DNA of 64,000 nt from Lytechinus pictus (taxonomy: Eukaryota), in the NCBI RefSeq assembly GCF_037042905.1, contig NC_087251.1:13704001-13768000 (forward strand), given 5' to 3'. A program made the position numbers and the translations under genes. The notes beneath the pieces are model-generated. The model made no database searches, was not told the origin of the DNA, and saw only the letters and a program-made list of their open reading frames with translations. How positions within the stretch are numbered: the stretch's first letter is position 1; each line of letters starts with the position of its first letter. Shown piece after piece: positions 1-64,000 of this stretch.

Positions 1-737
1 ACCAACATTCTACTCACATTCACTGACGATAGGGGCACAGGAAGTGAGACGGGTACTGAACCCAAGATCCTTCCTACCCATAGAGGATTAAATGTGCAGA
101 TCATTATCATGTACAAACTACATTCATGTTTCCACAACCTTCACATGGCGGAAAGTCTGGGGTATATGTAACGATTCATGTCAACTACCACCCGAGGGGG
201 CAGTCAGGGCTGCTATTAACATAACCTCTCTCTTAAATGTCACATCCACCTAGCAGCTTAACGGGAGACTAAGTCTAAGAATATGATCCCTGTGGGAGGG
301 GGATACTTGGTGCTGTGAGATCAGACAACCCTTTAACCTGCTATTCCGACTAGGAGGACTTCATTGACCAACCAGTGACAGCGTGATATGCACAATTATT
401 GCTGGAAAACCTGGACCTTCTAAAGACCACCTTGTCCCTACAATCCCCCCCCCCCCGAACAAGAAACACTTCAGATGGGTATGAAAGATTTCTACAAGTT
501 CTTGCATCAAGGGGGAAGGCAAAACTTCCAATTGTTCTCACACATCCCCTAGGGTGAATTTAATGCTGAATTTTACATACATATATACTGGTCATCATCA
601 ATCTCAAGCAACTGGTGATACCGCTGCTTAATTTCAAAGTAACGGTAAAACAAAACACAAAAACAACAGTCTTCAGCTAATAAACCTATAGGCCTGAGGC
701 TCTGTGGAACTTCTATTCGAAGTCACAACTCAGAGTG

Positions 738-1234
738 GAGACCGACCGATAAGTAGCCTGCTCGGGCCCCGTTGGAATTTAGGCATCGGCAAACGTTTTT
801 TTAATAATTCGAGCGGGCTGTAAAAAGACTTATCAATGGCCGAGCAGTGCCCTAAATCTGGGTCAAATCGGGGAACTTTTCTGTTTGGCATCCAAGCAGT
901 GATTGGCTGATGATCCACCGATTCCTGGGCGGTCTCCCCTCGGCCGATATTGAATTCGCCGCAAGATCGACCAATCTCTTAGCGGCCAGCAGCCGGCGAC
1001 TGGCCGATGATCAAAATCATTTGATGGCGACCGCTCGATTATATTGGCGCCTGGACAGCGACCACCCAAGCACCGAGCGTATTTAGGGCGGCGAGTGAAA
1101 AGTGAGCAGGCGCTGCCAGAATTTTAACCCCGCGCTAAATCTTGAGCAGCGACCTAGCGATGCCCTAAAAACCAGTCGTGACGGGACTGCCGCCGCTCAG
1201 TGCCTGGGCGAAATTGGCCGGGTGACCTAAGCCA
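738..1234. mobile_element. GC-rich truncated DNA transposon fragment (one Harbinger-like end)
   Basis: CpG-rich block ending GGTGACCTAAGCCA|TAG, resembling the GGTCAC-type terminus at 4469. No matching left TIR seen. Confidence 0.5.
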
Positions 1235-4200
1235 TAGTAACAAAATAACATCAAATCAACCAAGCAAACCTGTGAATCCCCACTTAGAACATATGACTCG
1301 TATGAATAAAGTGCTCTTTACCACTTTTGATTTTGAAAAGAAGTGCAAGTCGTTATCAGTTTTGTAAGAAATGTACTGCTTCCTAAAAATAAAAAGGCTT
1401 CAAATTGAGATTAAAATTCAGTAAAAAGACTATTAAACATAGATACTGTGGAACCATGCAGTGGGGAACACAACACACACTATAGCAGACCAACAATGTC
1501 GCAAATGATAAAGGCGGCCATAAACTTCTTGCTTCCCTGAAAGTCTGTCCATCATTAAAGCCAACCTTGATCTGAGGAAGTCCTAGGCAAAGATTGTGAA
1601 GCGTAAAACTCTCGGATCTACACTCCTGAATTTCACATCCATTATGTGGCCATGTTGATATCAGGCATACAATTAGAAGGTTCAAACCAGTTTGTTTCTT
1701 CTTGATATCACCATCCCAATCAAGATCCTTCAAGTCTGACAGAGAATCTAGTATCCCAATGTTAGTTACATTCATTATTTTATCGTTGCTGTAAAGAGAG
1801 ATTCTGAATGCTTATCATCGCTAGGACGACAAAACCTTAAACCTCACATCTGGGTAAAAATTCCCTTTTCATATATTATTTTAATCACTTATTTATTAAT
1901 GATGTTATCACTTACAGTCCTGTCCAAAACTCAGCTTTCTCATTGAGTGAAGAGCATCCCATTTGAACCAGCATTATGGCAGCCTTGGTTTCCAATAACT
2001 TTTTTTTTCAAAATTTTCTTGTTGGTCAATCTTTGTTTAAATTTATATTATCTGCTCAAGTCCATGTGATCAACTAATTTGTTTGTATTCAGGCAGAAAT
2101 GTATAATGTGAATGTTCCACTGGGGTAGGGAAAAACTTGTATTTGAGAACATGATTAGTCATCATAAGCAAATTCTCACTTGAACATTCTTACATTCCCT
2201 TGCATTACAAAACAAGACACCTCCTAAGAGACAACCCTGGCATTGAGACAGAGTGCAGACAAAAAATAAACAAAGGGTAAAAATAAATCAAACATGGCAC
2301 ACATAAAATAAATCTCCTCCTCAAAAACAACTTATCATTATCACAAGTGATCAGATAAGTACAGTCTATTCTCTGACATCATGAACAGTTATCTGGACTA
2401 GAGGTCATATCCCAAAAGCTGCACAAGTACTATAACTGTAAACTAAATCTGGCGATTAAACTATTCCTACTAAGTTTCAATAAAAGTGTTTTCATTTCAA
2501 TGACCGACCTGCCTGGTATACGCATTCACAATATTTTCTTAAGTTTAACTGGGAAAAATATCATGGGGAGCACTTAAACAGATCTGTATCAGTGACAACT
2601 AGAACTCTAATAGCTACATGTAGATCAGATTTCATATTCCATCACCGAAGATTAATATCAGAACTGTGCTTGAATGCATCCTACCAAAAACCCTCCAGAG
2701 AGAAAAGGGGGATATGTTGTTGCTACGGTTACAGATGTTGGGTCATGATAAGACTCCATAGTCAGACACTAAAATATCTCAGCTAAGAGAAAGAGTCATA
2801 CTAACATGCTATGGAAAATTGTAGAATTAAACTTGCTGTAGAAGCCAAGGCAAAAAAGGGACATGTAAAAAGTAAAACCAAATGAAATCTGCAATGCACA
2901 ATCATTAAAAGAATAATTATGAACATTGATCTGCAAATATGATGATTCATAAAACAAGATAAACACTGAAGTGAAAGGCATATCTACAAACATTATTGAA
3001 ACACTGTGATGATATAGCTGTCAAAGTATATTTGTACAGTACTAGGATCTACTGTTATATTAAAAGCAAACATGACCAAGCTAAATACATAATAATTCAT
3101 ATATAAGCCACGGCTTTACACTGCAAATGTAGTTTTATACATATGTGAACTCTATCAACACCACATAAAATATATTGATTCATTGCGTCAAAATAAGAAG
3201 GCCTAGCTACCCCTAACCTCCACGCATATAGTCATTTCTACAATGCGATGCACAAAAGTCCTTTTGACAATGAAACAAAATGCTATTATTCTGCTTGAGA
3301 ATGCTATTTAATTCACAGTTTCCTTTGCAAAATGGTTTTCATCTAGATGCACAGTATACCGACTTTACGACCAAATTATTCCCAAGTTCATGATCGGGAC
3401 AGCATGACTACTGCGTGGTAGACAGTGAGAGGGTCAGTAAAATATATTATGAGTCATTTCATAAAGAGATGGAGAGGGGCTATATGGAGTCCTTGAATAG
3501 AAAAATGGCCCTGAGGGACAGGAGATGGCCAGACAGTATGACTGACCAATCCATAATGGACAATACAGATTTATGAAGAAATTATTCAGGGAACTCAAAA
3601 TTCTATAGTTTGATTGTGAACAGTTACTGCAATACAGTTTGATTTTCGCCTGCAATTATTACAGATATTGACTGCACCAGAATTAAAGGCATTCCTTATT
3701 CAGTCAGTTAAATACTGAATTTTCTCATATCTACAGACTTGATGTAATAAATGGTTGTATGGCAGACGGAATGACTTGATGGGATGGGGTTCTGGAGAGA
3801 ATGAGAGATATTCAGGAAATGAAAATATGATCAGCAAATATCTTTACAAAGCAATGATTGACATTGCAGTCCCATTGCTAAACATGAGACATTTTTAGTA
3901 GCATTCATCTAAAAATGCATAGCAAATTGCAATGTGGTACCCGAAAAATTATATACCATGAAGTTTTTTATATACGCCTATGTGTTGACCAAGTTCCAAC
4001 CAATTCCTTTCTATTTGTATTTTTTTAGTAGATTCCATTCATGAAACATGCTAGTGGAGACATTGAATGTGACTCTCAATCACCAGTGATGAATCGAAAT
4101 ACATCTTAGTTGTCTAAGATGGTTAGCACGGGTTTACTGAACTGAGTTTATTGAACTGAACGGGTATTGCAACTATGCAATAGGAGGGGACATGTATAGG

Positions 4201-4468
4201 ATGTTTAGGAGACAGAGAGTAAGACAAGAAATTAAGATGATGGATCTTATTATCATATGGTAAGACAATCATCATCTTGTTCTCCAGTCTTGGCTTCCTT
4301 AAAGGTACATGCAGAAAATGATTAAGAGCTACATTAACTTATTGCCTATAGGTATTTGTCATGCAATATTGATTCAGGTTAGAATTTAGGAAATGGGAGT
4401 ACCAAACAAAAACTGGGGGCAGCCAGGACATATTACAAGCTATCCTAAATCCAAGCATATGGGCATAA

Positions 4469-4593
4469 TAGCTCGGTCACATTTGCTCTACGGCGGCCGT
4501 ACGGCGAGTCGAAAACAGCCGTTTTATTAATTTGTTAAAACGGCTGTTTTCGAATTGCCGTACGGCCGCCGTAGAGCAAATGCGATTGAGGTA
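4469..4593. mobile_element. 125-bp hairpin PIF/Harbinger-like MITE
   Basis: Near-palindromic (CATTTGCTCTACGGCGGCCGTACGGC and its reverse complement), TAA/TAA TSD. Confidence 0.82.
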
Positions 4594-6205
4594 TAACCAA
4601 TCAATACAAAATTTGAAAAATACAAAATTTGAAGAATCAAATAGTCATCAGAGAATAACATCAGAAATAAGAAAATACAAGGAGGCCATGTAGGATTCTT
4701 TAAAATATATTTCTTCTTATTATTATTATCTTCTTTTTTTTTTTTGGGGGGGGGGGGGAATTTAAGTTAATATAAGGCAAATTTCAAACATGTAGTGGTC
4801 AAATATGACAAATCTTCTTAATGCTTACATTAAAGGCAAGCAGCTATATGAAGATAATTAACTGCATATACAGTATAGCCTTGAAATATGCCTACTTTCA
4901 TTTCCCTAATCTAAAGAAGAATTCAGTCACCACAAATATTTCATCTTCCACAAATATTTGCATCTCTCCCACAAATATCTCATCTACAAGGAAAATATTT
5001 GTAGGCGGAAGAACAAAATCATATTCCAGAAGCTCAAATCGATATTTTTGGACATATTTCACCAAGTCATGCTTCCAGGAACACATGACTCTACCTCACA
5101 CTCATTTACTGGTCGACTCAGACCTCCTTACTCTGATGAGAGGGTTAATGAAAATCAATTTACTCAAGCATTGCGGCAAGAGGAGGGAAACCCCGACTCC
5201 CTGGCTGGAAAATATCTTTGCATTACAGGCCGACATGATGAATGGGAGTATGACTCATTGGGTAAATTTCATTTTCGACTGCGGTACTACGCTTCTGGGA
5301 ATCGATGAGAAATGCAAACTTTGGCGGCCGGTGTGAAGCCAAGATTGGAGGGATGCAGTTGATGAGGGATCTTCCATTGATGATTTGGTGATGATACATC
5401 TAATAATCAATGTAGGGTATACATTGGTGCAATGGGGGAGAGCGCTGGTTAAATATTTGACGACTGTCTGATTGACAAAGTGCAGAGGGCATGGGGCTAA
5501 GTGTGCTCCATTGTTTTGCATGATACCAAATGTAAATACTGCCTTTGTGGTGGTTAAACATAATTAAGTTGTTAAACTCTGCAGGCTTCCATTGAATGCA
5601 TATTGTACATCATGAATATGCAGGCCATCATGCTAATTGCAGTCCAGTCTGATGTATCCTCAATTGTACAGTAAATTATTCATCCTCAATTATACAGTAA
5701 ATTATTCATTTCCTGATTCATACTTGAGTGCTCCATAAAATTAACATTTCCAATACTCTTTCTTCTCAAATTCATGTCTAAACTAATACAATCTACCAAC
5801 TGCAAAGATAATCAATCCAATGAATACTTTATGTTGTTGATTCCCAAAGGTGTAATTGAAGGGATGGCAGGCTTCCCTGAGCCAGACATTTGAGCTAGAA
5901 ATGGTATATTCTTACAATATGTATTGATTTTCACTGTAAATAAATTTATCCGTAAAGAGACCTGAATGTATCACAGCATCTCCCATTGTAATAAGCCCAT
6001 AATCTTTGACTCGTCCATCCCCTCTTTATAAAAGGAAAACATATATTTTACAAAAACCAGATCTGCTGAATGTTCAATGAAATTTTTTCAAACCCTAAAA
6101 AAGGGGTTTTAACACACACAAAAAAAAAACCCACACAGCAACATATTTGGTTGGCTGAAACTCTTGTCCGCACTTTAGGGTGTTATAGCGAGTCAAAAAA
6201 ATCTA

Positions 6206-6511
6206 CCTGGGAGTGTTTTATGAAACATCTTGTCAGTGATTTTTACTGGCAAATTCTCTCTCAGACAATCAGCTGCAAGAACTTCAGTATTATTCACTAT
6301 TTTTTTCGGGAAATGTTCCCCTGGTACTGCTTGTGTTTACACCCTGCAAACTTCACATCTTCATGAGATATCTTCATCTGTGACTCAGGAAGTATTTATT
6401 ATCTGATTTTCACCCTGAAATCTTCTTTTAGCCAATCAGATGGAATAATTTCAGTAGCTCATCATGATTCTCTGTGAAAATCACTGACAAAACATTTAAT
6501 GAACTACTCCA
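6206..6511. mobile_element. Old degenerate MITE
   Basis: Imperfect inverted ends GGAGTGTTTTATGAAACATCTTGTCAGTGATTTT / AAAATCACTGACAAAACATTTAATGAACTACTCC. Confidence 0.45.
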
Positions 6512-8745
6512 CACAGTTTGATTTATATTACAAGTCATGACTGGGACTTGTCTGAGCTGTACTTTCTTTTTTTCATTCAAACAAAACATCAAGTCTCATC
6601 TTAAGTAAAAGTTCATTCTTTCACTTTGCATTAAAATAAATTACACAAATATTGGTCAAATGAAATAACTTGGTATTCTGCACAAAGGCAATTTTTTTCA
6701 TTGTGACTTCCATGAAGTCTAAAATGTCAGCGTAAAACTTTTGTAATCTGAAAATATAATTTAATATGATGATGGTTGAATTCTAGAACGAATCTGAGTA
6801 TCGATATGCATGTGCATAACCCTTATTCATTCCTAAACATGTGTAGTAATATCTAAATTTTATAGCCCATCAAATTTGCAAATTGAAAATTTATGTCCTA
6901 ACCCTAGTTCGCCCACCTCCTCCATGTGGAGATGTAATCATGGTTATCTTCAGACATACCCCTGTTCAGACTACTAAAAATAGTGGTATAAATGAATCCA
7001 TAAGATTTAAGTGCTATTACATTTGGTAGATAGTTAGTTTATGGTCAAGAATTGTTAATATTGTCACATAAAAGCATGAAGCAAAGTGTGAAAATACAAA
7101 GATGAATTTGGAATAGGGATCCTTATCACATTTATATCATTCCATCTATAGATAAAAATTTGGTAAGATGGGGGCTATTCATATAGCCACAAATCAAGCT
7201 AGCAGTAATCTTCTATGCTAATTAAAATATCTTTCCTTAGATTTTTTATATCAACTTTCTTAATTTACCTTTATCAATGAAATTGTACTTTTACGACAAA
7301 CCAATATGCTTTTTCTTTTGATTCATTCTCTACTACTGTATAAGAAAAGATATTGGTATTGGTTTTAAATTTGCTTATTTTCAGTGGATTACGCTGTAAA
7401 ATTATCCCAAATTTACTTTATCCAAAGTACTACTTATTCCACAATCCACTATCCCAGGACCAAAGTCCAAAAAGCCCACTATCCAGTGACTATCTAAAGT
7501 CCTTCAGTAGCTCATAGAGATACAAGATAACATGATGTGTGCTCTAAAAGAATTAAACATTATCATTATTTTGTAAAATGTCAGTGTTGCACAAGTAGAC
7601 AATATGAGAAATATGCAAAATAAAGATGAGTAAAAGTCCATTGTTGTTTGAAGATGATAATGTATTCAATGCCACAGAAAAAGGGAAAATTTACAAATTT
7701 CATATTTTTGAAGAAAATCATGAAATATATATTTTGTTCATTCTGTTAATCTTATATTTGTTATTTCTTATGCTTATTGTGTATTAAAAAATAAACAGCC
7801 TGAAATAAAATCTTTAAACAATATTTCCTTTGGTGTGAATAGGTTCATGGTCCTAGATTGGATTACCAACCTACTGGAGGAGATGGAGGTAAAGAATGGA
7901 AGACATCTGAAGATGGAAATTGGACTTGATGGATGGACATCATGGATGGATGGGCAAGCAAGCATCATGAAGGTCATGGGATACTATCTAAGAATAGTCT
8001 CCAAACATTATACCAGGTAGACATTTAGCTTCCAGCCGAACACAAATATTTCACGATTTAAAACAAAAAGCGGTTTGAAATGTTTTTGTGTTTGCTTGGT
8101 TTAGTTCTTTATCAGCTTTAGAATGCAGGTGAAAAGTAATTTCAATTATGCTTTCCATACCAGAGGAGGTTGTAAAAAAAAGGGGTTGATTTTGTTCAAA
8201 ACTATCAGATCAAATATTAAATGATACTATATAGTGAGAAAAATAAGTCATTTGTAGGTGTAGAAAAGTTACCTCATTACAATTTTTTGTTAAGTTGGAG
8301 TATTCCTTGAGAATCAGTTCTCAAATGAATTCATTCATTTTTATTTAAACAGTTCATTCCACCACATTTTTTTTTTTTTTTTGGGGGGGGGGGGTAATAA
8401 ACTGAACCTATGCTTTGGGCGTTTTAAACAAATATACATGTAGGTAATGTAAATTGATTCTTTATCCAGTTGAAAACTCTTGCAACTTGAACAAGCCATC
8501 CCATAATTTGAAATTACCATTTGTCTTTTCTTCAAGTCTGACCCGCAAGACTACTTCGCAGCCCCAGCAGTTTCTGGTCTAGCAACAATGCAAGCATGGC
8601 CAAAGATCAAGTTCTCCCCGGGATCTCTCCACCGAATCTGTTTGTGGTTCTAACTACATGATGTCATCTCACACTCAAAGTTTGAGATTACGAGTCTCCT
8701 TTGCATTTCTTTGCAGGCAGGGAGTCATTAAAGAGAGTAGACTTA

Positions 8746-9208
8746 GAGGCTGTTCTCACTACGTTCCTAAAACTAGTTTACTGGGAACCGGTTCAGAAAG
8801 CCAGTTTGGAAGATCGCTTTGCTAGCGTTCTCACTTGATCACACGAAAGTGATTTTCAAAATCACTTCACGTAAAGCGCTCTTGTTGCTATGGAAACGCT
8901 CTCAGTGGGGTGACACGTTTCGCGCGAAATTCGAAACCGCAGCATAGGCATTCTACACCTGTCGTGTGGAGTAGCGCGCTCAAAATGTGCGAAGATCGCT
9001 TCCCGAAGAACGGTTGTGTCCTCACTTACGCTAAAACCACTTTTCCGATGCGAAGCGATCTTGAAAACTACATCGCGAGGTGGTCTTCCAAACTGGTTTG
9101 GAAGAGCGCTTCCAAGAGCGCTTCGACCGTTCTCACTTAGCGTTAAACTAGTTTCCACTAAACTAGTTTCCAGTAAACTAGTTTAAGGAACTGAGTGAGA
9201 ACAGCCTC
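8746..9208. mobile_element. PIF/Harbinger-like MITE family B
   Basis: TIR GAGGCTGTTCTCACT, TTA/TTA TSD. A diverged partial copy lies at ~34446-34740. Confidence 0.88.
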
Positions 9209-11996
9209 TTAGCTGTTGGACTAGATTACTGTGGCCACAAAAAGCATTTGCAAGATCTTTTATCAGCAAAAGAGAAGAGAACACAGCAGTCTTCAGGACT
9301 GGATGTGTGGTGCCAATATTCAAGGCATCAAAAGGTAGAAGGATGGTTTTGCAATTAGAGGAAGTGACTTGTGACATTGTGACATTCTTGTTGAGTGGGT
9401 ATGTTACAAGCGGAATAGCATGTGACATAACGATTGACTTGTGAACCCTACTAAGTGGTCTCAATCAAAATTTTCCTGCCAAAGCAAGTTACAGATGTCA
9501 TCAAGTAACATAGATCTGATGCTATTAAAAGACAGTCAGCCAAAGATTGTGAATCAACATGGAACAAGTTAAAGAGCTGAATGCGTTTGCACACAAGTCT
9601 ATGCTTAAAGGGATTTCAAAATTAATTTACAATAACAATATAGGCGTATTCAAGCAGGGTGGATGGGAATTGTCCAAAACACTCTCCCAAACAAAATTTA
9701 TCAACTTTCTGTGCCCTGTCCCCTCCATTACGAAATCCCGGATCCACCCCCCTGTATTCATTTGAGCCGTTGAGGAGTTTATTCCATAAAGGAACTTCAA
9801 ATTTAGACAATAATGAAGCAAAGATGAGTGGCAATGGTAGGTAAAGGGCCATCCCTCCTGCAACAGCCTTGTCAAAGATGGCAATAAAAGAAAAATGATC
9901 GCAGCTGTCCATCTAATTACATGTTTGCTTTGCAAGTGTTGAACTATCATGTCCGATTCCTGTCCCACCCATGTAGTCATCACCTATGTAGCCAAGATGT
10001 CGCTAAGTTCAGCCATCATTTTCCTCAGACTGACAGGTCATTCACATCAGAATCATAAAAAATCCTAATATGGACATATCAAATTAAAAGAAGCTCTGAT
10101 CAATATGGGAGATGACAAACTTAAAACAAATGTGTCATAAAGAATTCAATATCATAACTTATGAAATAAGTGGATGTCATCAAACAATTTGTCAGCTTCA
10201 TTGGTCTTTGCAAAAAGAGACAGCAATAGAAGCAAACATGTATTGGAGGCCTCTATATTTCACTGCCTGCTTGAAATGAGTAAGCCTACACCACTTATCG
10301 TGTTGTGTAACAGACATAACGTCATGTCCGTTACACAACAAAGCACAACTGTCTTGTAAAATTAGTTATTAAAGTTAATTTTAAATGTGTCTGATAAACT
10401 TTCGGCTTAAATAGTCAAATTTGACTGAAAAGCCGTAAAAAAATAACAAAACAAAAAAACTTTGACAATTGCGTTATACCAGAGATTTTAAAGCATGATG
10501 CTTTTAAACTGCCGTAACATGTCATGTCCATGGAATTGCCCACAACAGACTGAATAGTGTATACAACAGGGACCTGGTACTGGTAGTCATTTCTCCTTTA
10601 TGTTTTCCATTTTCACGGCATAAGTATGCGGTTTAACAATATATGAAATGTTATCACTCACCATCCCAACATTGTTTTTCTTTCTGTCTAAAAGACTAGA
10701 AATAATCATACAAATAGAAATTGAATAAATCATAATAAATTAAGTTTGTGAGAGTGAACTGGGGATACCAGGGACTCTATACAGTTAGTGGATGAGCAGA
10801 CAGAAAAGTAATTAGAGACAGATGGTGAGGGGTATTTTTGGATCTAGTTCTGGGTCATGAGGAGTTATGCCAATAACATTTAGGACCCGCCTAGCTACTG
10901 ATTCTAGAACCTCTGAATGACAGCTACAGTAGATGTAATCTCAGTAAGCTTCATCTCATTAAAGATAAACAAACTTGACCAACAAAAATACATGTATACC
11001 AATTTGAAAAAACACTAGATTTCGAAGGAACATTACTGAGATGTAGAGCAAGAAAGTGTTGGAAAGTTGAGATCAATCATGCTCTATCAATAACATATCA
11101 TCGTTTATAAGTTATAACTCCAAATTCTGCATCACTCGTAAGAATTTGATCACTTTTCTTTTACATAAACCAATCCACTTCTAAAATTTCATAGAGAAGC
11201 AAACTGATATTTTTTCAAAAATATCTTTTGAAACCATCTTTACTGACTGAGCACTAGCACTAACAGAGGCCCTGTTACAACCGGGAATGTGGCGGCGATG
11301 CCTAATGTTACAACAATGCATTGAAATAAATGTTTTGACTTAACAATCCGAAAGATGTGACTGAGCTTACTGTTAGAGCTCTGTTAGGCTAACAACGTTT
11401 CTGTGCGGTCGGCACTGTCAAACTACTGTTTTGTTCATGTTCTGAATGTGTTTTTTAAACACACTACTTCTACTCATGTTAAAGGGGGCGTGTCCTCACT
11501 AGTTCTCTCATCACCTGACAGATCACATGACCTTGGTGCTCCTGATCAGACTGGATAAACACCATCTGGTTATACTTGGCATTGACTCTAGACTCATGAC
11601 AGAAACATAACCCTAACCTTCCACTCATATGCTACCCTTGCTAATTTATAGCTTCCATATTTAAAGGGGTCCCATGTATTCAAACCAGTTTAAAAAAAAA
11701 GTGTGGGGCTCATAAAGTTGATGAAGTTAATTGTAAAATAATATGTAATATCTTATTCAGGGGTAAATAATAGTTTGTGCAAAGGAGTTATTTTATGGCC
11801 TATACATCTACAACGCTTTTTTGTAGACATTTTCAAGTTGTGCCTACATGACTGATCCAGAGCTGCAATCCCATCATAAACCAGGTTTAAATGAATATTG
11901 ATGGAAGAGTTGTCCTTGTATGAACATGGCATCTAATTTACGCAACGCATTCAAACAATGAATACAGTTACCCTTCTTTATTTAAAGTAAATCTTA

Positions 11997-12383
11997 TACC
12001 CCTTTCATAAACCCATCCTCCAATTAGCCGCCTAAGAGTAATGCGGATAATTCAATAAAAATTGCGTTCACAAACTCTGAAAATAATCCGCACTATTTTT
12101 ACGAGCGCCCGTCCTGAAAAAGGCGGATAATCGTCATGACAACTGCACACGCCCCCTCCGATGCGGTTGTGTTGGAAAAGGGTGACCTTGTGACCGCACC
12201 ATGGCAATTATCCACATTATTTGAAAATGCGTTCATAAAGTCAAAATCTGGTCCCGATGCCGCTATTATGCGGATAATTGCAGCATCAAAATTCAAAATA
12301 ATGCGGATAACTCTGGTCCTCCTCCGATTTTACGACCAAATTATGCTGCTATTAGCCGCATAATCGGGTTTATGAAAGGGGTA
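11997..12383. mobile_element. PIF/Harbinger-like MITE family A, copy 1
   Basis: TIR TACCCCTTTCATAAACCC, TTA/TTA TSD. Confidence 0.9.
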
Positions 12384-15300
12384 TTATATGACCAGGCTGG
12401 TGACCGACCTCAAACTACAAAATAATTGTGTGAAAATTGTCATAAAGTATTGGTAGAGCATATTAGTTCAATAAAAAAATGAAGTGGTTCAACACGAAGC
12501 AGGAATGGGACAAATCAACCAGTATTTTAATGTGATGCAGTACATAAAAATATAACACAAAGCAGTACATTCTGTTAGGATGGAGTATTTCACTGATAAC
12601 CTTCCTCTACATCAGATAGTGTCGCACTGTCACTGATGCTGGACAGGGCTCCATATTAAAGGCAGTACAACTCAAGTACATAATCTGAAAGTCATTCTAT
12701 TGCGTTATTGAACATTTAAATCCATCTATCATAAACTTGGCTATAATATCGCTTTGCTCTCACAGTACACAAATGAGGCATGCTTTATGCGATGCCATTG
12801 ACATGGACAGAATTATGGATTTTATAAGATCATTAAAGGAATGGTGACCCACTATAAAATACTATCCATTTCCATGCCTCATATCCCTCTTATAGATGTG
12901 ATTTATCCCCAAATCCTATTCAAAACAGGGCTATTAAATAAGCAATCACTACAACTCTGACCCTCATTACCCTACTTTGCACTGAAAATCACCCTTTATA
13001 ATGTTAGTTGTATTGGAGATCCAATATCTTCCAACTACTTGTCAAGATAGCAGACATATCGAGTAATATCCACAATATAGGCCGCGTCCATTCCTAAGTC
13101 AAGTTGATTTGGATAAACAGAGCAAGTTTGTAAAAAGTGTAACACTGAACATAACATCAGTAATGGAATTTGATGTTCATAGTGTGATGCCACAGCTCGG
13201 GTGGGGGGGGGGGGGACAAGCGGTATTTGACTGCAGAGTCTGTGAACGATTTGAGAATCCTGTTTATTAATAATTCCAATGAGGTCGGGTATGTCTGTAG
13301 TGTAAACTGGGACGTCCTTAAACAGCACTAAAAAGTATGACCTATTCTGGTCTTCGACATTTCATTGATTCATTTTTCAAAAAAATTGTTCACCTATATG
13401 TAGTCCGCACCAACTAATTAGGGTATTGTATATGTTTCTTAAAGACATTATTTTCTACTTTTTCATGAATTGCTGTATTTTCAAAGTTTGATTACAGTAT
13501 CATCACCCCCAGTATGGAAACATTAACAAAGCACAGAAGATAAACATGAATGACCAAGTTTTATGATTCTCAAAGCCATAGATCTATGTCAAGGAAATCT
13601 AAACAAAACCAAAGTGCATCTATCCTTATTCCTTTTAAAAACAATTCACAAAATGGACCATGATTATCAGCCTTTCAGTGACTGTATGCTACCATAAAAT
13701 TTTGTCAGACTATCTGTCTTACCATATTAACGTCAAAAGAGGATTCGTCAAAAACAACAAGTACGCCTAAATTCTCTTGTCTTATTAAAGTCAATTAGGT
13801 ATGTATCTTAAAAGTTTGTTCATTTTGTTGATGAGCAATTATTTTCAAACTTCTAGAATATTATTCAAATGCCAATTTCTATCCATTTTTTACTCAGCAA
13901 AGAAAGACAGAGAGAGAGATAGGAAAATAAAGTTAGTTATTTTTTTTAAAGGAAATGGGTGCAAAATGTGTAGCTGGAAGATATGTCATCCAGATGGTCA
14001 TTTAAAAACACTATGAAGAATAAAACTGTTTATTTCTCCCTTTCCATTCCTGTAAACTGTGAAAGATATCAGAAAATGTGTGAACTTTGGAGCATTTCCT
14101 TGTGTCAACAAGGGCATATTCTACCACTAAAGACTTGTACCAAAGTTCTTTCTCCATTCAAATTTTATAAGATTGAAAAATGTTGCTTAATTTTTTTTTA
14201 CTTTAGGTTTCTTCATTTATCACACCTAGCAGACAAATGTCTAATGAATGACATTAATTTCCTTATTCATGATCTGGTGAGGACTAGTCGTTATTTGTAA
14301 TATTAGTTTTTGATACATTTTGTAGCGCAAAGTATATATATTTCTTTTTCACTTCATATTTCCTTTCTCTTAACCTCTTAGAGGCAATTTGCGGTATATA
14401 AAATTATTATCATAATAATAACTTCCTACATTCAGTGAAATAAAAGACCATATGATAGTACACTGTACATCATTTATACTCCAGACCCATGTGCAATTCT
14501 AGACTTCTAATATCTTATTTGGTTCATTAATCTAATATTCATTTTCTCTAAGAAATAAACATGCAGGAATGCAAAATTACATTAATAATTCAATCAAAAT
14601 GAGAGGAACAGCAGCAGTGACCATGTACAGTGTAGCTGTTCTTAAAAACAGGGAGTCTAATGCATGTTAGGCCCCGTTGTCATCATTTCAATTTACAGCT
14701 TTTTGTAGGTGCTAATCCCCAAGCAGTAGTCATACAAACACGTCACCGCACTTTATGCGTGAACAGTACAAATGAGTCGACACATCGTTATAATGAGATT
14801 CTCTTAGTATGTGGACCAATGCTAACTCATACACACGTGGAGGGATGGTCGCGGGGAAGCACGGTCATACCCACGATGACTCATTGATTGGTTCTGCCAA
14901 GCTTAAATCCTTCTATTTAAAGGTGGATATCATTACTAGGGCAGATCATAAAAATATGATTTTATTTTATTTTCATCTTGGAGACTGGAAATTATTACAG
15001 TGGGGATCACGTGAAGATATCATCTGAGGGTGAATCATGGATAGATTATATTATTCGATATGTTAGCATTAGCAAGAAGAAAGCATTATGAATGGTGTGA
15101 CTCAGATGCTTATGGGTACAGGTAGTGAATAAGGAATCAATACATAATTGACCAAAATAAAGAAATGCAATATGATTATTATCATCACGGTAATGTGTTT
15201 TTGAACTGTAAGTTGGTTTTGCCCTTCATCATCCAATTATTGGCCCCTTATCATTTCAAGGGATGAATATATGAAGGAGAACCTTGTTGCCAAAACATTG

Positions 15301-17156
15301 GAGAGCGAAAGAGACTACAAATGGAAAAGTGAAGTTTAACAAGTCATTACAGAGGAGCATTGTGAGGGTATTCAAAGGTAGTCCAAAAATATGAATACAG
15401 AGAAATGGCGGTGATGGAAAAGTGAAATTTAATAGGCAATCAACAATGAGTCATAATATGGTCTGGTTTTGTGGTTTCTATAATAAAGCATGATTTATGG
15501 TAATCAAAAGTGGAGTTGTATTGTAATCCACTTCTCTCTTACTTGTGTGAAATAGTAGAATTCTAGAGTAAATGGGTTTTTCTTTGCCAACTGTTGGAAA
15601 TTATACTATAGTGGGAAGACATACCGAGTATCATAACTGTAGTACGAGTATGGTCATTTTCATAAGTTAAAATCAGAATAGTAAGTAGTTCATGAATGAA
15701 CAATTAAGAAATTAAAATCATCATAATAGGCAAATTATCTTTAGACCCTCCTGTATTCATGTAACATATAGGCCTATCTTTTTTTTTTGGGGGGGGGAAG
15801 GGGGGGGGTAAAACAGGTTCCATAATATGCATGCTTTTTACTATTGCCGATGAGAAAAATATAACGAAATAAAGAACAATTGATTCATGAAGATGTCAGA
15901 AATAAAAATGATTTAGAGGGCAAAAGATTAATGTTTTTTTCATGTAATATATGATCATCAAACAGCAATTTAAAATACAATCATCAGTTTTGATTTTTTT
16001 TTTATAAATGACCTTAAATTTTGCTGCATCAGTAAAAAGCAAGGACAGCTGCTTCAATAAGCAATAATGGATTTCTAACTCAAATGGGAAATAAATTGTA
16101 ACCTTTGCAATATCAGAACTATCATTGTCTGGAAATGGACTTGGTTGAGTAGTATAGTCCAATTGAAGGTAGATATTGGAATGTCTCTATCTTCAAGGTA
16201 TGACGATCAAACACAGACAAATGCAACACTATCAGAACAAAACGTAAGTTTCTCAATACTGCTTCTCTGTAATAAAACTGGAATCAAACTTTGAACCATT
16301 CAAAGCCAAGATGTTCATCATCTCCTTGACTGCAATATTGGAAGATGGAACATGGGACGTTTTCACCTTGTCTCTAGTAAACCCCTTTTTATTGGTTCTG
16401 CAATGGACTCCCGAGATGTCTTCAGGGGCTTCTGAAGTGGAAATGATTGACTGATTGGATTGTGGGATAAAATGCGGCATGCTGGGAAGTGTAGTTTCAT
16501 CGTCCCCCTCCGGCTACGGGATTTGCCCCCATATTGGATTACCTCTCCGATACAATCATCACAATGGCGGTGCACTTTCAGACGATTTTGCCAAACGTTT
16601 CCGCAGAACTTGAATCGCAAGCTTTACCCTTCATATGGCTACTCCGGGGCTTACAAATAAAGAGAGAATGGGCTACTTTGTGTTGTAAAATTCGATACAA
16701 GCTCATGCATAGCACCACACTGCATGATCAACGGAATAAACGCTTGTAACCTGATTTTGGCCTGCTCCAGGCTGTAATTGTAGAATGGCATTATCAACAC
16801 AACCAAATTACCCATTTTGGATTTCCTTCCCTGTGCATGTACTGTCAAGGTATTTCTGTGAGTCATTATAAAAACAAACCCATTTTTTTTCACCAGACAA
16901 AATACTCTTGCTTCCAACATACGGTATACAATTTTTACAAGAGCATCAGCCATGCTCTCCTAGGCCCTGTAACATTTATACAAGCAATAGATCATATAAA
17001 TTATTGACATGATTGCAAAACGTGGCCAATGTGATCACTTGCGAAAATCAACCTATGATCAGTCCCCTAGATTTGTACTACATTCTCCTGCTGATTTATA
17101 AGACTCTAATATCATCCTTACTTTGAAGAGACAAGGTACATGTACTTCAAGCTTAC

Positions 17157-17246
17157 CCTTTTCTTGCTACAATAGATTTGCCATTTCTTTTCGGGTGACA
17201 GGCTGAACATGCGTTCCTTGTGCTGGGCTACGAGATCTAACTCTTC
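17157..17246 (-). CDS. DAAM: Second coding exon of DAAM-family formin (GTPase-binding region)
   Basis: Acceptor cctcacctacag| and donor |gtaagc bound a 90-nt phase 0/0 exon encoding [30 protein letters not shown]. It matches the DAAM motif ELDL...[14 protein letters not shown] and joins in frame with the preceding exon. Confidence 0.93.
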
Positions 17247-20200
17247 CTGTAGGTGAGGGGAAAATACAAAGAAAACAGAACAAATATCAGTAGGGCTTTC
17301 AGTCATGACGTTCCACGGTATACATCTTTATGACATACCGAGAATAACCTATTTTCAAAGACAATATCCAACCAAGACTTGACTAAAATGTTTCAAATTT
17401 GTTTTCTTCTATATTCTGGGTCATATGGATACACAAATATACTTTTTAGGTACCTGTAATATCAAAAGTCTGATCCATGATTACTCACTTTCCAAAAGCA
17501 TTCATGTATGTTATCTATTTTGTAGTTTTGTGACTTGATTTTACATATAAAATACATACAATATTCTTTGTAGACGACACAATTGGGGAACACTGTGACA
17601 AAGTTATGTAAATTTTATTCAGAAACTTTACATAACATTCCCTGTTTCTATTGATTTAGAGAGTGTCTTTTTGTACCAAAACGGTCTTCCGGTGCTCAGC
17701 AAATGTGCCATTTTACCAGGTAAAAATATCCTTTACCTTTACCGGCTGTAACCTTGACTTGGGGTAGAACTGTCACCATACCACATCCCATACAGGAGAG
17801 TGATAGGAAACCTGTACGGATGTGTGTCCTGGAATCTAAAGTTGACATGATTTTGGTTCGAATTTGACAGATGTCTGCATTTGATCTATCAAATGCCTTC
17901 ATACTTTACACTTTGAGTCTCTTATGAACGTTTTAATTGGCCATTAAAGTATGAAGGGGGACCCCATGTCTGCACACCTGACAATCTTAGTCTAACTATG
18001 ATTGATCATATTTTTTGCTTGTGTCACAAAAATTTTCAGCTAATAATGTTCCATATATTCTTACAAGTAAGTCTGTCAAAAATCTAATAAAAAATGAGAG
18101 ATTAATATGACTTTCTTGAAAAAAAACTTGGCCAGTCATTTCCAGACTAAACAAAAAAATGATGCTCCATGTCTGCGCACCCTTCACTCTACACACGATT
18201 CAGGAATTTTGATGAGAATAATAAGGGCTGAATTTTGAGGCTGTCACATGAAATGCCATTTTTCCCACAATTTGGGTCAGATTTTTTAATGAATATCTTT
18301 CTATATATTATGTAAAGTATAAGTTTGTGGCTGTTGCATGTACATGTATTTTTTGCATATTCACATGAGATCTCATGAATCCCAAATGTACCATTACATC
18401 CCCTATCAATATGACTTTGATGAAAACATGTAAGTTTGGTTCCCCAAAGTAAAAAAGAAATTGCTACAAAAGCTACCTACAAAGGCAACAATGAAACATA
18501 GTGAATTCTTGATAACAAAATTGTCTTGTTTCTTTGATAAACTTTAAAAAATGGGGAAAAACATGTTCATGTACACAATGATTTCTGTTATGGAAAGGGA
18601 GAGAAGATGGAATATAATTTTTTACTTAATAAATTACATACAATGTAATGTATCTAGACTGACACTCGTTTGGAAGCAAGATATCTATGTCACAGCTATG
18701 TCAAGCTAAAGGAGTGTAGTAGTATGGCAAAAAGGTTGTAGTAAAAACTAATTATCATGTAGTAGCCCCATGAACTGATGTACATGTAAGTCTGCAGTAT
18801 CTAATTAACAGGATAGCAGTTGTCTTGATTACATAATGTCGATATGATACCGAATCTCTACCTATTATGTAAGAAGTAACGTTCAAGTGCATTATTTCCT
18901 AATGATTTGGAATTGCATTTTGGTCATTATTGGTTATTTGTCAATAATGAAGAAAAGCTAGATTCAAGAGCATGTATCCATGAACACTGCAGTTTTATAC
19001 ATGTGTATATTTTTAGATTTTTTTACTACGAAAGAAAGCCTATATTATTCATTAGACATATACATGTAGATACAGTTTAATTAATCTCAAAATCAGAGCC
19101 TTTAGGGTAAATAGATCTAGTATCGACCAATAGTAAAAACAGTGATTATCCATTCACCATTATATAAAAACTTGGTTCTTTTCTTTTCATATCAAAATTC
19201 ATTGAATTTATCTTTGCAAATCAGAATTCATGTTTATGCTGTGTATATTTTTATGACAAAACAGAATTTTGTGATCAAGTTTAAAATGAAATAATAGGTT
19301 TTCAGCAACGGAAAAGACATTTTTCTTAAAAATTGAAAATCATTGTGCCTATAGATTTCCCGATGCTTGAGCTTGCTCGTCAAACAATTTGCTAGATCAC
19401 TCTGTTGATGTTGAAACAAAAAATTGAAGCTCTGAGCATGAATTTCTCTTCTCACATAGAACATTCACAAGATTGAACATATGGGATTGTTTATGATTTT
19501 TTGAGGCATGCAGAATCCATCCATGCTTTCAACATTTGCAAAGCTGATCATTCCAGACTGGTTCCCTTTCCTAATATGGTCATGAGACAAATCGTCTTCT
19601 TTTAAAAAACAAAGGGTAATGTTGGTATTAAGGAAACTGCAATGAACCATTCATTTTGTTAGTTTTCAGTGAACAATTTTGTAGCAATTTTTACTAGAAT
19701 AAATTGTGCATGTATACCCACTATATATATAGGCCCTTTATCTAAAAACACAGAATATCACCAATTATCATTGCTGCTGCATTTTCTACATAAATTGCAA
19801 ATAAGGACCCCTTTCTGTGTGATGTTGGTTACATTATCAAGAGATGAAAAATGAGTAAAAGGAAAATTGTTTTCAGTATTCATCCTGTCTCATGCAGTTA
19901 TTTGATGGTAGACCCCCCCCCCTCATACTTAATGTTAAGCTTATCTCTCTTCAGTGACTTTTGATTTTTTGTTGCAAAGGAATACAATACAAATATTCTT
20001 ACATTTCCTTGCTATTCAGATTGATACATTCCCAGATAGTTCACTGAAAATTTTCATCTAATCGGTGTACAGTCACAAAATATTACCCATTTTATTTTTC
20101 AGAAAGTGTTTGTAAATGAGGCTTTTCAGAGATATACATTCATAAATGCGTGAGTTCTAAATATTGGCTTCCTTCCAGTAACCATACATGACCTTGGCTT

Positions 20201-21154
20201 ACAGATAACCTTCACTTGAAAGAGTTCCAAAACTCGTGGTGATCTTTAACAAGAATATGAATCCAATATTTGGCACAAAAATAGGCTTTTTCATAACAAG
20301 ACAGTGTCCTTTCTCCCTTGAAATAAAAATTGTCATTAGTCACAGGAAAACAATTTCCTTTTGTTTCCATTTTGGTATAATATCCTTTCTTGTTAATGTT
20401 TTTATTTTCTTTTGAAAAGGAAATTTGTTCACTTATCCACATGTAACAAAATGAGAAGGCATAAGATGGCTGCAAACTAATACATCCTAACAATGGACAT
20501 GCTTCAGGGATGGTTTTATACCAAAAAATAATAAAGATATGTGGTTTTTCTCATTTTGGTCAGATTCCAACAAAATAAATTGTCATGTTAACTGGCTAAA
20601 TATAATAACTAAAGTTTTTAACTAAACTTAAGTTTTTATTTCATATCATGCACTACGTGACAATTTTTATAGAACACAAACATTCATATAATATGAGGTT
20701 AACTAGAACAGTGACCAAACTTTAAAAGAGGCTTTAACCTACACTGTATGCTATTCTCAAAATCTCTGAAGTCTGAATGAAGGAGACTTGGCGCAAAAAG
20801 AGGAAATATATATTTTAAGAAAGAAGGAAAAGTATCTGAGCTGATATTGCTATCAAAAGTCATATCCGTTTAAGGTCATATAGCACGTGAATCAACACTG
20901 GTAGTTTGAAATCTGGAATAAACTATCAATTTTTTTAATGTGTAACCCAGAAGGGTTTATTTTGAGCCTGATATTTATAGGTTTTAATTTGAGAAGGAAG
21001 ACACGTCTGAGCAGTAAACAGTCTTGACAAGATCAGGGGGTAAAAATAAGCGTGACTACTGAGTCAGGAGTGGAGTGTTCCTTTGTGAAGATGACTTGTA
21101 GTTCGATTTGCTGCCATTTTGTTTCCAAAAGTACATTATCAACATTAATTTTAA

Positions 21155-21737
21155 AGGAGAATGAAACTCTTGGAGCAAGTTACCTTTTGTGAAAGCAGAA
21201 AAATCAAAGAATAAGATCAACAAAACTTTGAGTAAAATAGGACTAACAATAAAAGAGTTATGAGCATTTGAATGTCGAGATCACTAATGCTATGGAGATC
21301 CTCCCATTGGCAATGCGACCAAGATCTGTGATGTCACACACGTACAACTCTCCCATTTGGACACTGAAAATATACCCCAAAACATCTCTTTTTGCTCATT
21401 CTAATCATATGACAAACGATTCATCAATGATATAATGTTGTGAAACCTCTGTACTTGTCATCTCATAAAGAGAACACCTCACCTTGTGATAGACTCTATA
21501 AAAGTGAGAATATAAGTGAAATAAGTACTAAAGTAATGAGGGAGTTGTACGTGTGTGATATCACAGATCTTGGTCGCATTGCCGTTGGGAGGATCTACAT
21601 GGCACTAGTGATCTCAATATTCGAATGCTCATAACTTTCTTATTATTCATTCAATCTTCCTCAAACTTTCAACAATATGTTTCTTTGATTTTTCTCTTTG
21701 ATATGGATTCAGCTGGTTTCAAGGGTTTCATTCTCCT
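21155..21737. mobile_element. Kolobok-like MITE family D, copy 1
   Basis: TIR AGGAGAATGAAAC, TTAA/TTAA TSD, internal inverted segment. Confidence 0.88.
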
Positions 21738-22191
21738 TTAACTTACATTATAAAACATTCTATACAACATCTAAAAACAATTATCAATTGGATCAAGCAT
21801 GTGAGACTGCTTAACGTGAATGAGCCAGCAAAGCACAGAACTTCTTGATAACTTTCATCTATGTTAGGTATGCCTAAGGTTTCAACAGATAAAGATCTTC
21901 TAAATCTTTAGAGGACTAAAAGGATTATCAGAGAATAATCTGTACCGTACCTGAAATTTCAGAAAGGCACTTTAAACAAAAGTGGGCTGTGTTTTCGAGT
22001 GGGAATCCTGTTCAGCTTTTTGTCACTTCGGATTCTCCCATTTCAGTACACACAAAACAATGGAGAATGAATGAATAATGCTGCCAAAGGTGCGGAGCAG
22101 GATTCCTAAGAAAGACATGGCACAGAGTTTTGGAAAGGTGCCTTAAAGTAAAGTTAAGGATTTAAAGCTATTTCATTGAAGTGTTTCTTAC

Positions 22192-22347
22192 CACAAGTTC
22201 TTCAAACTTTGCATTGAGTTCGTCTAGGGGTGGCATGGGATCCTCCTCCTTGATAGTCTGTAGGATCATGTTGTTGTCCACCACGATCTCTGGCGTTTCA
22301 TCTGCGCCACCCAGGCAGCAGAGCATGCTCCGCCTTTTGGCGGGCAT
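22192..22347 (-). CDS. DAAM: First coding exon of a DAAM-family (Dishevelled-associated activator of morphogenesis) Diaphanous-related formin
   Basis: Manual translation from ATG at 22347 gives MPAKRRSMLCCLGGADETPEIVVDNNMILQTIKEEDPMPPLDELNAKFEELV (52 codons), followed by a phase-0 GTAAGA donor at 22191. This resembles the DAAM1/2 N-terminus as I recall it (basic patch, CC, PEI, PMPPxxELxxxFxELV). Not in the ORF track. Confidence 0.9.
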
Positions 22348-22419
22348 CTTGGTAGCGTGACGTGCTGTCCAACCTTACACTTTAGCTGTTACATGAAGTC
22401 CCAGGGTGAATGAAGAAAC
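22348..22419 (-). other. DAAM: 5' UTR portion of the DAAM start-codon exon
   Basis: Minus-strand polypyrimidine tract and acceptor tttcttttttttttctgagcag| ending at 22420, 72 nt upstream of the ATG. Implies an upstream non-coding exon. Confidence 0.65.
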
Positions 22420-22785
22420 CTGCTCAGAAAAAAAAAGAAAAAAGTTGTTACTTTACAGTTTAGTGTTGCCCAACATCTTCAACTTTTCTAAATTATCTAG
22501 AAGATTTAAACTTTAAATCCCTGAAATTACAACAAGAATAGTTGGGGATATCTTTTAAGGAAGACATTAATCTGCCTGCCAGTCTCCAGCAGGTGAGAAA
22601 GCAACAAGATAGAAGTCCTTGAATGGTGTGAGCACTGTCGTGGGGGCCAAGAGGTAGCCTGGCGATTCAAGGTAGTCAAGGTAGAGTTTACGATGCCTTG
22701 AGCACTGTATTTGATGGATTCGGTGGACAAGTGCACTATATAAGTATCATTATTTCATTTCATCACAAATATCAGTGTCACCAAT

Positions 22786-23263
22786 AGGTGGTTTCAGACC
22801 GCCTCGAAGTTCGCCAGTTCCAGGTATTCTCTGATCGGGAAATTTACCCCGATCAGAAAATACCAGGTATTTTGGCGGTGTGAAAGCAAACTACGCGTAA
22901 TATCCCCGAAAGAAAATACCCGATAAATAGTAGGTACTTGGCGAAATTACGAGAACTTTCGCGGGGATTTTTCCAAGGTCGTGGGTATTTTGGCGGTCTG
23001 AAAGCAAATTACGGGAACTTTTAGCCCAGCGTGTCGTTGGGTGCGGCGCCGTGCATGGGTTGCTGCTGGGCTAGTGATTTTGAATTTCGCGCCTTGCTGC
23101 TTATCAGACCATACTGCGCATGCTCGTAACTTCAGGAACTTATCCCGAAGGGTACGTTTCAGGGCGGTGTGAATGCAGGAATAATTAATGGGTATTTTTC
23201 AGCCTAAAAAAGTTCTCGTAATTTAACGGGGATTCTTGTGATCGAGGCGGTTTGAAACCACCT
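22786..23263. mobile_element. 478-bp MITE family C, copy 1 (3-bp TSD, PIF/Harbinger/ISL2EU-like)
   Basis: TIR AGGTGGTTTCA(G/A)ACCGCCTCGA, AAT/AAT TSD. Confidence 0.9.
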
Positions 23264-24929
23264 AATATCAATGATATAACAAAGAACTCAAAATGCATTT
23301 TATTTGCCAATAAATTTTAATGCAAAAAGTTTCGATCACTAAGAAATTTACTGACATCAAGCCTTGCGAAGACAGGTTCCAGAAGTCCTGTAAGTTTTAA
23401 AGAAACAAACCATAAGCTCACAACTCCAGAATTTCAATTTCAGTCGTTTTTCCATCATTAATTAAAGAATTTGTGGCCATTACAATCATAACCAGTTTGC
23501 ACAGTCTCCGGTTTACAGAAAACAGACATCTGTCTCCAAAAAAGTACTTTTACTTGACAGTATTCAAAATGGTCAATGACCACGAATCAGCTTTCTTATG
23601 GGAATAGAGATAGTTTACTGTCTTTTTACTGACCACATAAAAAAATAAGATCATCCATCTCTTGTGGGGCATTAAAAAGAGAAAGAAAACAGCAGCAATG
23701 CCTATTGGATATGCTCCATTTACTGCCAAACAGTTGGCAGGGTTTTTTTACACGAACAAAGCATTTGCAGGAGAAATCTTTGAAAAAATAAAACTGGAAG
23801 ATCTTCTTTCGTGAATGACATATTCCCATCGTGATCATAAACAGATGGTCATGACCATTCCAGGAAGATATCGTCTCCTTTGAACGTCACAAATATCTCC
23901 TTCTTTCACGTAGGGAATCAATAGTCTCTCCCTTTCCTACTTGCATCAAAACATCCAATTATTTAGATATGAAATTTCAAGCCTGCTTTCAGACTTCAAG
24001 AAAAAGAAAACAAAGGATCCAAATTGATCTTGCTTCCGCAACCCAGCGGCAAAATCAGGGATACCCCCAGGTCCGGGACAATGAGTCTAGGTGTTTGCTG
24101 ACAAGACCTTAACTTGGTGAATTATTGGAAGCCTGATAACATGAATATCATGCCAATTATGACCTAGGTGGATAAAACATTCTGAAATGCTACAAATCAG
24201 GGCAACTAATAGGAGTGAAACTTCATAAGGCTTCAATTCAAGATGGTATAGTCTAAAGATGCAGGCCAATCTGACAATCAGTTTTCCTATCCAAACGACA
24301 TGTAAGTTTGGATTTTCCCCAGTTTGAAAACACTCAATTAACAGTTACAGTGATACAATCATCTGCAGTGACAGCGTATGGTATGATAGTAGACAAGGGA
24401 ATTATTGTTTTGTAATTATTCATGATAATACATGGTACTTAACATATATGACCTAGAATAATAAACACTCCCAAACAATATTGAATCTATTTTGGGGCAT
24501 GAAAAGTATGGAAACATAAAAAAAATTGTCACAAATTTGTTCACAATGACTTTGTTATTGTATCGATAAAAAAACCTGAATTTGGGCTAATGCTTCAGGA
24601 TGAAGACAAGACTATCATTCAAAAGAAAATAAAAACAGGTAGCTTCAGCTCTATTTTCTGCTTTTGAAAGGTACTTTTGTAGTTTCCTTCAGAAAACTAC
24701 CCCATTGCCAGCTACAGAAGCAAGAAGATATAAACTGCACTCCACAGGTTGAGGACAATGATATGTGTGTTCTGTACTACAATAATGAATGAAAGGACTT
24801 CTTTATTTCTTCATCATCAATCACTAGAGTTTCTATTACTGCTTCCTCTAAATATAGCTCTGGGTGGTGTGTTAGAAAGCTGATCAGGAGTTATACTACA
24901 GGTTAACTCAGTGAGCAACTGGAATATGA

Positions 24930-25308
24930 TACCCCTTTCATAAACCCATCCTCCAATTAGCGCCTAAGAGTAATGCGGATAATTCAATAAAAATTGCGTT
25001 CACAAACTCCGAAAATAATCCGCACTATTTTTACGAGCGCCCGCCCTTAAAAAGGCGGATAATCGTCATGGCAACCGCACACACCCCCTCCGATGCGGTT
25101 GTGTTGGAAAAGGGTGACCTTGTGTCCGCACCATGGCAATTATCCGCATTACTTTGAAATGCGTTCATAAAGTCAAAATCTGGTCCCGATGCCGCTATTA
25201 TGCAGATAATTGCAGCATCAAAATAATGCGGATAACTCTGGTCCTCCTCCGATTTTAGGACCAGATTATGCTGCTATTAGCCGCATAATTGGGTTTATGA
25301 AAGGGGTA
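24930..25308. mobile_element. PIF/Harbinger-like MITE family A, copy 2
   Basis: Same TIR and internal sequence, flanks TGA/TTA. Confidence 0.88.
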
Positions 25309-27549
25309 TTAGAAGCTAAAAGTAAGGCCACTTTTTCTCTTTGAAATATTAATACAAACTGTGACTATTTCAAATGATTTTACTTATCTTAACACAATAC
25401 ATAGGCCATAAGGCCAATATACTTTGACCCGATTAATACAATTTAACATGTTGAAATGTTAATCAAAATCTTAATAGTCAAACTTCAAGCTAGTGTGATT
25501 GAGACACACAGCTGGCTTGCCATACGTTTGTACAAAACTTAATAGACAGCTTTATGAAAACTGCCCTATAGGCCTATCAAAACCATGTTTTGAAGACTAG
25601 ATATATGAGAGAAAAGTTCAGACAGTCAAAAACAACTGGACCAAGCTGTAAATTCTATATCAGTAGCTTGCACACATCCCCTTGCTTTTATTAGCACCAT
25701 CAAAACACATGATGCTTCTGACAACCCACTTGTGTAAATAATTCTCATCCCTAGCTCAATTATTTGAGCTCTATTTCATTTTTTTCAAGAATAATACACC
25801 AAGGGCTCATGTTTTCCAGGGATATTGGCCAATATTTTTTGCGTCAATATTTTGATATCTTTCAGATGCCTCTTCCTATTGGGGATAAAAACAAGCCCGA
25901 CGCCGTGTCAAAACATGGACCCTATTCACACCTCAAAATATAAGAGTGATAAACATAACTCTGGAGAGATGATGGATTGCCATCATAATGCATAAGTCAT
26001 ATTTCTTTTCCTTCCTTCCGAGAACATGTTCTGAGGCTACAATACGTCATACGTCTCTCACCGTCATATTTCCATGATCGCTTCTATATTTACAGCATGT
26101 TGAAAGTAGATTCACCAGTTCACCACTTTTCAGCATAAGCACTTATTTTTTAAATGTGAAAGCCTCTACCAATGAATCCCTTGCTTTCATATCCCATCCA
26201 GCTCACACTCCATCAGATTTTCATATTCACTGCTCATGGTTTACAGCTTGCTAAATTTAGCAGTTCATTCTACAGGATGAAAGATAAACAAACCGAAATG
26301 GCAGAAAGATGGAGAGGATATTGAAAATCAAAATGATCCTGGTACATATATAGATTTCTTGGATTGAGTTTGATGTCACACAGATCAACGGTTAACAACA
26401 TGGTGCAGGAATGGCATGAACTTTCATGAGCTATAACCACATTAATGATCATCAATCAATAAAATATCCTTACAAAAAGAAAAAAAAAGGTTTTCATGAA
26501 AGAAAATTCTAATTGGCATAGGCTTTATAGGCCTATATAGGCCATATTTTTTTTATATACCAGGGCAAACATATTTCGACCAAGATCGATAAAAATGTCA
26601 ATCATCTAACTATTCAATGCAAAAACAAAAACTTTTATAATTCAGAATAGCAATTGATGTGAGAGGTGCACCCAATGTATATTTTGCCCAATTAGACTTT
26701 ACAATTTCAATTTTCTTTCAATGGAACATTAGCAATTAAGGGAAAATGTTCAATTTCAAATGAAATACATGTAATTTAATCATTAACTACATGTACATAG
26801 GGCCTACATGTATTGTGATTGCACATGAAAAAAAATTAATTGGCTAATAATTAACTTGGACTTGTTGAAAATGGCTATCTGAAGAGTATTCCATATTATG
26901 CATGTTGTACTGTAGTTGTGGTCATGTTATGCCTACATGATTAATAATTGGATTCAGCCTATTTGTACTTTAACAATCTAATATCAGCTGTCATCATCAA
27001 GAGCTTCAATATTGATCCCTCAATTGAGCAAAAACACAATACACAACATGTTTGGTTTGTCATAGCACCTGCTGGTTTCAAAATTGAGATACAAAGCCTG
27101 TTTCATTTGCAAGCACTCAAGGCTGCCTGACTCTCACATGTATATCAGTGATTATGAACCATTTGAATGGAAAACAGCAGGAGATATATGGTATTGTCAT
27201 CAAAGATACATCACAATCCTTTGTTATTTAGAATATTATATGGTTGTGTTCATAGTTTTCGCAATGCAAGTTGGTTATGAATTGCTCTTTGCCTGATAGT
27301 GATACATGCATGAATGGCATATTTTTTCCAAGCAATATCATTATCAATACACAAGCCCATTGGTGCATTTCTGTGTCTGCAATTTTGAGGGAATTACATT
27401 AGCGTCAACTGATAATTCTGTGGATGCAAACTGTGACATCAAAATACATATGTAGGCCTACATCCATTCCAAGTGTTCCAGACCTCAGATAGTATGGCAA
27501 CAATTAGACGTAACCTTTATTTTCAAGACTTTCTCTCAATACAGACTAA

Positions 27550-27940
27550 TACCCCTTTCATAAACCCAATAAAACATATCCTCCAATTAGCCGCCTAAGA
27601 GTAATGCGGATAATTCAATAAAAATTGCGTTCACAAACTCCATAAATTATTTTTACGAGCGCCCGTCCTGAAAAAGGCGGATAATCGTCATGACAACTGG
27701 ACACGCCCCCTCCAATGCGGTTGTGTTGGAAAAGGGTGACCTTGTGACCGCACCATGGCAATTATCCGCATTATTTGGAAATACGTTCATAAACTCAAAA
27801 TCTTGTCCCGATGCCGCTATTATGCGGATAATAGCAGCATCAGAATAATGCGGATAACTCTTGTCCTCCTCTGATTTTACGACCAAATTATGCTGCTATT
27901 AGCCGCATAATTGTGTTTTATTGGGTTTATGAAAGGGGTA
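27550..27940. mobile_element. PIF/Harbinger-like MITE family A, copy 3 (long-TIR subfamily)
   Basis: TIR extended by AATAAAAC, TAA/TAA TSD. Confidence 0.9.
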
Positions 27941-30900
27941 TAATTGTTCATGCACTGTGCCACTGTCATAAATTGAGCTTCGCTTCAACATTGGTGCCAA
28001 ATGTGTTGTGCCATATGATTTTGTTAGCTAAAAAGAGAAATATTATGACTTATACCTGAGTAAATACTAATGGTAACATGTAGGCCCATATCTACCATTG
28101 GTGATGGTGTTGAGACAAACTATATTGTACAGTATATTCCATTTATTAGGGTATGACATTTCAGAATATTAAATTTCCAATATTGGTTTGATATGCTTTA
28201 TAGGTAATTAAATTATTCAAACATTGATGGCTGAATCACAGCCAGCATGTTGCCACAACCCTTAGTCTCCCTATGGGGAAATCCAAGAATTGCATTAAGT
28301 CTGGAAGACATGATATGGCCTCTTTGAGCCCATTTCATCAATAAAATGAGTTTTCAATAAAAATTTGCATTCTACTTTTTAAAGTCTGAAAGCTCTCAAG
28401 TCTCAACAAAAATATAAAAGTATAAGTTGGTTGTTAGTCAGAGCAAAGTACATGTAGGCCTAAATATATTTATGGGGGGGGGGGCATTCTGACAAAATAC
28501 AGACAGAAGGCAGACTAGAGCTCAAATTCCAAAATCCCTATGAGTTATCCCCTAAAAACCCACAACATTCCTATATACTATGTCATGATCACATTCATCA
28601 TAAATGAGCAGAAACCAGGTTCCCTGTTTGATGGTATTTGATGAAACTTTCCTTGAACCTGATTACTTGTTAGGCTGCATTCAATCAACAGTTTTTTATT
28701 ACTATAAAACATGAAATTCAAAGATATTTAGTTCAAACAGAGATTGTGTTCAAGCGCTTTTACATCGGTCGGAAATCTTCTGGAAGATGGTTCTGCATAT
28801 ACTTCGCTAAGAATCGATTAAAAGCAATGGAACATGAAACAATAACATTAATGTCATAGCCTGATTCCAGTTCAAATAAACATACATTGCATGCTTAAAT
28901 TATTCTACAGTCGTACTTCCTATAAAGTCAAATTGCACTCTACAATAGTGGGTGGGCTTTATTGAATGAAAGATAAAGCAACTTGGATGAAAAATTGTTT
29001 GAATGCTACTCCAGAAGTGACCATGATTTGGATTTTGATGTATGGTTCATGTTTGTGATTCTAGCTTGAGAGGAGTATGGATTGAATTCAACCTCAGAGG
29101 GAAGGTGGTAGTTGGGGTAATAAATCTCAACCATTCATTTAAATCACTTTCAGACAACAGGTGCATTTACAACAACATGAAGGAAAAGATAAAGATTTGG
29201 AGGGGGGGGGGTAAAGTATACCAACTAAGGGCCTTTTCACACATGAATATTGAATCATCATTGTAATGATTATTACAATTCGTCTTTAGAATCATCGGAC
29301 CTTTCACAAGGAAAATTTGTACCGTAATTTGAGTGAAACTCAAACTGTGATTAGCGTTGGTGATTCTAGTTTGGTTTCACACATGCTAAAAATTTGTAAT
29401 TACCGGTAGCCTTATTTTTCACTGGAATCATTATACGAATTGCAATTTGTTTTTACCGTGTGAAAGGGTGGTTTGTCTGAGCCATGGCTCTCATGAACTA
29501 GACTCTACATATTATAGGTTCCACCCCCTTTCTGAAAAAAAATGAGAAAAACAGAGAAAACTACATTGCAAAGGTATTCATAAATGGTTCCAAGGTGAAC
29601 TACACTTTGTTAACTGATTTATGAAGTACAAAAGGTCAGCTTGTCTGTACAGAACTAGTTTTTATGACAAACTTTAAAAAATACTATCAATTATCATTGA
29701 TGTAAACTATTAAATATATTCTATTATTTCAAGTCAGTTTTGAAGATCAGATCAGATTTAACACTTGCACACTATGAATCATCCATGCACTTTTCAGGAA
29801 ATAAAACTCAATATCAAAGATGGAAAAAACCCAGAAGTCATGTCACCATATAGGCCTACATGTAGGTATATAATTTAGACCTACATATATACGTGTATTA
29901 TACAAGTAAAGCTAAACCAAGGATTGGTTTAAACATGGAATGATATTGACCCCGTATAAAAAGCCCATGGGGCTATAGGTTATAGCTTCTACATCTTAAG
30001 GCATCTTATATAATAAACTGGTAAATTACATCTTGGTCGGCATTTATCACAAATAGACATGGAAATGGAATTCACAAATAGGCCTGTATACACATTACAC
30101 TGTCCTAATTCACTCCTAAATAAATATGCCAACCAATGTCAACCATACAGCCTAATGTATGTATTAAATCTACATTGTACAACCTACAACAGATTCACAA
30201 TGTTGCGCTTGTCCCAATGACTATCTGCGTACTATGATGTAAGATGGACATTTAATCAGGGATATTTCCCGATCTAATCTAACCATTCACTATTGTCCTA
30301 TTGATTACTTTCTAATAAAGTTATGCAATTCCATCAACCTTCACTTTACATACTAATTGACTCAATTTAGTACACAAAGCAACTAGTACAACTACATGTA
30401 CCAGGGCCTATAATTTTTAACTATCAATCTTTGTTTGAAATATATTCTTTGTCAGATCCAAGTATAGATGGAATGGATATTTTTGGAGAGGGAAAAACAA
30501 GATTGAAATTATGAAACATAACATTTTAAAATATCACTATCAACTTTAAAAAAAAAGTATAATCATGAAACAAACTGACTTTATAAGCGTATACAAATAA
30601 GCCTTACAAATTCAAAGTACCAGCAACTGAATATTGAGTATGCCCTCTTTAACTGTAATAACAAACAATATCTGATTTCTGTTATTACTTTCTCATATTC
30701 AATTCCGATTTCACACTACAAATAAATCTAATATGACAGATGCAGCTCATATCACGGATATGAAAACATCACAAGCTTTTATTACAATGTACACCTTCAG
30801 ACTCAGCTATGCTTGTTCTGTGTAAATGATCAAAGGTTAGTCAATATGAATCAAGTATGCAAATAAATTTGTTTTCACATCAAACACTCAATAGAAAAGT

Positions 30901-31702
30901 CTTTCTCAAGTTTAATACATTGTATGCCAGTAACAATTGGACTCTGCAGCCTTGGAACAATATTCAACAAGTTTAAAGTCGATTGCATTTGTTGGGGATA
31001 TCCCCAGACAAAAAATATAACTAATGAGCTGGATTTTTCTCTCCCTGCTTCTCCTTTCTTCCTAAATTTTTCCTCCTTCTTCCCCTTTTTTATTCATTCA
31101 TTTATATTTTTTTACGGGGGGGGGGGGGGGCATGGATACCTTGGAGATTTACTCCTTATGCCTGTTGTATTTATAACTGAAAGACTTTGCAAAATGTGTA
31201 AGCTATAAAATATGCACAGCCTCCTTATCTTACCAAACCATGGAAGGCAAAGCCATAATTCCCATCTATTAATTTTTGTACAGTGAATGACCGACGAGGG
31301 GTTGTCTCCATCCCAGTGATCCCACATTACCCCCCCCCCCCCATTCCAATCAAATCATGTGGGCTACATGTAGGACAAGCAAGGTATGTGAGCTATGTGG
31401 TTTACATCAAAACAGAAAACAAATATTCAGTCAATCTGTGTTTACCATCATAAATCTGTTCAAGCTTATCCATATTTATAAAACATTCCTGTATTTTATA
31501 GTAAACAAATATTTTCTGCTAAGAGGAATAATACTGTATGTCTCATGTCCTGCTGTGTAGGTTGGCTGATCCGAGGGTTGTCCTACATGTATTGTAGGCC
31601 TAAACGGGCACCCATCACATGATCTTCAAGACCCTATAAAGAAATAATGTTCATATAGGCTTATCATGTGCAAATGTAGGGCCTTGTGGTCCTATTGTAG
31701 TG

Positions 31703-31862
31703 TAGTCTGCTGTGCAAACCCTTCACTAGAGTTACGGGTCTGAATGTGCAGCCTATAATGCCTTTTATACTGAAGGCCCTCTTGCCCAGCATTGAACAGC
31801 AAGTTTGTATACACGTGCTAGTCTTTGCGTGGAGACCCATTTGTTGATCAAAGTTTCAATCA
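31703..31862. mobile_element. Truncated inverted copy of the 35562-35726 MITE
   Basis: Starts TAGTCTGCTGTGCAAACCC and aligns by eye to the reverse complement of ~35582-35726. Confidence 0.65.
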
Positions 31863-32236
31863 ATTTGTTTCCGATACTTGTTAAGGTTCGGGTTTCACAC
31901 GCCAATACTTGTTAAGGGGTGCATTTCCAGAATATGGAAAATATTTGTTTAGGGTGCTTTTTGAGACCCCCCCCCCCCTCCCCCCGCCCGGCAAATGTTA
32001 CAAAATCCTTTATTTCGCATCAAATTTGGTTATTTGTGCACAGAATGTAGGCCTACATGCAGGCAGAAGGTTACAATCATCAAAACGTGAATGTGTTTTG
32101 TTTCAGCCTGGACCTCAAGATGTTGAGAGAACATTTGAAGGATACATTTGTTTAGCAGGATTACAGCTCAAATCCAAAAATCATTCCCATTTTATTCAAG
32201 AACCCTCACACTGCACACTTAAAAAAGGCATGTCAC

Positions 32237-32755
32237 CCCGGGGGGGGGGGGGGGCACTCAGTATATAATGCATAGTGGGTATGTGCCGCGGAGGGGACCC
32301 CCATTTTTACACTCAAATTTCCGTTCCAAGGCATAGCATTTCTGTCTTTTTGAGAAAAAGAACAAAGAAAGCCGCTCCAAGGCATAGCATTTCCTTCTTA
32401 TCGAGAAAAAAGAAGAAATAAATCCGCTCCAAAGCTTCGCATATTTTACGCCGTTCCGGTCGCATTGATAAGCGGCCGTAGAGCGCTTTTCGACCATCGC
32501 CTAAGCGCGAGCGCACCCTGCCGCGCTAGCTGCGTCATGCACGATTGCCCGTTCCATAGGGATGCATACGCACTCACAGAGATACGGAGATCCGTTCCGA
32601 GGACCCCCGTTTTCACAAACATTTGTAGTTCCGAAGCCCGTTCCGAGGACCCTCCTTTTTACAATAAGCCCGCTCCAAGGCCCCCGTTTTTTGCCTCGCC
32701 CGCGGCACACCCCTACCACTTTTTTGGTCGAGTGCCCCCCCCCCCCCCCCCCGGG
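32237..32755. mobile_element. 519-bp element with poly-G/poly-C TIRs and 8-bp TSD
   Basis: CCC(G)nCACTC...GAGTG(C)nGGG. Perfect TSD CATGTCAC at 32229-36 and 32756-63. Confidence 0.87.
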
Positions 32756-33721
32756 CATGTCACTGGCAAATACTGGTCTGGATAGTTTGATTATACCAAC
32801 CAATGTTCAGGATGATATGATGGGAAATTAAATCATAATCCACTTCTCCAATCATACACACCATGCTAAATATAATACTTGGAGGTGATAAAGCTCAAAG
32901 CCTGTGTTGGCAGCAAAAGAGAAATTAATCTTTAACGGGTGTCCTGAAATTATTGGCCTTGAATGTAAAGATATGAGTGCAAGATCATCTGACAGTCGTG
33001 CTTTTATTTCTATTGCATCTCATCACATTTTATATATGTACATGGATGGGCTTTCAAAGTGGGGGGCTGGGGCTGACCATGCAAAAAATCACAATCATAT
33101 GGTCATTTTTAAGTTTTTGTACACAGTTTTAGAAAAAAGTGGGGGAGGGGGGGGGGGGGCTTTCATGCCCCCTGACATGTATGTATGTATGTCAGGGTAG
33201 TTGACAGTGGACAAATTCTCAACACTTCTGACAATCTTTGGGTAAAGGGGACTTTCATTATTTTCACATATATACACAACTTAATGGTTGAATGAGAGTG
33301 TATTACTGATTCAATTTTGCCCGCTGTTTGTGTATACATGTACATGTAATTCATCTTGATCAGGAATATTAAATTCAAAGCAACAGATTTTGCTGTTGTC
33401 CTGTTCATGACTGTGTATGACAGGACTTCTGTATTATCATACAAACTGTATCCTGATGTTACAGTTTGAGGACCTACAACAACTGAGTTTCTAGTTTTGT
33501 TAAAGTGGACATCCTTGAAACTTTGAAGAGATGCAATGCTTCATATTCATTGTGATTTGGGCGAGATGTCCCTGAAGCTTTCAAACCTGAAAGGGTCATT
33601 TTGACAGAAAGGAGCAGAAAATAACCTTTTTACAATGTTGTGGTGCAAGGGTGATCAAAATCATCACCAACACATTTTGGAATTTGGACTAAAAATACCA
33701 TAAAGAAACTTATCAATATCA

Positions 33722-33746
33722 GTGTGTGTGTGTGTGTGTGTGTGTG
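33722..33746. repeat. (GT)n microsatellite followed by poly-G
   Basis: Directly visible. Confidence 0.9.
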
Positions 33747-34445
33747 GGGAGGGGGGGGGGGCTATAGTTTTCTTGCTCCAAATTTGGAACATTGGCACAG
33801 AAACAATTTTGCACCTGCTTGCTGCACAACAGCATTGAATCTGACTATTCGACCAAGAGCATGGAACTGGTCCGTTGTGTAATTGCAGAAAGGCATGAGA
33901 ATTGAAATTGATTTAGAAGTATCGAGGTAGAAATTTTTCCACAGGCAGGGATATGGGTTGCACATGGATTAAATGATCTATAGGCAACTGCCCTTCTTGA
34001 CAATAGGACAAATTGAGTTTCAATCTGTTCCAACATCTTACAAAAATAAGTATATCCAGGGCATCTTTTTTTTTTATAAAACACTAATCCTGTTAAAGTG
34101 TATGAGATAAAACATCATGATATTGACATCTATGTAGGTATGCATGTTAATGACAGATCGTAAAATTACATTGTTGTACTTGCTTCCGTTTTTGACAAAG
34201 TAGGGCAGCATATACACTTAAAATGAGATTTCTAAAATGTAATCAAGTATTAAAAGTGAGTAATCACAGATAAATTCTTTACTCAATTATACTTTTTAAA
34301 AGTAGGCCTACATATAGTCTGAACACTTTGAGAGTTTAAAACATTTGATAAACATGTAGGCCTAATAAAATAAAACTTTAGATATTGTGAAGTTTGTGTA
34401 ATAATGAAAATGTAAGTAACGGTACATGAAAAAGATGTCACTTTG

Positions 34446-34740
34446 ACACCTTTCTCATTGAACTTTCTAAAACTGGTTCACTGGAAACCGATTCAGGAAA
34501 CCCGTTTGGAAGATCGCTTTTCTGGCGTTCCTATATGATCATCCGAAAGTGGTTTCCAAAACCACTTCATGTAGAGCGGTCTTGTTGCAATAGGAACACT
34601 CTCAGTGGGGTGACATGTTTGGCGCAAAATTTGAAACTGTGGCGTAGGCATTCTACATACAGTGTGTGGAGTAGCGTGCTCAAAATGTGCGAAGATTGCT
34701 TCCCGAAGAACGGTTGTGTCCTCACTTACGCTAAAACCAG
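34446..34740. mobile_element. Diverged, truncated copy of MITE family B
   Basis: Colinear with ~8746-9040 (shared CTCAAAATGTGCGAAGAT...CTCACTTACGCTAAAACCA). Right TIR missing. Confidence 0.78.
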
Positions 34741-35561
34741 TTTAAAACATTAAATTTTATATGCACTTTGTCAGTTCTAAATTTTTTAAATAAAAATTAT
34801 AGGCCCACATATTGATTCAAGTCACTCAAATTCTCCAGTAAAGCCTGACTTCATGTACTTGAAATACAGAAAATCACACTAGACCCTGATCTGTTTGAGA
34901 TCGAGTGTAATGAATATATATCTTCAGTTAATACATGCAACTATTCTGATTTCAGCATGATTTCAACAAAAAAGTGCTAAGCTCCTAACAATGGCTGTAA
35001 AGAAAGAGTAGACATTTTACTCTGCCAAGCAGGACCATAGAAATTGTTGTACTGTTGTTGTGGTCCTTTTTATAAGCCCCAGTGGAATGTTTGTTTCTGA
35101 GCTTAGCATTGTTGTATGGACAGAGAAAAACCAAGTTATGCATAAGATGAGATTTACAAAGTGTACTTCTTACTGACTCTACCCATCTTGAACAAGTTTG
35201 TGAAAGTACAACTAATACAAGAAGAGGGTATTCATGCAAGTTTGAATGCATGAAGATGTATAATGGGGCAAGCATATTATGGGCTCATATTTGACACAGA
35301 TGCTTGAACAAGTCTTGAAATTGAATTGGAAATCCAATTTTTCAAAGCACTTAATATGTTGAGGGTTCAGCCTTTTTGATTCTAGATCTATTTCATCTGA
35401 AAGTTCTTACTTTTATTGAAAATTTAAAAAGGAATTTAAGTGTTTCAGAATTAAAAAAATATGAGGCATTAACAGCACAGGAAATCCATTTAGCTTAATG
35501 TGGACATTACACACAGATATTATTGACTATAATACTGCCGGCTTTAATCACGCAGTAAGCC

Positions 35562-35726
35562 TGGTCTGCAGGCACAGACCCTGATTGAAACTTTGATCAA
35601 CAAGTATATCTCCATGCAAAGACTAGCACATACAAAACTTGCTGGTTCATGGCCTTCAGTACACAAGGCATGAGTAGGCTGCAATTCAGACCCTTTACTC
35701 GAGTGAAGGGTTTGCACAGCAGACTA
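35562..35726. mobile_element. Older AcademH-like MITE with degenerate 9-bp TSD
   Basis: Ends TGGTCTGCAGGCACAGACCC...GGGTTTGCACAGCAGACTA. Flanks CAGTAAGCC and CAGTTTGCC (2 mismatches). An inverted partial copy lies at 31703-31862. Confidence 0.6.
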
Positions 35727-36351
35727 CAGTTTGCCCCTCTTTACATGAAGGTATGACAACAAATTCAAGCTTTTGCCAAATGCCTGATTTTTCTTTAATG
35801 CTTTATTCATTGTATGCATTGGCCAAAAAGCTGTAAAATTTTTTGATGATGCAAATCATTTTCATAAAAGGATTTCAAAGCATTTATGATCACAAAAAAG
35901 AAATCACAATAATAGAAATTACCGTAATCACCCAACTGAAATAGGAATGTTGCAAACGCAAATGAAATATTTTCTGAACTACATGTACATGTAGTATGAC
36001 GAAAACCATTACAGGCAGCCTAATATTTTTTCTCATATTTAAAGGAATTACAGGTATCATTACGTTTCAACATTTCCAATGGAGCATGCACATACACTGT
36101 AACATGTAGACCATGACAGTACTATGCACAATCCCTTGTTTATTACAGATTCATTGCAAATAAAGGCCTTTCTTGCTGCTTCATCCATGTGAAGCTCATA
36201 AATATTTATGATGTAAAGGAATACAACTGCAATCTAAAATTATCAATGCTGATAATGATCAACAGTATTTGGCTGAACAAGAAAACACCATTGTGACAGT
36301 CTGTGGAAAGTATTCATGGGGAAAAGATAAGGTTCTCTATAACTAATATTA

Positions 36352-36751
36352 TACCCCTTTCATAAACCCAATAAAACCTATCCTCCAATTAGCCGCCTAA
36401 GAGTAATGCGGATAATTCAATAAAAATTGCGTTCAGAAACTCCGAAAATTATCCGCATTATTTTTACGAGCGCCCGTCCTGAAAAAGGCGGATAATCGTC
36501 ATGACAACTGGACACGCCCCCTCCGATGCGGTTGTGTTGGAAAAGGGTGACCTTGTGACCGCACCATGGCAATTATCCGCATTATTTGGAAATACCTTCA
36601 TAAACTCAAAATCTTGTCCCGATGCCGCTATTATGCGGATAATAGCAGCATCAGAATAATGCGGATAACTCTTGTCCTCCTCTGATTTTACGACCAAATT
36701 ATGCTGCTATTAGCCGCATAATTGGGTTTTATTGGGTTTATGAAAGGGGTA
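36352..36751. mobile_element. PIF/Harbinger-like MITE family A, copy 4 (long-TIR subfamily)
   Basis: TIR extended by AATAAAAC, TTA/TTA TSD. Confidence 0.9.
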
Positions 36752-36771
36752 TTAGAAATATATGTTTAGGC

Positions 36772-36985
36772 GGTGACACGACATTTGCTCCTGCGACAAT
36801 TGCTCCGGTCTTAATATCTCAGAATGCATAGGATTAGAGTTAGGATTGTAATAGAGTTTTTGGTTCAGAATAATGTAAAGATAAGGATTAGGGTTTATTT
36901 AGTTTTTGAGGTTAGGTTTTATGTTCCGTTTAATGTGCAAACTTTCCAACGGAGCAATTGTTGCCGGAGCAAATGTCATGGAACC
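36772..36985. mobile_element. 214-bp MITE with 8-bp TSD and GG...CC termini (Merlin/MULE-like)
   Basis: Ends GGTGACACGACATTTGCTCC...GGAGCAAATGTCATGGAACC. Flanks GTTTAGGC / GTTAAGGC. Internal degenerate TTAGG motifs. Confidence 0.72.
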
Positions 36986-38066
36986 GTTAAGGCACCTCTG
37001 CCAGTAAATTTTTTTCTTCAGTAAAAGAATTAAGGGGCCTACACCTTACATGAAAAGGAATGAATGGAAAGATAATTTTGATAAAATGTAACCATGGAAA
37101 ATTTCAAGAAAACTATAGGCCCATGCATTCAGTATTACCTTGTCTAAAATCATCATCATCAACTATCCCCACACCCTCCTCCAAAAAATGAAAATTAAAA
37201 AAATCACTCGCATCTACATCATACATGTATGTCATCCAATTATCTAATTCTATCCCAACCGGTGATGAGTTCTCTTCAGATCATAGCAATCCAAGGTCAC
37301 TTCATTTTCAGTGTTTTGCAGACCGACCTTGCTGCATTATGGTAAATGTCTATAATCCCCTCTATTTTCATCCCCAAACAGGAGATTAAAAGCAAAATAT
37401 AGCTCATGTCCCAGTCCTAAATACTAGTCTGCACTTGCAATTTGCAAACTCTTTTTAGGCCTATTTTACTCATAACAGTGGAACTGAATAGAGAAGCATT
37501 GGGATTGTGAGCTGCTCCAAAAAAAAAATAAACAGCAACTTGGACCTTGCACTAAACTTCTCTCAAGACTTTAGGGCCTGCTTATTGATTAAACTGAGTA
37601 TAAGGGTCTGCCCCTACAGACTATTTCAAGCCCTATCAAGTGACTTGTAATGAGGTAATCCCTGTGTAGAGCAATTGCTTCCACTAAATTAATACACTGC
37701 ATGAACATATCATAAATTGATAGACTGATAATTATTGCTGTATAAAAAAAAACCTCTGTAGCCAATTACATCAAATGATTTAGGTTCATACAAGTCACAT
37801 TTGCAAATCACTTCATAAACAAAGGGATATTATTTTTATTACATTATTAAGTTACTGAGAACCTAGATTGATCTGTGAGTCCCCTTTTAAAAAAGTACAT
37901 TGCACTTGGACTGGATAGTCAGCCTATTAATACTTGTCTGGCTCCTGCTATTGATCAGTTTAATTTCTTAAATAATCATGTATAAGTGGGAAAAATAATG
38001 AAAAACATTGATAAAACAAGACAAAAATTCAGACAAAAGTTAGGCCTTACAGATTAAGATACAATA

Positions 38067-38082
38067 TAAATATATATATATA

Positions 38083-38114
<32 letters not shown>
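38067..38114. repeat. Interrupted (TA)n microsatellite
   Basis: Directly visible. Confidence 0.9.
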
Positions 38115-38117
<3 letters not shown>

Positions 38118-38191
38118 TTCCCATTATGCAAATTAAAAATCATTCTGCTACACACATCTAAAATGTATGTATGTGAATATGAATTTCTTAA

Positions 38192-38723
38192 AGGTCAAGT
38201 CCACCCCAGATAAATGTTGATTTTAATGAATAGAGAAAAATCAAACAATCATTATGCTGAAAATTTCATGTAAAATAAGAAAGTTATGACATTTTAAAGC
38301 TTTGCTTATTTTTCACAAAACTGATATGCACAGCTCAGTGACATGCAAATGGGACAGGCGATGACGTCTATCACTCACTATTTCTTTTGTTTTTTATTGT
38401 TTGAATTATACAATATTTCATTTTTTACAGATTTTACATTAAGGACCAACTTGATTGAATCATATAGCATTAAACAATACTAATTGCACATGTTCAGGGA
38501 GGAATTAATCGTTGTTTCACTCGACAACAGGGAGAAAATTTGGAATATTTCATATAATAAAATACAAAAGAAATAGTGAGTGAGTGATGTCATCAGTCTC
38601 CTCATTTGCATACCCACAAGGATGTGAATATAACTGTTGATTTTGATGAAATTTTCAGTGTTATGCTTCTTGGATTTTTCTCTTTTTATTCGAATCAACT
38701 TTTTGTTGGGGTGGACTTGTCCT
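38192..38723. mobile_element. Kolobok-like MITE family E, copy 1
   Basis: TIR AGG(T/A)CAAGTCCACCCCA, TTAA/TTAA TSD. Confidence 0.85.
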
Positions 38724-39131
38724 TTAAAGCACAAAGGATTAGAATAAAAAGAGATATTCCTTGAAGTTGAAGCGTGTAGGCCTACAACATGTACAGGTGA
38801 CAACATTTTTAAGATGATACTAGATAAACCTGGAGCCCTGACTTTTCCTGTACCATGTACACGTATGAGTCTTTCTTTTGACAGGAAATAGAGAAAAAAT
38901 ACAAGCAATGCAATAAACTTCTTTTTATAGGTCAAAGTTGTGAAAAAAGGGGTTTACAGAAGAGTCTTTGGGCTTTACAAGTCTGATAAAATAATTACTG
39001 TAGTGTAAATCATATCCTTTTACACAAGAGTGACATTGTGAAGAAAGAATTTTGTTCAACATTGAAGTCTCATAAAATACTACTAGTACAAATAATGAAA
39101 TGTACACTAGCTTGAGATTCAACAAACTTAA

Positions 39132-39732
39132 AGGAGAATGAAACCCTTGAAACCAGCTGAATCCATATCAAAGAGAAAAATCAAAGAAACATATATTGTT
39201 GAAAGTTTGAGGAAGATTGAATGAATAATAAGAAAGTTATGAGCATTTGAATATTGAGATCACTAATGCCATGTAGTTCCTCCCATTGGCAATGCGACCA
39301 AGATCTGTGATGTCACACACGTACAACTCCCTCATTACTTTAGTACTCATTTCACTTACATTCTCACTTTTATAGAGTCTGATTTTATAGAGTCTATCAC
39401 AAGGTGAGGTGTTCTCTTTATGAGAGGACAAGTACAGAGGTTTCACAACATTATATCATTGATAAATCATTTGTCATATGATTAGAATGAGCAAAAAGAG
39501 ATGTTTTGGGGTATATTTTCAGTGTCCAAAAGGGGAGAGTTGTTCATCTGTGACATCATAGATCTTGGTCGCATTGCCAATGGGAGGATCTCCATAGCAT
39601 TAGTGATCTCGACATTCAAATGCTCATAACTCTTCTATTGCTAGTCCTATTTTACTCAAACTTTTGTTGATCTTATTCTTTGATTTTTCTGCTTTCACAA
39701 AAGCTAACTTGCTCCAAGAGTTTCATTCTCCT
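39132..39732. mobile_element. Kolobok-like MITE family D, copy 2 (inverted relative to copy 1)
   Basis: Same TIR and TTAA TSD. Reverse complement of copy 1 with a short internal duplication at ~39367-39395. Confidence 0.88.
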
Positions 39733-39808
39733 TTAAATCTATCCACCAAGGATTATTCCTTGTCTTTTTTCTTGGGGGGAGGGGGATGGAGGCTGCCTAC
39801 AAGCCCTA

Positions 39809-40005
39809 CACTGTAAAAATGCTGATTAAAATTTTAAGCACATTGTTTAAGCCCGAAACTCTAACAACTACAGTATTATTCCAAAAAAGTTAAAACGACC
39901 AATTGTTATAGTGACAGGCTTAATCTATGTGCTAAATTTTTCATTTTATTCTTACAATCAGAACTTGATCTGCACAACGGTTTGTAGGTGTTTATTTTAA
40001 CAGTG
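39809..40005. mobile_element. Degenerate CACTG-ended MITE
   Basis: TA|CACTGTAAAAAT...ATTTTAACAGTG. Weak internal symmetry. Confidence 0.45.
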
Positions 40006-40214
40006 TTTGCATTCTAAAAGAATATTGAACTTCGAATTTGTAATTAGCCTACTATCACACTTTTTTCCTATTCATATTTTTATTGGGTACTCAAAAGTGA
40101 CGTACTTGTTCTTTTTTTAGTTACTCTGGATTGCAATAGCTATGAAAAGACCTTTAAAATAATATGAATGGTTATTACAAATGGTTCTTTCAAGTTTCAT
40201 TCATGCTTGCTATA

Positions 40215-41032
40215 CAGTGCATCCCAGAAAAAACGAAACCGAGATTTAGCGATGATTTATCATAACTTAATCATAAATAAAATAGACAAATGACCTACCA
40301 ATGTAAAGCTTAGAATCTCCTCTTTCATCTGGTATTACTTAGATTATTCCTCATTCACGCATGATTGAGCAAAAACAATTCGAAGAAAGGATGCCAAAAA
40401 CTCATTTGGCGGGGGGTATCTGAATTTCAAAAAGAAAATCACATGACTAAAAAGTTCAATATCTTCTCTTTTCTTTGATACCTAAATCACAGAAAATGGT
40501 CAAGTAGTAAAAAAGTTATGATCCCTCGAAACAATGCTTGTATTTCCATAATTTCATTAAATAAACGTGTTTTCACCGGTTTCCCCCTTAAGCTATCACA
40601 CGGCAACAAAAGACTTAATGCATGGCTGATCGTCAACAAAACGGAGTGTCGAGTGAGTTTGAACGCTAGCCTGTAAAACCTCTTCATTTTATGAAATTAT
40701 TGAAATTCAAGCCTTATTTCAAATAACCAGAACTTTGTTATTTCTTGACCATTTTCTGTAATTGAGGTATCAAATTAAAGAGCAGATATTGAACTTTTTT
40801 AAAATGTGGTTTTCTTTTTAAAACCCAGATACGGCCCGCCAAGTGACTTTTTGGTATCCCCTTTTCAAATTGTTTTTGCTCACTCATGCGTGAATGAGAA
40901 ATAATCTAACTAATTTCAGATGAAAGAAGAGATTCTAAGCTTTAAAATGGTAGGTCATTTGTCTATTGTATTTGCGATTAAGTTATGATAAATCATCGAT
41001 AAATCTCGGTTTCGTTTTTGTGGGACGCACTG
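40215..41032. mobile_element. Tc1/mariner-like MITE with long (~300 bp) imperfect TIRs
   Basis: TA|CAGTGCATCCCA...TGGGACGCACTG|TA. The inverted arms extend several hundred bp. Confidence 0.88.
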
Positions 41033-42629
41033 TATTAAATTAGAAAAGCAAGTAAGCAACATCTCCAAAAATAGTTTTTTTTCAGATCTAGACAGGATTC
41101 TGAACTACAAATTTGTGAAAGTTAATCTCTCCTCATGAGAGATAACTCATGCACCTAGTTTTGGGGATCATAGTGCTTTTTTATAACACATCGAGCTGGT
41201 GTGAATTCACCATGCTCTAAAAATCTCCCAAGGGGTACAATTAGAAGTCATAAATCTGACAATATTTATCCCTCAGCTTCTCCATCCAGATACCATATAC
41301 TCACAGAAGAGGTCAAGTTTTAATGGCAGAATTGTATGTTGAAAATTATTTATTGTTTGCTCTATTGGCCAGAGTAGGTGAAAAAATAGGGGGGATAAGT
41401 TACACCCCTGTGGCCAATAAATTTTGAAAATTTGATACCCCCTAGTGCTTGCAGGTCAGTTTATGTAGTACTTACCATAGTAAAGCTCCAATTTGAATGA
41501 TACTCATAACATGAGGCGCAATTTATTTGATGTATGTGTATTCAGTGATATTTTCTGAAACCATTATTCTCATAAATGTTGGCATATCCTGGTAAAAACC
41601 TTATATAATCAACTACAAAATATATATTTTCATAAATCTTAAGATTTTAACAGGTCAATAAAGGACAAATAAAAAAAACTGTAAATCACAAACTCTTGGG
41701 CTATTGACCAATTATTGGCTATATTATTGTATATTATTTTATTTTATATTATATTATATATTACATTGTATATAAAGACAATTCACATTTTCCTTAATGG
41801 TCAAAACTGAAGAGCCAATAAAGCAATTCAGGAATATGGATACTTTGTATTAATTAAATTGGACATGTTTAGATATGGAAATCCTAAAATTACAAATCCT
41901 ACAATTATTTCCTTTTCAATAATGACTCACTGAACAAAAGCATATAAAAACCATCTCAATTGAATATCCTTTCCCTATACATTTTCAAGAAATGCCATGC
42001 TACAACATGTAGGCCTAAATATATAAACAGAATTCAATCTTTTCAGCAAAATCAAGCGTGATAACTATTTGAAATAAGGTCATCTTGTTGTGATAACTTG
42101 ACCCTTGGACCCTGACATCAAAATTCTAATGGATTTACCAGATATATGACAAGGTTTGCATTGAGTTATTCATGCAAGGACATAAATTATGTACAGTATT
42201 TCACATTGATACGAATTTGTCCTCCAAGGAAGTCCCAAACTTCCCTATGAATTTGTATTTTTTTCCCAATAAATTTTTCAAACTAGCTGGAGTGCTCCAC
42301 ATGTTCACTGTAGGCCTAACAAGGACATGTACAAATGTTCAAAGAATATAGAAAGTATTTGCTGGTATATTTCAATGTGGTTAAAATAATAAAAACTTTG
42401 AAGGGAAAATCTTCTATATTCCTGGCATTTTTTAAAGTTCCTTGAAGGCTGACCTTGTAGGACCTACCTTAATTTCAAATTTTAAGAAGCAAGACCAAAT
42501 TCTACATGTATGTACAATATACCATGGGCCCAGAGCAGTAGGTCCATGAGTAACCTGCATGTACATGTACATGTCACTGAGTATTATAAAAGAGCCAAAT
42601 TTCTCTGAAACATTATTCAACAATTCAAA

Positions 42630-43071
42630 GGCCCGAATTCACAAAGGTGGTTTTGAAAAAAAATGAAAACCCACGGTTGAATCCATGGTTTATGCAGATT
42701 TCCTGTATAAATTACGCCTACTTTACCGCGTATCGGTCACGTGTATAAAAAATTCCAATGCTGATTCGCGCTTTTTATCACAGTGCGCCAAATTGACGCC
42801 TGTTACCATGGTTATACACACTATTTTATTCATGAGTCCACTGTTTGAAGAGTGGACTCATTAATTAAAAAAAGTGGACTCGTCACTCATTAATACAATA
42901 GCGTGGATAACCACGGCAACAGGCGTCAATTTGGCACACTGTGACAAAAGCGTGCATCAGCATTGGACATTTTTAATATACGCAGTAAAATAAGTGTAAT
43001 TTATACAGGAAATCTGCATAAACCATGGACTCAACCGTGGGTTTTCCAAACCACCTTTGTGAATTCGGGCC
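42630..43071. mobile_element. Palindromic (foldback) MITE with GGCCC termini
   Basis: GGCCCGAATTCACAAAGGTGGTTT...AAACCACCTTTGTGAATTCGGGCC, ~200-bp imperfect arms. TSD not clear. Confidence 0.82.
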
Positions 43072-46000
43072 ATAGAGTGTGTTCAATTACATTTGCACAA
43101 GATACCGGTAATTGGCACATCTTACTTTAAAACTGACAAGCTCGTTTGAACTTCACATCCTGATATTTACCCTTGTCTATCATCAGATGACCCTTTACTC
43201 CTGACGAGGTCAATGCCCTCTAGCTGCCAAACACTGTACAGTAGCAACTACCTGTACAGACTTTTACTTGATGTTTCCAGGTAAAGTTTATGCCTTTCTA
43301 GCATTTCAGATAGTGAAAACACAGACTGCTGCCAATCAAAACTACTGCAATAATCAGTAGAAGATTTCTTATGATTTGTTGAATCTCATGATCATACTAA
43401 AAGCGAAATCTAAGCGATCAGACTACCACTCAAAGGTATTGTAGGTCTACATGTACATGTACACTGTAATACCGTGTTGACACACTACAGTACACCAGCT
43501 CGCGGATCAGACTCGGTTTACGGGACAAAAACGCAGATCTGCCAATTGCTTGGGCAGACTCGACTTTGTGTTTACACAGAGAAAAATTGCAATGTCTGCC
43601 CCAGCTTGTGAGTCTGATCCTACTATTTTGGCGGTGCAAAAAAGGAGAGTCAGCTCCGGCTCGCGGAGCAAGGTGATCGCATTTAAAGGTGAGTCAGACT
43701 CGCCTCGAGGGTTAGATCCGGGAGCCTGGGTAGCTAGTAGGTCCATGGTAGCATGTAAATGTGGTATTTGGCACCATGCATATAAGGTCCATGATGACAC
43801 CATACCCTCTGGCTAAGCTTCCTACCCAGGTGATGTTATTACTGCACAAACAAAATGGCTCTCTATTTCACTTCGGCCCTTTCTAAGAAACACTTTGACC
43901 ACTGTATAGGCCTACGAGTACTACATATCGGTACATGAATTGGCAAATGTTGGCATATGGCATATTCAACCATTATTTCGACAAATGGTTTCTTTTGCAC
44001 AATGTAAATGATCACTAGGCCTATATGCTCTATTCTTCATGCATACGTTTTAGCCCAACATACAGTCATACCATAAATCAGTTTATGAATACAAATTGAT
44101 TATTGATTATGAAAAAGGTGACCCATAAATGAATGCTATTTTTACCACCCCACTGAATCGATAATTCCTGCAAAGAAATGATCGCCTTTAGCTGCATATA
44201 ATCTATAGGTCCTACATGGCATGCACTGCTATCAACAAGAATTTTTGGACAATTGTTCATGAAGGCCTGCGTGATTTCAGACTAGGTGTAGGCCAGCATT
44301 AGCTTCATGGATTTCTTCTAAGTTTGAATTTAAGGCTCCAAGTATTAAAAAAAAATGGTAAAAATATACAAATAAGAATATTTTTTTCTAGTTACAACTT
44401 CAAAAGCTACAGAAAGTCTTACCATTCAGCACTTGTGCCAAAATACCATTTCAAGTATCTTTTAAAGGGTTTTCTATATATACAAGAATGCCCTTACCTA
44501 CTATGGCCTATAGTTTCATTGAGACTTGGCTGCGTTTGTGAGTTTAACTGCAAATTTTGGAGCAAAACAAATATATCACCTTGACAGAAACAAAAAGGTC
44601 CAATGAAATGGATAAATGCTGGTTTAGAAACCAACGAAATGAAGAAAATAAAAATGATAAAGAGGGAGCATCCTTGTCAAAATGATCTTGTACATTGCAC
44701 TGTACAGGTGGGAAATGAGGTCACTGGGTCACAGGTTCACATGCTACCTTATTAGCAGGCTGACCCTCCCAATCCCTAAAGGTTACCTGAGGTCATCAAT
44801 CAAGTGTCTGTAGACAGAGGGTGTATTGTTTCTGTTTGGGTGTGTGGTCACACTGCACTTACACTTGTTATTCCAAGGTTTCTTCTAGGGGTTGTAGAAC
44901 TGGAAAGAGGGAATGGGGGGGGGGGGGCAGTGGAAGGGGGGGGGGAGGATGAGGAAAGGGGGAATGGACGAAAGACAAATAGAAGGTCTTGCCAGCAGGC
45001 ATACAGAGAGCAATCTCAGCAAAAAGCAGAGTTGCTTAAAAAGAGGAGAAAGATAGGCCTAATTACATGTAAAAGAACATGAGAGAGAAAGAGAGTCAAT
45101 GGAGAAAGAAGGGGACAGGGCCGGGTGAGTGTGTGTGAGGGGAATGGTTCTTCCCAAATAGTAAGCCTAGGCCATAAATTATTCAGAAAGATTCAACAAC
45201 CAAAATATATTCCATTGGCTATCTCCATGGATCAACCTCAGTTCAACTGAATATTTACAGAATGGAAACTAACATTAGAATTGAAATGAAGGCAGACAGG
45301 AGGGAGAATTTGCAAAACTGAAAAGGAAGCTTTGTTCAAACACAATAATTTTGAAATACCGTGAAAAATACTGACTTTTCAGTTTTCGACATCTTCTTTA
45401 GTTTGACAAGTATACATGTAGGGTAAACTTCTTATTCATCAAATAAATCTGAACCACCATCTCATTGAAGTATTCTGAAAACATGCACTTCAATGTCCTT
45501 TGCAGATACACCCTGGACACAAAAAGCATGGGACTACATGTACATACATGTAACATGTGACTATCAAAATGCTTGGGCTCAATAACATGAATTACTTTTG
45601 AAAGTGGCATAAATTCAATATTTTCAGCACTTTTTTCCTCATACAAAGCATAAGCCTGTGCTTATTATATTGTCAGCATTCTTCGTTCCAAAAGTAGGAC
45701 AGAGGCCTATTGTATGCACTGTACACATATTGCTATAGATGTACACATGAATACTGTATGGAGATACATTCAGAGATCTACAATGTATGTATCCCCCCTG
45801 TCTACAATTTTCTTGTCTGTTTAACCCTGGGGATATATAAGGGTGGGGCCAATCCTAAAATTTTTAGATCACCCCCTGCTAGACTCTGTAAAATAAGAAT
45901 ACCCTATGTTTACAGTCAAAATATTACATCCCCAAGTAATCTCTTATAGAAGATTTATACAAATCCAAACCAGATGTGAATCCAATTTGTATAATGCTGC

Positions 46001-49000
46001 ACTGGAGCTCACAAATATTGAAATAAGTTTTGTGAGTGCAATAATATGTACATGTATATGTACATCACACCTTTTATTCTGAGAAAACCAAACCAAAGCC
46101 AAGTATCAATACTAATAATTACATTTCTACAGTGCTTTTATAGACTACTTGTACATAGCCTACATAAGTTGTTCCATATCAATATTTTAAACAGACACCA
46201 CAAATTATATCCTTACTGATATTATCTTTAATATTTTTTAAAGCAAACTTTTAGATGTTTTGGGAGATTACATTTATCCCCAACACTGAAGCTAAATGAC
46301 TAAACTCAGAGGTAATATTGGGAGGATTAAGCATGCATAATCTTCACAGAATTTCCAAACAATTTATTTCATATCTTTCCTTCCCTGACCATGCACACTT
46401 GTTTTCAGAATAAATGTAGGCATTCTACATTATGCAAGAGCACCACAGAGAATTTTTATCTTCCAATTCTAAATTTCTCTCCTTTTGTAAACAGGATACA
46501 AAAGCATGTTTGTGAATCAAACAATTAGGCCTACAGCGTGTATCTGTCGATCATTGTGTTACTAACAATACTACCATAAAGTCACATTAATCGGGATTCA
46601 GGGTTTATCAAATTAGTGTCTGTCCATGTTCTTTTTTTAATAGGCTACTAATCTATGCATCCTCATTATACATGTAGGAAGTCATCCAATTCCTCAATTC
46701 ATTTTTTCAGAACACTCATCAAGACATGTTCATGGAGAGCCCAAATAATAGGCCTGTCGGGTTAAGGTTGTGAAATAAGTATGTTTTTTTATTTTTAAAA
46801 ATGTCATGTCATAAACTTATTTCCCACTTCCTACATGTATGTTGTATATCAATACAAAATCAGGAGATATATCGAATATCACAATATTATTCAGGCTTTG
46901 CTTTCCATTGCGCTATACGTTCCATAGACTAAGCAATTACAAAACGCTATAAAGAAATGGTGTGCTCAATGTCCCCCATTCCTTGTCGTAAAAGTAAACA
47001 TCTTTAGATCGCGATAGGGAGGAAAATTGAAACGCTGGAAAAGATGTTTGGAAACGCGTTCAGCTTAGATTTTATGATCTTCAGCATCACGAATGCGACA
47101 CTGCACACGATTGAGTTTTGAAACATCTTTAAGTTTGCTCTTGCAGTGGAAGCCTTAACAAGCACGTACCAGAATTGACCTTTCTTGTGATGGGTCAAAC
47201 TGCGCAGTAGGCTGTGCTAGCTAAGGAAAGCGGTAAATCTAAAGACGATCGACATAATTGTACAATCTGCTCTATCGACACCGAACGGATGCACTGCTGA
47301 TCATGTCTGTGTTCTGTTCTGTGTTTTGTAATTGCATTTTCAATCATGATTCATGCGGTTGTTTAAATTTTAAAATCGACATTGTACATATGATATGGTT
47401 CTGTTAACTTGGTTCTTACTTATGTCTTTTATGATTCCAATTTTTCAGTAGTCTTCAGAAAGAGTGACCAACAAAATCCTCATCCATGTTCTAACTGATG
47501 TGCAGTTAGAATTTGGTGTGATCATAAATAATGTCGGCCTACACAAGTCAATAGGGCATGCAGTACAAACAAAATCAATCTCACATGTACATGTGTAATT
47601 CTGAAAGGTCAAATCAAATAGCTGTGGGGTTTGATAACCAGATATATCATGTATATTGTAACACTAACAGTTTCTAGCTTCACTCACCTTTACCCTGTAT
47701 CTTTAGTCTTACTCCAGTAATATAATCCTGAGTTATGACAGATAGAATCCTATTTCCTGTCAATGACAGTTACAGCACTTTCACTCTTCTCCGGGCTCCA
47801 AGGAATTGTTAATGATCAAAATTATTTTGTACACAAACTCGTTGAGTCAATGCTATTCAGCTTTACATGAGTGAGGCAAAAATCTCCAGAGTCCAGGTTA
47901 GCTCAAAATCTATATTCACAGAGGTATTTTCATCTGAGAGTCAATACGGGAGTATGGGCTAAATTATAGCAGTGCTCGAAGTACATGTACGCAAACAGCT
48001 AGTATGTCTTTGAGCTGAATTGGGTATACATGTAATGAATGCTCCACGGCTGACAGACTAACCAGCTACAGCTCAAAGGCATGTAAATAGGGAATAGGCG
48101 TTCACCCTGCCTGTGTCCACTTCTGCATGCAATTTACATTCACCAAGCAGTACTTGTAACCACACTCAAATGGTGATGGCACCAAGTAGAGTGGGCTGTG
48201 CAGAGAGGGGGACTGTGAGCATTGCACTTTGATTGCACGACTCAGTGCACGCATCAGCACTGGCAGACAGCGCACAATCCAATCAGGGTTTTTTTTTCTG
48301 GGTATTCATAGCATGGATCGGAGAGTGGGCCCTCAATTGAGTGCGGATGAATAGGGAGGGATATGATAGAAGGATTCTCTGACTCATTGTTACAATACAA
48401 TTAGATGGTAACACTTCCCCTATTAATGGTGGGCTGGGCCACTGATTGGCCAGAGGGATAAACATGGGTAGAGATAAGGGGGAGAAGATGGGTCGAGCTT
48501 AGGCTTCCTCAGAAGGTGGATTGCATTGATTCAAATGGAATGGGATTATAGCCTTCAATGTATAATCCCATTCCCAGGTATTCAAACTGGTAGCCAAGGA
48601 CAAACTTTCAAAGGATATCAAAATAGATCACAAAAGGGACATACAATGCCTTGAAAGTACCTTCAATCAGAACTGCTCAATAATGTTTAGATCCTTTTCA
48701 GAAGTAATTCAAATAAATGAACTTCAAAGAAAGATCAAAATTAGTCACAACTTATGGGTGAATTAGGTAGGATCATCATGCTAGGTTCTAGTTCTGTATT
48801 GGAGGAGAGATTTAATACAATGAATTTGATTTGCTCTACAATATATTTATATTAAACTTTGTTAATAGAATATTTTGATCAGTGTCTAAAAATGAATTGG
48901 TCAGTGTTGTCAAAGTTAATTTTGATGAATCAATGGGTGACTTACTATACACAAAATATGCAAGAACTTTTAGGAAGTTAACATACTTAACGGTAACCAG

Positions 49001-49167
49001 AAAAATTGTATGATTTCATGCAGTAATACTTTGATCAACTTTACGTTGTTTCTGGATGTTCACTCTCGGATAGTTGAGGGTATATTTCATAATGTATTTC
49101 ACATTTGCTTATTTCGATTTGGGAAAAAAATACATAAATCTTCCTCTACATGTATATTTTTATTTAA

Positions 49168-49751
49168 AGAACAAGTCCACCCCAACAATAAGTTGATTTG
49201 AATAAAAAGAGAAAATTCACCAAGCATAACACTGAAAATTTCATCAAAATCGGATGTAAAATAAGAAAGTTATGACATTTTAAAGTTTCGCTTAATTTCA
49301 CAAAACAGTTATATGCACATACTGGCTGGTATGCAAATGAGGAGACTATGATGTCATCCACTCACTATTTCTTTTGTATTTTATTATATGAAATATTCTA
49401 ATTTTCTCCTAATTGTCAAGTGATACAACAAGTAATTCCTCCCTGAACATGTGGAATTAGCATTGTTTAATACTATATGGTTCAATCAAGTTGGTACTTA
49501 TTGTCAAATGTATATAAAAAAAGAAATATTGTATAATTTAAACAATAAAAACAAAAGAAATAGTGAGTGATGGACATCATCGACTGAGTCACCTAGTTGT
49601 GCATACAACTGTTTTGTGAAAAATAAGCGAAACTTTAAAATGTCACAACTTTCTTATTTTACATCCGATTTTGATGAAATTTTCATCACTATGCTAGTTT
49701 GATTTTTCTCTATTTATTCAAGTCAGCACTTTCCTGGGGTGGACTTGACCT
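49168..49751. mobile_element. Kolobok-like MITE family E, copy 2 (inverted)
   Basis: Ends AGAACAAGTCCACCCCA...GGGGTGGACTTGACCT, TTAA/TTAA TSD. Confidence 0.85.
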
Positions 49752-51639
49752 TTAAAAGTGTGGGGATATGCTCTCTTTTGTATAGTTGCATTACTCTAGT
49801 ATATATATGTGCAAACAATTTGTGTAATTTTTTTAGGACATATAAAAAAAATGAAAAAAAATAATTTGGTCAAAAGGACATAATGTTGTATAATCATTTA
49901 GAAATAAATTGTTCCTTGAAAAATAAATTTACATTGCCTTGACAACAAGAAAAAGGGGTAAAAAACTGACCTTAAAAAAAATGATATGCATTATAATTTG
50001 ATATGAATGCATACACATGCATGTCTTCTGCTCTATTTATTGAACAACTTTTGTAACGAGCGTTCAACCTACATGTAGAGTGTCAACTTTATCACCATTC
50101 ATTGCAGGAAAAGCCACAAATTTATATAAAATTCTTATTGAATTTTGTGGACTGTGGTATACAAAATGAAGACATGCAGGTATTCAGAGAATTCCATACA
50201 CTGTACTTTGTTCCCCGGCCCAAAGTATATTGCCCTCTACTATGAACTTTATAATTATGTTTCAACAAATATGACAGAGCAAAATATCAATAGAGTTTTG
50301 TAGTCAGCCAATCGAAACCCAAAGTATTTAATGAATTTTAATTATTCTTGTGTAAGACTTACAATTGGTAGTAGATCTACAGGCTACTTGGATGGAAATT
50401 ATGATTTGATTTAGTTCAGGATTGATGTATTTGGCAAGTTAATACATGTACAATCAGTGCTAACATTCATAAAATATTTACCATAATATGAATTGGCAAA
50501 TTAAATTCAAACATCTTGAAATACAGTTTAAAAACTTTTCTGTAAAATATTAACTTCATTTTCCACCCAGGCGTGGAGCTGAATGAGTGAGAACAAAATA
50601 TAGAGGGCGTATGACCACTTCCAATCTGTTTTATTATGATAGACTCTCTTTTTACTGTATTCATTCTTCAGAGTAGTAGGTCCATGCTCTTACAAACTAA
50701 ATTGAATCTGGTAAATCTGGTCAAGAATGAATTTATATTGTTATAAACAGTTTCAAGTGAATTCAAATTTCTCTAATTTCAAAGAGGTATGGCAACTGAA
50801 AGCTTATCAGCAAATGTAGGAACCTTTAAATGTGGGCCATTGTTATCAGATGAATTGTTAGGTTTAAAATACAGAACACAAAATAGATAAAACATATTTT
50901 TCTTCAGTAAATGGAATCAACTCCATTCCAAAATAGGAACAACAAAAGTTTTTTTTCAATAACATGAAGAGGAATAAAGATATGTAAAGTTATAAATGAC
51001 AAAGGATTTTCAAAATTATCATGTAAAAAGAGGGAAGTGTGGGGGATCGCAAAAGTGTCAAAGCGTCTCACAAGAACAATCCATTGGAAAACCATATACA
51101 CAAAAGAAACATCAAAGCAATGGACACCTTCTGGAAGGCATGCTAAGAAAAGCAAACAAGATTTTCTTTGACCTTGGCACACAAAAGTATTAATTACAAA
51201 TGTGCAAACTTTCCCTCACTTTACTGCAAGTAGTAGAGCATAACACAACATCGTTTGAAAGGTAGAAAAAAATGAAACAATCATATTGACCTCATTACAA
51301 CTACTCACAATGAATTTGAAAATTGAATTCAATCAAAAGAGTGGGAGAGGGGATTTATAACTGTGTACAATGTGTAGAATTGATCAACTTGTTGAACAAA
51401 TAAGTTGTTAGCTCGATATAATAAATCTTCTCAGTACTGTACAAGACTCCACTGGCAAAGATCGAACTTGTAACTATCCCTTTCCTTAATTCTATCAAAA
51501 TCGTATTTCCACTGACCCAAAACAAAAACAAATATTTACAAAAAGTTTTCAAAATACCTGTTTAAATTCAGCTGTTTGGAAAATTTAATGCAGTTTAATA
51601 ATCAAGTAAAAATTTATGGAATGGAGCAGAAGACACAAA

Positions 51640-52117
51640 AGGTGGTTTCAGACCGCCTCGAAGTTCGCCAGTTCCAGGTATTCTCTGATCGGGAAATTTA
51701 CCCCGATCAGAAAATACCAGGTATTTTGGCGGTGTGAAAGCAAACTACGCGTAATATCCCCGAAAGAAAATACCCGATAAATAGTAGGTACTTGGCGAAA
51801 TTACGAGAACTTTCGCGGGGATTTTTCCAAGGTCGTGGGTATTTTGGCGGTCTGAAAGCAAATTACGGGAACTTTTAGCCCAGCGTGTCGTTGGGTGCGG
51901 CGCCGTGCATGGGTTGCTGCTGGGCTAGTGATTTTGAATTTCGCGCCTTGCTGCTTATCAGACCATACTGCGCATGCTCGTAACTTCAGGAACTTATCCC
52001 GAAGGGTATGTTTCAGGGCGGTGTGAATGCAGGAATAATTAATGGGTATTTTTCAGCCTAAAAAAGTTCTCGTAATTTAACGGGGATTCTTGTGATCGAG
52101 GCGGTTTGAAACCACCT
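51640..52117. mobile_element. 478-bp MITE family C, copy 2
   Basis: Same orientation as copy 1, with only one difference seen (ggtacg vs ggtatg). AAA/AAA TSD. Confidence 0.9.
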
Positions 52118-52305
52118 AAAATGACTTTAACAGTGGAGGTCATTTTATCATTTCCTTTCACTTGACAAAACAAAAACAAGACAGGTTTTGACAATGGGGA
52201 ACAAAAATGCTTTTTTAGTTAATAAGAATATTTGAAAATCATTTATAATTTTTATCAATTATTTACAAGTCAACTGTTGAAAGAAACTGCTAATTGCCCT
52301 TTTAA

Positions 52306-52717
52306 ATTGGAAGTTCACCCTGAAAAAAAGTTCATTGTAAAAATAGGAGAAAAAAATAATTTAAAAATTCTGGTGAAGGTTTGAGAAAAATCCATCAAAG
52401 ATTTTAAAAGTTATTAGAATTTTTTTTTTTTTTTCATTTGTGACGTCACATGACAGCAGCTTCATATGTCTAGTAAATTTTTTTTACATAAATGAAATGT
52501 CGTTTTCTCAAAAAAAATGAAAATGGGTTTTATTGATACCTTTTATATCAACCGACAAATTATTTCACACCCACTCCTGAAAGAAAATTTGGTGTCATCA
52601 TGAACCATCAAAAAATAAAAAAGTTCTGCATTTTACATTACATATGGCCTGGGGCAGCTGCTCATATATGACATCACAAATTAAAAACTTAAACCTTCAT
52701 CAGGGTGAACTTCCCCT
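52306..52717. mobile_element. Degenerate Kolobok-like MITE
   Basis: Inverted ends GGAAGTTCACCCTGA / TCAGGGTGAACTTCC. TTAA on the left only. Confidence 0.6.
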
Positions 52718-53779
52718 ATGTACACCTTTAATCTGTTGCTTACACATTTTCTCTGAAGAATACAAGAAACTTTTAAGTTAAGATCTGTAAGACTGATTTC
52801 ATTTATAGACGGTTAAAGAGCCCAAACAGTTCAAAGACTGATTTCCATTGGGGCAGTTTGGAACATACATGTAATCTACAGTTTAAAAACCACTGTTTAA
52901 ACAATATAAAATTAAAAAAAATGTTAACATGAACAGAAGCATAAATAAAATATTACAAAGGGATCATAGAAAAATTAGGCGGAGGGGAGGAGAGGAAGAG
53001 GAGGAAGAAGGAGGAGAAGGAAAAGAAGAAGAAATTATCATACCCCGTTCACAAAGACATCAATAATATACAAAATGAAATACGATTGCGTATCTATCAA
53101 GTATTTCAAACAAAGTGGTGCATATACAAGGTAAAAATAAATGCACTGCAGCTGCAAAGAACATAAAACATTAAAATGTCAAAGTAAATTATTGTTTCTG
53201 TAATGGACAATCGAGCATATGAAAATGAATACATGTACATGATTTATCAATGCTAAACACTGAACACATAAAAATCATTTGAAAATTTATGATTACTCAA
53301 CAATGAACATATAAAATGATAAAAACTTGATTTATACTGAAACTAACACATAAAAAATGAAACGATTGCAAACTAATAGAAGTACTGGCACTGGGAAGTA
53401 CATGTATATGTAGAGATCCTTAAAAAAAATGAAAAGAAATGAAAATGAAGAAATGAAAAAATTACCCCCAATGATGCACTTTCACTTTCAATCTGCGAAT
53501 TTCCATGAACTAACCTACTGTGACTCCCACTAAGGCCAATAATATTTCATCTTCCTCACAGTGCATCAAATCCACAATGAACCAAAATATTCAAACTTTC
53601 CTATCAAAACTGTCACTGACAGTTCAGCATGATTTTATGTCACATTGTCACCTACATGTGTAGGTTGAGAGACATATGATCCAGGTTTAATTTTAGCATG
53701 AGAGACCATTAATCCAAAATATACATGTAGAGTTTCTTCATACTTTATATTATAACACTACAAAATAAAATTTCTGAAT

Positions 53780-54560
53780 GAGAAGGGGAATAGAGAGGGT
53801 ACTGATTGAGAAATATCTACATGTATGAGATGAATGGGAAAGGGGGGCACAATTAAGGCAGGGATGGTACAGGATGGTACTGAAAAAAAAAAACTTAGAG
53901 GAGTTTAGTATCCAGGGAAAATGGGAGGGGGAGAGGGATGAAAATGGTTAGAAAGGAGTAAGTAAAAAAAAGGTATAATTATAGAGGGAGGGGGTGGAAT
54001 GAAAGTAGAAGGGGAAATGAATGTAAAGATATTGGGATAATGGAACAGAGGTCTCAGGCAGGAGCAAAAAAGGAAGAAAGAAAGGAGACAGGAAACAAGT
54101 GACAAGAACAATATGGCAAGGGGAAATAAGAGGGGCATAAGATGGGAAGGATGAGGTGGGGGGGGGGGGGGCAAAGCAAATGATATGGTATGTAAGTGTC
54201 AATCCAATACAAGGGAGATAAGAATAGGAAATAGATAATAGAAAAAGAGGGAAATGTAATAAAGGAGAGAACATGAAGGTAATAGTGAGGGGGGAGGGGG
54301 GGGGCAAAATGTGAAGAAAGAAAAGAGGATGATTAATAAAGGGATCATAATAAGAGGCAGACGACAAGAAGAAAAAATGAAGAAAGAGAAAGACAACTTA
54401 GATCTATAAACTAGGCTGAGTATAAGGGAATGAGAATAGGAAAGATGAAGTGGGAAAGATGGGAAAAGGGCAGAGGATGGGAATGAGGGAAAGTTGAAGA
54501 GAGGGAAAGCAAAAGGAGGTATTCATGTGAAAAGGCACAATAATGGGGGAAAACACATGA
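53780..54560. repeat. Purine-rich (GA) low-complexity tract
   Basis: Strong G/A bias on the + strand. It produces the Pro/Phe/Ser-rich minus-strand ORFs in the track. Confidence 0.75.
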
Positions 54561-54875
54561 AGGTCTGGTTAAGGCCAAGGGAGTTCCCTGCAATTCTCCC
54601 TTAAAATATACCATACGACTATACAGTATACATAGGAGTAGGACTAGGACTACCAGTACCAAGTCCAAGCACTTTTCATGAATTCACTCATAAAATCATC
54701 TTGGTCCTGGAGTTGACCAAACTTCTACATTATTTATCAAATACTTAGGGCCTAGCCCCCCCCCCCCACCCCAACATATTCTTGAAATTAAGTTAGTTGA
54801 TAGATTGAAGTTCTTTTACGTAAAATGGACCAAAATAATTATCCCGTATAAGAATGGGCGGCGCGGCTGTCGCTG

Positions 54876-55089
54876 TAGTCCAGATTGGACCTTGTTGCTT
54901 GGAAGTGCTTTTTCCCAAAGCTAACATAGAGGGCACATGTCTCCCAATCTCTAATCAGCGCCAATCCACTCATCTTCCCTCCCCAGGGAAGATGAGTGGA
55001 TTGGCGCTGATTAGAGATTGGGAGACATGTGCCCTCTATGTTAGCTTTGGGAAAAAGCACTTCCAAACAACAAGGTCCAATCTGGACTA
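54876..55089. mobile_element. 214-bp hairpin MITE with 9-bp TSD, AcademH-like
   Basis: 105-bp arms (one mismatch seen) around a CCCC loop (54981-84). Termini TAGTCCAG...CTGGACTA. Perfect TSD CTGTCGCTG at 54867-75 and 55090-98. Confidence 0.85.
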
Positions 55090-55320
55090 CTGTCGCTGTC
55101 ACCCCGCTGACTATGAGGCGCCGAATGTACCAATATTATATAGAACAATTATTTGTTATATAATCATTATTTATTAAATAATAACTATTATTTATATATA
55201 ATTTACATTTTATTTGTAAATAACTACTATTATATAAAATATCATTTCTAATTATTTATATATAATTCCAAGTAATACTTCATTATTTGTAAATAATAAT
55301 AGTTCGACATTCCATTATTT

Positions 55321-55475
55321 ATAAATAATGATTATTTGTTTTTCATTATTTATAAATAATGATTATTTGTTTTTCATTATTTATAAATAATGATTATTTG
55401 TTTTTCATTATTTATAAATAATGATTATTTGTTTTTCATTATTTATAAATAATGATTATTTGTTTTTCATTATTT
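55321..55475. repeat. 31-bp tandem array x5 in the left foldback arm
   Basis: Unit ATAAATAATGATTATTTGTTTTTCATTATTT. Unit junctions form the palindrome CATTATTTATAAATAATG. Confidence 0.92.
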
Positions 55476-55793
55476 ACAAATAATTTGTTGAGTTTTCCAT
55501 TATTTATAAATAATGATTATTTGTTAAATAATGAAAACGTCTACTTCATTATTTATAAATAATTTTTTCGAGTGCACCATTATTCTCATTATTTATAAAT
55601 AATCATTATTTAATGTTCGAGTTTTCCATTATTTATAAATAAAGATTATTTGTTAAATAATGAAATATTTACTTCATTATTTATAAATAATAATTTTGTT
55701 TCAATATCCCATTATTTATAAATAATCATTATTTATAAACAATTTTTACAGTTTGCCATTATATACAAATAATCATTATTTATATACAAATAA

Positions 55794-55893
55794 CCATTAT
55801 TTATTAAATAATGCCATTATTTATTAAATAATGCCATTATTTATTAAATAATGCCATTATTTATTAAATAATGCCATTATTTATTAAATAATG
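55794..55893. repeat. 20-bp tandem array x5 (mirrored at 58151-58250)
   Basis: Unit CCATTATTTATTAAATAATG, 5 copies in each arm. Confidence 0.9.
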
Positions 55894-56603
55894 GAAAACT
55901 CGCTATAACATGCAAATGTGGGACCGCCCATGATATGAATATTCATGATGCGATTTCCTTTTTCGTGATTTTTCTTCACAAATTTTTGTCCATTTCCTCT
56001 TCATAATGACATTTCTTGAAGCAATTTTCTAGGGATATGGTCTGATTGTAATATTCTTCATTTTCTATATAACTTCGTCTTCGTAGAAATATCAAAAAGT
56101 GTAATTTTATACGATTTTTCCTACAGTTCACAATCCCCATAGGCGCGCGTGTACGGTAGGGACAACCGGTGAATCGACGGAGTGCTCTTCATCGAAATAC
56201 TACGTTGGTTGGTCCCCGGAAGTGGCGGGCGGAATTTAGCCCGAATCCTCGATGGAAGTCGATCAAGTGCATATGAGCTGAGAGAGTGAAATATCAGTGT
56301 ACTTGTACAGGCCCTTCTACTTTTTATAAATATTTCTTGTTGCTTTTTTTGTTAAGTTAATTTTTCCTGGTGTAGAGATAAGTTTCAGTTCTAATAATGC
56401 ACTTCAAATACATTTTGGAGTGTCTGTTTGAGGCGTTTGAGGCGATTTCACCCTGGCCCCAAAATGCTCGCAACGACAATACGGGGGCATGATGACCCCT
56501 AAATTTTTAAAAACTTATTTTTCTATTGAAAATTATCACAAAATTCACCAAAAGTGTGCACGAAAGCCTTCGTATTTCACTTTTAAAACTCCAAAAAGTG
56601 CCC

Positions 56604-57190
56604 AAATGACAAGCTTGGTCGCTTCGCTGTGTCGCTTTCAACTTGAGAACGTTTACGCGTCTGCTCCCCCCCCCCCTCCTCCGAAAGAAATTCTGTATAC
56701 GGCCATGCTCTAAAGAGCCTGGCACATTGATTTATGTATACTTTCATTTTCATTATTTTTATCTCATTATCAACATGGCCTTACGCATAATTTTTTCCAG
56801 GGGGGCCGGGGCCGGAGCATGACGCGCGTAAACTTTCTCAAAAAAATCTTGGAAGCGAGACAGCCACGGGACCAAGCCCAAATGACAAGCTTTGTCGCTT
56901 CGCTGTCTCGCTTTCAACTTGAGAACGTTTACACGCGTCTGCCCCCACCCCCCGAAAGAAATTCTGTGAACAGCCATGCTCAAAAGAGCATATGGCACAT
57001 TGATTTATATGTACTTTTCATTTTCATTATTTTTATCACATTATCATCATGGCTAGCTACACAGAATTTTTACCGGGGGGGGGGGGGGGGGGGGGCAGCT
57101 AGGACGCGCGTAAAGTTTCTCAAAAAAATCTTGAAAGCGAGACAGCGACGCGACCAAGCTCAAATGACAAGCTTGGTCGCTTCGCTTTCT
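56604..57190. repeat. Degenerate ~280-bp tandem modules in the foldback core
   Basis: AAATGACAAGCTT(G/T)GTCGCTTCGCT restarts at ~56604, ~56880 and ~57162. Each module has poly-C/poly-G runs and CATGGC...GCCATG inverted motifs. Confidence 0.75.
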
Positions 57191-58568
57191 CAAGATTTTT
57201 ATGAAAAAGTTTACGCGCGTCCTGCTCCCCCCACCCCCCCCCCCCCGGAAAAAATTCTGCGTAAGGCCATGATGATAATGAGATAAAAATAATGAAAATG
57301 AAGTATACATAAATCAATGTGCCAGGCTCTTTAGAGCATGGCCGTATACAGAATTTCTTTCGGAGGAGGGGGGGGGGAAGCAGACGCGTAAACGTTCTCA
57401 AGTTGAAAGCGACACAGCGAAGCGACCAAGCTTGTCATTTGGGCACTTTTTGGAGTTTTAAAAGTGAAATACGAAGGCTTTCGTGCACACTTTTGGTGAA
57501 TTTTGTGATAATTTTCAATAGAAAAATAAGTTTTTAAAAAATTAGGGGTCATCATGCCCCCGTATTGTCGTTGCGAGCATTTTGGGGCCAGGGTGAAATC
57601 GCCCCAAACGCCTCAAACAGACACTCCAAAATGTATTTGAAGTGCATTATTAGAACTGAAACTTATCTCTACACCAGGAAAAATTAACTTAACAAAAAAA
57701 GCAACAAGAAATATTTATAAAAAGTAGAAGGGCCTGTACAAGTACACTGATATTTCACTCTCTCAGCTCATATGCACTTGATCGACTTCCATCGAGGATT
57801 CGGGCTAAATTCCGCCCGCCACTTCCGGGGACCAACCAACGTAGTATTTCGATGAAGAGCACTCCGTCGATTCACCGGTTGTCCCTACCGTACACGCGCG
57901 CCTATGGGGATTGTGAACTGTAGGAAAAATCGTATAAAATTACACTTTTTGATATTTCTACGAAGACGAAGTTATATAGAAAATGAAGAATATTACAATC
58001 AGACCATATCCCTAGAAAATTGCTTCAAGAAATGTCATTATGAAGAGGAAATGGACAAAAATTTGAGAAGAAAAATCACGAAAAAGGAAATCGCATCATG
58101 AATATTCATATCATGGGCGGTCCCACATTTGCATGTTATAGCGAGTTTTCCATTATTTAATAAATAATGGCATTATTTAATAAATAATGGCATTATTTAA
58201 TAAATAATGGCATTATTTAATAAATAATGGCATTATTTAATAAATAATGGTTATTTGTATATAAATAATGATTATTTGTATATAATGGCAAACTGTAAAA
58301 ATTGTTTATAAATAATGATTATTTATAAATAATGGGATATTGAAACAAAATTATTATTTATAAATAATGAAGTAAATATTTCATTATTTAACAAATAATC
58401 TTTATTTATAAATAATGGAAAACTCGAACATTAAATAATGATTATTTATAAATAATGAGAATAATGGTGCACTCGAAAAAATTATTTATAAATAATGAAG
58501 TAGACGTTTTCATTATTTAACAAATAATCATTATTTATAAATAATGGAAAACTCAACAAATTATTTAT

Positions 58569-58816
58569 AAATAATGAAAAACAAATAATCATTATTTATA
58601 AATAATGAAAAACAAATAATCATTATTTGTAAATAATGAAAAACAAATAATCATTATTTATAAATAATGAAAAACAAATAATCATTATTTATAAATAATG
58701 AAAAACAAATAATCATTATTTATAAATAATGAAAAACAAATAATCATTATTTATAAATAATGAAAAACAAATAATCATTATTTATAAATAATGAAAAACA
58801 AATAATCATTATTTAT
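58569..58816. repeat. 31-bp tandem array x8 in the right foldback arm
   Basis: Reverse complement of the left-arm unit, 8 copies counted, with one A>G variant at 58629. Confidence 0.92.
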
Positions 58817-59025
58817 AAATAATGGAATGTCGAACTATTATTATTTACAAATAATGAAGTATTACTTGGAATTATATATAAATAATTAGAAATGATATTT
58901 TATATAATAGTAGTTATTTACAAATAAAATGTAAATTATATATAAATAATAGTTATTATTTAATAAATAATGATTATATAACAAATAATTGTTCTATATA
59001 ATATTGGTACATTCGGCGCCTCATA

Positions 59026-59500
59026 GCTGGCACCCCGCTGGCATAGCGCATGCATATGGCCCATACCACGCCGCCGGGCGCGCCGGGCCGGCCGGCCAGC
59101 CAGCGCCAGCGGCCGCGACGTACCGGTAAGGTACGTCACGTCACGAGTCGGGCCGGCACTGCTGTATTTGTGTTCATTTTCTCTTCAAAATAATATTAAA
59201 TAACAGATTTCATTCCAACTTATTTTAGACTAGAAGTGAAAGTTGGACACTTACCGTACCGGTACGTACACTGTTAAAAGTGTTAGCAGAGCCCGTACCG
59301 GTACCAGAACCAGAGAACCCAGAGATCAGACGTAGCCAAGATTACAAGATAAAGAATTGTACAGTGTACCGTAGTCCCATATGGTATGTTTTCATGTTTT
59401 GAACTTATGTTTTTTTTAATGGCGACTGCCGCGACTCGCTCCTTCATCATGTTCTTCACACTCAGTCATACACACACGTACACACACAGATAAGCCAGTT
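59026..59500 (-). promoter_or_regulatory. GC/CpG-rich patch with candidate non-coding first exon (donor at 59254) of DAAM
   Basis: 59026-59160 is very GC/CpG-rich against the AT-rich background. A consensus minus-strand donor ACG|GTAAGT lies at 59255/59254, with repeated GTACCGGTA palindromic motifs (~59120, 59256, 59295). Linkage to DAAM and the boundaries are inferred. Confidence 0.4.
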
Positions 59501-59759
59501 CACAGTGAAAAGCTCATGATCATCAAAGAATCTTCCCCAAATCTTTGTTACGATGAACACTAAACATTTTCAAATGAAGATGTTGGATTGTTGCAATCTA
59601 TAAGCTTTAGTACTTTTCCTGAGTGACAGTCACTGACACTGTCAGTCTGTTTTCACAAAGTCAAAGCCAAAGCCTTTGCTTTGGCTTAGTTTAAAGGAGA
59701 TTGTTCATCATGATATTCCTCCCCTCACAGGGAATGCATTATGAATGCCCTCTTAGACG

Positions 59760-61586
59760 TTAGTGATGTAGAAATAACTTCAGGCGATGTTTTTAAGTTG
59801 TCAAATTTGAAGCCTAATATAAGTAATAAATCTGGACCTGATGGTCTTCATCCTTTTCCATTGAGAGAATTGGCTGATGTATTGGCGCTGCCGTTGTCCT
59901 TAGACTTAGTTACTGTTTAACAAGAGTATGGATAGTGGTTTGATACCCTTGGATCACTCACACAACATGCGAGGTTAGTATACTAACCTCGCACAACGCA
60001 TGTGATTTCATAGTGCATTTTGACGTTTTCATTTCACACGAATGTGAGGGACTAAAACACGCCAAACCTTTCAATATTTTTCCACTATGTTAATCTTGAT
60101 CGTATGATTTAAGTTCATTGTAAAAAGGAATTGGAAATTATTTATAAAAGTGTTTTTATCGCTTACCTCCAAATCCCAAACACGATACTTCGTTCGATCC
60201 GTCCTTAGTCATCCTTCATACTGCGGTGGAAATTACGCAAACAACAATCGAAACGCGAATTTTTCCTATCGAACAGTCTAGATTCAAGTCGCCGGCGCAT
60301 AATAGGAAATTGTACCAAAAATCAACAGGTTGCATGTCATGTTGCATAATCGCTGATGGCGCTACATCATAAAATAACGCTGAACAGCGAAAAAAATGCA
60401 GAGCGCCTAGAACGCAACCAGCAGTACAGCTGATCTGACGTAAACGACATAAACAAGCAAGTTTATTAAATAATATCGCGCGCCCTCTCTGTGCGTATAG
60501 AGAGAACCAGCGAATCAGCCCCATGCCTGCTTCGACATCAAGAAAAATCATCGATATAAAGTACCAGAAAGACAGAGAGGAATTGAAATTGGCTTCATAT
60601 CGTTTTGTAAGTTTCATATCCAAAGCTTATCTGATCTTAAATCCATATATATTGCTAATTTAAAATATATAGCCCGAAAGGCATTGCAAGTGCCGTGCAA
60701 GTGGTTATCCTGTGGACGGCGGCGGTAATGTACCCATGGGTGCCCTTGGATTGGAAGTCTGCTAATATTTCACCTATTTTTAAGAAAGGTAGTAAGGCTG
60801 ATTGTAAAAACTATAGACCGGTGAGTCTAACATTAAGCATTGTTTGTAAAATTACGGAGAAGTTAATCTGTGATAAATTATGTGTATATTTAGTAGAGAA
60901 CGATTTAATTTGTGTCAACATGGCTTTGTTGATGGAAGATCAACTGTCACTAATCTTTTGGAGGTGCTTGATGAGTGGACACAGGTACTAGATGAGGGTG
61001 GTACAATTGATGCCATAGACATGGACTCATGAAAGCGTTTGATACGGTGCCTCATCGGCGTCTTCTTAAGTTGGAATCCTTTGGTATCTGTGGGAAACTC
61101 TACAAATGGCTTATGTCTTTTTTAACGGGTAGACGGCAGCGTGTAGTTGGTGGAAAATCGTCATCCTGGGGAGAAGTACTGAGCCGCGTACCGCAAGGTA
61201 GTGTGTTGGGTCCAACCCTCTTTTAGGTTTTTGTCAATGATCTGCCAAATGTTAAGTCTAATATTGTAATGTTTGCAGATGATACAAAGATGTATGTACG
61301 TTCTGATAGTGTTGACGGTGTCAAACAACTCCAAAGAGATATCTCCCTTCTAGAAGGGTGGGCTGAAAAATGGCAGCTACGATTTCATCCTGATAAATGC
61401 ACCGTCTTAAAGCTAGGAAAAAACAATACAGAAGAGCAGACCAAGTATTACATGAAAGGAGAGTCTAATCTTATTACTCTTAAGGAGGTACAAGCAGAAA
61501 AGGACCTAGGGATACTAATCGACTCAAAGCTGTCTTTTAAAGACCAAGTGTCACAAGCAGCATTAAAGGGTAACAGAGTCCTAGGA
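59760..61586 (+). pseudogene. Decayed CR1/L2-group non-LTR retrotransposon ORF2 (reverse transcriptase) fragment, interrupted at 59955-60742
   Basis: Motifs across frameshifts: GPDGLHP, WKSANISPIFKKG, NYRPVSLT, QHGFVDGRST, KAFDTVPH, VPQGSVLGPTLF, FADDTK, WQLRFHPDKC, EKDLGILID. Boundaries are approximate. Confidence 0.9.
59955..60742. mobile_element. Unclassified 788-bp insertion with 9-bp TSD inside the LINE
   Basis: Perfect direct repeat CCCTTGGAT at 59946-59954 and 60743-60751. Removing the insert restores LINE ...SGLIPLDWKSAN. Ends are CACTCA...TGGGTG, with a 26-bp perfect palindrome at 59968-59993. Confidence 0.8.
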
Positions 61587-61589
61587 AAG

Positions 61590-62330
61590 GAGAGGAGGAC
61601 ATATTGCAATCATCATTTCAGAGGAATGCCTTGACTCATCATTCCAAAAATTACTTTGAAAACCTAAAAAACATCTTATTCTATCAAGCACACAGTTTAC
61701 CCAATTTACCAAAACTTGGAAAAAGTGGTATCTGCACAGGTTTGTCTTCGACATCAATCAATTTGGTCATGCATGACACAAATGGTACAAATAGGGTATC
61801 AAGGTGAAGCTGAGAAGTTTCTCTTTCACATCCATGCAGAATAATTTTACGAAGGGCAAGTCCAAGAATAGGTCACTCTAGAAGACAAAATTTCATCTTT
61901 ATTCTAAAAACTTATCTTTGGTGGGTTAAGAAAGCCCAAATGTTGAGTTTCATTAAGAAAAATGTAATAATATGCAAATTTATGCTAATTTGGGGCACCT
62001 AATTTTCATAATTGGTAAAATGGGCATCACGTATGGGACAATGATACAAACTCATAGAAAATCAAAACAAAACTTGTGAGATTTAGTCATACACGTAGGT
62101 GGGACATGGACCCCCTAACATCTTATTACTTTTGGGGGAAAAGTGGTGTCATCTACTTAAATATGCAAATTAGGTCTTGTCCAAGGATGGAATGTCCCAT
62201 ACGTAATAAAATTTTAGGATTAAAAAAAAAAGTTATTTCTCAGAATACAATACTTGTATTATTGCATCTCTGGGAAGTTCTAATTTATTGAGTAAGAAAA
62301 TGTTATACCACAAAAAGTTTCAAAAATATA
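61590..62330. mobile_element. Probable non-coding DNA element that truncates the LINE and hosts the Tc1 (continues after 63893)
   Basis: LINE similarity stops abruptly near 61586 and the sequence begins GAGAGGAGG. The motif CGTATGGGACA recurs on both sides of the Tc1 (62030, 62193 reversed, 63932, 63951). Confidence 0.4.
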
Positions 62331-63891
62331 CACTGTTGGTCATAAAGGTGGAATAAAATATGTTTGAATAAAAATTGACAGTTTTGTTGGTATTTGAAAG
62401 GCTACGCGTAGACGAAATGGTAATTGTGCGTGATTACATAATGTTTCCCCATTACACAGGTGACATAACATGAGAAATTTGGATTACGTAATAAAACCTT
62501 TTGTTGTAGACTATAAAAGCCTATGCATATGATATTCTGTCCCTTTCCCTGATTTAGCACTGTGTATAAGAAGGTTGCATTTTTTCGAGTTCCTTGTACC
62601 GTTTGAAATAAAAATTGGTAGAGACGTTCCCTGGACTATGCCTGGTCCAACGGCAACAGCAACACGCGAGAGAGTGGTAGCACTGCGACATGAGGGCTAC
62701 AAGCAGACTGATACCGCAGAAGTCCTAGGGATATCACAGAGTGCAGTCTCTAAGATCCTGAAACGTCAACGTGAGGCGGGGAATGTGCGGCCACGGAAAT
62801 CTCCAGGACGTCCCAGATTGACCACAAGAAGAGATGATAGCCAACTGTTGAATTTCAGCCGCAGAAATCGGAAATTGCCCACGAGCCGTCTTCGTCGCTT
62901 GTGGAGGAGATATCATGGGATCAACGTTTCCCGGTCAACCGTTAATCGCAGATTGCTCTTACATGGTTACCGAGCACGACGGTTTAACAAATGTCCACGC
63001 CTGTCTGTTCGCCACAGAGTAGCTCGTCTTCTTTGGGCTAGGGAGCACAGAAGGCTTCATCCAGGACATTGGCAACATGTGGTCTTCACGGACGAGAGCC
63101 AGTTCATCCTTGACCGAAAGGATGGGAGACAACGAGTTCGTCGATTAGCCGGGGAAAACCTTCGCGATGAATGTATCCACGAGACGACTCAAGGCGGAGG
63201 CGGCTCAGTGATGATATGGGCCGGCATCCATTATGGAGGGAAAACGCCACTGGTGGTTCCGGACGGAAACGTCAACGCCGCCGCCTACAGGGATATCTTG
63301 GAGTTCCACTGTCTTCCTTATGCAAGACGAGTGTATGGGCACAATTTCCGACTGCAGGATGACAACGCTAGACCGCACAGGGCCGCTGCAGTAAGGGAAT
63401 TCCTGGAGGCAGAGGGCGTCGTACAGTTGCCATGGCCAGCTTGTTCGCCGGATATGAACCCCATAGAGCATGCATGGGATGCCCTAGGCCGAGCCATCAA
63501 CGACAGAGAGGTCATTCCTGAAAATCTGCTGGAGTTGGCAGATGCTCTGAGGGAAGAATGGGACGCTATGGCTGTTGATGTCATCAACAAGCTAGTGGAC
63601 AGCATGCCACTACGTCTGCATGCGCTGGTTCGTGCCAGGGGTGGACATACCCGATACTAGTGACTGAGTAAGAACAATGACTCAAGTTTGATGCAAATTT
63701 GTCCATGAAATCACAAAAAAGAAGTCATCTGGAAAACTGAGAGTGATTGAAAATAAATATCTCATGATCCTTTAATTTACTGTATATTGTCGTCATTGTT
63801 GTTCTATGCTCATGACATCCATCGCTTAGGACATAAACTTTTAAATATTTAATTATATATAAAAAAATATCCACCTTTATGACCAACAGTG
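62331..63891 (+). mobile_element. Full-length Tc1-family DNA transposon (1561 bp)
   Basis: Perfect 22-bp TIRs CACTGTTGGTCATAAAGGTGGA at both ends, TA TSD (62329-30 and 63892-93), an internal intact transposase ORF, TATAAAA at ~62512 and AATAAA at ~63692. Confidence 0.96.
62638..63660 (+). CDS. Tc1 transposase, DD34E, 340 aa
   Basis: From ATG 62638 (the ORF track starts at an upstream TTG): N-terminal HTH region, GRPR motif, VFTDES, QDDNARPH and WPACSPDMNPIEH, with 34 residues between the second D and the E. No stops or frameshifts. Confidence 0.95.
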   Translation: MPGPTATATRERVVALRHEGYKQTDTAEVLGISQSAVSKILKRQREAGNVRPRKSPGRPRLTTRRDDSQLLNFSRRNRKLPTSRLRRLWRRYHGINVSRSTVNRRLLLHGYRARRFNKCPRLSVRHRVARLLWAREHRRLHPGHWQHVVFTDESQFILDRKDGRQRVRRLAGENLRDECIHETTQGGGGSVMIWAGIHYGGKTPLVVPDGNVNAAAYRDILEFHCLPYARRVYGHNFRLQDDNARPHRAAAVREFLEAEGVVQLPWPACSPDMNPIEHAWDALGRAINDREVIPENLLELADALREEWDAMAVDVINKLVDSMPLRLHALVRARGGHTRY

Positions 63892-64000
63892 TAGTTTACT
63901 TTTTTATTAAAAGTTAATTGAAAAATTGTTACGTATGGGACAACATGTTACGTATGGGACATTTACACACAGTGTCGATGGGGAGATTTGTGTACAAGTG

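Follow-up and report, generated by a model that had tools for sequence, protein, structure and literature searches.

The window analysed here, a 64,000-nucleotide stretch of the 812-Mb genome of Lytechinus pictus, contains a foldback element of 3914 bp flanked by a target-site duplication (TSD). The parts of the element and its flanks are the following.

55106..55111, plus strand: left TSD, GCTGAC, matching the right copy at 5 of 6 positions
55112..59025, no strand: whole non-autonomous foldback element; 89% of its bases pair with its own reverse complement
55112..55893, plus strand: left outer domain, with terminus TATGAGGCGCCGAATG, then AT-rich arrays (31-, 129- and 20-bp periods) and 11 copies of the palindrome A[CT]TTATAA[AG]T
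55894..56599, plus strand: left inner domain, non-repetitive, with a CpG-rich box at about 56136-56300
56600..56881, plus strand: 282-bp unit A, an imperfect palindrome (DNA fold z = -7.0)
56877..57160, plus strand: 282-bp unit B, a diverged direct copy of A (84% match)
57161..57169, no strand: 9-nt loop CAAATGACA, the centre of the innermost hairpin
57170..57444, minus strand: inverted unit A', the innermost part of the right arm
57445..58150, minus strand: right inner domain, with 3 differences from the left in 702 aligned bases
58151..59025, minus strand: right outer domain, ending in CGGCGCCTCATA, with 14 of the palindromic motifs and three more 31-bp units than the left
59026..59031, plus strand: right TSD, GCTGGC

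The window copy thus reads GCTGAC (55106-55111), TATGAGGCGCCG...CGGCGCCTCATA, GCTGGC (59026-59031), and the coordinates, termini and imperfect 6-bp TSD given in an earlier note on this DNA proved exact. Although the TSD of this copy is imperfect, its boundary is fixed because in all 20 other copies whose two ends were read (18 copies with both ends exact, plus L048 and L068) an exact 6-bp TSD lies outside TATGAGG...CCT(C/T)ATA. A TSD of 17 bp or 9 bp for the window copy was considered and rejected, since the insertion target falls within a short local repeat, and the other copies give 6 bp. Inward from the tips, 55112-55415 pairs with 59025-58722 without a mismatch in 304 bp, followed by a 93-bp (3 x 31) array difference between the arms; 55416-56741 then pairs with 58628-57303 with 5 substitutions in 1326 bp, and beyond a single-base indel at 56742, the stretch 56743-56798 pairs with 57302-57247 with 2 differences in 56. 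The left arm is about 1.69 kb long and the right about 1.78 kb. This alignment bears out the near-identical inverted arms of about 1.7-1.8 kb that had been described, and it locates all three kinds of difference claimed for them (substitutions, a 1-bp indel and array copy number). No protein-coding gene was found in the element: it has two ORFs longer than 100 codons, and the longer, of 190 codons at the element centre, had no Pfam match, the Pfam scan having covered this one of the two.

The layout is that of a foldback transposon in most respects, with long TIRs, tandem-repeat outer and non-repetitive inner domains, and no coding ORF. The AT-rich outer domain of tandem arrays and the distinct inner domain noted earlier differ in composition (14.6% GC in the outer domain, 38% in the inner). 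The same note saw an outer/inner/middle likeness to TU and FB elements, which holds for the arms and not for the middle. Its "~340-bp core" is no distinct middle; it consists of the tail of unit A and the diverged extra unit B, whose own tail pairs with the right arm around the 9-nt loop. The separate non-TIR middle of a classical foldback is replaced by copies of the arm's innermost unit, and a unique middle is absent: the centre is made of 282-bp palindromic units around the loop. Other copies have zero to two of unit B. The spacer motif of the centre is almost confined to the family, with 98 of the first 100 matches in family-type clusters, and the idea that the 282-bp unit is a dispersed MITE is unsupported at the exact 17-mer level and within the window. 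An Rfam scan gave 13 matches, all far under the gathering scores and mostly to miRNA hairpin models.

The element belongs to a large family. Its terminal 16-mer, allowing at most one mismatch, occurs 657 times forward and 649 times reverse (2 and 0 for a control), and the terminal 89 bp gave 973 candidates, of which 40 of 40 scored were at 100%. Because 324 of the 1306 ends are of an older ATTGT type, the family is estimated to number about 490 copies, alongside roughly 160 relatives of the older type. The inner arms lie only 0.5% from their own consensus (34 arms). Hundreds of copies with no coding gene found in the element agree with the proposal of a non-autonomous multi-copy foldback family. 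It is worth asking whether such a structure could be a read chimera or assembly artefact from end to end, as its palindromic form by itself might suggest. The chance of this is negligible, in agreement with the earlier note's rejection of a read chimera: exact TSDs surround hundreds of copies at unrelated sites, the contigs of an independent run span all 30 inner-domain bins, and there are nested insertions within arms. The TSD tally already refutes the artefact reading.

The ends and the TSD point to the superfamily. Tabulating TSD lengths across copies, a step that the earlier note had proposed, gave 6 bp in all 20, one of them uninformative as it lies in a G run. Among these, the 18 copies with both exact ends all have a TSD of 6 bp, and in the 13 of them in which the longest exact repeat flanking the ends was determined it was 6 bp in every case. 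The window copy and all 18 exact-ended copies have TATG..CATA termini, and one further copy ends TTATA. GC content is slightly raised in the TSDs, at 45% over 18 of them compared with roughly 36% for the window. In the available text of PMC10045372, PMC12730594 and PMC6839031, IS3EU elements "always" have TA..TA ends and usually a 6-bp TSD, the ends also being given as TAYGG..CCRTA, and GingerRoot elements have TA..TA ends and 6 bp, with Polintons ending in AG and Ginger in TG; TAY..RTA ends with a 6-bp TSD as the IS3EU signature, named in the earlier note, agree with these sources. Both features are present here, as is the GC-rich TSD, with TAT..ATA as the local form of the ends. Judged by ends and TSD, the family would belong to IS3EU/GingerRoot. 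Another enzyme that makes 6-bp TSDs, such as a Ginger2, a Polinton- or LTR-type integrase or one of an undescribed superfamily, might have moved it, the TA..TA ends being convergent; a transposase of the family's own was not found, and 6-bp TSDs also come from Ginger2, Polintons and some LTR elements. This is improbable, since these groups end in TG..CA or AG, against TA here, and since an IS3EU family of the same genome (below) yields foldbacks that match these in size, layout and TSD length. The element is probably a gene-less DNA transposon of IS3EU/GingerRoot type, young and present in high copy number, that moves by cut and paste and is built as a foldback.

No coding element with TATGAGG ends turned up among the first 100 end matches listed per search, in six long end-pairs or in the DNA upstream of ten PF24764 loci. 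None of the six long end-pairs was coding as far as read. At C1:16.95 Mb, C2:24.47 Mb, C2:29.44 Mb and C3:79.89 Mb, other DNA has broken up a family copy, and in those at C2:30.60 Mb and C3:33.08 Mb, sampled over 1.2-1.7 kb per side, the sequence next to one or both ends on the inner side is unrelated and repeat-like. Nested insertions or interruptions by other DNA are thus seen in some family copies (four of the long end-pairs). Upstream of the ten PF24764 loci no similarity to the arms was seen. F3 was rejected as a partner with the same ends because its tips are different; F2 and F2b have 53-bp arrays and were read short of their ends; and C13/C19, C12/C11, C8:18.47 Mb, C7:1.97 Mb, C2:41.2 Mb and C1:26.6 Mb lack arm similarity upstream. 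A seeming sister family with a common 12-bp tip (196 matches) was also rejected, as the six loci read are the reversed 3' part of a tRNA-type SINE, with no TIR and no TSD.

F3, a sister family in the same genome, codes for a PF24764 transposase (E 4e-23) and a HECT-like gene, and its core motifs WHxDSYDKLK, GCIDGFSR, DPKVI and NQRIE match IS3EU-1_CGi and IS3EU-1_DR by eye. Its ends are TACGGAGCCCG, and an exact 6-bp TSD is found in three of four coding and four of five short copies; F3 thus has a DDE core like that of Repbase IS3EU proteins, between TAY..RTA ends with a 6-bp TSD. With 13 loci of 98-100% protein identity it is the most numerous intact IS3EU family found. The two short F3 copies that were read completely both have foldback form, with arms of 0.84-1.03 kb that are 96.5-97.6% identical, and the F3 foldbacks share the array and about 190 bp with the right end of the coding element. 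An origin of foldbacks from IS3EU is therefore shown directly for F3, in the same genome. F3 and its foldbacks (L052, L074, L075) were compared with the window family; the foldbacks resemble it in size (3.7-3.9 kb), in arms of an array plus an inner domain, in TAY..RTA tips and 6-bp TSD, and in a TTATAA-cored array motif; they differ in having no alignable sequence in common with it (no blastn similarity), shorter arms, a true middle of 1.7-2.1 kb and a coding parent. Coding IS3EU members of the genome also carry subterminal tandem arrays. For the claim that an IS3EU transposase is the mover, the sister family supplies the passage from IS3EU to foldback, but no transposase element with the family's own ends was found in the search described above.

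A narrower form of this explanation is that F3 specifically moves the window family, cross-mobilising it via common TTATAA boxes; otherwise the family's own partner may have been lost, or be rare or missed. Besides the abundance of intact F3, the distribution of the motif A[CT]TTATAA[AG]T speaks for this: the two outer domains in the window have 11 and 14 copies and the F3 arrays 19-24, with none in two other IS3EU arrays or in the window's other 60 kb. By eye, the tips can also be aligned as TAYGRRGC(G)CCGA if three transitions and one gap are allowed. However, the motif was defined after viewing both arrays, which makes the count a lead and not a test; ungapped, the tips match at just 6-7 of 13 bases, when the likely tip of another IS3EU locus (L096, a single copy) matches at 9 of 13; and F3 has given few short derivatives of its own, 13 short pairs in 70 ends, against about 490 copies here. 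F3 as the specific mover is possible but less likely than not.

Within copies, the arms are coupled. They differ by 4.9 positions within copies and by 7.9 in permuted pairs (16 copies), with 0 of 100000 permutations as low as observed, and the 31-bp array number correlates between arms (rho 0.72, p 0.0007, 18 copies). Three copies (L033, L037, L038) have arms as different as random pairs, with 9-10 differences. Arms of one copy being more alike than chance points to arm-to-arm conversion. Long palindromes are difficult to polish, and in a real element the likeness could stem from assembly or polishing, one arm's reads having been laid on the other. This is unlikely, as the arms still differ in 15 of 16 copies, some strongly, and as a two-column variant is present on both arms of L039, L040, L042 and L048 and on one arm of L038, a pattern that fits inheritance and exchange better than local polishing.

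Stranded family RNA reads show A-to-I-type hyper-editing on both strands. These come from two raw-read runs whose organism label differs from the best DNA source, and they stand without matched DNA. There were 88 A>G and 79 T>C places in X23, and 85 and 77 in X24, with all other kinds of change together at 16 in each. In X23, T>C changes split by strand as 78/136 versus 0/81, and A>G changes as 0/154 versus 123/153. Hyper-editing extends across the left inner domain, and 29 of the 30 changes listed occur in 0 of 34 genomic arms. Such heavy editing of the RNA made from these copies is characteristic of double-stranded RNA.

Long-armed foldbacks are known from other systems. The TU elements (Liebermann 1983; Hoffman-Liebermann 1985) reportedly share a sea urchin host and arms of outer tandem and inner domains, and one class is said to have an outer domain only, which may be compared with L068 here, of about 0.9 kb. 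TU1 is said to have arms of about 840 bp, 15-bp repeats, an 8-bp TSD (6 bp here) and a real middle segment, and this description sets it apart from the window family. Drosophila FB/Tetris elements, in the portions of PMC4079207 available, are alike in their modular long TIRs with tandem-repeat and inner domains, their lack of coding capacity and an autonomous partner not found; they are unlike in their 8-10-bp TSDs, assignment to Mutator and separate middle domain. Galileo of Drosophila (P superfamily) has a P-type THAP transposase, 7-bp TSDs and shorter TIRs, of up to about 1.26 kb in the study concerned (excerpts of PMC3688188, PMC3573991), and with 6 bp the present family agrees with neither TSD length. 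Published IS3EU-type TIRs are short, 100-150 bp in GingerRoot and >30 bp in rust fungi (same parts of PMC10045372, PMC6839031 and PMC12730594), compared to 1.7-1.8 kb here, where there is no transposase gene and the TIRs almost meet in the middle. The palindromic Harbinger repeats of Xenopus, as described in PMC5625713, are likewise self-complementary DNA transposons with hyper-edited transcripts, of about 200 bp as against about 3.9 kb.

These observations suggest the following mechanism. An IS3EU DDE transposase acting in trans would bind the A[CT]TTATAA[AG]T boxes that recur in the outer arrays, making these a putative transposase-binding array, and would cut at the TAT..ATA tips; the copies show insertion at many unrelated sites by a 6-bp staggered cut outside the TA..TA ends. 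The element may have originated when one end of an autonomous element was placed on both sides and the genes were lost, as in the F3 foldbacks. Conversion or recombination between arms would keep them alike and reshuffle the centre, which gains, loses and flips 282-bp units among the copies. The element is almost one continuous palindrome, and transcription through a copy would give long double-stranded RNA and ADAR editing.

Foldback architecture has so far been linked mainly to Mutator and P/Galileo (available text of PMC4079207), and with foldbacks arising in an IS3EU lineage the list grows by one superfamily. Each theme singly has precedent; their combination was not found in the literature searched. 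Intact F3 coding copies exist in this genome beside their derivatives, so that what mobilises sea urchin foldbacks, a long-standing question, can be put to the test. With roughly 490 near-identical 4-kb palindromes, an estimated 1.9 Mb or 0.24% of the genome, the family offers a natural setting in which to study arm-to-arm conversion and the way ADAR deals with very long hairpin RNA, and potentially also ectopic recombination like that through which Galileo generates inversions. More speculatively still than the F3 proposal above, IS3EU/GingerRoot may be a recurrent, undescribed source of TU/FB-like foldbacks in sea urchins, with one live transposase, that of F3, moving both its own foldbacks and the 490-copy family, unrelated to them in sequence, via the common TTATAA array while tolerating different tips. 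If true, a foldback element would have been matched with an intact enzyme, and 2-kb RNA hairpins that homogenise themselves, in their hundreds, would be a major ADAR substrate.

The element occupies window positions 55112-59025, with termini TATGAGGCGCCG and CGGCGCCTCATA and flanks GCTGAC/GCTGGC, which reproduces the boundaries given in the earlier note, the imperfect target site duplication (TSD) included. When the arms are paired from the tips inward, the first 304 bp are without mismatch, followed by a difference of three 31-bp array units. Further inward, they pair across 1326 bp with 5 substitutions, then come a 1-bp indel and another 56 bp with 2 substitutions, and all the arm differences described earlier (substitutions, a 1-bp indel and array copy number) are thus seen in the alignment. 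The AT-rich outer domain of tandem arrays and the inner domain are likewise present, with a GC content of 14.6% and 38%, respectively. The element is near-completely palindromic, as aligning its left half to its right half pairs 89% of all its bases. The ~340-bp core had been taken for distinct DNA, but it is not unique: the order at the centre is unit A, unit B (282-bp period, 84% match), a 9-nt loop and an inverted unit A', and each 282-bp unit is an imperfect palindrome by itself (fold z = -7.0). Within the inner domain, window 56519-56571 is common to a very high-copy repeat. Depth has a spike there in sequencing run X13, and loose ends are numerous in each of the four runs, which points to capture of a piece of another repeat by the arm.

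A 216-bp, almost perfectly palindromic MITE (window 54875-55090) is found 21 bp left of the element. Its boundaries are ambiguous, with either a 9-bp TSD CTGTCGCTG and TAGTCC ends or a 7-bp TGTCGCT and GTAGTCC ends. Window 59026-59135, within an AT-rich region, is short and very rich in both GC and CpG, and the element and the MITE are at its edge. Other features in the window are:

Window 62533-63660: Tc1-type transposase, open frame of 375 codons, with DDE_3, HTH_Tnp_Tc3_2 and PAX matches
Window 61227-61634: fragment with a weak RVT_1 (reverse transcriptase) match, below the curated cut-off
Window 21150-21744 and 39125-39737: palindromic MITE-like pair, apparent TTAA/TTTAAA-type flanks
Window 38188-38728 and 49163-49756: palindromic MITE-like pair, flanks of the same apparent type
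Window 40212-41035, 42615-43087 and 4468-4594: further palindromic MITE-like elements

Judged by its sequences, the main family is young and large. A sea urchin host is indicated by a transposase from this genome, whose two closest named relatives (91-92% identity) are Lytechinus pictus sequences. In the 812 Mb genome, 973 candidates matched the terminal 89 bp, and all 40 that were scored did so at 100%; the terminal 16-mer with at most one mismatch gave 657 + 649 matches, compared to 2 + 0 for the control. Because 324 of these end matches belong to an older variant, whose elements are mostly ~1 kb, the copy number is estimated at about 490 for the main family and about 160 for the older variant. 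A central motif has 1262 matches, around three per element, corresponding to ~430 elements, which is similar to the end-based estimate. The copies with both exact ends (n=18) are 1.6-4.4 kb long, 17 of them within 3.5-4.4 kb, and inner arms (n=34) are 0.5% from their own consensus. Diverged relatives are found in contigs of X13, a run under another organism label. The older subfamily has the tip TATGAGGCGCCGATTGT (L068, L069, L092/L093) and includes palindromes of ~0.9 kb with the outer domain only; in a variant of it the inner domain is longer by ~190 bases, which also appears as a joint in run X1. The tail of a tRNA-type SINE, in reverse (L061-L066), has 15 bases in common with the older tip, TATGAGGCGCCGATT, which is probably a coincidence. 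One locus of the older type is:

G000:C2:44269030-44269937: L068, palindrome of ~0.9 kb, outer domain only

The earlier note had called for TSD lengths to be tabulated across copies, and they are 6 bp in the copies tallied. For all of 13 copies, the flanks share an exact repeat of 6 bp and no longer. Every one of the 18 copies that have both exact ends (those 13 included, and one in a G run) is flanked by an exact 6-bp TSD. The same holds for L048, which has one mismatch at its right tip, and for L068 of the older type; the tally is without L049, whose right end was not reached. The family has transposed, with a 6-bp cut. The 18 TSDs have a weak palindromic target bias, G-N-T-A-N-C, with positions 1, 3, 4 and 6 matched in 8, 9, 10 and 9 of them. 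According to Kojima and Bao (PMC10045372), TA..TA ends are invariable in complete IS3EU families and a 6-bp TSD is the usual length, and IS3EU and GingerRoot make up a single lineage. IS3EU elements of fungi are described with TAYGG..CCRTA ends (PMC12730594). The remaining groups with a 6-bp TSD are given termini AG or TG (PMC6839031), in contrast to the TA termini of the main family.

The arms of a copy are coupled, and the centre is changing. Over ~700 bp of inner domain, 16 of 20 elements (L034, L043, L044 and L045 were excluded, the anchor missing on at least one arm) have 4.9 mean differences within copies versus 7.9 for permuted pairs, and 0 of 100000 permutations were as low. Variants on both arms that are absent from all other sampled copies occur in 7 of the 16; L040, for example, has a private 14-bp deletion and 4-bp insertion on both. 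Array copy number also correlates between arms (rho 0.72 for the 31-bp and 0.58 for the 20-bp array; 18 copies, leaving out the deleted L043 and L045). Arms that are 9-10 changes apart in L033, L037 and L038, and a subfamily variant on one arm only in L038, count against full homogenisation. Among the first 100 of the 1262 central-motif matches there are 36 complete clusters, with three units in 21, two in 9, four or five in 3, one in 1 and a lone match in 2, and in the copies read there are cases of fused A and B units, of doubling inward and of a centre that is flipped. As proposed for Galileo (PMC3573991), the pattern of arms and centre is consistent with gene conversion together with unequal exchange, acting between copies in direct and in inverted orientation. 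Less probably, the likeness of arms within copies comes from polishing error rather than conversion.

With the inner domain 55895-56600 (196 A, 241 T) as the target, X23 and X24, two stranded RNA runs sampled at ~6% each, gave 141 and 103 reads, most of them <90% alike. A>G changes are seen at 88 places and T>C at 79 in X23, and at 85 and 77 in X24, with all other kinds together at 16 in either run. In X23, T>C makes up 78/136 base calls in first-mate-plus reads and 0/81 in first-mate-minus reads, and A>G 0/154 and 123/153, counted over 26 of the 30 A>G/T>C rows among the matches listed, without 56053, 56440, 56509 and 56526, which are also variable in DNA contigs. For 29 of the 30 rows the change is in 0/34 genomic arms, 56440 being a true arm polymorphism. 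Of these 29, 17 have U and 2 have G as the 5' neighbour, and a bias of U over G is the known preference of ADAR. We read the changes as A-to-I hyper-editing of double-stranded RNA, in reads that may come from any copy and in two runs of one study, because allelic differences could not be divided by strand in this way. The double-stranded RNA may also be formed by sense-antisense pairing (PMC9989829); palindromic transposons are reported to be hyper-edited (PMC5625713).

Searching the genome for the transposase domain profile PF24764 gave 89 matches, and a protein search 64. The most numerous intact family, F3 (13 loci, 98-100% identity), combines a PF24764 transposase with a HECT-like gene in convergent orientation, and by eye the transposase core agrees with the rows for IS3EU-1_CGi and IS3EU-1_DR in the supplement of PMC10045372. 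Its ends, TACGGAGCCCG(A/G)GAGG, have 35 + 35 matches versus 0 + 2 for the control. F3 has 20-bp subterminal arrays, TACGGAG ends, a 6-bp TSD and foldback derivatives of 3.7-3.9 kb. Exact 6-bp TSDs flank 3/4 coding copies, the fourth being a nested locus. Thirteen pairs of ends enclose just 3.5-4.6 kb, with exact TSDs in 4/5 of those checked, and both short copies that were read whole are foldbacks. Their arms (0.84-1.03 kb, 96.5-97.6% identity) consist of a 20-bp outer array and an inner domain, around a common middle of 1.7-2.1 kb, and share the array and ~190 bp with the right end of coding F3, not the left. The F3 loci include:

G000:C3:55705581-55709249: foldback L074
C10:8206760-8210640: foldback L075
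C17:12339927-12350798, C21:7416461-7431448 and C3:28523959-28537140: coding copies, intact-looking

A separate multi-copy element of ~6.5 kb, starting with TAG and having 385- and 177-bp subterminal repeats, is inserted in an F3 arm (L052:6434-9901). By eye, a THAP-like exon was recognised in another IS3EU group, F2/F2b (L067:898-1434, L053/L055), whose transposase is preceded by long arrays of 53-bp period. Decayed PF24764 transposase fragments form dense tandem clusters at G000:C4:22.36-22.40 Mb and C18:1.99-2.01 Mb.

The window family is probably moved by an IS3EU enzyme; that this enzyme is the one of F3 is possible, but rather doubtful. No coding element with TATGAGG ends was found among 6 long end pairs from the matches listed, or by arm similarity on the upstream sides of 10 PF24764 loci. 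F3 and the window element have no blastn similarity, and the only links are size, layout, a loose likeness of the tips and the palindromic array motif A[CT]TTATAA[AG]T. This motif, defined after both arrays had been seen, occurs 11 and 14 times in the window outer domains and 19-24 times in F3 arrays, and 0 times in two other IS3EU arrays and in the rest of the window. As the Galileo transposase binds repeats in its TIR (PMC3688188), an IS3EU enzyme would by analogy bind the outer-array boxes.

Mutator is the superfamily given for most foldbacks, Galileo (P) being an exception, and repeated origins are assumed for this structure (PMC4079207). Among the literature matches listed there was no description of an IS3EU or GingerRoot foldback, and Repbase, Dfam or the TU papers may already contain the family. 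Given the arms, the TSDs and the stretch in common with the right end of the coding element, an IS3EU element, F3, is demonstrably the source of its own TU/FB-like foldbacks in this genome.
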